A stretch of 64,000 nucleotides of DNA from Leucoraja ocellata. Its lineage: Eukaryota. The translations under genes and the position numbers were made by a program. This document shows, one piece after another, positions 1-64,000 of this stretch. The DNA lies in assembly GCA_036785375.1 (NCBI GenBank), contig JAWMAR010000652.1, forward strand, positions 620,001 to 684,000, in the 5' to 3' direction. Within the stretch, counting starts at the first letter, position 1; each line of letters starts with the position of its first letter. The notes beneath the pieces are model-generated. The model searched no databases. It was not told where the DNA came from and worked only from the letters and a program-made list of their open reading frames with translations.

Positions 1-221
1 AATGAGAAAACATTTAGAAAGTAAATTACAATGCCACTTTTGTACAACTGTAAAGCATCCCGAGGGCAACTTGCAACAAAACTAGTTACATTTTACTGCC
101 CCCCCAACCCCATCTGTAATTCTGTACCTTTGAATTGTCCTTCAAATTTTATACACAGGCTTCTTTCATTTTAAGATACCGCACACATTTCACAGCAAGA
201 GACTCCAAAACAAGTCAAACT
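1..221 (-). other. ADNP: ADNP 3' UTR (proximal part; continues off the window)
   Basis: Directly downstream of the TAA at 222-224; no repeat sequence recognised. Confidence 0.8.
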
Positions 222-3200
222 TTATGCAGGTTGACTACTTAGCCCAACACCCGATGAAGAGCTGCAAACAGGTTCTGCTACATTATCGGAGAGGCCATCG
301 TTTGACTGATCAAGGAGTTGATCCAGCTCCTCACCTTCACTATCTGCCGTGTTACCTTGCCAATCCAACAATGGATTGGACAGACTCTCCTCATTTTCTG
401 GTGAAACATTCTTCCATTCAGGCTGTTCTTTGGACCACTTTTCTCCTTCATTTTGGAATGGTGCTCCACTCCACTCACCTGGCCCCGCTCCCCAATTTTG
501 TTCATCGTTTTCCAATACAGCTTTTGTTTTCGAGGTCCGAGTGGGCTCCTCCTCCTCTTCACTTTGGGATACATCATCTGTCCAAGGTCGTTTGATCCAA
601 AATTCTTGCTTCAGTTCAGATGAAACATCTTCCTGATCAGAAGCATGCGGCGATGCTAGTCCATCCTCAGTTGGTGAAGCAACATCTTTGCATTCAGAAA
701 GTTGTTCTGAATCTTCACTTTCTGAGTCTTTATCTTTTGATTCTAAAGATGGCGCAGGATATTGCTCCTCATCCATATTTGACACATCATCCTTCAACTC
801 TAATGATGCAGTTGCCGGAAATGCAGGTTTTTGCAATTCATTGTTTAATTCTTCAGGGACCATTTCAGAAGTTTCTTCCCTGCTCGGCAAACCACTCATT
901 TCACTTGATGACAAATCTTCACCAACAAAAGCATTTGTTGCATTTTCCTCCATATTATCAGGACTCGTATTTATAGGACTTGCTTCCACCATCTCAGCAC
1001 TCATGTTCGATGGGCTTTCCTCCACCATCTCAGCACTCATACTTGAAGGGCTTTTTTCCACCATCTGGGAACTCAAATCTAAAGCACTTCCCTCGACCAT
1101 ATCAGAACTTACATTTGAAGGGCTCTCTGTTGCCATCTCAGAACTCATATTTGAAGGACTTTCCTCCACCATCTCAGTGCTCTTGATTGAAGGACTTTCC
1201 TCCACCACCTGAGCACTCAAATCCAATGGTGTTCCCTCCTCCATTGCAGAGCCGGCATTTGAAGGTCTTTCTTCCACCTGAGTGCTCAAGTCTAAAGCAC
1301 TTCCCTCCACGTTTTCTGAACACAGGTTCACAGTTCTTCCTTTCATCTTTCCCAAGTTTGGATTTGAATTTTCCTCCATTTGGGGGCTCAAATCTAAAAC
1401 GGTTCCCTCCAATTTTTCCGGTCCCCGAATCAAATCTCTTCTCCCTTTTCCCAGTTTCTGATTTACTTTTTCTATGCTTGGTTTTAAAGTAACAGATTCT
1501 TTGCCAACTATTTCTGTGTTATTTAGTATATTCCAAGTCGTCCCAAAGTCCATATTGTGCTTTACTTTTCGTGTCTCCATCATGTTAAATCCAAGCAATA
1601 CTTTAGGCCTGTACTTCTCGCAATCTCGAACACATTTCTTCCTCTTATTGCTAAAGTGGGAAGCAATATCAGATTTCCACAACCATAAGCCAGCTGCCAA
1701 CTTTTCAATTTCCCTTCTGCTTGGGTAAGGTTGTTTGTTAAAATAGTTTGTAAGGAACATTTTTCTGGCCTCATAGGACTCATCCTCATAACCCTTGGGA
1801 TCAATAGCTAAAGCTACTGGCTCCTCTGGTTTATCGTCTCCTGGGGTAAAACCCTGAACAGGTTCTTCACCATCCAATTTCCTTTTTTTCATTAAAGCAA
1901 AGTCCCCATATGCATACTCATATTCTCGCTTCATGGGCATTACACTTGGCGAGTGTGTTACCTTGGCATGAGTAAGGCTCCGATCCTGACCATTTTGTGT
2001 TTTTCCAACACCTCTACAGTGCACCAGATGCAATGTTATGGTTGAAGCTGTCATGTTACTCGTGTAGACTCCCAAACAGTGAATGCACTTATAGGTGAGC
2101 TTTTTCTCCACCGGATGAATTGTTTGTATCACCTGATGCCGTTCCCTCAGATGGTGCGCCAAAGCATCAGATATTGGGCCCTTCAAAATAGAAAAGCACA
2201 ATGGACAAAGGGTTTTACCCACATCATTTTTATAGGGAATCTGGGTTTGAGGTATAGAATTCAAATCTGGCTTTATTCTAGATTTGGCCTGTGGTTTTGG
2301 CTGCTGCAACTGCCCTTCTGGCTTTCTAAAACCCAAGTTCTGATTCTGGGGCCGATAATTTGTATTCTCCACCGAGGTACTCTCAGATGTACTGTATGTA
2401 GTAACATGGAGCTGTATATTACTGCGACTACCTTTCTGTGTAGACAGATCAAAGGTCAACGTTGATTCAGTCTTGGGTCCCACTTCTTCATCAATGTGAA
2501 GGATTCTTACATGTTCAGCCATCTTGTCAACATCATTGAAAGTGGAACGACAGTAGGGACACGAGAGTCCATGGATAAGCATATGGTTAAGCAGTGTTTC
2601 ACTGGGTAAATAGCGATTACAGTAGAGACATTTGCTTGTGAAACTGTTGATCTTCTGAATGTAATTAGCTACAGCCTGGATCTTTTCAGCTTTATGCTCC
2701 TTTTCAAAGTGTATGCTGTACACACTTTCTGGAAAAAGCTCATTACACATTGTGCAAATCTTCCACTTCTGAGCAGCAGACCCTGCTAACGCAGGGCTCT
2801 GGTTAGCAGAATTAGTTGGGGAAGTTAGTGACTTTACTGCTGAAGCAGATAATCCTTGCATCCTCTGAGCTTGAGAAATATTGTACTGTGACTGTTTCAT
2901 TGATCCACTATTACCAGTCATGCTCCCCGACTGAACATTATATTGCATCTGCGATGCTCTCCTCTGTTCACCGGCACCAACTCCATATTGTCGCCCATTG
3001 CCACCAGAGATCAACTGCTTTACTGTTTGTGGTCGCTGCTGCATAGAAACTGGTAAACCACCTGGCAGTGGGAGCCTCATTTGTTGACCCAAAGAATAGT
3101 TATGTGCCATCGATGAAACCGCATACTTTGGTGGCAGACGACCACCACCCGACATAAGATTGACAGCCGAATTCTGTGCATTTTTTGACATGGATGCACG

Positions 3201-3890
3201 ATTCATATTCTGCTGCATTGAACCTTTCCCACCCTGATAATTTCCAGCTGCTAAAGCCTTGTCATGTGGCTTTGGTGCTATCAGCATCAAGGGTTTTGAT
3301 CTTGGAACAACCACATTAGTATGCCCTATCATAGCTGTTACTTGGTATCCTATTCGTTCATGGTCTTCAATAACATGCTGCACCAAGGCTTCGTAAGTTT
3401 TGGGTATGAAGAGACAACGTTTACAATGCACAGTCCCATCCTCTCTTCCATTAGTGGCAGAAAATGTTCCATTCACTGACTTGTCTGCTGTTCTTGCCAC
3501 ATAAGGGGCTGCCACATGCTGAAAATGTTCCCTGTAAATATGCTTCCTGACAACATCATAAAGGGGATCACGGTAAGTACACTTCTTGCAGTAATAGACT
3601 GCTTGTTCCACACTGTCACCATGCTTCAGTTTAAGACTGCTATCCTGCTTTGACTTTTCATGGTGTGCATTCTTGCCTCCACTAGGTACTTTCCAGAGAG
3701 GAACATGAAATATTTTGATATGGGTCTCCAAGGTCTTTCTGTCGGCATTGTAGGGACAATAAGGGCAATTAATGAGGATTTTGTTTTCAAAATCTTCACT
3801 ATGAACATTTCGGAAGTGGCTTTTGTAGGCAGAAAAAAATTTGGATGCAAAAGGACAAGCGCTGCAGCAAAATGGTTTTGTACGATAATC
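222..3890 (-). CDS. ADNP: ADNP (activity-dependent neuroprotector homeobox protein), large terminal coding exon, 1222 aa plus stop
   Basis: Acceptor tgtttttcag|GAT at 3891/3890. Translation [14 protein letters not shown]... shows the ADNP C2H2 zinc-finger array, the homeodomain ([38 protein letters not shown]), a PxVxL motif (PKVLL) and a C-terminus (GVGLSSQPA) resembling human ADNP (GVKLSSQQA). The first 5 aa of the track ORF (MFVFQ) are intronic. Confidence 0.98.
960..1410 (-). repeat. Coding tandem repeat in ADNP, about 12-aa (36-nt) units, acidic and Ser/Pro-rich
   Basis: A tccacc-like register recurs at 985, 1021, 1057, 1093, 1129, 1165 and 1201 (exact 36-nt period), with more degenerate 11-12 aa units to about 1410. 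Peptide units include [12 protein letters not shown] and [12 protein letters not shown]. Confidence 0.9.
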
Positions 3891-4410
3891 CTGAAAAACA
3901 AACAAAAAATGTTTAGGTCATATTGCAATGTAAATCAATCTAATATTACTTCATTTATGATTTAAACAAAACTATTAGAATACTGTAAATTGCATAAATA
4001 TAGATACACAATTTTTTTTCAATTTTAGAAGTTTAATTTTTAAATTCACTACCAAAAACTGCTCTAAATCAGTTATCTGTTATTTAGCCATGATATAGTT
4101 TTAGTGTCTACACAAGAATAGTACAGATACTACTTTACAAGTTGTGTCGATACTACAGTTAGCAGTGAGGCTTGAGACAACTGAATACATATATACAACA
4201 TATTTCAACTGCACTAAACTACAATTCACATATACAGAGAGATGCATCAAATGTCTTGAACTGCCGGTACAGTGGATTTACCAACACAATCATCGAACCA
4301 TTAGTTAAAAAATTGCAGATAAAGATCTTCCTGTTAACTAGTTATAGCTGCATCACAGATGTAACCATAACTTAACCGTCAATATATTCAAAATCTGAAA
4401 TAAAACCAAC

Positions 4411-4503
4411 CTGCAGCTTTGTGGAAGAAGGATCCCAAAGCGAGACATCATCCCAAGTAGTGTTTTTTAGGTAGAAATCATTTGGTTCAAACTGTTTAAA
4501 ATC
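4411..4503 (-). CDS. ADNP: ADNP second coding exon (93 nt, [31 protein letters not shown])
   Basis: ttccag| acceptor and |gttggt donor; phase 0 at both ends; near-identical to human ADNP aa 37-67 as recalled. Confidence 0.97.
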
Positions 4504-5859
4504 CTGGAATAAGAGCAATTATACTATTGAATTCATTGGTTCTTAAAAACCTTTCCTGAAGCTTTGTCAAAACAATGTTCTAACAATTTCTATATTTACA
4601 CGCAATATAAATCCTATAAAACTGTAAGCAGCAAAATGATACAAACTTCAATTCTGAAAATGCAGTATTACTTCAGTAGTAATTTGTCCAATAGTTGCAA
4701 ATTCAATGCCAAAGCATTCAACTGCTGTCACAGCAGGAGTGGCCAGACAAATGACAATGCATCTTATAGTAAAGCATGATTATCACTCATTCCCATGCAA
4801 ATTTTTGTCCCTAGAGTGCAATTCCAACTCCCCTTTTCAAGCCTTGTATAATCTTTTACAGGGCTCTTACGGTCACTGTTCCAGGTTATAAATATACACT
4901 TATTCAACCGAGGTTACATTTCTACAAATTAATAATAGTCTATTTGCAACCCACCAATATTTTATGCAAGATTACGATTATTCCCCTATATATTCTATCC
5001 AAATTTGAATTTTGTGCCACCTTGTCTTTGAAGCATTGCTTCTAAGTACAGTTCACTACTTTCTATATTAAAACAGTCATGGTTTTATATATCTTCAATC
5101 TTCTTCTCAACCGCCAATGCTCTGAAAAGAGTCATCCAAACTTTAAGTCTAACATCAGCCTGGAATCTTTTTTTTTAAATTTTTTTTTAATATAAGTCTT
5201 GGATCTACACAACCTCTCTTAACAGTAGTGGCCAGAATTGGATACAATCCTCTTGTTGTGGCCAAACAAATAACGTATACCCTGTCCTCATCAACTTGTG
5301 GGGATCTTATGCAGTTTTCCTGCGTTTACATTCTTTGCCATAAACTTTACTCACCACTCCATCAATGCATAACAATACATCAAGTACAATGCCATTTGAT
5401 CTACACCGTCTCATTCTTTCTGCCAATTACTTTATTTAATTGTATTAAATTCCATCTGCCACTTCAATGTGGCACGGTGGCACAATTCCACATTGTGCCA
5501 CCCTGTCTTCTTGCAGTCTCCTACTTTCTTCGTCACTGTTTACCATCATTTCAAGTTCTGCATTATTAGAAATTTTACCCTACATATCCAGATCCAACCA
5601 GCACTTGTGGCGTTATGGAATAAATTTAGTAAAGCTCTGTAATAATTTGTCATCCAGAAGAGCATCCTTTTATCACATCAGAATAACATCTCCCTACCAT
5701 AGCAATTTCTACAACTTAAGAACAGCAAATTCTGGACCATCTTATAATAAATGTAATAATTGCCTTAACTTGCTATGTTCATTTTGAAATGCTAACAAAA
5801 TCCTGGTACAATTAGGATGTGATATAATTTTAACCCCTTCCAAAATGCATTCTACTTAC

Positions 5860-5967
5860 CTCAATATGGTCTTTACAATAATCTAACCCAATATCAGTAA
5901 GGATTTTTTTCACCGTTTTACGAGCTTTTCTTAGATTTGCAAGGTTGTTAACAGGAAGCTGGTACAT
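5860..5967 (-). CDS. ADNP: ADNP first coding exon (108 nt [39 protein letters not shown]); the exon starts at 5972
   Basis: gaacag|AAACT-ATG with a GAG|gtaagt donor; matches the ADNP N-terminus [36 protein letters not shown]. The spliced CDS is 36+31+1222 = 1289 aa. Confidence 0.97.
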
Positions 5968-6654
5968 AGTTTCTGTTCAAACCAAAAAGAGCACAGGTAA
6001 GCCCCGATGGAATTATTTTCAAAATAAGGTTAAATTACCAAGAACTACTTATATCATTAAGCAAACCAAGTGACACCACTGTAGGAATGAAATCTATTTA
6101 TTTATTTATTTAAATCTTTATTTCGTGCAGAATAAAAGAATAAAAGGCGTGTGAAACAGCATACAAAAAACAAAACTAGAATATTTATAAAGTGTCATAA
6201 ATAATATCTATAAATAAATCAAATCGTACGTGTCCGAAAAGGAGCAGGAAGAAGCCAAAGCTTATTAATTCCCACCCCTTATTCAACTGCTTATAATTAT
6301 CTTATACAAATTTAGCAGCTATATGTACACCAGCAGCTATATGTGCACCAAATTATTTACATTTATACACTAATAAAATATTTACAAAGCCATACAAAAA
6401 AAGAGAAAAGAAAAGAAAAAACCCTCATATACTATACAGTATATCTTAGTCATATTTACAAATAAATATACATGTGCATTTTCTTTGATGTGTATGGATT
6501 TCTTCAAATGCTTAATATCCTATTCCATTAACGACTATGTTCAAATTTCATACCAGATTCCACTTTACTTGTGAACTGATCAATCAAGCTTGAGAGGTAA
6601 AAATGAGCAGGACAGCAAAGATTTGTATAACACCGATGAATTCTGAAATCATGG

Positions 6655-7177
6655 AAATGACCGATGAAGTCTCACAAGGGGAACTGATCCAGAAGATTAA
6701 GACCCATTGTGACTTGGTCATTTGGATTCAGAACTGACTCAGAGGACAGAGGGTTGTGGTGGAAAGGTTGGAAGTCTGAGACCAGCTGAAATTACGCAGG
6801 TATGTGCTAGGGCTATGGTGTTTCTGAAAAATATACAAACTAGGATATTCATGTAAATGTTTAAGAAGGAACTGCAGATGCTGGAAAATCGAAAGTAGAC
6901 AAAAGAGCTGGAGAAACTCAGCGGGTGAGGCAGATTCTATGGAGCAAAGGAACTAGGCAACGTATCGGGCCGAAACCCTTCTTCCATTCAGAAGGGTTTT
7001 GGCCCGAAACGTTGCCTATTAATGTAAATGGGTTGGTTAGTAGGTTTGCAGATGACACCAAAACCAGTGAAGTGAGGAAGGCTGCCAAAGTATTCATTGC
7101 CTTATAAGATCAGCTATAGTAATGTACGGAGAAAAAGCAGATGGAGTTTAATCCGACTGAGCACAAGGTGTAGCATT

Positions 7178-7212
<35 letters not shown>

Positions 7213-7770
7213 GGGGGGGGTCAAATGTATGGGGAAAGTATGCAGTTAATGGCAAGAGCCTTAACTGCATTGTTATACAGAGGGATCTTGGGGTTCAAGT
7301 CCATAGTTCCCTGAATGTATGAACACATGGATAAAGGCAGCATATGGTTTGCTCAACTTCATCAGTCAGGGCATGAGTATGTGCAGCTTGATAGAGGAGT
7401 CTGGTTAGCTCGCATTTACAATATCGTGCACAGTTCTGATTGCTCCATCACTAGGACATGAAGGCTTTGTCGAGGACACAACAGATTTACTGGGATGCTG
7501 CCGTGATTAGAGGGTATTAGCTAGAAAAGGTTGGAGAAGCTTGGATTATTTTCTCTGGAGAATCATTATTTTCCAGGGGACACCCGACACATAGGTATGT
7601 AAAAAAATGTGAGAGGCATAGGATAGGGTAGACCCTATCCCTTTTCTCCCCTTGGTCGAAATGTCAAACTTTAAAGTGAGACAGGCAAAATTTAAATGAG
7701 ATGTGCAGGGCACATTGCTTATTTTATTTTATAGGGTGTGGTGGGTTGCCTGAAACGATCTGTCAAGAGT
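6655..7770 (+). mobile_element. Degraded CR1 LINE fragment (hosts nested insertions and a poly-G run)
   Basis: RFADDTK and ttggagaagcttggattattttctctggag remnants; boundaries approximate. Confidence 0.7.
6860..7021. mobile_element. Penelope-derived short element with an inverted terminal segment, inserted in a CR1 fragment
   Basis: 29-bp inverted arms at 6954-6982 and 6990-7018 (2 mismatches); TSD ATGTAAATG at 6851-6859 and 7022-7030. Confidence 0.82.
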
Positions 7771-7793
7771 GAAAATGGGGGTAGGTATTCTAA

Positions 7794-8001
7794 TGCCCCG
7801 TCCCACTTTTAGGAAACCTGAACGGAAACCTCTGGAGACTTTGTGCCCCACCCAAGGTTACCGTGCGGTTCCTGGAGGTTTTTGTCAGTTTCACTACCTG
7901 CAACCTCCGGCAACCACCTGCAACCTCCGGCAACCACATGGAAACCTCGGGTGGGGCGCAAAGTCTCCAGAGGTTTCCGTTTCCTAAGCGGGACAGGGAC
8001 A
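7794..8001. mobile_element. Palindromic MITE (PIF/Harbinger-like termini)
   Basis: Termini tgccccgtcccactt ... aagcgggacagggaca; about 40-bp internal inverted arms cggaaacctctggagactttg.gccccaccc; central acctgcaacctccggcaacc repeated twice. The superfamily assignment is tentative. Confidence 0.7.
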
Positions 8002-8377
8002 AAATAATCTTTTAAGAACCTTTGATCTGCTGGATTCCAGAGCCTCGACCGCAGGAGGCAATTTCAACCCACCGATCGGCCGCATAGGTGCCAATGAGGT
8101 TGAGATCGGTCCCCTCAACCAGCCTGGGCACATTTTCGGTGGGGATTTCTGGAAGGGGGGGGTTCAAGTGTGCTCTCGAGGATTTTTTCCCCCAGTTTAA
8201 AGGAAGTGCCAGACCACCAGTTATCAGAAAATCAATGGTGGACCTGTAGTAGCAGGACTGTGAAACATCCACAAACAAAGGGAATATCACATCAAACTAA
8301 ACATCTTAGGCTTTATGATAACGATGCTCTGTGGAGCACACGCAACAGGTATGTATTGATATAAAATTGTAGGGGAG

Positions 8378-8547
8378 AATTCAAAGTGCTGGAATAACCC
8401 AACAGATCAGGCATCATGTCTGGGGGACATGGATAGGTGACATCTTGGAATGCCGCCTACCCATGTCCGCCAGAGATGCTGCCTGACCTATTGAGCAACC
8501 AGCGCTTTGTGTTCTACGCAAGATTCCATCATCTGAAGCTTCTTGTA
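8378..8547. mobile_element. Older head-to-head Penelope-derived element
   Basis: caaagtgctgg...cagatcaggcatc is mirrored by gatgctgcctgacc...ccagcgctttg. Confidence 0.65.
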
Positions 8548-9371
8548 ACCGACTCAGAAAGTTGTCTGACAGAAAATAATAATAATTAAAGAAAGGTAAA
8601 CGATTTTCAAGATTTTGTTAATTTTCAGACCTCGCAACTGTTATAAGAAATTAAAAAACATTAGATTCTGTGTCTGTGTCTAACCGTTCCAAGAATTGCT
8701 AGAGTGCAGTGAACTCAAATAAACCTGGTAGAATTCAGGGTCTGGATTCATGCATGAAGAATGGTAATTATGTTGATGTGGCACAGCTATACAAGTAATT
8801 TTGAAACCAAACCCAGAGATGGGGTTTAAACAGTGGATTATTCACATGCACCTAATAGTATAACACACACCAGGAAATAACTTAAATCCATACTTTTACC
8901 AATGCCCCTTAAATCAAATCTCCATGTCTCAACATGACAGTTCTCTGATAAGATTTCCCAAAATTCAACAAAACCCCCAATATCACTCTAATATTTCCAT
9001 AAATATTGGTAGGAGGAATCAAAAAGCAGATTATTTAAATGGCAAGAGCCTGCAAATGAGTCAAGTTCAGAGATTTAATTATTGTAGTGCACAAATGAAG
9101 GAGTTGTGTTACCAATAAGCTGCACCGATTGAGTCTGCATTCCTTGGAGTGTAGAAGAATGTTGGTTGACCTTCCTCAAAAAGATCCTAAGAGGTTGGAC
9201 AGGGAGGATTTAATTATTTTCATAAGTGGAAGTCACAAACTATGGGGACATCCCCACAAAATAAAGGGCTGGTAAGTTAAATTAAAATGCAAGGAGATTT
9301 TAAGCGCAGTGAAGTTCTGGAATGCTCTGTTACAGAGGTTGAGGATAGCCAGACCATTAGATATCTATTGT

Positions 9372-9842
9372 GGACAATAGACAATAGGTGCAGGAGTAGG
9401 CATTCGGCCCTTCAAGCCAGCACCGCCATTCAATGTGATCATGGTTGATCATCCACAATCAGTACCCCGTTCCTGCCCATATCCCCTGACTCCGCTATCT
9501 TTAAGAGCCCTATCTAGCTCTCACTTGAACGTATCCAGAGAACCAGCCTCCACCGCACTCCGAGGCAGAGAATTCCACACTCACAACTCTGTGTGAAAAA
9601 GTGTTTCCTCGTCTCCGTTCTAAATGGCTTACCCCTTATTCTTAAACTCTGGCCCCCGGTTCTGGACTCCCCCAACATCGGGAACATGTTTCCTGGCTCT
9701 AGCGTGCCCAAACCCATAATAATTTTATGTTTCAAGAAGATCCCCTTCAAAATCATCCTTCAAAATTCCAGAGTATACAAGCCCAGCCGCTCCATTCTCT
9801 CAGCATATAACAGTTCCGCCATCCCGCGAATTAATCTTGTGA
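9372..9842 (-). mobile_element. CR1 LINE 3' end, nested in an older plus-strand CR1 (about 9000-9965)
   Basis: NMFPMLGESRT..SLRIRG.PF.TE peptide; 3' tail ...cctactcctgcacctattgtctattgtc. Confidence 0.88.
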
Positions 9843-10294
9843 CTTGTGATGGATAAATATTGGAAAGATCAAGGAATTGAGGGTTATAGGGAACTGCAGA
9901 AGAGGTACAAGGCAACCTCTTGGCTATTATCATATTTAATGGTGGGGCAAGCTTGAGCTCCTTCCTTCATTGTTTTCTTGAAATCTCTTTTGAATACTTT
10001 CATGAGAAGTGAATTAAGTTCCAAATTGTAACAAGTGGAGTTTAGACTCCAGGAAGTTACAGAAACCAGAATTAGAGAACAGTTTGCACCCCCTGGAGGC
10101 CACACACACACAATATATTAAATATTACTGATGCGGAAAACTGCAAATAAAGTAATGAAAACTGGAAATACTCCAGTGGATCAGCATTAGTGGAGAGCAT
10201 TAAAGTTAATGTTTTACATTGAGAATATTTCTTTAAATACCTGAATCAGCAAAAGTCTGTATTTTAGATGCCAATACATTAAATAAACCCTCAC

Positions 10295-10341
10295 CTGAAC
10301 TTTTGTCCCCAGATTTAACAGTTTGTGGATGAAGGGGATCT
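10295..10341 (-). other. ADNP: Candidate ADNP 5' non-coding exon (47 nt)
   Basis: Pyrimidine-rich acceptor tactttgtttcctacag| and strong donor CAG|gtgagg in non-repetitive DNA. Based on splice signals only. Confidence 0.45.
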
Positions 10342-10819
10342 CTGTAGGAAACAAAGTACAACTTTTGAATGGACAAAATGTCAAAACAACTCAGCATGAA
10401 AATTAAAAGGCTAATCAGAAAGAGAGATATGTAATAAATTGTTCAAACGTAGGCACATTGAACTAATTTGAGATAGCCTATTTACTATCAGTTGGGCAGT
10501 TACAACAGATGCTTCATAAGAAACATTTTTGGTGAGCACGCCTGACATTCCAGGTTGCATATTTGATATTTTAAATAATCTGAAAATGACCGAGTGTTTG
10601 ATTTGAAGTAATTCCAGGTAAGAAAAGATATTCTACAGAAGATATCAGATATTATAATAGATATCAGGGAATTTGCAACCTGTTTATTGGATTACAGATT
10701 AAATTTTACACATTTACATTTGGAAATTTAGATTAAAAAGATCACCTAATTAAACAATCAAATAAACTCAAATAAATTAGAGCTTTCTGTCTAAAGGAAA
10801 TGTCTAAAGGAAAGTATAC

Positions 10820-10910
10820 CTTCAATAGATGTTAATTTGGTGCACAATTTCTCTTTTCCTTCGCCCTCAATTGTATCATGCCACTGATCAGTCTTTTCCA
10901 ACCAAGCAAT
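10820..10910 (-). other. ADNP: Candidate ADNP 5' non-coding exon (91 nt)
   Basis: Acceptor tttcaatctcatttacctag|, purine-rich body, donor AAG|gtatac. Based on splice signals only. Confidence 0.4.
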
Positions 10911-13019
10911 CTAGGTAAATGAGATTGAAACATACATTATAAATATTTGTTATTTAAAAATATTCTCAACCCAAGTTGCCATGCAGTTGATTTATTAGCA
11001 AAGTTTTTACAATGGTCCATAAAACCTGCGCAATTGTAAAACCCTTATTATGACTAGACTCAAATTGAAAGTGGATTAATATTTTAAAACATCTTAATTT
11101 GGGGTTTTTTAAACTGTATTTAGTCGCTATGTATGAAAAGGTAATTTTTTTTGTGATGTATGAAAAGAGTTATGCATATCCCGTCCAAGTCACTGTAACC
11201 AAACACTGCAATGTAAAAAATAAATGGATCAAAGCAAGAAAATGTTATGGAAGAAAAACTTAAGGGTCAAAGTTGCTTCATCATACACAAGCTCCAACTG
11301 CTCTGCCACAAACAATATGAACGGCAGTTTACAAGATTAGGTCATCTTGAGTCAGATTTTGATTTGCAAACTGTGCATAAGGGAAGATATATCCATTAAC
11401 TGATAGATCAGTGGAGCTGCTCAACAAAATTGAAATGTTGTGAAATCAGACCTGACATATTAAAATAAGAGTCAATATTTCCCCATCCATACTAAAATAC
11501 ATCACCTGAACATAAATATCAACAAAATGTGCAATTCCACACAGAAAAAGATTAAAATAGCCACGTTTTGAAAATTAAACACACTCATTACAACCAGAGG
11601 TGTAAAATGGTTGACGGAGTTAAAAAAAAAAAAATATGCTTGAATGTCAGCGAGTGTCCATTAGGTATCTGCAATTACATTCACTATGAAGCAAAATATA
11701 AACTTTTAATATGCAATTTTACAGATGCATTCACTGGGTCAATAATATGAACAAACTGGGGCATATAACGTTTTCACTTTTACTCAGCCGTTATTTCTGC
11801 AAAATCTAGGATGTAGAACAACCATTTTTGTGAGTAAAGCACACTGTAAATAACAAATATTTAACACACATTTTTCTGAGTGAAAAAAGTTAAAAGCCTG
11901 CCGTTTTGATATTGCACAAGTTTAGCTCAACCCACAAGTTGTTTGAGACAGGCCTATTCTCAAAATATATAAGTTCCTTTCTTTTCTTGCATTTTATTTC
12001 AATTTACATTGCCATTTAGATATCTCACCATCTCCTGGGTAGCAAACACTTTTTTTGGGTGAAATACCAGAGGTTTGCCATCAAGACTAATTATATTACA
12101 AGTAGTATCAAACCAGGAGTTAAAGTATAGTTTAAGCATACCAATGTTATTAGCTAGTGAGAAAATTACTTTAACAGCTTGCTCAACATATAATAGCTCA
12201 GCCATGGCAATGACAATAAAGTAGATTTACACCATTCCTTCAGTTTGGCAGGAAAATTTCCCCCTACAATTATAATGTTGATGTCAGAAGTAAGATGGAT
12301 GCAGCGAGGGAAGCATAACAAAGAATTAGAGAAACAGCACACTGGAGATCCACCAAACTGAAGAAGAAAGTACAATTCAACCTCGTGCAGTGATTTATAT
12401 ATAGAACAGCTAATAAAAAACAGCACAAATTAAGAACATCTAAAATGTGTTAAGGCCCCCAAAGTGGATCCTTCTCCATTGCAAATTTGTACAGAAAAAT
12501 ATGTTTTGCAAAAATGCAAAACTGCATTTTACAGTTTAGTAAGGACATTATTGCATACAGTCAGTCCTCTTGCTTACCAGCAAGGATTATACAATGGCAC
12601 AGCAGGTACCATTGCTGCCTCACAACTCCAATGGTTCAACCCTGACTTTGAATGATACCTGCATATTTTCCCATTGCTCTGTGAGCTTCCACTGAATGTA
12701 CAGATATCTGTTATATTATCTCACATCGCAAAGATGTGATGGTACACCATCCATTGCGAATTGCCCCCTCCTCCTTGGTGCACGAGTACGCAAGGGAGAA
12801 TAGGCTATAAAAACTGATACTGATGAAAATTATCTTACAGCTTGCATAGGTTCAGTAAGCTGAATGTATCATCAAAACCATAAACCAAACACTATTTTCT
12901 TAAATAAAGGCAATGCATTGGACTGCACTAAAGCAAAGATCTAAAGATTCCCAATTTGTGTGTATTTAATCCTACAATATCATTACCATTTCAAAATATC
13001 ACTATGTAATTGGATCACA

Positions 13020-13770
13020 GCTTGATATGCTTGCTTTCATTGGCCAGGGTATTGAGTGCAAGTCAGGAAGTCACGTTGCAGCTTCACAAAACTGGTACTG
13101 CCACATTTGAAGTATTGTGTGCAACTCAAGTCGCCCCATTATAAACGGATATGGAGAGGGTGCAGAAGGGGTTTATCATGTTGCTACATTGCTTAGTGTA
13201 TCAGCTGTAACGTGAGGTTGGATAAACTTGGGAATTTTTTTCTGGAGCAGAGATCGAGGGGCAACTTGGTATAAGTATATAAATTATGAGACGCATAGAT
13301 AAGATAAGACAATCAGAATGTTTTTCCCAGGGTGTAAATGTCGCAGATTAGAGGATATAGGTTTAAGGGGAGAGGAGATAAGCTTAATGGATAAGATAAG
13401 AGTCTGAAGAAGGGTTTTGGCCTGAAACATTGCCCATTTCCTTCGCTCCACAGATGCTGCCACACCCGCTGAGTTTCTCCAACATTTTTGTCTACCTTCG
13501 ATTTTCCAGCATCTGCAGTTCCTTCTTGAACATAAGTTTAAAGGAGACGCGTGGGGCAAGTTTTTTTTAAAATTTATTTTATTTATTTTTTTACACACAG
13601 AGTGGTGGGTGCCTGAAGTGCACCACCAGAGATGGTGGAGGAAGCATATATGACAGTGGCATTTTAGATACACACATTAATATCCAGGGAATGGAAGGAT
13701 GTGGGCAGAGTTTAAATTGACATCATGCTCAGCACATATATTGTTTGTGCCAAAGTGCTGTTTTATTCTA
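13020..13770 (+). mobile_element. Degraded CR1 LINE 3' fragment
   Basis: cttcattggccagggtattgagt, gtattgtgtgca and gtttaagg..agagg remnants. Confidence 0.65.
13388..13531 (+). mobile_element. Penelope-derived short element inside a CR1 fragment
   Basis: CTGAAGAAGGG...CCTGAAAC plus the family tail; approximate TSD ATAAG(C/T)TTAA at 13378-13387 and 13532-13541. Confidence 0.8.
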
Positions 13771-13999
13771 TCTTCAGATTGCCTCAGTGATCCTTTTTTG
13801 ATACTCTCTTCACTTTTCTCCTTCAATTATTTTCCTTTGCAACATTATTGGCCACATAACTGTATCGTCTTCCCAAACAACTGATAGAGATGTGCTTTTA
13901 AGTTTATGGGATCCCACCATCCTCCTGTCGAAGCAGCAATTTACTTGTACATCTGCCATTTTAGTATGTTTTTTTAAATGGCCATCATGCTCCAATGAA

Positions 14000-14390
14000 G
14001 AAACCAAAAAGCAGACTGGCTGACCATTTTGCAGAAGACCTCCTTTTAATTCAGCAAGTTGACCCCATGTTTCATATCACTCCCATACAGACCTCCTGCT
14101 TACAACTCCTTGTTCTAATGAAGCTCTACATGAGCTCAGAGAACAGTTACCCTTCTTTTGATTAGATATGTCACTGCCTTCCTGATGCAGGTAATCAGCA
14201 GTTCTTGTCTTGCAAATCATATTTCCAGCATTGTAATGTTTATCTTATTATGGATCTTCTATTTTGTTCACTGTGCTCTGTTACGTTTTGCAATTGCAAA
14301 AGATTGACTGAAAACATTAACTCCATTCCCCTCAAAGATGTTGCCTAACCTGTCAAAACTTCAAATAATTGGCAATTTTTATTTCAGTTA
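14000..14390 (+). mobile_element. Old, degraded Penelope-like fragment
   Basis: Remnants of KxRLADHFAE, SHTDL and CSNEA GIY-YIG peptides plus a decayed terminal repeat; boundaries approximate. Confidence 0.5.
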
Positions 14391-14854
14391 TACATCTTCA
14401 ACGTTTAAACGACCTTCCAAATCTTCAACTGCCAGCCTTTATGAAAAATTAATTTTTCCAGCTATATAGGAGGATCAAAGTAACAGGCTTTGGGTATTTT
14501 CACAAATCCCTACCAACTGACTCTACCCATTTCCAGTCACCATCTTGGTATTAACCAGACTGTCCCTTAACCTTGAACCACAATTGTGAAATGTTATCCT
14601 TTTTTACTTCCATCCTGGTAGAAAAACACCCTCCTCCCACCTCTGCCTCAAATTACCAGTTAATAACATTTTATAGTTCATTACCTATAACCTAATTCCA
14701 TTTAAGGTCGTGTGACATTGAGCCTTGTGTCATATCAACACACCACCAACCGCAACTCTTCAAATGTACTGTGTTCCAAGTTTTAACTATTTTTGTTCCA
14801 TTTTCTTCACCACCCCATCATCCCTTTCTTAATTAGCCAGCTTTAATCCAAAAT

Positions 14855-14955
14855 CCCATTCCTTCGCTCCAGAGATGCTGCCTGACCCGCTGAGTTACTC
14901 CAGCATTTTGCGACTACCTTAATTTAAACCAGCATCTGCAGTTCTTTACCACACA
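14855..14955 (+). mobile_element. Penelope-derived tail fragment
   Basis: ccattccttcgctccagagatgctgcctgacccgctgagttactccagca...cagcatctgcagtt family sequence. Confidence 0.75.
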
Positions 14956-15142
14956 TCAACATCTTTTTGCCATTTCTTAAAGCTTGTAACTTTAATAAAC
15001 CCTTTAGTTCAGTTCTCCCATCTCTTTGATTTAGCACATTTGCAGTGTCCCTGCAAAGTACCCAAACATTTTCCCACATTTGTAAAATAAATTGATGCTT
15101 TTGTTCCCAGCAAACAAATTAAAACAAATTGCTATCTGCTAC

Positions 15143-16061
15143 ATTTCTTTAAATATGTAAAAAGGAAAAGATTAGTGAAAACAAATGTAGGTCCCTTACA
15201 GGTGAATTTATAATGGGAAACAAGGAAATGGCAGAACAGTTAAACGAGTACTTTGGTTCTGTCTTCACTAAGGAAGACAAACAATCCCAGAAATACTAGT
15301 GGACTGGGTATCTAGTGGGAGGGAGGAACTGAAGGGAATCCACATTAGTCAGGAAATGGTGTTGGGTAAACTGTTGGGATTGAAGGCAGATAAATCCCCA
15401 GGGCCTGATGGTTTGCATTCCAGAATACCTAAGGAGGTGGCCCTAGAAATCGTGGATGCATTGGTGATCATTTTCCAATGTTCTCTCGACGCTGGATCAG
15501 TTCCTGTGGACTGGAGGGTAGCCAATGTAACTCCATTTGTTAAGAAAGGAGAGAAAACATGGAATTATAGACCAGTTAGCCTTACATCGGTAGTGGGGAA
15601 GATGCTTGAATCGATTATTAAAGATGTTATAGCAGAGCATTTGGAAAGCAGTGACAGGATCAGAAGGGTCTCCGTCCGAAACATCACCTATTCCTTTGCT
15701 CCATGGATGCTGCCTCACCCACTGAGTTTCTCCAGCATGTTTGTCTACCACAGGATCAGTCAAAATCAGCATGGATTTATGAAGGACAAATCATGCTTGA
15801 CTAATCTACTTGAATTTTTTGAGGATGTAACAAGTAGAATGGATAAGGGAAAGCCAGTGGATGGCATGCACCTGGACTTTCAGAAAGCCTTTAGCAAGGT
15901 TCCACACAAGGGATTAGTGTGCAAAATTAGAGCACATGGTATTCAGAGTACTATATTGACATGGATAGAAAACCGGTTGGCAGACAGGAAGCAAAGAGTA
16001 GGAATTAACGGGTCCTTTTCAGAATGGCAGGCAATAACTAGTGGGGTGTCACAAGGCTCAG
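15143..16061 (+). mobile_element. CR1-class LINE ORF2 (RT) fragment
   Basis: KSPGPDG, WRVANVTP, NYRPVSLTSVVGK, QHGFMK, LDFQKAF, SGVSQGS motifs. Confidence 0.92.
15664..15749 (+). mobile_element. Penelope-derived short element inserted in frame into CR1 ORF2
   Basis: TSD ACAGGATCAG at 15654-15663 and 15750-15759; net insertion 96 nt. Confidence 0.85.
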
Positions 16062-19000
16062 AACCCGTCTTCTTTTACCTTAACGCTATCATTTCTCTTC
16101 TGGTCCAAACACTTCCCACCCATATATGTCATCTCACTTGTCGTCCATCATTTTGATAAATTCCAATTTTCCTAGCCCGTTTCATCATTATTATGGGTCC
16201 CCATTCCTCCACAAAAGTCTGGTTCCCCTTGCCCTTCACCTCTCTCCTAGTGGTTTCCTTATCACCTTCCTTACTTATCACATCATAGCATTGTCAGCCT
16301 ATGCATACTTGCCTATAACCCTCCAGCAGTTGTTTGAGGAATCATCATCACCTGCCTTTATTGGCTGACTCCATCTATCATCCACCTGCCTCTTCCTCAA
16401 AATACCACATCCTCCTCCCCAGCTGCCCATCATCCCTCACCCTTCGTCGGTTCACCCACTGGTGAACATCTCATCACTGCTTCTCTCTTTATACCACCCT
16501 TAGTCCTAAAAAAGGGCTCATCCCAAAACATTGTCAATTCCTCCTCTTCTTCTCCCCCATTCCTTACAAATCCCTATTGTCATCAAACTACTGAACAGTC
16601 CGACCGTAAACAGATGCTAATCTTTCAACCTACCTCAATGCAAACCTTGCATTTTCTTTGCAACTATAATATTATAATGCTGTCACAAATTCTGCACTTG
16701 TATTTTTCTCTTTGTATTACCCATTGTGTTAGTGTGTAGCTTAATTGTACTCATGTATAGTATGAATTGACTGGATATTAAGCAAACAGAGCTGTTCATT
16801 GTATCATGGTATAAATGACAATAAACCAATACAAACACATCAAAACCATGATAATGCATTTATAAATGATAAAATATTCTCAATTTTAAATAATCTACTT
16901 TAAATTAGACAATAACACGTAAATTTGGTCCTTTATCATTATCAATAATACAAAGTTTCTTTGCAGTCAATGGGCAATTATAGGAAGATTATTCACTTCC
17001 CGACTTGCTTTAATTACAACCACTGTAAAATTTATACAAATTAAATATATGGATCTCTAAATGGATAATTAAATATTAATCATAAAAATAATAACTATAT
17101 ACAAGCAAAAGTTAATATTCCTTACTAATAGGGAAACTTCATATCAAGTTCATTTCCTCTATGTTTAATTTTCTTCCGAATATCTGCTTTATGACCTGCT
17201 GAATATAGCCACTAAATGAAAATATAGTGAGCAGAGTGACAAGAGACATTTGTCCATTTTAATCACTTTATTGTTCAAATCTACTTTACTGAAAGAACAA
17301 TGTGCATCAGGCACATTAAATGTTTACCAAATCATATTTTGGTTAATTAAACGAGATAGATCACAATTTCTTATGTTTCAGTAAATCTAAAGGGTGGGTT
17401 TTTGCAAGTGGTGTTCAATATCCTACCCATAGGTCTCATCCATCTTCCCAGCTCTCTGGAGTTTTTAACAAGCCACAAGCACCAGATAGATACAAGGTCC
17501 TTATCATTAGCTCAGCTACTTTCTACATGTATGCTGAACTTTAAATGCTCCTAATAAACTAAATTGCAACTGTTCATTTAAAAGATCTGACCACCACTTA
17601 CAATAGACAAAGCATATCTTATAATTAAACCAGCCAACCACTATCTCATAGCCACATTTATAAAGGTAGCTGAAAGCACTTAAACCATTCCAGATCATTG
17701 AGCTCTGCATCTTTTAGTTGCTCCAGTGACCAAGAAACATATGTAGTTCGTTCAACTCCATATAATTCCTCCCGAATTATCAATGATTGTGATAAAACTT
17801 ATTTTCTCTCAATTTGTATGTTCTATAAACAAAAATGAAATATTGTTGGGGTAGCCAGCATGCACTTTGTCAGGAGTGGATTCTCCTCAGAATGGCATGG
17901 ATGGAGACTTCTTGTCTATTTCCTATTTATATCACAATGTATTGGTATTGAAAAATTGTATGAGAATTAAATTTAAAATATTATGACATCGTTGCATTGC
18001 AAAATTCAGGAGAAAACTGACAATCTATTTTTTATAGAAGCAATTGGGGAGCATTTGGCTCCCAAAAGTGTAGGTATTGAAAGAGGGCACATGCCATCAC
18101 ATTTCCCTGGCATTTTCTCATTGCTTCTTAATTATGTATTTTTCCTTATTTTTTTTAAATAGGAACCCGAGGGGCAACTTTTTCCACACAGACAGTGGTG
18201 GGTATATGGAAAGAGCTGCCAGAAATAGTTGAGGCAGATACTACAACATTTAAATGTCAGAACATGGGCAACATTGAGTAACATGTGCAATTTTAATCTG
18301 GGCTATAGCAGGTTTTGTTTCAATTGCGCATTCAAGGATTTCTAAGCCTTTGTTTGGCTATTGAGTCTTCTGGGTGATGAGTTTATACATATGATTCTCC
18401 CAGATTGGCAGTATTAAAAAAAAAAAAAAGGAATCCATTAATGGTGTGTTTGCAATCTAACCAGCAAGTGTAAATAAATGTGTTAATACATTCTTGTACA
18501 TGAGCATTCGGGTCATCAATCTAGTCCGCAAAAGTTGTGCACCAGACTATTATGTTTAACTATTACCCAGGAAGTTTGCACTTTTTGATCCCTGCAATTC
18601 ATTTTGTTGCTTATGATTTGCCCAGTAGCTTTGAAGTTCCAGTTCCACTCGACTTCTTTCACTCAAGCTTCCTTTTCCAGGTATCTGGTCAAAAGTCAAC
18701 TTCTAATTTGTCTGCAAAGCAGAAGCTCACTAATCCAATTTGCAAAAAAGAATTTGGATATAGGCCAAGCTCAATAGCAAAATTCAACAATTAATTTAAA
18801 ATAAGCATACACATGAATTATAAACCAGCTCTTTCTCACGTACACCTCTGCCAAAGGTTAACGAAAATCAAATACTGCAGTCATTCTTCACAAGTAGAAA
18901 TGAAAATTCTAGGTATGCATACATAGTACATGGATTTTCATATTTATGTATCCATTATTGGTTAAAAATGTAATTAAAAACTATATGGCCTTATAATTAA

Positions 19001-19149
19001 ATCTGTAGCTTAAAGTCTCAGATTTGCCATGTCTAAGAAAATGAGCTACTTTTATATAAAAAGTATTTCCAAACCCGAGTCTTTATTATTGAATTTTTGT
19101 TATCAAAAAAACTTAAAATTGGTATACATTTCGAAATGTATACCAATTT

Positions 19150-19910
19150 ACACTTAGATGTAGGGATCACGAATGAAAGCTAGACCTTTGACATCAATGA
19201 GGAGCTTTTTAGACTGCTGGAAGATATTGAGTAGTAAGGTGGCAAAGGAAATGTAATCCATAGAAGTGTAATTTAAGGTATTTGGGGACACAAGGCAAGG
19301 GAAAAAAACATAAATGGGAGAACAAAATGGTGTTATGAAACACACGGAATCTTGGAACTTACATCCACAGATCTGCAAAGGTAGCAAAAGAGGTTACTGA
19401 TGCAGTGAAAAATGCACAAGTGATGTTTTTCTTCACTAACAGAGGCATAGAATATAAAGCAGCGAGGTTACGCTAGAACTATATACAACTCTCCTTGGGC
19501 CACAGCTTTAAATACAGTCTACAGTTCTGATCACATACAGCAAAGATAAGAACGCACAAGGTGCAAATGAAACTCAAATACAGAGTCAGGTTTTGGAAAG
19601 TTTTAGCTACGAGGAATGATTAGATAATTTGGGATTGTTTGTTAGAAGATGACCAGAGATTTCATTGAGATATACATAATTATGATGGTACAGATCAGGC
19701 AAATCAAAAGGACCCATTTACCTTAGTACAGCAATTTAAAGCCATGGGGGAATAAATATTGGGAGGGGGAAAAAAACCTCAAAGTCTGTTTGGGCTTAAA
19801 TTATTTCTCTGCAAGGGTGGTGATCATCGTGATTAACAAATGCTTAGATACCCAAAGAGCTGCAGTTACACGAGTAATGACAGTCAATTCTGAAAGGTGG
19901 AACTAGGCAG
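19150..19910 (+). mobile_element. Highly degraded CR1 LINE fragment
   Basis: agaggcatagaatataaagcag..ctagaactatat..cttgggccacagct remnants. Confidence 0.55.
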
Positions 19911-22187
19911 GAAAGCGACAATGAGCCAACATTTCCTTCCATGTTGTTAGTTTTCAGATTCTATTTTATAAATCTAATCATACCCCTATGCAAGTTCAAA
20001 ATAGTAAATTCCTTCAGTGCAGCAGCGACAAACTCAAAAGTAATCAATAGTTTGTTTTAATCCCTACTCTAAAGCACCACGCACCTCCAACTGACCAATG
20101 TGCACCCGATATGTGGCTAAAGTGATATTTTCAGTTCAGAGAAGTTCACAAACAATCCCTCTTAATAAATTCATATAAAGTAATGAAAGATGATTGGGCC
20201 AAGGGTTTGAACTACTGGACTATTTCCAAATGTTTGACACTGCAGCCCAACTACCTACCCAGCAATTAAATGTTCTTAAATATATGCAATTTTAGAAGAT
20301 TCACAATGCATACCATGTACTATTTATTTCAGCAAATATTACCGTCGACACTTCTAACGACACATACCTAAACCATCTGATATCATTGTGAGTTCCTAAC
20401 ATCCTTTCTTCTTCAAGGGCGCACCAATTAACTGCAGTTTCTACTCAAAAGCATTAGTTAAGGAAAAACTAAAGGGTTCTTCAAAATTATCCTTTGGCAC
20501 CATGACAAAAAATGTATTTCACTGTACCTGGTACATGTGACATTAAAGAAACCATTGAAACATGACCGTTGATCGTCGGGAAATAAAGCACAGGAACATG
20601 AGAGCAAAGGGTGATTTTAACCTCAAAGATCTTTTTTTTGTCATTTTGTTTTAGGATTTAGTGATTCAAGCAGAAACATTTTCTAAAGATAATCTATTTT
20701 TTGTTGTACATGCACACATACAGCTGGTAAATGCACATCAGGAACTTGACCAAATATCTTCATTCATCTAACTAAAGCAAGTAGGACAACTTTTAAATTC
20801 CTCAAGGTATACAGCAGGGAACAAAATAGAGACGTAAATTATTGAAAACATCACTTGGCAGATTCAGGTTATTAAAATTGTGTTTCTTAGCATTTACGTC
20901 TTAGTGATTCGTTATATAGACCATCAAGCCATTCGTGAAATCTTCAACATCTCTAGGAATTAATATGCTTTAAGCACCTCTCACGATATGAAAATTACTT
21001 TCCAAGTTCAGGCAATGCTTCTCTCCAAATGCGCAATTGAATCTTTAGACATTTAAAACAAAGAAAAAAACAAATTTCTCCCTATGAAGTTGAAGAATTT
21101 ACTTTGTTTAAATATAAATGGCAGTAGCATTCACTATCTATACAGAATAAATGCCACGTTAAGTATATAATGTACAAGCTTTCACTGTCTTTGACTTAAA
21201 TTCTAACAAACTTAATGATAAAGACTACCAGTTGCCAAACAGCTGTCAATTATGCAGTTCATCTATATTTTCCCTGCATTCACAAAAGCAGTCAACATAT
21301 TAGTTGCCATGACTTTTATTACATTAAATAATTTTAAGATTTACAAAGAAGCAAAGCCTCTACCTGTGAAGAGTATTGCCAGTATAATAAACCAAATAAT
21401 CCTGGAATAATTATTCTACAAGGGAACAACCCCAAATGATTATATTGACCCTTGCCAACGTTGTTCTAATCAGATTTGTAAAAACTCAGATGCATCTACA
21501 CAAGTTAAAAGTACTATATTTTCTATTGCCAAGAATAAATGGAAATATTACAGTAATCATGCCTGGCATGTAAAAGAACCAAGACGTCTCATTTTAAGAT
21601 GTATCATTTTCAAATGATTGCCACAATTCAGTCAGGTAAACATCAAAAGCATAGCACACAAGATAAATCTAATCCATGTCTTTATCTAAATCCAAGATAA
21701 TGGCTAGAAAAATGTAACGGGAAATTTAGAAGTCACACGATAAATTAATTTTGGTATTTAGAAGAGATGAGGTCATAAATATTTTCCGATTATGAACATT
21801 TGTACACACCTTGGAATACTAACAATGAACTCCAGTCAGGGTGAAATTTCACTGTCAAGGACATATCTGCATTCAATAGTTGAAATTCTCAAGTGTCAAC
21901 CATATTACTTCTCTGGCAACATCCAATTAATGCTGAATGGTTATCCATGTTTTTTGTTTTGACCTAGCACTTCAGACAGTTGTCATTAAAAAGTTGTCAA
22001 CCATATAACACCTCTCAAAAATCCTGCAGTGTTTTAAACCAAAATTAAAAAAATCTTATTAAATAGAAATAAAGGTAATTAGGGGAAGAATTAAGAAAAC
22101 GATTTAGCATCAAATTTACCTAACAGTACTGAGTTTTATTTTATTAATAAATATTTTTTCTGCAAACAGTAAAATTTAGAAACAAAG

Positions 22188-22488
22188 TAATAGAAACATA
22201 GAAAATAGATGCAGGAGTAGGCCATTCGGCCCTTCGAGCCTGCACCGCCATTCAATATGATCATGGCTGATCATCCAACTCAGTATCCTGTACCTGCCTT
22301 CTCTCCATACCCCCTGACCCCTTTAGCCACAAGGGCCACATCTAACTCCCTCTTAAATATAGCCAATGAGCTGGCCTCAACTACCTTCTATGGCAGAGAA
22401 TTCCAGAGATTCACCACTCTGTGCAAAAAATGTTTTCCTCATCTCGGTCCTAAAAGATTTCCCCCTTATCCTTAAACTGTGACCCCGT
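22188..22488 (-). mobile_element. CR1 LINE 3' end
   Basis: Same tail as 9372-9500 (gcaggagtaggccattcggcccttcgagcc) with a (tttctatg)-type terminal repeat. Confidence 0.88.
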
Positions 22489-25474
22489 GTAATAAGGTTC
22501 CTCGCAAATCCCTGGAGCCACCAGCAGACCAATAGTTAAAATTAATGCTTAATATAATTTAAGAATGAGCCCTTCAGCCAACACAATGGTTCAGATGGCA
22601 TAATGCGATTGAGGTATCCATATGTAGACAACTGACATCTTTGGTTTGATTGCAAATACATGATTAGTTAGCTATTCTCCATCAAGCATTAAGGAAGCCA
22701 CCCATTCTGATGGTAGAGGGTGTGGAGTTCCCACTCTTCAACACTTTCAGTCATCTCAATGGGAAGGTACATGAAAACTGCATCAGATGCCGCTAAGTAG
22801 AAACTTTGCAAGTTACTAGATTTTGAATTTCCTAGCCAAGTTCATTACCCATTTGGCAGAGGTACTATAACCCAGCCAAGCTTGTAAACCTTAGCCTAAG
22901 CCACAAAGGCAAAAAAGTAAGATTTCTTGTAAAGAAATAGAAATGTACAATGAATTTAAGTAAGCCATGAAGACATTCCTCATGCCAAAAAAAAAACATC
23001 ACTGTTAATATGTACTGTAAAGAGTTGGGAGAAAAATCATGGACATAACCATGGAAAACAATTGAACTGGAGAGAAATGGTATCCAGCTACACCATAACA
23101 TGGACTAAACAAATACACACTTTCTAAACATTTACTTGCCAAAGGAACCAATGGCGAAATGTAAAAAAACAATTAGAATTGTCCACCGATTTTGTAAACC
23201 GTGTATCCCATTTGTGTAACCTACAGCCATAGCAACGTGTAATATTAAAAATGATATAATAGATTCAAGATTTGAAAAGTTCTCATCTTACTCTGCCGTT
23301 TATTAAATCACATGCATTACATGACATATCCTGCAGATTTTTTTTAAATAATGGTACCGTGCGCCATTTTGAACCATATAGTAACAAAAAATAGTTGGGG
23401 ACAAAATCCTGAGAAACAGAATAGTTCAAAATTTAGATAACCAAAGTTACCTGAAACTACAAGATTCGTTGATAAATTGTACACATCTCCTAACCTAATG
23501 ATAAATGGCAGTAATAAGGTGCTATCAATTTTTTTTATCCGTACACATTTGAAAGATAATTTCTTGGTAAATCAAAACACGTTTGATTACACCGATGTCT
23601 CACTACATCAATGAATTTGTAAGCCAAAAACATATTTTGAAACAACCAACTTAAACGATTATCCTTTAATTAGTCAAGGGGGGGGGGGGGGGGGGGAATC
23701 TAGAACCAATGCCTTGAATGAGTTGACCCAAAAAACGGAGTCAACCAAAAACTGTTCAGTTATTCTTTAACATCAAAAGAAACTCATGCGTATTTTGCCT
23801 TGCATTAGTAGTCATCAAATGGATCTGGTTATACAAAGACAGGGTCAATAATTATGGACACAATCAATATGGAGCTGGATCTTAAGCAAATTACTATGTT
23901 TTCCTGAAAACATATCTGGTGATGTTTTACTGGATTAACTGCATTCTTGCAAGAATGTGCTTTATATGTAACCCAATGTTCAGTCACCATTAAGCTACAG
24001 GTGGCGCTGTATTGGGAGCGTCCGCCCTTTCCCCTCACCGCATTTATTTCACCAAAAACTCCTCATCCTGCATCTGGAGCCTCCAAACCAGCTTCTGGAG
24101 AGCGCCTCCTGCTGCACCCAGTATTGATTTTCATTTTCTGCATGGTTGCATTACAATATGGGTGGGGGCGGCTGTGCACGCAAGAAAGGAAAATTGGTTT
24201 GCCATCAGATTATCCAGAAAACACTACAACCGAAATGGATTTGAATGCAACAATAATTTTTTTAATGAACTATTTTATTTGATGCACAACAGTTCTAAAT
24301 GCCTTTTCCTGAAAGCCGGTTATATACGTTGCAACATTTTGAACCTGATAACGGTTGGATCACGATACGTTTTCTCCAAAGAACACGTGCTAAACATTTC
24401 TACTTAAGCAATTACAAAACTGGGGATCCCTGAATCTATTCATGTCTGCAGTGGAGCAGTACTCGCGCCATTTTACAGCAACGTCACAGCCGGCAACCAG
24501 TCCAGAGGTGCACATTTTAACATTATCATCGTCAACTTATTCCATCCCTAAATATTATCAGCATCATAAAATATGCAGAACTGTCACCGAGTGAACTCAC
24601 GTGAATACTTATATGTAAATTAACAAATAAATTAAATCACAGTTTCCATCCACCCCGTCTTCTGTCTAGGGCGTTCCTTGCTGTCTGGATTGGTTGAACA
24701 TGCTGTCTAAAGACCATGGAGCACTAGAAAAGGTATTGAGCAAATGTGTAAACAAATGTTCGATCAGATTCACGACTGATGCCTCACACAGATTAACCGG
24801 TTACAATTACTGTGTTATATTTCAGTTGTCCAGGACAGAGCTGATTTTGAGGGAGCTCGAAATTAACTGAACTAATGCACCCATAGATCAAACAACCTCT
24901 GAACAGGGGAGCTTCTTTTGAAAAAAACCTTGGCCGTCCAGTTTTGAGAAACACTTTTGGGTGATATTGTAATCCACGCTTAGGAAAAGCAACACTAACA
25001 TCGATTGGTTGCCTTGACCTATCATATATGCATCAAATCAATGCATGGTAAATTATACTAATATCCGAATCCCCACCTAACTTTGAAGTACAGTAAACAC
25101 ACACAAATGATTGACAATTATAAATTATTGATTAGTATGACTGATGCCGGCTCACAAATGGGTGCATTTCGCAAATTAATCGGGTGTTAATGTGATTTTT
25201 TATATCATGCGAATAGGCAACATACAAACAGGATAAAACAATCGTTACTGCTGAATCTGTTACCTTAGGTCGATTCATCTTTGTCCATAAAGTGTCAATT
25301 GCTAGAGATAAACTACTTGCATGCATCGCACACTGTTATTTTTTTTTTAAACGACAACCCAGTGCAAAAGAAGAAGGAAAAAAACAGGTCCTGGATTTTT
25401 TTTTGGACTATTTGTGTGCACGAAAAAAAATCTCAGTCATAATAACTTGTTAGAAGAAATATAAATGTTCTCAC

Positions 25475-25960
25475 CTTGTTTTTTGGGGGTGTTTTGTTTG
25501 CTCTGATTATTTTGTTTTAATTGTTCAGTTAAAGCGCGAGCCGGGGCCGGCAGCAGTGAGAAGAACGCGAGCCGCAAACAAAGGGCCTCCTCCTCCTGCT
25601 GCCGCTTCAATCTCCTCACATCAACCCCCGAGCGGCCGAGCTTCCAGCGCTCACTGAAAGAGGGAGCTGTTTAGTGAGTGGCAAAAGAAGAGGAGGAGGA
25701 GGAGAGGAGGGGGAAAAAAAGACAACTGAGCGCCGCCGGACAAGCGGCTCCCCGCAATTTTCCCTTTCCTCCCCCCCAAAAAAACAACAAAGCCTCAAAC
25801 CCGACCGAGCGAACTTTTTTTTTCTCCCCGGACCGATAACTTTCTGAGGCGCTGGGCCGCAAAGGGGGGGTAAAAGAGGGGGGCGAAAATTCAATCTCAC
25901 TCGGACAATAATTCACTGAGCCTCCGCTGCTCAAAATGGCGGCCGAGAAAGAACGGAAGT
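25475..25960 (-). other. ADNP: Probable ADNP non-coding exon 1 (TSS approximate)
   Basis: CpG-rich segment that begins near a YY1 initiator-type GCCGCCATTTTG and ends at donor AAG|gtgaga (25475/25474). A weaker alternative donor CGA|gtgaga lies at 25901/25900. Confidence 0.65.
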
Positions 25961-26410
25961 GACGCGGGCGCCTTATTTGCATAGGGGACTATTGTCCAAT
26001 AGAGAGCAGAGTTTGAGCAGCACTACTTTCAGGGCAATTCTTCCAAACTAAGAGGTGGTTGCCCACTATTAATGGTCTTATTTCTGCCCAATAAGTAGTT
26101 AACAAGAGTGGTGTTGGTGGAAGAATAGGAATGGTTTATGTTGCATAAGCTACCACACCTCCCCCCACCCCCCCGGCTGTATTCTCGCGAGGATTGTGCA
26201 GACGAGACTCCCCGGATGTCCAGGAGGGGGCGCTACACCTCTCGACCGCCCATTAGGTTGCTGGCAGGGGCGCGCCACTGCGCAGGTGCGGGACTAGGGC
26301 ATCTGGCGCCTCCATCTGCTCAGCGTGCAGTCACAGACCTCAGCACACATATGTGCACACAACCTGATTCAGCATTTGGGTTATCACTGCGCCTCCCGCC
26401 TGGCCCTGGC
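25530..26410 (-). promoter_or_regulatory. CpG island / ADNP promoter
   Basis: The only strongly CpG-dense non-repeat region in an AT-rich window. It contains YY1 CAAAATGGCGGC (25932-25943), an ETS/CRE composite CGGAAGTGACG (25954-25964), octamer ATTTGCAT (25975-25982), CCAAT (25996-26000) and a CTCF/ChAHP-type motif (26221-26232). Confidence 0.8.
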
Positions 26411-26474
26411 CCAGCACTACTTTCTGAGATGCTGGTGGGAAGTCATCCATTTTGTTACACCAAGAGAGGTTGCA

Positions 26475-26750
26475 TTCAGATTCAGGGTGTTTCTTCCCAG
26501 CTGCTATCAGGGAACTGAACCATCCTGCCACAACCAGAGCGCAGTCCTGAACAATCTACTCCATTGGAATCCCTTGACTCTTTGATCGGACTTTATTGGC
26601 TTTATCTTCCACTAAACATTATTCGCTTATCATGTATCTCTACACACTGGGTGGCTCGATTGTAATCATGTATTGTCTTTCCACTGATGAATTTTCACGC
26701 AACAAAAGCTTTTCAATGTACCTCAGTACATGTGACAATAAACTAAACAA
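26475..26750 (+). mobile_element. Rex1/Babar-like LINE 3' end
   Basis: agattcaggg..tttcttcccagctgctatcagg (RFR..FFPA.IR) and the tail tttcaatgtacctcagtacatgtgacaataaactaaac. A similar tail occurs at about 39690-39785, 20510-20550 and 16580-16830. Confidence 0.55.
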
Positions 26751-29700
26751 TTAATAATCCAGGTGAATAACTGGCTCACAAAGATGGCTGAAGGATTGTG
26801 AGCTTCAGCCTCCAAGAAATGTGAAAAGCTGAAGCATAAAACAGCATTAAATTCTTCATAAAGGCCCAACTTTTGTTCAGGTGCACACATGATTGGTAAT
26901 AAATTAGGCCATCACACTATTAGAGATCATATCCTTGAATAGCATTATCCAGTTCAACAATTGGTTAACATTCCCAATTATAGTGTAGAGATGAGCTGAC
27001 AAAGTTTCATAACTAGACCACAATTTTAAAAACTTTACAACAATGAAATGTGGCATATACGTGGTGAATGTGATCTGACAATTATCATGTACTGTAATTA
27101 TTCAAATATATGGACATTATTGTAATTGAAATCTGAATATAATCAATTTCAACAACAAAAAATCTGATTCTATTCATATGAAAATGATGAAAAGTCATGT
27201 GCCTGAACAGTTAAATCTGCTTTTCACTCTACGGATGCTGCCTTGCCTATTACATACTACAGCATTCCCTGTCCTATCTCAGAATGGTAGCTAATCAGAA
27301 AATACAATGCAGATTATGAATGGGTCCAATGGTAGCCATATTATCTGTGCGCAACTGAAAGTATTTTGTATATACTTAAACATCCATGAAATAAATTTCA
27401 CTAATAATATGCACCTTTTTAGTTTAGTTTCAGAATCTAAAGAAAAATAGAATAAAAATTCCAAGTTTCATTCCAAAAATAATTATGTGGTGAAAGGGTT
27501 ATGTGTCCTTAAATGAATATATTATTCTCCTGAGAAAATAAGTAACTTACATTAACAAACATCTAAATTTAATGTTGCCAGCCTACACATAAACAAAATT
27601 TAAAAAAAATCTTAAATAAATTAGTTTCAAAATCTCATTCTGGGCCTTGTGAAGAAATATGAAATGTATTAGTGATAATTTCAGAGTATTCTCATTTTTA
27701 TGTAAAGATCAAGACCAAAATGATAAATGAACTAAGAATTGTAGACCATCCCCCTCCCTCTCCCCAAGTCTTGTCTATCTAGGAAATCCAGGAACATGCA
27801 CCATAAGAAGTCTTTACAATGATAGTTGCTGGTTAATATGGTATAATTAGCTGCAAATAACAGAATTAAACAAAATTCTTAAGGATAACAGATAAACCTA
27901 CATTTATTCAAATTTAACAGAGAAACAATGATCACTTAAGAGCCACGTTTTCCCTTCTCAAAATAATTGTTGACCCCCTTATGTATCCAGTTCTCAAGTT
28001 TTCTTATCCCAACTTATTACTGGACAGAATAGCATTCATGACAACCACGAGTCCCCTTCATCGCAAGGAAGTTTAGAGACAAAAACCCTTATACAGCTAA
28101 AACAATTCACAGGGGAACTTTCCCCCCAAACTCTCCTATCATAACAACTTGAACCCATTACCCCACGCCTGCTTCCACCTCCATAACTTTAATGGTTAAC
28201 AGTCTGACTTTAATTCTGCGATTATGTCAGATGTGGGAACCATTTGTCACAAGATCAGAAATTCGCACTTCCCATGTCAGATTCCACTCTTCAAAAAAAT
28301 AAGCTGCATTTGGCCTCAGCTAATGGACAGATAGGGACTTTGTGCCTAGATTTTTTGAACATCACTGATGATGATTTTTTTTTTAATGCACAAATCTATG
28401 TACAGAGAGCATGTCATCTTAATCACCAACAGCAACATACAAATAAAGAGAAAATATGTTAAAATGCTTAATTTCCAACTTTAGTAATAGACTGGAAATT
28501 CTTGATTAGGAAGGTCTTCAAAGTGCATAAACTGAAAATTCTTCATTAGGAAGGGCGTCAAAGGCTACGGGAGAAGGCTGGAGAATGGGGTTGAGGGAAA
28601 AATAGATCAGCCATTAATACTGGATGGTCCAAATTACCTAATTCTACTCCTACGTCTAATGGAAATACAACCAGCATTAATACAATCTCTTCCTAGACTA
28701 TTGTGAGATCCACAACCTATCATTCAAGCTCAACAAAAGGTTTTGTTCATATTCATCTCAAATTGAACCTCATCAAGGCAAAGTATTAATACCAATTGAC
28801 TCTTTGGATATATCTGGGGAGAATCAGCGATGTATAAGTTATTTTAGTTTACAACAAATCATTTGTTTAAATGATTGTACATTCATTGCAGCGCATTATT
28901 TATTTATTTATTTAAAATGTGCATTTATTCAGATTTCAGTTCCGCAATGGAGTTTTGTTTCAATAAAAATATATAGTTGGAAGTTTGTTTTGGTCATTTG
29001 AACAGTTACTTTTTGGTGCTGATACAAAGACTATGTATTGCACTAGTACTTTTGTCAACATCACGCTTGCCCTGCACTCATGCAAACAAAGGCAAGTCTG
29101 TAAACTTTCAGTAAATGCTTAAAGTGATAGTTTCAGTGATTTGACAAACTGGAACTGACTTGTTTTATTATGTTGCAAAACTATTTTTTTTTCAAAAAAA
29201 GTGGATGAGAGCCTACAAAAGCCCTGGACAAAATAGTACATTTATTAGACAGCATGATAATTGATGACTATTACTTTGTAGTTTTTGATCTTACTTTATG
29301 AACTCCTCTCCCACTCCTCCAATAATTGTATGGTGGAATACTAGAAGCCTAGCTTGAAGGATTGTAAACATATATCCACAGCCCATCTTTCATAATCATT
29401 GCATTCAGATTCCACCATTCAATACTACAACCCATTTAGTCTAGTTTTTATTTTGGTGCCTCTGTATTTTTGATTAAAATATGATTTGATATCCCATTTT
29501 AAATTAATCAGTCATTTTTGGTTGATTTTATGACATTTTTGTTTCAGGAGCACAGAACCTTGACTAAATGTTATGACGATTTGGCAAGTATTTCTGATCA
29601 CTTATGAAGTTTGTTCTGAGCAGACTTTTATCGGGATGTAGGCCTGTCAGATGCTTTGCCTTATATTTTGCCAACTGTCGTGCTGGACAAAAGAGACCAG

Positions 29701-31188
29701 GCCGAGTTTAATCTAATCAATAATAATGTTTTGAGTTGCTCACTAAGACAATTTTGGGGATTACACCTGATCTCAGTATTTTTGGGGTGGAATATTTATA
29801 TTTTATTGAAACCTGGATTGAATAGATTCTCTGCTGATCTTTGTTCCTTTTGTTAGCTTCACTGGCCTCACTGAAATTCTTTATTCAAGAGTGAGCACGT
29901 TCTTCACTCACAGACCTTTGTAAGAAAACCAAAAGGACATAAAGAATTGTTAATTAAACTTCCAACCCAAACTTTGCATGTTCATCTCATGAGTCATAAG
30001 GTTACAGACATTAGTACTACTATGAATTTAAACATCAAATCCACATGGATGTTTTAAGATAATTTAAGAAGTGCTACCCTTCAGCTGATACTGTAAACCA
30101 AGGGCATGTCTGCTAGGTCAGACATATGTATAACTATCTAAAGATAGCAGTGTGTTTTCTGTCCTAGAGGTAGTTATTTATTCTTCCATTTGTGTATAAA
30201 TTGCCTATCAATTCGGTTTACATAATAATGACTGCACTATAATTCCTTCTTTGTAAAACCGATCATACAGAAGATTTAAAAGCTGATATATGAATGCAAG
30301 TTCCTGCTTTCTAAAGATTTTAATTGTGATGCACATTTAGATCCAAAATTTTTGGAATAAAAATGTTCTAAAACAGCCTTTTCATTAATTTAGTAATATA
30401 TTACTTATGAAATAACTGTATGCAAATATTTCATTATTTCTTGACATTTTCCACAAACTCAAACAAACATTGCTTTTACATAAATATTCAAATTAAGGTT
30501 ACTGGAAAGATTTCAATCAACATGTGGTATGACAATCCATTGCACCTAACAAATCTTGGATTTGTGATAATTATCTGTTTATTCCACAGGAACAAAAATA
30601 TAATCTCACATTTCCAAAAAAATTCAAAGACAGTACTTAGATTAGCCTTACTAAATAAACTCCTGTCAGGAACTTGTTTCACAAAAATCCTAAAGAGTTT
30701 GGTATTTGTGAACTGCTAATTTTTTTTACTCACCACAATCAAATGCTTATAACAGGTCCCAAAATTTTTATTTTCAACAGTTAATCAGTATCTGGTCAAA
30801 TGTGTAAGAATCTATTTAAAGAAAATCATTTTGTTTAGACAGAACTAAAAGGGGTACAGCACTCAATACGAATAAATTACACCATCTTAACAAAAAATGA
30901 AACTGATTAGGGCTTTACGTTACGGTGCACACAGACAGCACTCTAAAGCACAACACAGATCAATTAAATGAAAATGCAATGTAATTTTTCAATGAGACTG
31001 CTATAAACGTACCTCTGCAATTTTCACTGATAACCTGAAATGATGTAAAGTTGTAAGGTTAAGATTTCTGGATTCTATTTATAAGAAAGAACTAACTATT
31101 AAAAATGAAATTATAACTCCATTCATGCATCAGCCAACAAGAGCAAAGCACGTCTGCTTGAAAGTAGAACCAATACCAATTTTAGACA

Positions 31189-31409
31189 ATAAGGCACACG
31201 AGGCTGCGGATGCTGGAATCTTAAGCAAAAAAACTCTTGGAAATACTCAACAGGCCATATAGCATTTATGTTGGGAAATTGATAGATGGTATTTCATGTC
31301 AGGAATCTTCTTCAGTCTGAAGAAGGGTCCCAACCCAAAATGATTTCTGTCCATTTTCCTTCACAGGTGCTGGCTGACCCACTGAGTTCTTCCAGTAGTT
31401 TGTTTTTGC
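31189..31409. mobile_element. Palindromic (head-to-head) Penelope-derived element
   Basis: Centre cttcttcag-t-ctgaagaag; 13-bp TSD CCAATTTTAGACA at 31176-31188 and 31410-31422. Confidence 0.82.
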
Positions 31410-32547
31410 CCAATTTTAGACATGTTTGTTAAATGTGATACCATAGAAAGTAGTAATGCTGGTTTACATGTATTATTCCCATCACTGCAAGAGTTTGGTA
31501 ATGGCCTGGTTAGTGAATGTGCCAAGTCTTAGAACTTCATCAATTACTGGCTGAAGTAACAAATCAAACGCACACCATACTTCCTTCTACTAATTTTATT
31601 GTGACATTGAGATAGCCTTCAGAGCAAATTCTCCAAATTACACTAAACAATCTAGAGAGATACAAAATTCAAGCAGATCGAATTACTGAGGTAATGGACA
31701 CGAAAGTGAAACAAATAGATCTATCCCCAACAAGTTTTCACGGTATAAAATTAATTGTATTTGCATGAATGCTTACATAGATATTATTACATTTTAATTT
31801 ATCTGTGACAATTGATGGACATATTCCTCTAGTAAAGATAGTACACATAATTAAAGTGAATATTTATAGGCAAATTATTAATAGACATAAGTGTAAAAAA
31901 CCCTGAAAACATAATCAAAATTGAAATTTCTGACCAAAACTAAAAATGTAATACCTGGAAATTAATTTAGATAGAAACTCTTAGAACTCCCAGAATGTCC
32001 TGCATTATTACATTGATTTTGAGAATGTAGGAATAAATTGCTAATCATGTTAGAATTTGTAAGTGCAATTTTTTAGAACAAAACAACATAGTAATGACAA
32101 GTATCGGTTAGAAGAAATCCTGACTAAATCATATTTGAGATGAAGTGTGTGTTTATCAGGTATTAACATAAGCTAAATGCTTCTATTTTAATTGGGGCCA
32201 AAAAGATAAATATTTGTAACAGGAAACCATATTAGTGATGTCAAAATAAGACCATGTCTCGATTCTTAATTAGTTTTAAAACATACAAAACATTTCAGCA
32301 ATATGATTTACGGCAGCAGGACTATAAGCATCAAAATGGATCAAACAAAATTAATATTTAACGACAGTCTTACTCAAAGACTGGAATGAATTATTTCATA
32401 TTATACAATTGTTCACTCACTGCGGTGTGCCACAGTTTTGTACACAAATTGGAATTTACAATGAGGTTGTGCAGCAGAAAAACAATATAAATCTTCTCTG
32501 ATGAAATTTTGGATATGTAAATTTTCAGTGGCAATTCTTAGCTTTAA

Positions 32548-32661
<114 letters not shown>

Positions 32662-33150
32662 TTAGGAGGGGGAGACAATGTAAACATGAGCATTAATAAG
32701 CAAAGGAAACTATCAAGAATGAACTAACATATGTTCTATTTTTATGAATGCCTTCAGCAATAAGAAATGGACTTGCATTATGTTATCTATAAATTTTACA
32801 CACCATTTTACACATGGAAATAGGTTTTTAATGTATCTGGGTCTTTGATAACATAATTTTGAGCAATTTATTTTACCCATGCTGCTTTAGTTATCCATTT
32901 ATCATTTGTAATGTTATTCAATGAGTAATATAGAAATAAGAATGGTTGTATTTTCTGTCCCATTACTAAATTGAACTCCGTTTCAATAAAACTAATTCTT
33001 ACTCAAATAAGAGGAACTGTAAACCTGCTGTCATAGTGCAAGATATTAATTTTAAGGTATCTCCATCTTCCTTCTTTAATGTTGTTAAATGTAGATGCAT
33101 ATTTAGAACATATCAAATAAAATATGCATGCTGTCAAAAAACACTGCCTA

Positions 33151-34765
33151 CAGTGCATTCAGAAAGTATTCAGACCTCTTCACTTTTTCCACATTTTGTT
33201 ACGTTACAGCCTTATTCTAAAATGGATTAAATTCAATTGTTTTATCATCAATCTCCACACGATACCTCATAATATAAAAGCAAAAACAGGTGTTTAGAAA
33301 TATTTGCAAAGTAATTAAAAATAAATTACTGAAATATCACATTTAGATAAGTATTCAGACCCTTTGCTGTGGCACTCAGAATTGAGCTTCGGTGCATCCT
33401 GTTTCCATTGTTTATCCTTGAGATGTTTCTACAAGTGGATTGGAGTCCACAAACGGTAAATTAAATTGATTGTACATGATTTGGAAAGGCACACACCTGT
33501 CTATATAAGGTCCCGCAGTTGAAAGTGCATGTCAGAACAAAAACCAAGCGATGAAGACGAAGGAATTGTCCGGAGACGTCTGAGACAGGATTGTGTCGAG
33601 ACACAGATCTGGGGAAGGGTATAAAACAATTTTGGCAGCATTGCAGGTCCCGAAGAGCACAGTGGCCTCCGTCATTCTTAAATGGAAGAACTTTGAAACC
33701 ACCACGTCTCTTCGTAGAGCTGGCCACCCGGCCAAACTGATCAATCGAGAGAAATGGGCCGTGGTCAGGGAAGTGACCAAGAACCCGATGGTCACTCTGA
33801 CAGAGCTCCAGAGTTCCTCTGTGGAGATGGGAGAAAATTCCAGAAGGCCAACTATATCTGCAACACTCCACCAATCAGGCTTTTATGGTAGAGTGGCCAG
33901 ATGGAAGCCACTCCTCAGTAAAAGGCACCTGACAGCTCGCTTGGAGTTTGCCAAAGGGCTCCTAAACAAGATTCTCTGGTCAGATGAAACCAAGATTGAA
34001 CACTTTGGCCTGAATGCGAAGTGTCACGTCTGCAGGAAACCAGGCACCGCTCATCACCTGGCCAAAACCGTACCTACGGTGAAGCATGGTGGTGGCAGCA
34101 TCATGCTGTGGGAATGTTTTGTAGCGACAGGAACTGGGAGACTAGTCACGGTCGAGGGAAAGATGAACGGAGCAAAGTACAGAGAGATCCTTGATAAAAA
34201 CCTGCTCCTGAGCATTCAAGACCTGACTGGGGCAGAGGTTCTCCTTCCAACAGAACAATGCCCCTAAGCACACAGCCAATACAACACAGGAGTGGCTTCA
34301 TGACAAGTCTGTGAATGTCCTTGAGTGGCCCAGCCAGAGCCCGGACTTGAACCCGATAGAACATCTCTGGTGGGACCTGAAAATAGCTGTGCATCGACGC
34401 TCCCCATCCAACCTGACAGAGCTTGAGAAGATCTGCAGAGAAGAATGGGAGAAATTACCCAAATAATGGTGTGCCAAGCTTGTAGCGTTATACCCAAGAA
34501 GACTTGAGGCTGTAATTAGTGCCAAAGGTGCCTCAAGAAAGTACTGAGTGAAGGGTCTGAATACTTATGTAAATGTAATATTTCAGTTATTTATTTTTAA
34601 CTACTTTACAAAAATTTCTAAACACCTGTTTTTGCTTTTTCATTATGGGGTATTGTGTGTACATGGATGATAAACCTAAATTAATTTAATCCATTTTAGA
34701 ATAAGGCTGTGACGTAACAAAATGTGGAAAAAGTGAAGGGGTCCAAATACTTTCTGAATGCACTG
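33151..34765 (+). mobile_element. Full-length Tc1/mariner DNA transposon (IR/DR type, about 210-bp TIRs) in the last DPM1 intron
   Basis: TA|CAGTGCATTCAGAAAGTATT ... AATACTTTCTGAATGCACTG|TA. The long inverted repeats each carry the direct repeat AAGTATTCAGACC twice. An internal transposase is present. Confidence 0.96.
33551..34547 (+). pseudogene. Tc1 DD34E-type transposase, inactivated
   Basis: ATG at 33551; in-frame TGA at 33581; ILWSDE and KHGGGSIMLW motifs; frameshift near 34225; QQDND changed to QQNNA (catalytic Asp lost); [12 protein letters not shown] motif; a further stop; ends AKGASRKY*. Confidence 0.93.
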
Positions 34766-35447
34766 TATGTGATCCTTTCCAAGTAACTGTTTCAAAATTA
34801 TCAATAGCAAACTTCCAACCACATATTCCAACTCCACTTTTATTAAACCTATACTCCATTGAAGAACTGAAAATATCGGCATAAACATAGATTTAAAATA
34901 AATGAATAAATAAATGATTGTAGGTTAATTAGCTTCTATGATTTGCCCCTAGGGTGCAGGGAGAGATTGAGAAAGTGGGATAATGTGGGACCAGTGTGAA
35001 CATGTGGGTGATGTAGACCATGCTGTATCTCTACATTAAACTAAACACAACGTCTTTGGAATCAAGGTGAAGTAGGGTTTGAAGATAAAGGAAATGTCTT
35101 CCTAATACCACACTAGGTTTATAAAGTAAGTATCTAGGCCATAAGAGGCCAGAAAGATCTTGGGCTCAAATATTAGTTGATGCAAGAGCTAAACTTTACT
35201 TGACGCACCACAATAATTTCGATTTGGCTTTGTTTCTTTGAGAAAGTACAAAGTAGCCAACATTTTTATTGTCGATTTATATTAAATGATTCCAGATGAA
35301 ATGACAATGACTGAAGATGTAATAAGCTTACAAATTTTAATATACAATCAACATACATGAGCTTGATGTATGTGTGCAAAGACATGGCAGGATCAATTGC
35401 AGATATGATGTCCCATATATTGAAATAATTTTCAAACAAACATTAAG

Positions 35448-35574
35448 TGTAAGAAGGAATTGCAGATGCTAATTTACGCCATAGACCCCAAATGTTGGAG
35501 TAACTCAGCAGGACAGGCAGCATCTCTGGATAGAAAGAAAGGGTGACATTTCGGGTTGAGACCCTTCTTCAGAC
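35448..35574 (-). mobile_element. Penelope-derived short element
   Basis: Minus strand gtCTGAAGAagggtctcaacccGAAATGTCaccc plus the family tail. Confidence 0.78.
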
Positions 35575-38014
35575 GGAATTATAAATCATGGCCTCCAGAG
35601 TGAGATAGTAGGAAAAATTTCTAGTGTGGAATGGTATTCAACAAATTGTGGGGGTAGGGGGCTATGGTAAGAAAAAAAAATAGGGAATTATAAAGAAGGT
35701 TGATACTGAGAGGCTGCCTCCTTATGTTGAAGACCTTAGGAACATAGATCACAAACTTAGGGTGTTTCAGGTTAAACTAACGAGAAATCTATTCATCAGA
35801 ATTCACCAGATAGACAGGTACATGGATAGAACAGGTTTGGAGGGATATGAACCAAGCACAGGCAGGTGGAACTAGTACAGCTGGGACATGTTAGCCGGTG
35901 TGAGCAAGTTGGGCTGAAGGGCCTGGTTCCACACTGTATCATTCCATGACTCTATGACTAATTATCATATCCGTGTAGGTATTGAACTATAATTGCTTGC
36001 TTGCTTCAGTCGAAGCTGAGACTCCTATTTCTGGACACAAAAGGAATAAAGAGGCATGGGTATAGAACAGGAATGGGGGTAAATTTTAGAATTAACCATA
36101 ATCTTAGTGAATAGAGGATAACATTTCAGAGGCCAGAGAGCCTATTCCTGTGCGTCTTAGATTCTTATGTTTTTTTATTCAGTTGTGAATTAATTATTTT
36201 CAAGATTGTAAGATGTCAAGTGTCACAGAAGTCATCATAAAAAGTTCTCCCTCTAAATTAGTCATGGATTTATTTTTAATTAGGATACAAGAATATGGAA
36301 AAAAAAGAACATAAGGCCATTTGACAATTCAAAACTATTTTTCCATTTAATAAGATGTTGGCGGATCTACACTTAATTCCATCATCACGTATCCCCAGAT
36401 TCCAAGACTCTACTTGTTCCTATCTTTAAAATAGTCATCAAAATCAAATACATAGCCATCTTGGATGGAGAATTTCCATCAATTACACTCTAAAGAAACA
36501 TTTCTCTTTATCGCTGTCCTAATGGCCAAGCCTTTGGCTTTTGGCTCCATCAACAAGGACAACATACTCCCTGGATCGAAACTGACAAGCATTTTGGCAG
36601 ATAATCTAATTTCATTGAGGTCATCACTCATTAATTTTAACTCAAAGAAAGAAAATGGCCCGGTGCACTCAATCTCTCCTCTTTCTACATCTGATTGAAT
36701 CCAGAAAATTAGTTGTGTGAATAAATTTTACACCTCATCGAAAATAAGAGCATTTCTCCTTGGGCAAGGAAATCAAAACTACACAAGTGATTAGTAATCC
36801 AGCTGTGCCTTCATAAGGCACCATTTAATCACAGTAAGACTACCTTACATATATTCTCCAATTCTTTTACGATAAAAGTAGCACATAATTTCTTAAATTC
36901 TTTCTATACTTGTTAACTTTGTGCTTTGTGTAACATGACCACCCACGTCATTCTGACAAACAACAATTTCCAGAATTTTCACCTTTTAAAATTATGATGT
37001 TTTTCTATTTTTCCTCAACAATTTAAGTTGATATTTCTTCCCAGTGTATTCCATTTGCCACATTCATATCCAGATGCCTAACCTGTCTTTATTAGTTTAC
37101 TAACTCTTTTCATTCTCCCCAGAATTTCATTTATTATACTCATCTAAAACTGAAAATAGTTGAAAATATAGGTCACTTTATTTCCTGTGTGACAATAATT
37201 GTAGGCTGCCATTTCAAAGTTTCTGCTTATTCTTACTTTTTCTCCCCCTGTCCATTAACCAATCCTCAATCCATGCTAATAAAATCGCCTCCAATTCCAC
37301 ACCTGATACTGTATGAACCACAGTACTTTACACATAATGTCCCCCGAATCATTCCCATAGGAAATAAAAATATTTTTTGAATAAGGACATCAACATTTAT
37401 TTCACGATTATTCACAACTTGTTAAACTGGACTGAACTGGAACACAAGTACCATTTAGCTCCTTAATAAACTCCATAATTCAGTTAGTGTCTATTTACTG
37501 AACTATGCTCTATATCTCTTAATATATGTACTTAATAAAACTTTGTGAGATCGTAGCCTTCAATTTTTTTATTGACCATTTTTCCAGAATATATTCCAAA
37601 GTTTCATCACAATCTGTTAGCTAAGTGCTTTCTACTTTGACTCCATCATACCAAAACTAATATTAAGATTAAGATTATACCAGAGGAAGTAATATTTCTA
37701 ATTTAACCCTGTTAAATTATTTTATCATTTAAAATACTTCAATTAAATAACACCTAACTGAACCTCATAGAAATACACGACAACTTTTATTTCACAGGAA
37801 AATTACTTTTCTTCAAAAAAAATTCTAAAGTTGATTTATCTCACCTCCCACCAAGCTTAACACGAGTGCTATATAGTCATCTTACAATTTAATTATTCCT
37901 GTGGGAAAAGGAAACATTCTTGTCTACGATAGCGCTGCAAACCAACTAAATTGGTTTTTGAAGCATGTGCAATAGTCATAAATCGAAACATTAATTCTAA
38001 ATCATGAAGCATTA

Positions 38015-38317
<303 letters not shown>

Positions 38318-39127
38318 CTAATCTAAAACAAGAAACGCCATCTCAGCAACTAAAGAGATATGCCGAGGTATATATCACCTCTGGAAATAAATGTATTACA
38401 TAAATGGGCAAATGTTGTTGCATTGAGCCATGCAGGATAGAAAACCTAATATTTTGATCTGCATTTCTGAGGCAGGAGGGCACTTGAAAAAAAAACAGGC
38501 AAAATGAGCCAGGTTTCTTTTTTCCAATTCCTTTCCTGTAGCCTGTTGATTTTCAGCAAATTGGTCAGAGCTCATGTGATATTGGAAGAGGATTAGAATC
38601 AGCAACAATGCTTCAATGTTTTCGAATGAAACAACTACCTCCCAAAAATGTATTAGAAGGGGAAGTGGAGAAAATAAAGTCAAATTGTTTGCTGCAGTTC
38701 ATAGAGTGTAAAATATCATTGTGTGGCAATAGTGGGAAATCAAAAGCTTCAAGTGCATTGTCAGTTAATGGATCATAATTGTAGCACAGTAAAACAAATG
38801 TTGATCTACTGGCAAGCCAGTCTACATATACTAATAGCCTCTAGCTATGTACAAATAAGTTTTTTATATATATGTCAACTGACCATTCTTCAAAATCACC
38901 GCAATAGAAAAATATCTTTGGGACTCCGTTTACCATAATTTTATTGTTTTCTTTTGCACCACTCTACCCACACAAGAGGGCACAATGCAAAAAATTGAAT
39001 TTAGTACAATAAAATCGCACTTTGCCAGTGATTCAGTAATTATAAATAATCTTCAACATGCCCTGAAGTTAAACAACTACACCCACACAAAATGTAATAT
39101 AGCAAAAGATATTAAACCACATTCTTA

Positions 39128-39232
<105 letters not shown>

Positions 39233-40177
39233 TCATTTCATTCATTCCTTTAAAGAATTGAGAGCCATGTTTTTTTTTAAATTTCACACTTATTAAGATA
39301 GATAAATCAATCTCATTTATATATAAGCATGTAAACATCATCATTAACATTTTCTTGGATGACGGCAAAAAAAGAGAAAATAAATCCTCCTAAATTGAAC
39401 AACAGTTAAGTTGTATTTTACCTTAAACATTTTAAAAATATGTGATCATGTAATTTTTTAAAAAATGTGATAACTTCTCGAACAGCGGGTGGGGGGGGGG
39501 GAGGCAAATTCGACCCTCCGAATGGCGCGGAAGTCCCGATGAGGTCGAGATAGGCCGCCTCACCCAGCCCAGGCACCACATTTTGGGGCGACTTCAGCGG
39601 GAAAATTCAAGTGTGCTCTCGTGATTTGGTCCAGATTAATTGAGGTGCCAGATCATCGGTTGCCGGAAAATTGGTGGTGGACTTGTACTTATGTATATTA
39701 TTATCTGATCTGATTAGATAGCATGCAAAACAAAAGCTTTTCACAGTACCTCGATACACGTGACAATAATAAACCTAAACCCAAACCATAATCGTACTAT
39801 TCTCCCAATGACCAGACTTCTCCACGACCATCTGCAAGGGCAGATGATCCGGTGATGGGACAATCAAGAAAGAAGAAGATGCTTGCTTGACCTCCTCCTC
39901 ATTAAAACTACCTGTTGCAGACCATCTTCCCATTACAGAGTTTCTGTGCTAACTTGGTGAAGCAGCAGCACATACATGCTAAACAGTGGAAATTGCAAAC
40001 TGTCAATTGTGCCAAAGAATCCCACTGCCAACAAACCATATATAGTTGTGAATAGTGGTGGACAATTTCACAAATAAGTAGGGAAGTTTTCATGAATATC
40101 TTCATTCAAAATGGCAGAGCCCAACTTGGGTTGGCACGGTGACACAGCTGTAGAGTTGCTGCTTTATAGCGCCAGAC

Positions 40178-41107
40178 ACCTGGAGATTAGTGGGCAAAAT
40201 TAGAGCACATGGTATTGAGGGTAGGATATTGGCATGGATAGAGAATTGGTTGGCAGACAGGAAACAAAGAGTAGGAATAATCGGGTCCCTGTCAGAATGT
40301 ATGGACTTGGTGAATGGAGTGCCGCAAGGCTCAATGCTGGGGTCGCAACTATTTACAATAAATATTAATGATTTAGATGATGGGATTAAAAGTAACACTA
40401 GCAAATTTGCAGATGACACAAAGCTGGGTGGCAGTGTGAACTGCGAAGAGGATGCTAGGAGATTGCAGGGTAACTTGGGACAGGTTGAGTGAGTGGGCAG
40501 ATGCATGGCAGATGCAGTATAATGTAGATAAATGTGAGGTTATCCACTTTGGCGGCAAGAACAAGGAGGCAGATTATTATCTCAATGGTGTCAGATTAGG
40601 AAAAAGGGAAGTGCAACGAGACCTGGATGACTTTGTACACCAGTCACTGAAAGTAAACATGCAGGTACAGCAGGCAGTGAAGAAAGCTAATGGCATGTTG
40701 GCCTTCATAAAGAGAGGATTTGAGTACAGGAGTAAAGAGGTCCTGCAGTTGTTCAGGGACCCGGTGAATCAACATCTAGAATATTGTGTGCAGATTTGGT
40801 CTCCTAATTTGAGAAGGACATCCTTGCTATTGAGGCAGTGCAGCGTAGGGTCACGAGGTTAATCCTCGGGATGGCGGGACTGTCATATGAGGAAAGATTG
40901 GAAAGACTGGGCCTGTATTCACTGGAATTTAGAAGGATGAGAGGAGATCTTATAGAAACATATAACATTATAAAAGGACTGGACAAGCTAGATGCAGGAA
41001 AAATGTTCCCAATGTTGGGGGAGTCCAGAACCAGGGGCCACAGTCTAAGAATAAAGGGGAGGCCATTTAAAACTGAGATGAGGAAAAACTTTTTCACCCA
41101 GAGAGTT
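40178..41107 (+). mobile_element. CR1-class LINE ORF2 3' fragment, frameshifted
   Basis: Three overlapping ORFs containing GVPQGSMLG, KFADDTKLGG, WQMQYNVDKC, LEYCVQIWSP and GLYSLEFRRMRGDLIE. Confidence 0.93.
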
Positions 41108-41255
41108 GGGGACTATGCGTCAGTGGTGCAATATCGCGTTGGGGGGACGGGTTGCATTGGGGGAATGGGTGAGTGGTGGAATATTGAATTGGGGAACGGG
41201 TTGGGGGACCAGGCCTCCTATGTGACAGGGACCCAGCGAGGCCCACTTAGTCTAG
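41108..41255 (+). mobile_element. Helitron-like 3' end abutting a truncated CR1
   Basis: gggacccagcgaggcccacttagtCTAG|t, a decayed version of the 48945-48974 terminus. Confidence 0.55.
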
Positions 41256-41665
41256 TCATTTGTAAAACCGATCCAAGACTACTATCATTTTGGTATTCAT
41301 GATCATGAATGCATTGGAGGGGTTCCAGTGTGTGATAACCTTAACAAGACTTTAGAAAATAAATTACTTCTAAGCACTCAGAAAAATATACAACAGCATT
41401 CTTCCATTCCTATTTAGAATTACACTATTCATACATATACTATACAATTCAACCACAAGTTCTCCATTGACAAAGTCACTTCCGATTCTGCGTGGTTGAG
41501 GTTGATCAAAAACAGAACTAAAACTATGTTCTGTTTGATGAAACAGATGAATGAAAATATTAATAAAACCCAATTAGGCGAGTGATCTTCTAAATTAGAA
41601 TTGGTATTTTACTGATGTTGTAGTTAATCTATTAGGTGGGAATCCAAAGTATTTATTACGCATTA

Positions 41666-41866
<201 letters not shown>

Positions 41867-42369
41867 TTAGTGTAATTTCAAAGGTTTTAAAACCTATAAC
41901 CTCACTTCCACCAAAGGTATCTTTTGAAATTATACTAAAGTAAATATAAATTTGAATAACAAAATATTAATTTAAAATGCATTTTTAGTATGATAATGAC
42001 AACATTGAAGATGAACAATATAATTTAATGATTTTGCACTATAAGTAGAAGAAAACTTGCAACCTAGATGAGTATGGATGAGTTGGGCTGAAGGGCCTGT
42101 TTCTATGCTGCATAGCACTATGACTAAAATAAACCATATTTTCAAATTTGAAATGAAATATGACTGCACCCTTTTCCAGTTAGCTAAGTTATGACATGAT
42201 AAAAAAGTATTAACATAAACCAAATCAGCCATATATTTACTGCATGCATAACAAAGAGATAATTTAATAATCAAGGAGATTCAATTAGGATAACATCCAC
42301 AGAAAATATGTTGGAAAGCAAATCCAAATCCATCAAAAAACAACATTTGGGGATTTTCTCCTATATGTG

Positions 42370-42660
42370 AGCTCCTGCTCACAGCACCAACAATCCTGAC
42401 CTCCAGTGTTGTCTTGTGTGGACAAACACCCTATGACTGTAGGTTTTCTCCAGGAACTCTGGTTTCCTCCCCCATTCCAAAACTGTGTTAATTGGACACT
42501 TTGAATTTCCCCCGAATGCGTAGATAAGTTGGAGAATTGGGATGCAGGTGGAGGTAAGTTAATGAGAACATGTGGAGAGTAAAAGGGGTTAATGTAGGAA
42601 TACTGTAAAAATGGGTTATTGATGGTAGGCATGGACTAAGTGTGCCTGTGCATGCTGTAC
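42370..42660 (+). mobile_element. Degraded V-SINE
   Basis: ctcacagcacca...ggttttctccaggaactctggtttcctccc...gatggtaggcatggact. Confidence 0.65.
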
Positions 42661-44111
42661 CTTCCCATGTTTATATGAATCTAACCTACCCTTCATTGTA
42701 AGCCAAAATAGTAAAATAGCGTAGACAATTTATTCATATAATTTAAAGCAGTTCTTCCCTGAATTTAGTACCAATAAATTGAAGCATGTAAGAGTTTCAA
42801 ATATTTCACTCGACAATGCTAACGTACTATTTTACAGACCTACAGAACGAGCTGCCAGAGGAAGGGTGCAATAGTGATGATTAACAGTATTTAAACGGGT
42901 TCATGAATCAAAAAGGTTTAGTGGGAAAAGGGTTAAACACAGGCAAATTAGACTATTTCATTAAAACTGGTCAGCAGACAAGTTGCGCTGATTTCATGCT
43001 ATTATCACTCTATGACTATTGCTATTTGTACTGACACATAAAGAGAACAGCAAACAACACTTGCTATCTACTGCCATTGATTCTGCTTGCCTCATAGTGG
43101 CAGGTTTGTGTAGCCCTGATGAATCCATGTGATATGGCTAGACATAAATAAGGCTCACAATTATACTTTCAAGGGTAGAAGGCTCACCATGTTGTTCATA
43201 AAACTAAAACAGATGCATCTACAGCTATCTGGAAATGCATTCCCATTTTTGGGGGGGGGGGGGTGGAAGAAAATCACCCCCCCCCCCCCAGCTGTAGTGA
43301 AGAGGCAAAGGAAATGCCATTATTTCTGTTCTTGGAAGAAAGCCTTGGAGAGTTACTTTACAATTAAAGAACAAAAATAAAAAAGTATTAATTGCATAGC
43401 TTTGTAATTAATAGGAACAATTTACCAAGAAAAATTAAGTATAAATTTGTATTCACACATTCATAATTTGAATCATTTTAAACTTCAGGCAATACCAATT
43501 TTAGTTTAGAGAGCATATAGATAGGAGTAGGCTCATAATTACGAACACTTAATTGTAATATTATTATAATGATATAGAATATTACTTAACTATACAAACA
43601 TGATCTAACAGGACAAAAATGCAATGCACCACTTTTGCTTGGGTAGAGGAATGTTATACAATGAACGTTTGTGCTGAATGTGCACATGGGACGCCATTTG
43701 AATTAATCAGGGCAAATATTTATGCCGTGCCTAGCTTTACTTTATGTCCTGTCTCTTTTTATAATTGTTTCAACAGTCATAAAAATAATAAAATTAAAAT
43801 CATACCCCCACAAAAATCACACTGATATAATAAAGAAAAGACTGATACCATAATGAAAACAAATTGTCTATTATGCTTTGCCCAATGACCAATTTCTGAG
43901 GATATATCAATTATGCAACAGGCAATAAGGATAAGTAATATTTGGAAACATAAGGAAAATAGTCGTCAAGGTTGTTTTACTGTCATATGTCCCAGATAGA
44001 ACAATGACATTTTTATTTGCAGCAGCACAACAAAATATGTAAACATAGTACACAGTAAACAATATAATAAACGAGGGAACATAATGTCCAGTGCGTGCGT
44101 GTATATACACA

Positions 44112-44244
44112 NNNNNNNNNNNNNNNNNNNNNNNNNNNNNNNNNNNNNNNNNNNNNNNNNNNNNNNNNNNNNNNNNNNNNNNNNNNNNNNNNNNNNNNNN
44201 NNNNNNNNNNNNNNNNNNNNNNNNNNNNNNNNNNNNNNNNNNNN
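44112..44244. other. Assembly gap (N run)
   Basis: Run of N. Confidence 1.
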
Positions 44245-44335
44245 TTATGCTTCCTGGCATGTAGGGCAGCATCGAAGGTCCTCCACTCCTGTCTGTTCTG
44301 GGCTAGCTTCTGGACACTACCCAAGGTTAGGTCCA
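44245..44335 (-). mobile_element. RTE-class LINE 3' fragment
   Basis: LGSVQKLAQNRQEWRTF..AL is the typical RTE C-terminal A.DR..WR motif. Confidence 0.55.
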
Positions 44336-44504
44336 CATATACATATACACACACACACACACAAGTCAAGTCACATTTATTTATATATCACATTTAAAAA
44401 ACAACTCACGTTGGCCAAAGTGCTTTACATTTGTTATAAGAATATATAATAAAATATATATATATACACACACAAACGTGCACAAAAAACAAAAAAATAC
44501 TTAC

Positions 44505-44530
44505 TTTATGAACTCAAGGATAAACTTTGG
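44505..44530 (-). CDS. DPM1: DPM1 exon 5, 26 nt
   Basis: PKFILEFI(K); tttcag| acceptor and |gtaagt donor; 95-nt upstream intron. Confidence 0.94.
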
Positions 44531-44571
44531 CTGAAATTAAAGATAAAAAGTTTAGTTCGATAAGTACATCA

Positions 44572-44718
<147 letters not shown>

Positions 44719-45143
44719 TCACAGATATTACATTGAGCAAAAATTATTTGTTGACTTTCATTGGCATCTTTATACGTAAAGTACTCAAAATAACAGTTTA
44801 GTGCAAAAACTAGATTTTCAACTAGCTTTACAGGATCGGTCACGAAAACAAAATATATTTTGAAATTTATATTTATGTAATTAGAGAAATGTAAGAGAGC
44901 ATTTTACAATTTAAGAATTTTGTTAGGGAAACATCAAACCAATATTTAGCCAACATTCCTAGGATCATTTTGATGTCAACTCTCAAAATACCTTTGTTCT
45001 CCCATTGAACTGTAGAGCACCACTGTAATCTATAGTTTTTCTTAATATCACTTAATGAAGTCTTTGAAGATGAATCATGCAATAACTAAATGAATGCATA
45101 TTATTAATAAGATGAAGCAATTACTTAATGAGCAAGATAGGTT

Positions 45144-45455
45144 GTTTAGGGATGCAGCATGGAAACAGACCCTTTGGCCCACCTAGTCCTCGCCGACCAT
45201 TGAACATCTGTTCACACCAGATCCATGTTATGCCACTTTCCCATCCATTCCCTACACTCTAGGGACAATTTACTTAGGCCAATTAACCTACAAACCTGCA
45301 CATTTTTGGGATGTGGCAGGAAACCAGAGCATCCAGAGGAAACCCACAAAGTTATAGGAACAACGTGCAAATTCCACACAGACAGCGACCAAGGTCGGGA
45401 TAGAACCCAGGACTCTGTCGCTGTGAGGCAGTAGCTTTATCAACTGTGCCACTGT
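45144..45455 (-). mobile_element. tRNA-derived V-SINE (HE1-like), full length
   Basis: tRNA-like head gtggcacagttg...gggttctatccc, V-domain ctgtgtggaatttgcacg...gggtttcctct, and a CR1-like tail gggccaaagggtctgtttccatgctg. Confidence 0.85.
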
Positions 45456-46398
45456 TGCAATAGTTTGTGTTTTGTCCTCTCGATCAGATTTGGTCTGCTG
45501 AACTGGAAATTCTAATGGAAAAAGCATGTTAAACGGATGATGAATTCTATGCAGCATCTTGATTTCTGTCTTCTAAGCTCATCTTGGTGACATACGTTCA
45601 AATTACTTCTAGCATGATCTTACTGTTGGCAATGCCAGCAATGTTCTTCCCCCTCTATAGACATAACACAATTAATGCTTGGGGTTGCCCAACCCCTAGC
45701 CCAGTTTCACAACCTCAGAAAAGAGCATTGGGCAACATATTTTCAGTGGCAAAAATGTGCAATGATCAGTCAGTTCTGCCCAAGTCCTTGATTCTGCACA
45801 AATAATTTTTCAACAAAAGATTTCTTAAATGGTGTTTGACACTCAATACTGTGTCCCTGTTGTTGATGCATTAGGATGTACTAATGTTCCAGGCTAATAT
45901 ATTCTACACAGTATTAAGGAAAGACAAATGATATAATATATTATTAATTTGGAGAGGTTATGTAGCTATTGAGAATCGCATAAAAACTTACAAGGTGCGA
46001 CTCTGAATAGCTTCACTTTTTATTTGTTCGTGATTATGTTGCTAGGCTACTCCAGAGGACAGTTATGATTCCATGCAAGACTCCAGAAAAAAGATTCACT
46101 TCCAAAAATAATAAATAAAGCATCAGTTCTCCAGATTATTTGTCTCGTCTTTGGACAGGTAGTTCGAAAATCCAAAAGATACACCACACTGCCTGACATG
46201 AAAATAACAAGAGGTTCTGCCTAAACTGATTCAGAGTGCAGACAGATTCAGAGCATTAGAAATGGTCGTGATATTTAGAGTGCCATAATAGTAAACAAAA
46301 AGTTTCATTTTCAATAAATGTTTTCAACACAGATCATTTACAAAACTTAAAACACAAATTGCCACTTAAAATAGCTTGCATGCATTCATAGCTCTTAC

Positions 46399-46432
46399 CT
46401 AATCCCAGCTTCTTTGCTCGTGGTCTGAGTAC
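46399..46432 (-). CDS. DPM1: DPM1 exon 3, 34 nt
   Basis: VLRPRAKKLGL(G); ttcacag| acceptor and |gtaaga donor. Confidence 0.95.
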
Positions 46433-47419
46433 CTGTGAAAACAGTGAACAATAATTTAAGCAACAGCTTCCAAAATTCTAATTGTGAGGCATATTTTACA
46501 GTAGGACAGTTTCTACAGAGCTCATTCTGCTGAAAATACTGGGAAGTTGAAGGCAACTTTGTGCTTTTCCCAAAGATCTTTCATGGCATTACTTTGAATG
46601 TGTCAGTTGTCGCTCAGAGAAAAAGGTGGCATTTTTTGCAATAGAATTCACTGAAAAGATTTAGAAATAAAGTTAGCAATAAGTCAACATTTCAACAGTG
46701 GTCAAATCTTTCCTTTAAGATAGAAAACTAAATGATATCCATACATATCACGTGGATTAATAAATATTCTTACATTATACATCACTGTTCTATGAAATTA
46801 ATCTCCCTGCACACTATAAGAAGGCGCTTCCATGTTCATCTTTTTACTATGTGGTTATCTGTAAAGAGTTCATAACAAATCTTTGGAAAGACAATGTCAG
46901 CTTCCCTTCTTTACCTAATACCTCAGTATTTAGTATTACTACAAAATTTTGTTTCATAAAGTTGAAATACAACTTTAAGTTTCTGATTAAGAAACAGAAC
47001 ATTTACATAATGATGGCATGCAAAGGTCAAAATTGGAAGTGTGAAGTTACCTCAGTGACTTAATGTGTAGGAAAGAACTGCTGATGCTGGTTAAATCGAA
47101 GTTAGGCACAAAATAATGAAAAATAAAAATGCCATTGTGTGTCTATCTCAGTGAAATTATAACAATAAAGAACAATGAGAAAATGTAGGGTTTTGAATAA
47201 AAGGGTGCAAATTTTAACAGTGATGTGTTACTTAGCTGGATGCCAACTAAATAGCACTTGGCATTACTATAGCAAATACAGTAGCTACGAACATAAGCAG
47301 CAGAATTTTGGTTTAGCAAAAGGAGCAAGAGGAAGGTCAGCCAAAAGTTCACTGGAAAAGTCAAGTCCGATGTTAATTAGATTTCAGTAGCAGTTGAGCT
47401 GACACAGAATCAAAAGATG

Positions 47420-47880
47420 TTACAAATGTTGAAATGACGATGACAAAGTTCGTCTTGGAATCCAGCATGACACCAACGTGCAAACTTTCACTTTAGGCAG
47501 GTAGATGGATGGAATCAGTGGAAAAACAATGAGGGTTGTGACGGGTATCAAAGACCTGCACAATGAAAGGTAGAGCCTGAGGGAGTATTGAAGAACAGAG
47601 GGACCTTGGTATATTTGTCCAACGATTCCTGAAGATTTCGGCACATTTACCGGGATACCTACCAGCAATAGCCGGAACATAGAATATAAGAGCAGAGAAG
47701 TTATAATATGTTTATAAAATATTAGTTAGGCCACATCTGGCATTCCGTAAAATGTATTGACTCGTAATACAATAGGAAGGATGTGATTGCACTGGAAAGA
47801 ATGCAAAGGAAATTCACCAGGATGTTGCTTGTGATGAAGCCTTTCAGTTTTGAGGAGAAACAGGATAGGAGGGCAGTATC
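47420..47880 (+). mobile_element. Degraded CR1 LINE fragment
   Basis: gaacagagggaccttgg, cagaatataagagcag and aattcaccaggatgttgc remnants. Confidence 0.6.
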
Positions 47881-48789
47881 TTAGAATAGCTGCCATAAAG
47901 TGAATTCAGACAGGCTGAAAGCATTGGGGAAAGAAACCAGTCAGTACAGAGGCTGAGGAAAGAGAACACTCATAACGTTGGAGGGAGGTTTTAATTATAC
48001 TTCGGTGTAGTACAATAGTAAATTAAACAAGCACCTTTATTGATCAAAAAATGCCCATTCTATTGTGGGGGAGTAAGGGGATTAAATTCAGAAAAGCTGT
48101 TTAATGATAATATGTTACAAGAGATTTATTTTACTTGGACAACTGCAAATATAATTCAAAATATTGAATTGAAGTGCAGACAACAGTGAAAAGTTACATG
48201 TGCTACTCTTATTCATGTATGTTTGTTCAGACACAATTGGATACCAAATTTACTTAAGAGATGTTTAATTTAATTTTTTGGTATTACAGGAATCATTCCA
48301 AAAAGCACGGGTGCATCTCGTTTGTATGTGACTGATTTCAAAGGAGAACATTAATTGGAAGCATGGATTACAGATGGATTTATTCCATGTAGTCCTAATT
48401 CTGTACAGTATTTGGCTCCTTTTTGGCAGTAAAGGCCCTCTTGTTATGTCTTCTTATGAAATCAGTAAACTATTATTAATATTAGTTATGCTGGGGTAAA
48501 AATCAATATCTGATATGAAAATAAAAATGCTTTTTAGTTTTTATCTTTGTGGGAAAGAGAAGATTTAAGAAAATGAATATTGAAAGATCCAATAATTTAA
48601 TTTAAACCAGGAGGTTTCGGTATTACATTCCAATTTCCAAACACACCAATATAAAAAGGATAAAGTAGTGGCAAAGGACATTTCTTCTTCCCAAAATTAG
48701 TCAAAATGACTTTTAAACTGGGGATTGCTTTTCAGAAGTTGTGTACAGTTCTTCAATACAAAATCAGTCATTACTTAGATTATATCATC

Positions 48790-48973
48790 CATCCATACCT
48801 ATATAANNNNNNNNNNNNNNNNNNNNNNNNNNNNNNNNNNNNNNNNNNNNNNNNNNNNNNNNNNNNNNNNNNNNNNNNNNNNNNNNNNNNNNNNNNNNNN
48901 NNNNNNNNNNNNNNNNNNNNNNNNNNNNNNNNNNNNNNNNNNGACGGGACCCAACGGGTCCCACTTGGTCTAG
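48790..48973 (+). mobile_element. Helitron-like element, mostly in an assembly gap
   Basis: 5' tc..cctatataa start before the gap; 3' gggaccc-aac-gggtccc hairpin and CTAG|t at 48970-48974. Confidence 0.6.
48807..48942. other. Assembly gap (N run)
   Basis: Run of N. Confidence 1.
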
Positions 48974-49004
48974 TATCCTTATAACTATAAAACTCTGATC
49001 TTGG

Positions 49005-49041
<37 letters not shown>

Positions 49042-49411
49042 TTTATTTGTTTGTGTGTTGTCACATCTTCTCGAAAAAATGACGCTCTAACGGTGACATT
49101 TTTACATATTGGGGTAGATTTACCCCGTGGAGTCCGAAATTGCCTTACCTGAAAATTATGTCCCTTATTTCTCGTCATTTATGAAAATTTTCACAAATCC
49201 CATAAAACTTAGCAAATAAACCGGTGCTTTCGCTGATGACGTCACAATGTATCTGCCTGCCGTCCGTCGCGCTGCGATTGTCCTGCTCGCGCTGCGAGTG
49301 ATGTCACCCCCCCCACCACCCACCTCTCCCTTCTCCTCCTCCCCCATTTTTGGGGGTTGTCTCTGCCCCCTCTCTCTCTACCCCTACCCCCCTCTGGGAG
49401 TTGGGGGCTAA

Positions 49412-49558
49412 NNNNNNNNNNNNNNNNNNNNNNNNNNNNNNNNNNNNNNNNNNNNNNNNNNNNNNNNNNNNNNNNNNNNNNNNNNNNNNNNNNNNNNNNN
49501 NNNNNNNNNNNNNNNNNNNNNNNNNNNNNNNNNNNNNNNNNNNNNNNNNNNNNNNNNN
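49412..49558. other. Assembly gap (N run)
   Basis: Run of N. Confidence 1.
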
Positions 49559-49944
49559 CGACGTACTACCGGTAACATTTTCACATTTTCCGATAGCGAT
49601 TTACCCCCTGGAGTCCAAAATCGCCATACCTGAAAATTGCCACCTTTATTTCTCGAGTTATTTATGGAAATGTTCACAAATCTGAAATAACGTTAAAAAT
49701 AAACTGGCTCTTTCGTTGATGATGTCACAATGGATCTGCTTTGTGAGGCCTGCACTGTGTTCCACTCTCTGCGAGTGATGTCCCCCCCGTACCCGGAGCC
49801 TGGAGCCAGGAGCCGCCAGCCGGGAGCGAGGGAGTATTGCGTTCGGGAACCAGCCCTCCCCTCTGACGATCCCTCCCACCCCCCGCCGGGCTCTGGATTG
49901 AAGTCGCCGAACTCGCAGCCCTTTGGTTGACGCCCGCCCCGCTC

Positions 49945-50235
49945 CCTTCCTCCTCCCCCCCCCTCCTCCTCTCCCCGTCCTCCTCTCCCCCACCCTCCTC
50001 CTCCTCCCCACCCTTCTCTCCCCCTCCTCTCCTCTCGTCCCCCTCCTCTCCTCTCATCCCCCCTCCTCTTCTCTCGTCCCTCCTCTCCCCTCTTCCCCCA
50101 CTTCTCCTCTCCCCTGCCTCTCTCCTCTCTCCCCCCATCCCCTACCCCTCTTCCCCTATCCCTCCCCCTCTACTCCCCTCCTCTCTCCCCCTCTCTCGTC
50201 CCCCTCTCTCTACCCCCCCCCCCCCACCCCTCCCC
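49945..50235. repeat. Low-complexity C/T-rich tract inside the Helitron-like element
   Basis: Nearly pure (cct/ctc)n sequence. Confidence 0.9.
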
Positions 50236-50659
50236 AATATCGTGTGTGGGGTGGTTAATGTATGTGTGTGTGTGTGGGGGGGGGGGGGGGAGGGGGTGGT
50301 TTGTGGTATATGTGACGCCACAGGCCACCCCCCCACCGCATTGAGGGGATGGGACCCCAACGGGTCCCCCTTGGTCTAGTAAGATTTAAAATGTTCAGAA
50401 GGGATTCAAGTAATGGCAGAAAATATTATTTTTCTACTGTTGAGATGCCAATATACGACAGACCAAGGCTCCACCTGTAAAGCAAACCATCAGAGTCAGG
50501 CTAATTGCTACCAAGGGCTGACAATGGTAGAAGCAGCTTAAGAAATAAAATTAATGTAGCCCTCCCATTAATGTAATAATGGAGGATGTGTGTGTTTTCT
50601 TTACAAAGCAGCTGCCAAAGGTTCACGCAAGCTGAAATCCTGTATTCAAATCACACCAT

Positions 50660-50888
50660 TCAGAGGGTGGTGAATCCGTGGAATTCATTGCCACAGGTGG
50701 CTATGGAGGCCAAGTCATTTGGTATTTTTAAAGCGGAGATTGATAGGTTCTTGATTAGCAAGGGTGTCAAAGGTTACAGGACAAGTTAGGAGAATGGGGT
50801 TATGAGGGAAAAATAAATCTGCCTTGATCGAATGGTGGAGTAGACTCAATGGTCCGAATGACCTAATACTGCTCCTATGTCTTATGGA
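50660..50888 (+). mobile_element. CR1 LINE 3' end
   Basis: QRVVNPWNSLPQ...FKAEIDRFLISKG followed by the gcctaa..ctgctcctatgtcttatgg tail. Confidence 0.85.
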
Positions 50889-51239
50889 CATATGGAAAAG
50901 ACAGTTCCAGATGCAGCTTTCTCCACCTGTTCCAAGTCAAACACTCACACATTCGATTCATCGCAAGTGTTATTTTTAGTCCCCTTCTCCCTTAATCCAT
51001 TGTTTTCTGTTACACTCGGTATGCTATATATGCTATATATATGTATGGTAAAAATGTTTAGTGTGTTTTGGGTGTTCTTTATTATTGTACCGCTGCTGGC
51101 AAATTCATTTCACTTGCACTTTAAATAAAACTGATTGTATTGTATTGATTGTATTATCTGCACCCTCCTTCCACAAGGCCTGCAAATTTTACTTTTCATC
51201 TTCTCAAGTCTTTGTGGGTGAAAGGGTGGAAGAAACAGC

Positions 51240-51490
51240 TTTCACAACTCAGAAAAACTGAGCCAATGTCACAGATGGAAACTTTCAGCAGAAATGGCCA
51301 GTTCTGAATCAGTGAGACAATAACCTGAAGTTGCAGTATTCAATAATGAGTCTGGAAGGCCACATGATGCCCAGATGGAAGGAAGTGCTGCTCCTCAAGC
51401 ATACACTGTTATAGCAGTGCAGGAAGCCATCGGCAGATAAGTCAGTGGAGAATTAAGATGGCAGGCAACTGGAAACACTGAATAACCTCT
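51240..51490 (-). mobile_element. Old Penelope-like fragment
   Basis: Degraded LEEQH...LG...IE GIY-YIG C-terminal coding sequence on the minus strand; boundaries approximate. Confidence 0.5.
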
Positions 51491-52159
51491 GAAAAGTTAG
51501 CTCACTTAACCAAAATGCATGGTCTCCGAGACTTAATAAATTTGAAACAATAAAGCAATGGCCTTCTGATTGTAGTGATATAAAATAAGAAAAGGTCACC
51601 TTCAAGAGCACTTTTACATTAGTGTTCCATCAGCACAATAAAGAAAAACTGATTATTTAAGGTAATTCCGGATTGTATAAGAGAATGTAAGAAATTATTT
51701 AAGAACACACCAATTAAATTAACAAAAGGAAGAGGCTATGATTTTGTCCAGTGAATAATGAAACAGAAAATAATTTTAAAAGAGTATTTTTCATATTTTG
51801 GTTGTAAAATTATTGCCCAAATCCAGAGCAGACTTGTGAAGAGAGCTGTGCTTTGGGTTTGAATCAGATACAATTGCAGAGAGGGACGAACTGCAGCACC
51901 ATAAAAACACCAGATGTAACTACAGTGGATTGATGACCTCGAGTGGCTAAGTGGCCTTGTTGCATTCCTTAGATTCTTCTGGCATTACGGTCACAATATA
52001 ACATTTCTATTTCCGAAAAGGGATATCCTTATCATCCATCTATGTGGTGCAGCCTGTCAATGCCAACTCATAGGGTGTTCTGTTCTTGCGACTTTGGTCA
52101 CAGTTTCTTACAAACTTTAGTGAACCGTCAGATCCCAGTTTAAATTTACCTTGCATTCA

Positions 52160-52375
<216 letters not shown>

Positions 52376-52654
52376 CTACCATCCAGCCAGGGAAAGAAAA
52401 TCTTTTCAATCAGTGCTTATCAAGTTACAATTCGCATTTTAAAAACATTATGAATAGGGAAACCATTGCAACCTTTTCAGCCAGACTGCAACAACTGCAG
52501 CAGAAAATCCCAATAAGTCACTTTTATAAAGATGTAAATAAAATGTAACTGGGCCAAGTAAAGCAGAAGTATTGTACCAAAGAAGACACAAGCAACCGCA
52601 TTGCAGATGCTGGAATCTTGCTTTTCGGGTCGGGATGCTTCTTCAGACTGCTAC

Positions 52655-54330
52655 TCCGAATAAGGGTCCCGTTATGTTACATGTTAATTGGCCACTGTAA
52701 ATTGCCCTTAGTGTTTTGGGGGTGGATGAGAAAGTGGGATAACATAGGACTAGGAGGTACACAAAAATGCTGGAGAAACTCAGCGGGTGCATCAGCATCT
52801 ATGGAGCGAAGGAAATAGGCAAAGTTTTGGGCCGAAACCTTTCTTCAGATTAATGGGGACGGGGGGGGAGAAGGAAGGAAAAAGGGAGGAGGAGGAACCC
52901 GAGGGCGGGGGGATGGGAGGAGACAGCTCGAGGGTGAAGGAAGGGGAGGAGACAGCAAGGGCTAGCAAAACTGGGAGAATTCAACGTTCATGCCATCTGC
53001 ACGCAAGCAACCCAGGCGGAATATGAGGTGCTGTTCCTCCAATTTCCGGTGTTGCTCACTCTGGCAATGGACCCAGGACAGAGAGGTCGGATTGGGAATG
53101 GGAGGGGGAGTTGAAGTGCTGAGCCACCGGGAGTTCAGGTAGGTTATTGCGGACTGAGCAGAGGTGTTCGGCGAAACGATCGCCCAACCTCCGCTTAGTC
53201 TCCCCGATGTAAATCAGCTGACATCTAGAGCAGTGGATGCAGTAGATGAGGTTGGAGGAGATACAGGTGAACCTTTGTCGCACCTGGAACGACTGCTTGG
53301 GTCCTTGAATGGAGTCGAGGGGGGAGGTGAAGGGACAGGTGTTGCATTTCTTGCAGTTGCAACGGAAAGTGCCCGGGGCGGGGGTGGTACGGGAGGGAAG
53401 GGAAGAATTGACAAGGGAGTTGCGGAGGGAGCGGTCTTTGCGGAAGGCAGACATAGGGGGAGATGGGAAGATGTGGCGAGTGGTGGGGTCACGTTGGAGG
53501 TGGCGGAAATGGCGGAGGATTATTTGTTGTATTTGCCGGCTGGTGGGGTGAAAGGTGAGGACTAGGGGGACTCTGCCCTTGTTGCGAGTGCGGGGATGGG
53601 GAGAGAGAGCAGTGTTGCGGGGTATGGATGAGACCCTGGTGCAAGCCTCATCTATGGTGGCGGAGGGGAATCCCCGTTCCCTGAAGAACGAGGACATTTC
53701 CGATGCCCTGGTGTGGAACGTCTCATCCTGGGAGCAGATGCGGCGTAGACGGAGGAAATGGGAGTAGGGGATGGAGTCTTTACAGGGGGCAGGGTGGGAA
53801 AACGTGTAATCCAGATAGCCATGTGAGTCAGTTGGTTTGTAGTGTATGTCGGTCAGAAGTCTGTCCCCTGCGATGGAGATGGTGAGGTCAAGGAATGGTA
53901 GGGAAGTGTCGGAAATGGTCCAGGTGTATTGGAGTGTCGGATGGAAGTTGGTGGTGAAGTGGATGAAGTCAGTCAGTTGTGTGTGGGTGCAGGAGGTGGC
54001 TCCAAAGCAGTCGTCAATGTAACGGAGGTAGAGGTCGGGGATGGGGCCCTGGTACGTATTGAACAAGGATTGTTCAACGTACCCGACAAAGAGGCAGGCG
54101 TAGCTGGGGCCCATGCGTGTGCCCATAGCTACGCCTTGTATTTGGAGGAAATGGGAGGAGTCAAACGTAAAGTTGTTGAGGGTGAGGACCAACTCCGCTA
54201 GGCGGAGGAGGGTGTCAGTGGCTGGGTATAGGTTGCTCCTCACATAGGACTAGTGTGAATAGATAATTGACAGTCAGCTTGGACTCGTTGGGCAGAAGGG
54301 GCATGTTACCATGCTGTTTCTTTCAGTCAA
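52655..54330 (+). mobile_element. V-SINE 3' half split by the Penelope insertion (pieces about 52655-52753 and 54254-54330)
   Basis: gttaattggccactgtaaattgccc...gggataacataggactag | tgtgaa...ttggactcgttgggcagaagg is continuous once the insertion is removed. Confidence 0.7.
52754..54241 (-). mobile_element. 5'-truncated Penelope-like retroelement (RT C-terminal half plus GIY-YIG endonuclease plus 3' terminal repeat)
   Basis: The ORF has QIQGVAMGTRMGPSYA, YLRYIDD, FLDL and NLIYCIHCSRCQLIYIGET. After a frameshift near 53070 it continues HCQSEQHRKLEEQHLIFRLG...GMNVEF to a stop at 52962. 12-bp TSD ACATAGGACTAG at 52742-52753 and 54242-54253. It interrupts a V-SINE. Confidence 0.94.
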
Positions 54331-54637
54331 TCTAAAAATATTTCTTAGCTCTGAACACCTTCAAAGATGTAGCGCTGTGATAGAGAATTTCACTTTCATG
54401 ACTTTCCAAAGAAATTCATCCTTGTCTCTGTATTGAAAGAGTAACCACTTATTCTTAAACTAGACTTCCTACAACATGCCATTTGCAAACCGCAAATGCA
54501 AAAAATAAATTTTACAAGAATAATTCACTTCTGAAGTGTCCCTTATTCCCATGCTGGTCATAAATGATACAAATTTCCAAATATGTGTGAACTGCACAAA
54601 ATAATCCAATTGCATCATGCAACCAATTTTAGATTGA

Positions 54638-54886
54638 AGGTTACACAAAAAAGCTGGAGAAACTCAGCGGGTGCAGCAGCATTCTATGGAGCGAAGGAAA
54701 TAGGCAACGTTTCGGGCCGAAACCCTTCTTCAGACTGATCGGGGCGGGGGTGGGTGGGGACAAGAAAGGGAAAAGGAGGAGTAGCCAGAAGGCTGGGGGA
54801 TGGGAGGAGACAGCAGGGGGCTGAGGAAGGGAGGAGACAGCAAGGACTAACAAAATTGGGAGAATCGATGTTCATGCTCCCGGAGA
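54638..54886 (-). mobile_element. Short Penelope-like 3' fragment with an intact hammerhead-like motif
   Basis: Similar to 52754-52990; 14-bp TSD CAATTTTAGATTGA at 54624-54637 and 54887-54900. Confidence 0.88.
54706..54740 (-). ncRNA. Putative minimal (type I) hammerhead ribozyme motif in a Penelope terminal repeat
   Basis: Minus strand reads gaucagu-CUGAAGA-A-GGG-uuucgg-CCC-GAAAC-GUU: conserved core boxes, stem II and a palindromic AACGUU stem III. Confidence 0.6.
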
Positions 54887-55006
54887 CAATTTTAGATTGA
54901 GTTCTGCATTACACAATGAACTTCTAGCCCATCATCTTTACTAACGTAGCTTCACTTCCTTTCAATCTCCTTAACTTTGAAATTCTGCTGACTATTTAGT
55001 TAGAAC

Positions 55007-55423
55007 TGGTGCGCTGATCTCTACGTGGCTGAGGTCACGCGCCAACCATGACCCCACAGACGAGCACCAGGCCACCATCCCAAATCCAACCTTTCCTCCG
55101 TGGCCCGAGTGAGGACCACTGTAAATTGGAGGAGCAGCACCTCATATTTCGCTTGGGCAGTTTACACCCCAGCGGTATGAACATTGACTTCTTTAATTTC
55201 AGGTAGTCCCTGCTTTCTCTTCCCCTTCTCAGCTCTCCCTCAGCCCTCTGGCTGCGCCTCTTCCTTTCTTCTTCCCCCCCCCCACCCTCACATCAGTCTG
55301 AAGAAAGGTCCGACCCGAAACGTTGCCCATTTCCTTCGCTCCATAGATGCTGCCTCTCCTGAGTTTCTCCAGCATTTTTGTCTACCTTCGATTTTCCGGC
55401 ATCTGCTGTTCCTTCTAAAACAT
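55007..55423 (+). mobile_element. Penelope-like 3' fragment (GIY-YIG C-terminus plus terminal repeat)
   Basis: Encodes SEDHCKLEEQHLIFRLGSLHPSGMNIDF; 12-bp TSD TTTAGTTAGAAC at 54995-55006 and 55424-55435. Confidence 0.88.
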
Positions 55424-56209
55424 TTTAGTTAGAACCATCGTTAAAATCCAAACACTATTCAGTGATACTGAAACCAAATTCCCATGTTGAGCATCTGTTT
55501 TCAATATTCTAGCATGTTAAATCCTGTATTATTTACAAATGTTTTAATTATAACATAAAAATACAGTAGTTCAAAGTTAATGTACAATATTCCCTTGCAT
55601 TCTACCGGTAGTGCAATTCTAGAAAATTGCTTCGGGTTTCCGATGTGCTTGACGTACCTGAACAAGGAGACTGATGCACAGCAAGATCAAGTGGCATGCA
55701 ATCCATGTTTTGGTGCCACATGTCAAAAATGATTGTTTGCATATGACGTCTGCAAACTGTGTAAACCATTCATTTTGAAGTAAGCCTTCTCCAGAGATTA
55801 GAGAAAGCCTTATCAGGAACGTTAGTTTGAGAGGGCTTGACCTTGCCTGTTGCAGGGGTATCTAAGGCACTGAAAGTCTTCCAGGTGGATTCTCCTTGGA
55901 GTAGATTTCTTGTGGTTGCTCTCAGTCTCCAGATTTCCTTGTTAGCTACATTCTCAGACTACCCAATGCCATGTCAAAATAAAACTCACTGCCCTCCAAT
56001 TGCATATGCCACTGGTCCGCACGGACATTTCTCAGACTGACTCACACAGACTGCCAACTCCCAAACATTACCAACTACACCCTATCTCCCATCAACACCT
56101 TCCTAAGCCAAACTTATTACCGCTCAATTATCCATTGCTTCCTGCACCAACATGTCCCAAACTCCCCAATCATGCCTCTGGCCGCACTGTAGACTGATTG
56201 TTACCTCTA

Positions 56210-56385
56210 GAAACAAAGAACAGCAGTTTTACAATAAAAAGACACAAAGTGCTGGAGTAACTCAGTGGGTCGTATCGGGCTGGGACCCTTCTTCTGAAGA
56301 AGAATCCCAACCCGAAACATCACATATCCAGGTTCTCCAGGATGCTGCCTGACTCGCTGAGTTACTCCAGCACTGTGTCTGATTT
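56210..56385. mobile_element. Palindromic Penelope-derived element
   Basis: gacacaaagtgctggagtaactcag ... ctgagttactccagcactgtgtc, with centre cttctt-ctgaagaag. Confidence 0.78.
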
Positions 56386-59300
56386 TACTTTTACCTGTTT
56401 TTACCTCTCTCTCTGCTCCAATGAATTAAATCCCAGACTTCTTCCAAGTAGAAAGTATAAGCAAGTATATTCAATAAATCCCATCTCAATACCTGGAACT
56501 TGATTTTGAATTCAGAATTTTATTTCTGCCACATTCTAATTTTAACATAACGAATCATCAAGAAACGAATAAATAATGAACACACACTGAAATTCAAACA
56601 TCATTCAAAAATAAAAGTTTCTGCTATGGCATTTCTCCCAATTTAGGTCCTTCGTTTTCTGGCTCAGTTTGCAAGCTGTCTCTTGCCAAGACATCGCCAT
56701 TCCTGCCTTGCGTTAGCTTTCTTCAATTTTTCCAATTTCTCCTTGGACAAAGTTGTCTAGAACTTAGATTACAGCTTTATTTGTTGATCATAGTCTTTAG
56801 TACTGAAATGCAATTGCCCCTTACAAATGTAGTGAAATAGCATCCATGATCACACACTGAAAAGGGACCCTCGAACTTCCTTAGTGGACCTCGCCTAATT
56901 GGCACATCTGCAGACATTTGACACTCTAGTCTAATCCCTCAGAGACATATTCGCCAGAAGAGCCACACATCAGGAACACACAATGATAGGCAAAATGGTA
57001 CAGAGGAACAGAGTTCGTTTGTTCAACCGGATGTATACCCAGGTGGTGGTGTAAGAATGGAGGCCAAGAGCAAGGTCCTATATGCAAAGGGGGTGTGCGG
57101 CAGTGAAGTGTTCAATTAGAAGGATGCAGCAAGACAAATATAAGGAGAGGTTGGACAAACTTGGACTGTTTTCTCAAAAAGCGTTGGATAAAAGTATATT
57201 AACTTATGAAATGTATTTCTTATTTCTCCAGGTCTTGGGGATTTTGGAAATATGATATTTGATCCCCTCAGTCAAATCATCAATACAAGTAGTGAATAAT
57301 TGGAGCCGAAGCACTAAGCCCCACAGTACGCCACTAGTCACAGCCTGCCAACCCGAGAAAGAGCTGTTGATTCCCAATCTTTGCTTTCTTCTAACAAACT
57401 CTCAATCTATTATCCTCAACTCTCCAATCTCCTACTATTCCACTTACACACTTACACTCACCTCCTCTCCCTATACCAAACTCCAACTTTCAACTCTATG
57501 TTGATATTCTAGCCCCTCTTTAACTCCTACACAACATAACCTTCCTCAATGATGAAAATGAAATGAAATATTTACTCATCTCCTTCATTCATGTAAAGAC
57601 AATGAGGAAGACACCATCGACAAGGGAGGGAGCCCTCCAAAGATCAATGTCGGTGTGAGGTTGTGATCCACACCGAGAATGATGAACTGAGGGGCCATCA
57701 AGCCCCAAACACCATCTACATCTGTTGCCATTCATAATCTGCCAGGTACGTTCACTAACAAATAGCTATAGTGAATATTACAACCAATTTGATTTGATCA
57801 ATAATACTCATTACAGCTGCACTACGAGATTACTACAAATATGTTTCTGTCACATCTTACATGTGCAACAAGCCTCTTATTTATAATTGCAGGGTATCAG
57901 CAGAGGTTGCCTCTTTCACTCCACGAGAAGGGAAGGGGGAGAGCAGTAAGTGGGGGGGGGGGGAGAGGAGGAATAGAAGGGGACACAAGGATGGATACAG
58001 ATAGAGACATTGGAGAGGGACTGTGTGTACATTTTGGAAATAAATGTGCCTTTGCCTCCTGCCTCACATCCCTGAATCACTCTACCTGGCCAACTATTAC
58101 CATAGCAATGCCTATAGTGATAGATTGGTGCCTGTGGTGTTACTACTGAGCCTCCCCAAATTTTATTTTGCTGGAAAAGCACTTGTTCCAACTGTAGTAC
58201 ATTATGAAGATTCTGGAGGCCGTTTGCACAGTCTGCAAACAGCTTTTGAGAGTGCTGAAGGCATGGATCAATGTCTCGGTTTCAGAGGAGTATCCTTTTT
58301 AAAACAACAAAGTAACATAATATCCTGGTTCAGCTGTGAATATTCATTGAAGGTCCCTCATGCCAGTAATAGTGGAAATAAACATTGCACATTGAAAATG
58401 TCACTGAGTGTGTGTGTGATGATGGGAAAATATTAAGTACACTTGAATAATAGTTGTAAATGCTCAGTCCAGTTTCAAGGGCGGGAAGGAATTTAACAGG
58501 AAATAATCACAGTTCTACCTCACTGAAACACAAACTAAATGGCCACTGCGTGTGATTTGCACAAACAGTTACACCGAGCTCCAGTTACTCGGCTGGTGGT
58601 TCAGTTTTGGTTAATGACTCTAACAATGAAAAGTGGCAATCAAAGTTCCCTTGTGCAAAATTATACACTTCAAAGATGTTGTACCGAAAGGTACAGGTCT
58701 CCCTCAGCCAGTGAACATTCATAGCTACAAAGGGTTTAAATTAAAATGCTATTTAGCAGTCTGTGATATTTAGAATGAGGGGGAAATAACTCTATTGAGC
58801 ATCTGCACACATCCATCTGGCAATAATAACCATTGAGCGAATGGACTTGTATGCATTGGCTTTCAAGTTTTAGCTTGTCAAAACAACCACTGTTGACGTT
58901 GATTTACTGCAACCTTACTGGGAGGTGATTGACTAGCTTCTGACTACATTTCTTACCATCCACAGCAAGTGGTAACCCTGGTGAAAGATAAGGGTTCACT
59001 GTATATCCTGCCTTTGGAATTTTTCATATCGATGAATTTTTTTGAACTTAATCAATTCTTTAACTGGCAATAGCCTGTATATTAAATAAAGTATAATGCG
59101 TATCAGTAACTTTTATTAGACCAGAACATAGTATTTTATTTTAAGAAAAGGGTAGCATTACAATAATATTCCTGGTGGAAACAGACTAATTGCAGTCAAA
59201 TTTATAGTTTGATGCTCTATGTGGCTGACATTGGTTTTTCCCTGCAGTCTTTTGTGTGCCCGCAATTATACATTCCCATTCCTGTGTAGCTCACTTTTGA

Positions 59301-59844
59301 TGAAAAGAGTATAAAGTTTGGCAGAAGAACATACAGCCAATAAAGGAAATGCATCAGCCAATTTTCATAAAGAATATTGTTTTAAGCTTTGTGCCATACT
59401 TCAAATTCCAGCAAACACAGGCAGCAAAACTGCAGTATATAGATCTTGTCTGAAAACAATGTTTATGTTAATGCTGATATATTTGCTTTAACATAGACAA
59501 AGTTGCTCTTCAAATTCCTCGGGTAATTCCCTTTTATTGGGGTGTACCCGTTTCTAAGGTAAGGTTTTAGGACGTATTAGCGACATAACAAATAGTGCTC
59601 CTACAATTGACTGATCTACTAGATTCTTGCTAAAACATGCTTGTTGGGAAGCAGCCAAATGACTTGTTAAAACAAAGTACATCTTGCAGACAGGGTAGTT
59701 GAAAATAAACCAATAATTTATCAAAGACAAATTCAGTGAATTTGAAAAGTAAAATGAAATATTTATTTAATACATTATTATAATATTATATTTAACAGTC
59801 TTTTGCCAGAAATGCCAGATTAAGAAAGTAAATGTATTTTCTTT

Positions 59845-60030
59845 AAATGCTGGAAACACTTAGCAGGTCAGGCCACATCTGTGGGAAGCAAAATAGTCAA
59901 CTTTTCAGTTATGAGATCTTCGTCAAAACTCTGATTTATGCTGACAAAGGGTCTTTGACCTGAAACGTTGACCGTTTCTCTTCTTATTGATAAAGTCTGA
60001 TAGTGTTTCTAGCATTTTCTAATTTTGTTT
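59845..60030. mobile_element. Older palindromic Penelope-derived element
   Basis: aaatgctggaaacact ... agtgtttctagcattt arms; internal CTGACAAAgggtctttgacctGAAACGTT. Confidence 0.65.
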
Positions 60031-60722
60031 TATATTTGGGTTCCTTCTGCTTTTAATAAAGTGGATATCAAAAAGTAAGTCAGAACTATTAACCTGGTGT
60101 AAACTTGGCCATATTTAGTTCAGCAAAATGGCATCCTACATTGCAGAGACCGCTGGAATTGTATTTTGGTTCAACCTATGAAATGAAAGTCTTAAATGAA
60201 AATTCCCTTGGGGAAAAAAAAGAGTTCAATGGATTTGCTGACACTCAAAGCAGGCTATTGGCATTAAGATCCTAAATGTACAAAGAGTCAGGAATTAGGT
60301 AATTAACAACTCTGAATTTTTTCCTTTTAAAACAAAGTTACAACCAAAAACTGAGCCAATTACTTAAAATGTGACTATGCCTTCAATTTTACATTCCATT
60401 ATTCAGTATTATTGATCATTCGACTAATAACTACACTAAATAAAATGAGCTCACAATAAAATTTGAGATCAAATTTGCATACTGCAGATTAAATTAATGT
60501 GCGTTTGACTTTTTAACCATTATATGCTTTTACGGTATTTGAATTCTGAATATTACTGAAGAAGTGTCACCTCTTTATTCACGTTGAGACTGAACCTGGG
60601 TCACTGCAACATGAAAAGTTTTGGAAACCACCACAATGGATGTAGGGGATTGGTACACCATGCAAATACCATATTGAACAAAAAGTGTATTTTCTGATTT
60701 AAATCACTGTACTATATGTTGT

Positions 60723-60814
60723 AGGTAGACAAAAAATCTGGAGAAACTCAGCAGGTGAGGCAGCATCTATGGAGCGAAGGAATAGGCGATGTTTTGGATC
60801 GAGACCCTTCTTCA
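60723..60814 (-). mobile_element. Penelope-derived short element
   Basis: 14-bp TSD GTACTATATGTTGT at 60709-60722 and 60815-60828. Confidence 0.85.
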
Positions 60815-60822
60815 GTACTATA

Positions 60823-61851
60823 TGTTGTGATGTGTTATACGAGAATTCTGCCCGAACAGTCTGTGACCCATAGCTCTGTGGCCATAGCGCTATGTTTAAA
60901 GCCCATAGAGCTATGTTTAAACGCCATAGCGCTAAATTTAGAACCCATAGCGCTGCAACCTACAGCGCTTTGTTTAAATCCCCATGCGCTAAGCCAACAG
61001 CGCTGTTTAAACCTTTGCGCGCCAAACCGGCAGCGCTGTGTCCACTACCTTTACACGCCAAGTCTGCAGCGCGGTGTGTATTGGTTTGCGCGTCAAGTCT
61101 GTAGCGCTGTGCATTGCTTTACACGCCAGTATGAGGCTGAGAGCGCTTTGTTCCCAAATGCAGTCCCCTACCATTGGTTATAGTTTGAATTTGGGAGCAG
61201 CACTATTGGCCAGGACTTACCGGCGGTTATTTCAACGGCTGATTTCTTACCTGTATCAAGGCAGGCGCCAGTAAGCCACAAGTGAGTTTATGTACAAGAG
61301 GGGTTCACCGATGGGCTGAGTNNNNNNNNNNNNNNNNNNNNNNNNNNNNNNNNNNNNNNNNNNNNNNNNNNNNNNNNNNNNNNNNNNNNNNNNNNNNNNN
61401 NNNNNNNNNNNNNNNNNNNNNNNNNNNNNNNNNNNNNNNNNNNNNNNNNNNNNNNNNNNNNNNNNNNNNNNNNNNNNNNNNNNNNNNNNNNNNNNNNNNN
61501 NNNNNNNNNNNNNNNNNNNNNNNNNNNNNNNNNNNNNNNNNNNNNNNNNNNNNNNNNNNNNNNNNNNNNNNNNNNNNNNNNNNNNNNNNNNNNNNNNNNN
61601 NNNNNNNNNNNNNNNNNNNNNNNNNNNNNNNNNNNNNNNNNNNNNNNNNNNNNNNNNNNNNNNNNNNNNNNNNNNNNNNNNNNNNNNNNNNNNNNNNNNN
61701 NNNNNNNNNNNNNNNNNNNNNNNNNNNNNNNNNNNNNNNNNNNNNNNNNNTTGTTCTCTCTCTTGCCAATAAAATTGATTTGTAACTCAACAGACGAGGG
61801 AGCCTTTTTCTGTTCTACTAGTCAGATCCCTGAACCTGTTCCTTTGTAACA
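60823..61851 (+). mobile_element. Candidate LTR (partly in a gap) with an internal degenerate 21-24-bp tandem repeat
   Basis: TG...CA termini (TGTTG/CAACA or TGTTA/TAACA); AATAAA at about 61768; CpG-rich agcgct..gtttaaa repeats at about 60865-61145. No matching TSD was found. Confidence 0.4.
61322..61750. other. Assembly gap (N run)
   Basis: Run of N. Confidence 1.
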
Positions 61852-62304
61852 GAGATTGCAATCAAAATTTGGAGCTATTGCCAATTTACGTTGCCTGGAG
61901 CTTTATTTCCTGAACTTCAAGCAAGTGCCGTGCTGCCAGTATCCGCCACTGCTATTTTCATACATCTAACGGCCCCGGCCCCTCCTTTGTCCTTGGCAAT
62001 CTCCCAATGGATATTAGTAACTCAAATAATATCTTTAAATCTAATTTCTGGTGAGATTACTAGCATTTTAACTTTTACATTTATACAAGGAAATTAGGTT
62101 GGGACGGAGGGGTGCCGTCAAGAAATTAATGGAAGAAAATCTGGGTTGAAGGTTGGTGGATGTTCAAGCAGGAAACCAAAATAAACTGATTTTCTGCACC
62201 TGACCGGGGACGTTTACCCTTCCTGTAACTGAACTTTATAGGTTCAAGTAGCTCCCTTCCTGTACCTGAGCCTTCTAGGTACAAGAAGCTGTAAATCCAC
62301 ACCA

Positions 62305-62410
62305 TATCTGAAGAAGGGTCCGGATCTGAAACATCGCCTAGTCTTCCAGAGATGCTGCCTGACCTGAATTACTCCGGCACTTTGTGTCTTTTTTTGTAAA
62401 CCAGCATTAC
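62305..62410 (+). mobile_element. Penelope-derived short element
   Basis: CTGAAGAagggtccggatctGAAACATC plus the family tail. Confidence 0.75.
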
Positions 62411-64000
62411 TTTTTGATATCCACTTTATTAAAAGCTGAAAAGGGACCCAAGGAATAAACAAAAATAGAAAATGCTAGTAATGCTGTCAGGCCTTAAAAG
62501 TAAGACGTAGTCCCTCATGTCTCCATGAACTTGCTGTTGGAAAACATTTGATATATAATTCTCCCTAAAAATTATGCTAGTCTCCACAAACATTATTGAA
62601 TCATGCACAAATGGAATGCTGGAGGAGATTGTTATGTCCATAATGCCTATTTCCAGCCCTAGAGATTATTCCTCTTAAAGTAACTTTCTATTCCCTTTTA
62701 GAAGGCTGTTGATTCTACTTCCAACATCCTTTCAAACAGCAGTTTTAAGATTAGAACTCCACTGTGTAAGGCCAGTTTCCTTTGCTAATAATTACATTTG
62801 TCCTCTCTGGCTATTATTCTTCCTACCAGTGGAAAGGTTCTTCTCTACTACAAACATTAATAAATTGAACACCTGTTAAATCTTCTCTTGGAAATGTCTG
62901 GCCCATCCAATTCCAAATTCTTTAGAATCTTCTCAAGTACTCCATCCTTATTGTCTTCCTGATTAATCTCCTCCACATCCTCTCCAAAGTAACCAAAATA
63001 AAACTTAGAATTTCATAATTTCTGCAAGAGGCCTCTTAGCAACTTTCATGACATATGGAAAATATAGTAAACATTCTGCCTATCTCTCAGTATCCAGCCC
63101 CAAAAAATCTTGAGCTGTACTGATCTTTTTTACAAAACAATTTAACATTGTCAATCGAATCTAGAGTCATTCAGTGGTAATCTGGATGAATTGGACCAAA
63201 GAGCGTGTTTTCCAGTTGTGCAAATATGACTATAGTAGAATAAAATAGACAAATAAATGTTGAAATTCAGCATTGCACTTAAAGCAAGAAAACATTGATT
63301 AAGGACTGTTGGGAAAGGAGATAATATTAAGACGATTGATCCATACCATATTTCAAAATAATAAATAACTTTCAGATCCTATTAGAAAAATAGTTTGATA
63401 AACTAGGATTGGAAATTGAACTGCTATCAGCTTAATTAAGACCCTAAAATTTAATCATTTGTTCTTCTTTCACTTTAGCCATTGTACTTGTTCATTGAAA
63501 TTATTGTTTAATTCAAATTCAAACCAATTCAAAATTGCACCTAAATTTGAACATAACTCCATGAATAATGTCCAGGCCCTTAAATTGGCAGACTGAAGGC
63601 AATTTAGAAAATGTATCTTAAAATAAATCTGACATACTATTGAGGAAAAATAGTCAAATTACATTGAGAAGCAATTTGGATAAATGAAAAAATCCATGAC
63701 ACAAAAATGTAATTCTCCATACTTCCCACTCTCTTTATACTTGGAAAATGAAAATTGAATTACTGCTCAGTTCCAACAGCATTTTTCAATCAGAAAAATG
63801 CGCATTTCAATTTGTGAGCCTGCTATGGTATTGTGGATTGGATGCTTCAAAAACTATTGTGCTATCAAGTTCCTATTTGAAAATGGCTATACCAATAAAA
63901 AACTGTACGAATCTGCAGAATCGCTTACGAATCTACTCTCCCGACAAGTTTCATTAATGAAAATTGCTCAGGAGAGGGGAAAAAAAAGTAGCTGTAATAT

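Follow-up and report, generated by a model that had tools for sequence, protein, structure and literature searches.

A tandem-repeat array with four candidate CtBP-docking motifs is conserved in the ADNP protein of sharks and rays

The ZEB1-type repressors, which combine zinc fingers with a homeodomain, carry clustered PLDLS motifs for the co-repressor CtBP that are both ancient and canonical. The closest model for the locus described here is RAI2, for which the published study reports that each ALDLS binds CtBP at ~5 uM, with LDL forming a parallel beta-strand with CtBP strand beta2 and supplying the only specific contacts (PMC11187106). The CtBP tetramer offers four sites, and the two motifs of RAI2 bridge stacked tetramers and relieve repression (PMC11187106). 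EBNA3A has an ALDLS and a VLDLS that bind CtBP, synergise and serve repression (PMC2883600), ZBTB18 binds CtBP through VLDLS (PMC9684030), and class IIa HDACs have P-X-D-L-R as their CtBP motif (PMC7912504). Among protostomes, Su(H)/Hairless has gained and lost CtBP motifs by lineage, with binding confirmed by pull-down (PMC6777938). ADNP, which joins CHD4 and HP1 in the ChAHP complex, binds HP1 through a PxVxL motif (PMC10031977).

The ADNP of elasmobranchs carries an array that shares with RAI2 its repeated, non-canonical xLDLS motifs, a linker of ~20 residues and a constrained LDL, in what is presumably an unfolded region here as well; it differs in having four motifs instead of two, in being built from a tandem repeat and in sitting on a DNA- and HP1-binding carrier. 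Its motifs are spelled identically to those of EBNA3A (two motifs) and ZBTB18 (one), although these proteins are unrelated to it. The Su(H)/Hairless case is similar in that a conserved factor acquired CtBP motifs where its sequence is variable, but those motifs are single and did not come from a tandem repeat. Compared with the ancient motifs of the ZEB1 type, the array is a lineage-specific gain, and the mammalian ADNPs that we scanned, unlike those of elasmobranchs, lack xLDLS motifs, which suggests that the elasmobranch protein may have a partner not shared by its mammalian counterparts.

The window analysed here, the whole stretch under study, comprises 64,000 nucleotides of the skate Leucoraja ocellata (GenBank assembly GCA_036785375.1, contig JAWMAR010000652.1, positions 620,001 to 684,000), and all coordinates below are positions within it. 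Its gene is ADNP on the basis of a Pfam ADNP_N match (E=0) together with a homeodomain. As expected of the ChAHP subunit, this orthologue has both the ADNP_N zinc-finger region and the homeodomain, and a PxVxL follows the latter. Between the product of the last exon and a skate protein named ADNP b at NCBI there are 2 differences. The gene has the following parts:

5860 to 5967, minus strand: ADNP coding exon 1 (36 codons), from translation and a GT donor, matching the N-terminus of skate ADNP records
4411 to 4503, minus strand: ADNP coding exon 2 (31 codons), from AG/GT ends and translation
222 to 3890, minus strand: last ADNP coding exon (1222 codons plus stop) with zinc-finger region, homeodomain and acidic tail (Pfam ADNP_N, E=0), within an open reading frame spanning 222 to 3917
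1635 to 1760, minus strand: Pfam-matched part of the homeodomain (PF00046, E 1.1e-6)
1593 to 1607, minus strand: HP1-type PxVxL motif, PKVLL in 24/25 chondrichthyan rows and PKALL in 1/25, that of Rhinoraja

Summing the three exon translations (36+31+1222) gives the 1289 amino acids proposed for the protein in the original prediction, which had been made from the letters of the window. Elsewhere in the window there are three transposon-type open reading frames (15272-16156, 33584-34267 and 53056-54249), of which one is a reverse transcriptase (Pfam RVT_1), one a Tc1/Sleeping Beauty-type transposase, and the third, without a Pfam match, is retroelement-like by eye.

Downstream of the HP1 motif lies the repeat array, whose parts are as follows:

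957 to 1418, minus strand: coding repeat array of 154 aa in ~12-codon units, S/E-rich, net charge -23, with 8 SP dipeptides
1386 to 1400, minus strand: motif 1, VLDLS, at aa 898; among 23 elasmobranch rows, V opens it in 18 and I in 5, with LDLS unchanged throughout
1317 to 1352, minus strand: degenerate unit that in sharks appears to resemble a motif-type unit minus its LDLS core (by-eye alignment)
1284 to 1298, minus strand: motif 2, ALDLS, at aa 932; invariant in 23/23 elasmobranch rows as well as the two from chimaeras, probably the first site to arise
1245 to 1280, minus strand: spacer unit, from unit comparison
1215 to 1229, minus strand: motif 3, canonical PLDLS, at aa 955; PLDLS in 21 and PLDLR in 2 of 23 rows
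1101 to 1208, minus strand: three spacer units of EESPSNMS type, from unit comparison
1071 to 1085, minus strand: motif 4, ALDLS, at aa 1003; among the 23 rows, A opens it in 12 and V in 11, with LDLS unchanged throughout
957 to 1064, minus strand: three trailing spacer units, from alignment, with one extra unit here in sharks

Before a repeat in a draft genome is given any biological meaning, the possibility must be considered that it is an artefact of assembly or repeat collapse. The ADNP locus does occur twice in the assembly, the second copy (C131:2020977-2024457) being identical over 3481 bases, and this could be taken as a sign of such trouble. However, other genes of the same assembly are likewise present in two copies, and because so many are doubled, the two ADNP copies are likely retained haplotypes. 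Independent records of 22 species contain the same array, as do 10 transcript-sized contig proteins, all ten of which keep the four LDLS (one has F for V in motif 1). Raw reads of a single-cell RNA run (X24; 276 reads on positions 100-2600) cover every bin of 940-1443 with no indel or joint over the array, at a depth of ~2-5 in its middle. A second run (X21) gave 4 reads on 100-2600 and none over the array, and two more (X1 and X15) gave 0 reads on that interval, zeros of a kind that can be false. Inclusion of the array in RNA, for which the original prediction had called, is thus seen in one run at low mid-array depth, with three of four runs lacking array reads, and mis-assembly, which it had named as a refuting outcome, is not borne out; we regard an artefact as practically negligible.

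The array has a period of 36 nucleotides, which Tandem Repeats Finder reports for 944-1219 at 7.7 copies with 70% matches and 0% indels. A claim of an exact period holds for the spacing, which is free of indels, but not for the copies, which have diverged (21-30 of 36 positions identical at lag 36 over 952-1168). Aligned in register, motif units prove homologous to spacer units (up to 28/36 nucleotides identical, mean 20.9), with PLDLS or ALDLS of the motif units occupying the place of PSNMS in the spacer units, and on this alignment both kinds are one ancestral 12-codon unit, a shared origin that the original prediction had missed. The four xLDLS motifs lie exactly where they had been predicted, yet the two unit types, thought to alternate, do not: with M for motif units and s for spacers, the order is M1, degenerate units, M2, s, M3, s, s, s, M4, s, s, s. 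The motifs start 34, 23 and 48 aa apart, leaving linkers of 29, 18 and 43 residues, and these start-to-start distances are nearly fixed across the 23 rows (32-35, 21-23 and 48). The tail after PxVxL is 461 aa long, against a median of 284 aa in the 39/116 non-chondrichthyan ADNPs with a match to that anchor; set beside the 154 aa of the array, this means that the array accounts for most of the length excess of the protein, as the original prediction had it.

In 200,000 shuffles of the 471-aa tail, three or more xLDL[ST] never occurred and two occurred in 82, but duplication alone would yield repeated copies, so the weight rests on the conservation tests given below rather than on this count. 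The array belongs to no family found by a Pfam search; its S/E-rich composition, its net charge and a pLDDT of 52-53 for the partner in a folding run would be compatible with a disordered, accessible region. An ESM Atlas search with the array (best value 0.78) returned clusters without names and was uninformative. As a separate observation, a Q stands two residues past the motifs in 23, 20, 23 and 23 of 23 rows (motifs 1-4), and S/T-Q sites follow motifs 1, 2 and 4 in most species (window 1380-1385, 1278-1283 and 1065-1070); we take these to be possible ATM/ATR-type phosphosites.

The distribution of the array was surveyed with one isoform per named elasmobranch species, two clusters being represented by 15/23 and 15/17 of their members. 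All four motifs are kept in 22/22 named elasmobranch species among the matches listed (9 rays and skates, 13 sharks), or 23/23 rows with the window, whereas in the two chimaera rows the array is shorter and holds motif 2 alone. The original prediction had asked whether copy number varies between species, and it does so for spacers, of which sharks carry one more in the trailing block than rays, and in the single motif of chimaeras; the number of motifs is constant across sharks and rays. Outside the chondrichthyans, tails were anchored on the homeodomain in 116/116 ADNPs, since a PxVxL anchor missed many bony fish. No motif is present in the tail of 110/116, PLDLS or PLNLS occurs in 5 and PIDLV in 1. 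Within these 116 ADNPs, none was found in mammals, birds, reptiles, amphibians, lungfish, coelacanth, gar, bowfin or sturgeon. For mammals, where the original prediction had human ADNP lacking such a motif, the set is made up of ape, macaque and other non-human records. A distant-family search returned the loose motif pattern in 5/51 proteins, namely a cod PLNLS and four scattered single matches, and no array.

The ADNP2-like paralogues of the skate genome have no motif in 2/2 long open reading frames; two distinct genes of this kind (open frames of 927 and 686 aa) each occur twice on contig C17, a possible local duplication. A hagfish ADNP-like tail contains LFDLSAQ, similar to the LDLSAQ context of motif 3, which may be chance, and in axolotl ADNP this part of the tail carries a short SP-rich repeat expansion of its own, without LDLS.

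With the shark-ray split placed at 306 Ma (PMC3692497), the dates in that paper and the distribution above make the four-motif layout older than 306 Ma and motif 2 older than 421 Ma. On these dates the array is ~300 My old, its four-motif layout probably fixed before sharks and rays parted; the 12-codon unit would have expanded in a chondrichthyan ancestor that had at least motif 2.

An old repeat need not be a functional one, and the array might be a frozen coding minisatellite, an acidic, phosphorylatable and disordered spacer in which the LDLS strings are passengers. Such a reading could draw on the common origin of motif and spacer units, on the conservation of the SP positions in the spacers (3 changes in 14 positions) and on that of the tail as a whole, where 59% of the 244 positions past the array are invariant in elasmobranchs. 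The slow evolution of chondrichthyan genomes (PMC3692497) is a further caveat on any signal of conservation. The LDLS cores are nevertheless far more constrained. Counted on the tree, their 16 positions have changed once, as compared with 164 changes in the other 137 array positions (permutation p=0.0009; p=0.003 against the whole tail) and 25 changes in the 28 corresponding positions of spacer units (p=0.008), while L elsewhere in the tail has a mean of 1.23 changes. Invariant positions number 15/16 in the cores and 62/137 in the rest of the array (Fisher p=1.5e-4), with the caveat that species share history. The original prediction had named LDLS positions no more conserved than their neighbours as a refuting outcome, and this is not what is seen; the cores stand above their flanks, as is expected of a CtBP ligand. 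Within the window, pairwise comparison of the four paralogous cores yields 10 synonymous and 0 nonsynonymous codon differences, and that of the spacer cores 14 synonymous and 41 nonsynonymous (pairs not being independent in either case). Sharks and rays, as noted, differ in spacer number at the same motif number. Against a role of the motifs, one motif-like unit has apparently decayed, judging from alignment by eye. The substitution patterns demonstrate purifying selection on the LDL(S) cores, and we consider a mere passenger repeat very improbable.

What the cores are selected for is best approached through their spelling. PLDLS, ALDLS, VLDLS and PxDLR are all published binders of CtBP in other proteins, as the original prediction had held for the first three, and the sole core change in the array, which turns PLDLS into PLDLR in the pair of whale shark and zebra shark, falls on another published spelling. 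For ILDLS, no published CtBP binding was found in the literature passages on CtBP motifs. Across the 23 rows the first residue is variable (V/I, A, P and A/V) and LDL is invariant, as the LDL beta-strand binding mode of RAI2 predicts. The partner is also at hand: the same genome has three CtBP-type genes, whose N-terminal binding-domain exon (48 aa) is 96-100% identical to that of shark CtBP1, so an intact binding domain is encoded at three loci. Against CtBP it counts that only one of the four motifs is the canonical PLDLS and that the motif flanks, which are acidic, terminate in Q, since basic residues are common downstream of the motif in strong CtBP ligands.

Absence of CtBP binding was the third refuting outcome named in the original prediction. 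On this point, co-folding of two shark CtBP1 with a 48-aa segment holding motifs 2 and 3 (ESMFold2) scored 0.60 against 0.02 for the best control, a weak result from a method uncalibrated for peptides, with runs agreeing in at least 75% of contacts and a partner pLDDT of at least 51. The mark used is reached by 51/78 solved complexes and 2/108 mismatches and, on eukaryotes, by 71/105 solved pairs and 2/126 unrelated pairs; at or below 0.60, however, lie just 5/78 solved complexes, yet all 4 of the passing mismatches (of 180). Because CtBP-peptide structures have been solved, RAI2 complexes included, the pass may also reflect memory. On the spelling and conservation of the motifs, we conclude that they probably bind the PxDLS groove of CtBP.

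A different groove could in principle impose the same constraint, most plausibly that of SUMO, in which case the array would be a poly-SIM array reading SUMO chains in the manner of RNF4. SIMs prefer V or I at the positions concerned, and V and I do occur as the first residue of motifs 1 and 4. VLDLS and ILDLS are akin to VIDLT, the core of PIAS1 SIMb, and RNF4 has four clustered SIMs, with SUMO binding favoured by acidic flanks (PMC3901395). A VIDLT-like core with V/I in its first two positions is nevertheless not what the array contains, as the first residue is invariantly A in motif 2 and P in motif 3, L fills the second position throughout, and S or R but never T closes the motif; the pattern of residues is instead the published set of CtBP spellings. 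A SUMO-reading array is, in our view, improbable, and CtBP remains the preferred partner.

Whether a multivalent ligand would recruit CtBP or disable it is a separate question. If the motifs acted as in RAI2, they would cross-link tetramers into filaments or foci and remove CtBP from repression, making ADNP a sink or antagonist. RAI2, a precedent that the original prediction did not consider, has two ALDLS 21 residues apart, polymerises CtBP and relieves repression (PMC11187106). ALDLS makes up two of the four ADNP motifs, the linkers of 29, 18 and 43 residues are nearly fixed in length over the 23 rows, and the 18 residues between motifs 2 and 3 fall within the range of an RAI2-like polymeriser (at least two xLDLS with a linker of ~10-21 residues). 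ADNP, on the other hand, is a repressor subunit bound to DNA and HP1, whereas RAI2 has no folded domain; the tandem ALDLS/VLDLS of EBNA3A serves repression (PMC2883600); and the lone motif of teleosts, described below, could not cross-link by itself. Such a sink appears unlikely, and we lean towards a multivalent docking module beside the HP1 motif that recruits CtBP rather than sequestering it. DNA-bound ADNP would then tether and cluster the co-repressor next to its own HP1 site, the zinc fingers and HP1 holding the protein on chromatin while the four sites capture CtBP. Four weak sites would confer avidity and bridge CtBP tetramers where ADNP sits on chromatin, and ChAHP would thereby gain repression through CtBP.

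Neither the motif class nor multivalent binding of CtBP is new; the new part is the link between ADNP and CtBP, which we did not find among the titles and abstracts of the papers listed, though supplementary interactome tables may contain it. CtBP is mentioned 0 times in an ADNP review (PMC10031977) and a ChAHP preprint (bioRxiv 2025.07.02.662776), and passages of PMC10117376 contain no ADNP-CtBP link.

A second, separate motif, which the original prediction did not mention, is found in spiny-rayed fishes. From a search with a spiny-rayed fish ADNPb, 120 of 179 proteins were taken in, and P-x-[D/N]-L-S is present in at least 61 of the 179 (61/120 among the matches listed). PL[D/N]LS occurs in 44/58 named acanthomorph ADNPs and in 0/26 other named teleosts among the matches listed, a grouping that we made from general taxonomic knowledge. 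It is missing from 14/58 acanthomorph records, comprising all seven pipefish and seahorses and seven others. The motif lies in the same tail but outside any repeat, at a place where salmonids read PQYLS-like, and is more simply explained by an origin of its own; on this comparison, spiny-rayed fishes likely gained one CtBP-type motif separately, by convergence. It is conserved no better than the adjoining EPIAIDS stretch.

Some further features of these records may be noted. In acanthomorph ADNPb, PLDLS or PLNLS directly precedes EPIAIDSDS and an acidic run, which looks SIM-like. Most acanthomorph ADNPb, and most other teleost ADNPb, read xxVLL where the proline of PxVxL is gone. In one further record, labelled Lepidogalaxias, the tail is almost that of the cod group; its label may be wrong, and neither teleost tally includes it.

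More speculatively, ADNP might have been wired to CtBP twice in jawed fishes, through the tetravalent repeat of sharks and rays and through a point-change PLDLS in acanthomorphs, with the elasmobranch array nucleating RAI2-like CtBP polymers at ADNP targets; as a whole this combined scenario is rather doubtful, though we entertain it.

The array offers a clean example from nature of how tandem repetition within a gene can yield multivalent short motifs, and it provides a four-site ligand with which to ask if CtBP, when bound multivalently, is recruited or inactivated. ADNP ranks among the major autism-syndrome genes, and in descriptions of ChAHP it is the targeting subunit. If the motifs work, the co-repressor set of ADNP differs across vertebrates, with consequences for comparisons among fish models, as zebrafish-group ADNPs are without the motif and the ADNPb of medaka, killifish and cichlids has it.

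Follow-up and report, generated by a model that had tools for sequence, protein, structure and literature searches.

Short insertions in a skate genome most probably derived from a Neptune-clade Penelope-like element with a minimal type-I hammerhead motif

INTRODUCTION

Minimal hammerhead motifs have been described in the Neptune and Poseidon groups of Penelope-like retrotransposons (PLEs) of fishes, mostly as single motifs and in some cases on opposite strands, and 4,000-9,000 of them per genome were reported for coelacanth and frog (Xenopus) (PMC4209133). No chondrichthyan appears in Fig. S3 or Table S1 of that paper. Such motifs were inactive as monomers and slow as dimers, and the D. virilis motif cleaved weakly once stem III was extended (PMC4209133). 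In a published test one of nine frog dimers cut. The anole PLE motif cuts only together with its protein and is dispensable for insertion; reverse transcription starts at two internal sites 3' of the hammerhead, both target strands are extended, and product length tracks the 5' end of the RNA (PMC11167929). The pLTR of D. virilis Penelope contains an internal promoter of the initiator type (PMC2377424).

The Neptune clade is defined by a CX2-5CxxC linker between the reverse transcriptase (RT) and the endonuclease (EN), found also in Nematis, together with a CCHH motif in the EN (PMC8557442). Retrozymes, which likewise carry type-I hammerheads, were found in the one chondrichthyan sampled in a 2026 preprint (bioRxiv 10.64898/2026.07.22.740005). 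The present analysis concerns a stretch of 64,000 nucleotides from Leucoraja ocellata, referred to as the window, and a hammerhead-like repeat family within it. These repeats are most probably genomic fossils of several subfamilies of a Neptune-clade PLE whose pLTR carried a minimal type-I hammerhead.

RESULTS

The preliminary description had listed ten copies sharing the motif CTGAAGA-A-stem II-GAAAC-GTY. All ten coordinates belong to one dispersed repeat family, but the shared motif was wrong: it was matched by two of the ten, the copies at 54733 (-) and 55298 (+), the latter without the 10.1-11.1 pair. One of the quoted stems, GGTC-ttt-GACC, belongs to a copy at 59941 outside the listed ten. 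Searched with an nhmmer profile built from nine listed copies, the window gave 26 stretches at E values up to 1, and its reversed sequence gave none below E 1; a covariance model search of the window returned the identical set. The tally, which omits three weak nhmmer matches at 4424 (E 0.43), 14311 (E 0.012) and 27185 (E 0.015), came to about 16 insertions with 22 arms, covering about 3.8 kb or about 6% of the window. The claimed density of about one copy per 5 kb was thus upheld at about one insertion per 4 kb. The core with a paired 4-bp stem II occurred four times against a null mean of 0.015 (maximum 1 in 200 resamples), and a loose core pattern occurred six times against 0.94 expected, six being reached in none of 100 shuffles.

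The coding part of the family is represented by a 5'-truncated Neptune-type PLE at 52754..54241 (-). It retains the C-terminal part of the RT (YIDD), the thumb, a C-x4-C-x2-C linker and the GIY-YIG endonuclease, with a frameshift near 53070 and a stop codon at 52962-52964. The UTR follows, and a dead hammerhead copy (52821-52848) begins 114 nt past the stop codon. An exact 12-bp target duplication flanks the insertion. Among the 193 longer homologs of the frame, RT (PF00078) was present in most and GIY-YIG (PF01541) in some; the best was 55% identical. Pfam at its default threshold did not recognise the frame (GIY-YIG, E 0.0014, below the cut-off), so that the identification rests on the homologs. 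RT followed by a GIY-YIG endonuclease in one frame, here 5'-truncated and frameshifted near the C-terminus, is the arrangement of EN+ PLEs, and 5'-truncated insertions, inverted copies and an optional tail are likewise features of that group. The Penelope origin proposed earlier is borne out by the RT/GIY-YIG linkage, the target duplications and the tail.

In the alignment the CX2-5CxxC linker was present, C290, C295 and C298 being invariant and C322 and the later C/H positions nearly so. The assignment to Neptune is based on this linker and on the hammerhead of the relatives rather than on a tree with named references; the 120 homolog matches listed included no named PLE reference. The 64-kb window held no full-length element or tandem with two pLTRs, and for this reason no 5' pLTR was seen. 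The long copy sits inside another repeat, beside an older palindrome. Five PLE-derived insertions lie within 3.8 kb at 52585-56397, and a local insertion preference is possible.

The copies are target-primed insertions independent of one another. Of the 19 loci tested, 7 had target duplications of 10-14 bp, exact or with one mismatch, and in six cases the score exceeded that of all 150 null trials; at the other 12 loci none was found. The 3' ends formed two clusters, at +91..+95 or about +125..+128 from C3. Their spacing of about 34 nt matches the optional PLE tail of 30-40 bp (PMC8557442) and the two RT start sites of the anole PLE (PMC11167929).

The focal insertion, 54638..54886 (-), is the 3' end of a 5'-truncated PLE. 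It comprises the last GIY-YIG codons, a pyrimidine-rich UTR, the hammerhead motif, a stretch of about 68 nt downstream of it and a short 3' end without tail. Identity to the 3' end of the PLE at 52754-54241 was 84% over 240 nt, and the target duplication was exact over 14 bp (54624-54637 and 54887-54900). The sole perfect minimal type-I hammerhead motif in the window lies at 54706..54733 (-), with C3 at 54733 and U17 at 54706. It has the extra A after A9, stem II GGGU/GCCC with a UUCG loop, GAAA and the palindromic ACGU; helix I is just 2 bp (U-G, G-C). The sequence ATCAGT (54734..54739, -) follows a pyrimidine/C-rich tract directly 5' of C3 and overlaps the 5' strand of helix I. It is identical in the copy at 55298 (+) and mutated in that at 52848 (-), and from its letters it is a putative initiator-like element or 3' splice acceptor. 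It resembles the initiator consensus. Assuming a start 3 nt before C3, positions +28 to +32 (C15.2 to 1.1; 54701-54709, -) match four of five letters of the downstream promoter element consensus, a weak likeness that may be chance.

A 5'-truncated copy of another subfamily, 55007..55423 (+), contains an endonuclease C-terminal remnant, the UTR, the motif at 55298-55325 (G10.1A) and a long 3' end with tail. It has its own exact 12-bp target duplication. Because the duplications are separate, this copy and the focal one are independent insertions, and the possibility that both form one inverted unit was ruled out.

The short solo copies begin at or near the motif. The copy at 13401..13531 (+), with tail and G16.2A, starts 3 nt before C3; its candidate 10-bp duplication (one mismatch, 13 extra nt) was within the null range. 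The copy at 60723..60814 (-) runs from C3/U4 to the short 3' end, carries G12A and G16.2A and has an exact 14-bp target duplication. At 15664..15749 (+) a copy starting 6 nt into the motif lies inside a LINE RT reading frame (Pfam RVT_1 around it), with an exact 10-bp target duplication whose score was reached in 3 of 150 null trials. A copy with tail and a nearly intact motif (C15.2U), 35446..35574 (-), lies in a DPM1 intron on the sense strand; no target duplication was found there. The copy at 62307..62400 (+) starts 1 nt before C3, carries G16.2A and has no clear target duplication. In the copy at 14855..14950 (+), which has a tail, most of the motif is absent and homology begins about at the predicted cleavage site; its boundary is ambiguous and no target duplication was found. 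An old, decayed motif remnant lies at 16498..16544 (+) (covariance model E 7e-4, nhmmer E 0.017).

In six insertions two arms stand head to head; each has a junction of its own, and five of these junctions are at the 5' edge of the motif. The palindrome at 31189..31409 consists of two short copies joined there at a CAG-T-CTG micro-palindrome; both motifs are dead, only the minus arm has a tail, and one exact 13-bp target duplication surrounds the pair. The pair at 6860..7016 has a minus arm with tail, a plus arm of only about 31 nt, a junction inside box 1 and a 14-bp target duplication with one mismatch that outscored all 150 null trials. At 56209..56397 the junction is at C3-U4-G5 and the outer limits are taken from a weak 11-bp duplication; the insertion is predicted to fold as one long hairpin (z = -12.7 for 56237-56385). 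The old pair at 8377..8540 is joined further 3' (near C11.1-G12) and has a tail on the plus arm only. Another old pair, 59845..59990, belongs to a diverged subfamily with a CUGACGA-type box; it is decayed and was read by eye, as was a possible 4-bp helix I in its minus arm. In the remnant at 52585..52685 an internal deletion joins the motif to the tail. A single arm bore the tail in four of the six palindromes, and neither arm scored in the other two. A tail on the 56296 (-) arm was suggested by eye, did not score above the null and was left uncounted; the null maximum of 72 in this test probably came from a random window that hit a genuine copy. A single target duplication surrounding the whole pair was found in two of six.

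The core C3-A9, G12-A15.1, U16.1 and H17 and the extra nucleotide after A9 were those of the PLE minimal hammerhead; the paired stem II, G10.1-C11.1 and palindromic 15.2-16.2 were all present in the copy at 54733 (-) and nearly so in that at 35572 (-). A search of prokaryotic genome contigs yielded nine loci (L001-L009) with related elements of 45-56% protein identity. They lie on contigs of two GTDB 'bacterial' assemblies and are presumably animal DNA in binned assemblies, probably from a host. A motif lay near the element in eight of the nine, canonical in L003, L005, L006 and L009 and with U4C in L001-L004, L007 and L008, L003 having both. Where the matched coding end was present, the motif followed it at about 100-250 nt; the L008 motif is on the opposite strand and the L005 motif in an inverted copy. 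An exact DNA pattern had no match in the prokaryotic genome contigs.

Several further arrangements were seen in these loci. Six copies with the U4C core (L001 2615, L002 4119, L003 853, L004 1991 and L007 2062, all +, and L008 2373, -) belong to a Neptune-like family that was amplified recently. The canonical U4 is found in an inverted arm of L003 (601, -); the inverted PLE junction at L003 560-640 contains reiterated short copies of the motif's first box, and the inverted arm starts 3 nt before C3. A second hammerhead family occurs as inverted repeats in L002 (2187, +, and 295, -), with a 6-bp stem II, a palindromic ACAUGU stem III and a 3-bp helix I.

Hammerhead likeness arising by chance inside an ordinary repeat is very improbable. 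It would agree with the lack of an Rfam match, with the lack of both-sided covariation within the window and with the poor predicted fold. The relatives, however, keep the same position, boxes, extra A, G10.1-C11.1 and ACGU with different stems. The hammerhead-type motif and extra A of the preliminary description stand. The motif on the minus strand of L003 is identical to one published for Neptune of Acropora digitifera (PMC4209133, Fig. S3 / Table S1), and the window motif fits the consensus of that paper except in the length of helix I. In ten sequences (six from the window, four from the loci) stem II was 97.5% paired, with both-sided changes at two of four pairs; in helix I, both inner pairs likewise changed on each side. 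The covariation score of 0.49, which rests on three or four families and is inflated by relatedness, was reached in none of 500 shuffles, and slid controls gave at most 0.14. The related-locus motifs, the covariation and the Acropora match largely refute a chance origin. Stem II, whose pairing was previously described as kept within the window, changes there on a single side (U-A/U-G, and G-C/G-U by CpG decay); both-sided changes come in only with the relatives. For stem III, ACGU was confirmed and the alternative AACGUU dropped, which would pair A14 with the cleavage nucleotide. Rfam at the gathering score had no match in the whole window, and in E-value mode gave six weak matches in 52500-56500, none a hammerhead. 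These results are uninformative, because the published-type minimal motifs in L003, L006 and L009 were missed as well.

Once inserted, the motif decays as other DNA does, most rapidly at CpG sites. The 11-nt core was undamaged in 6 of the 16 arms scored position by position; one motif was perfect (54706-54733) and one nearly so (35545-35572), and the other 14 arms miss one or more of stem II pairing, G10.1-C11.1 and the palindromic 15.2-16.2. The CTG box is absent from the 6990 copy. G12A was found in the copies at 52848, 60815 and 31317, G16.2A, which breaks the ACGU palindrome, in those at 13404, 56294, 62308 and 60815, and C15.2U in that at 35572. Losses were concentrated at CpG sites (G12A in three and G16.2A in six of 12 younger arms). 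Nearly all window copies are unable to cut, and with one or two of 16 scored arms intact a large store of working ribozymes finds no support.

Private changes were about equally frequent in core and tail of the 12 younger arms (5/116 vs 34/561, p 0.66). Shared changes at non-CpG sites avoided the core (0/10 vs 16/48, p 0.048), in a small test that is borderline at the site level and used arms partly picked for having the core. This combination argues that the fold was probably kept in the master elements and lost in the copies by neutral decay.

The weak stem I of the preliminary description was confirmed as a helix I of 2 bp. The descriptor of PMC4209133 requires at least 3 bp, while the hand-found set of that paper includes 2-bp cases (Fig. 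S3). Because of the 2-bp helix I, the re-implemented descriptor finds none of the window copies (five matches in the related loci); with 2 bp allowed it finds three. Predicted pairing probabilities in the focal monomer were 0.05 for stem II and at most 0.01 for helix I, as against 0.7-1.0 and 0.1-0.9 in the relatives. The monomer is thus predicted not to adopt the hammerhead fold and prefers another hairpin. An alternative inactive hairpin, the UUCG loop pairing with CGAAAC, was strong only in one of the subfamilies, and no switch is proposed for it. The likely need for dimers noted earlier is supported. The window has no two intact copies close together on one strand, and two arms placed head to head are predicted to fold into one long hairpin.

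Whether the motif still served as a ribozyme in the young subfamilies is the more evenly contested point. On balance we lean towards a master-element motif that would act as a slow, conditional ribozyme, cutting only as an ACGU-paired dimer and/or with the PLE protein and trimming the precursor RNA. A vestigial hammerhead of the same PLE origin, its boxes kept as promoter elements or as a binding site for the PLE protein, is a serious but less probable alternative. The 2-bp helix I compares with 3-6 bp in the relatives, and the older window subfamily could form 4 bp. Ribozyme mutants of the anole PLE leave in vitro insertion unaffected, and none of the reads stop at the cut site (PMC11167929). 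Naiads, which lack the motif, have spread all the same (PMC8557442), and the related family was amplified with U4C, which is said to lower hammerhead activity (PMC3088659). Every window copy moreover spans sequence 3' of the cut site, so that uncut RNA was the template. Against loss of function, 10 of 10 non-CpG core positions were free of shared changes across subfamilies. H17 varies only between U and C and position 1.1 only between A and G, pairing with U2.1 being kept both ways. Published 2-bp examples also exist, and the weakly cleaving D. virilis motif with extended stem III (PMC4209133) is a further point for a conditional ribozyme.

Very probably, the PLE endonuclease would nick the target and the RT would then start from either of two sites inside the pLTR RNA, which is what was shown in vitro with the anole PLE. 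We somewhat favour a model for the remaining steps in which a start in the 5' pLTR would give a run of about 95 or 130 nt to an RNA 5' end about 3 nt before C3, yielding short solo copies. Two opposite-strand cDNAs, or one folded back, would be joined via the self-complementary AG(A/T)CT into palindromes with a tail on one arm; either route would yield a single target duplication and a one-arm tail. Of 13 insertions reaching offset +7, ten have 5' ends within -5..+6, and the other three extend to -153, -291 and -1393. Under random truncation such clustering has p <=6e-5, and the five of eight non-palindromic events alone p <=0.02 (0.02 at a 50-nt mean length); the clustering window was chosen post hoc, and a convincing target duplication is present in only four of the ten clustered events. 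The upstream flanks of the short copies are mutually unrelated, and those of the three long copies align.

A cause of the clustering other than a transcription start, namely a CAG splice acceptor, RT stalling at the low-complexity tract or CAG-T-CTG microhomology, is possible and rather doubtful. The tract is 85-95% pyrimidine and is followed by CAG, and the D. virilis Penelope intron ends at helix I (PMC4209133, PMC2377424). Templates spliced in this way should share an upstream exon, yet the flanks are unrelated, and no conserved splice donor was found by eye in the UTR. Stalling would place ends within the tract, but they fall before it. Palindrome junctions make up half of the clustered events, which suits microhomology, but the five solo copies cluster likewise. 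The inverted arm of L003 also starts at -3, and does so without an initiator-like A. A scan with bacterial promoter and terminator models, which have no relevance in a vertebrate, gave nothing.

The short copies are unlikely to be a self-propagating non-autonomous family, retrozyme-like or SINE/MITE-like, with its own and possibly circular RNA. The excess of short copies over coding remnants (13 vs 3), their common 5' and 3' limits and the derivation of retrozymes from pLTRs, with an occurrence in one chondrichthyan genome (bioRxiv 10.64898/2026.07.22.740005), would fit such a family. The motif occurred, however, in none of 20 TRF tandem-repeat rows of the window. The cut site lies within the copies and not at their ends, the one at 14855 being the only candidate exception, and the short copies have subfamily sequence in common with the coding one. 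No two of the six palindromes have the same junction, and they come from different subfamilies, so that no palindrome was amplified as a unit in the window. The retrozyme-like system envisaged earlier finds no support in the window, whose copies are separate insertions and by the tandem criterion no retrozymes.

The long frame at 222-3917 (-) is ADNP, its first 400 residues being 89-92% identical to named elasmobranch proteins and at most 64% to named proteins of other vertebrates, which supports the cartilaginous-fish host of the preliminary description. ADNP exons lie at 222-3917 and 4400-4500 (both -), the last exon with a 36-bp (12-codon) tandem repeat at 944-1272. DPM1-like exons, judged from short motifs to span 32500-44700 (-), include those at 32622 and 38167, and the focal copy lies 5' of them. 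Possible promoters of ADNP and DPM1 are the CpG-rich stretches at 24-26 kb and 49-50 kb. A Tc1/Sleeping Beauty-type transposon with inverted repeats of about 210 bp and a transposase remnant (33584-34267) occupies 33149-34767 in a DPM1 intron. Remnants of LINE reverse transcriptases, presumably CR1-like, were found at 15272-16156, interrupted by the PLE copy at 15664, and at 40102-41302. A MITE-like 60-bp inverted repeat around a 20-bp tandem unit (7821-7981) is unrelated to the PLE.

DISCUSSION

The family is classed as a PLE minimal hammerhead and would work in the same way; its ribozyme function is putative. Particular to it are the weak 2-bp helix I and the many very short copies. Hammerheads at PLE ends are established and known genome-wide in other fishes, which mostly limits the significance of the finding. 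The surprise expressed in the preliminary description is unwarranted, since genome-wide minimal hammerheads from truncated PLEs, including opposite-strand pairs, are already found in PMC4209133.

A broader reading is offered tentatively and is, taken as a whole, unlikely. The elasmobranch Neptune hammerhead would lie at the very 5' end of the transcript over the start site, and helix I would for that reason have shrunk to 2 bp. Priming in the 5' pLTR would mass-produce ribozyme-only insertions of about 95 and 130 bp, and priming on both strands palindromes that rebuild the initiator-like sequence on each strand. Tens of thousands of intact motifs may then have been overlooked in shark and ray genomes. 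If this were true, the insertion ends would be a genome-scale record of PLE integration. Extrapolated from one or two near-intact motifs per 64 kb, the number would be tens of thousands in a few-gigabase genome, a figure that one window cannot support. Descriptor searches demanding a 3-bp helix I would miss the family entirely. The abundant, datable fossil copies are usable for studying the PLE transcript start, both-strand priming and the role of the ribozyme in transposition. The literature search, outside which most subscription papers lay, gave nothing that deals specifically with PLE hammerheads of elasmobranchs or with clustering at the 5' edge. A study of PLE hammerhead dimers by Lunse et al. 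(RNA Biol) may list shark sequences.

Compared with the non-LTR retrozymes (PMC7229834; bioRxiv 10.64898/2026.07.22.740005), the window copies share the type-I hammerhead, pLTR ancestry, non-coding nature and vertebrate hosts, including one chondrichthyan. Those retrozymes are tandem units of about 170-400 nt expressed as circles, whereas the window copies are solo or head-to-head with target duplications.

The Anolis Poseidon element PAc (Frangieh et al. 2024, PMC11167929) has the same minimal motif, ACGU and short helix I. It also has two RT start sites defining the tail, an uncut RNA template, extension of both strands and protein-dependent cleavage, features likewise proposed for the window family. 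PAc belongs to another clade, its motif overlaps the start codon, and it was tested in vitro, while the window family is known from sequence alone.

With the Neptune EN+ PLEs the family shares the RT, the C-x4-C-x2-C linker, the C-terminal GIY-YIG, 5' truncation, inverted copies and the tail at one end; the closest published motif, that of Acropora digitifera, likewise has a 4-bp stem II with a tetraloop and ACGU. The window differs in holding only truncated, broken copies. The family also agrees with the PLE minimal hammerheads of Cervera & de la Pena (2014, PMC4209133) in CUGANGA plus an extra nucleotide, G10.1-C11.1, GAAA, palindromic 15.2-16.2 and NUH. Those too lie in the pLTR, mostly as single dispersed copies of truncated PLEs and also as opposite-strand pairs. 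Helix I in the window (G-C plus U-A or U-G) is at or below the weakest examples listed there, which have two G-C pairs, and the density of copies is higher in the window, if the window is typical.
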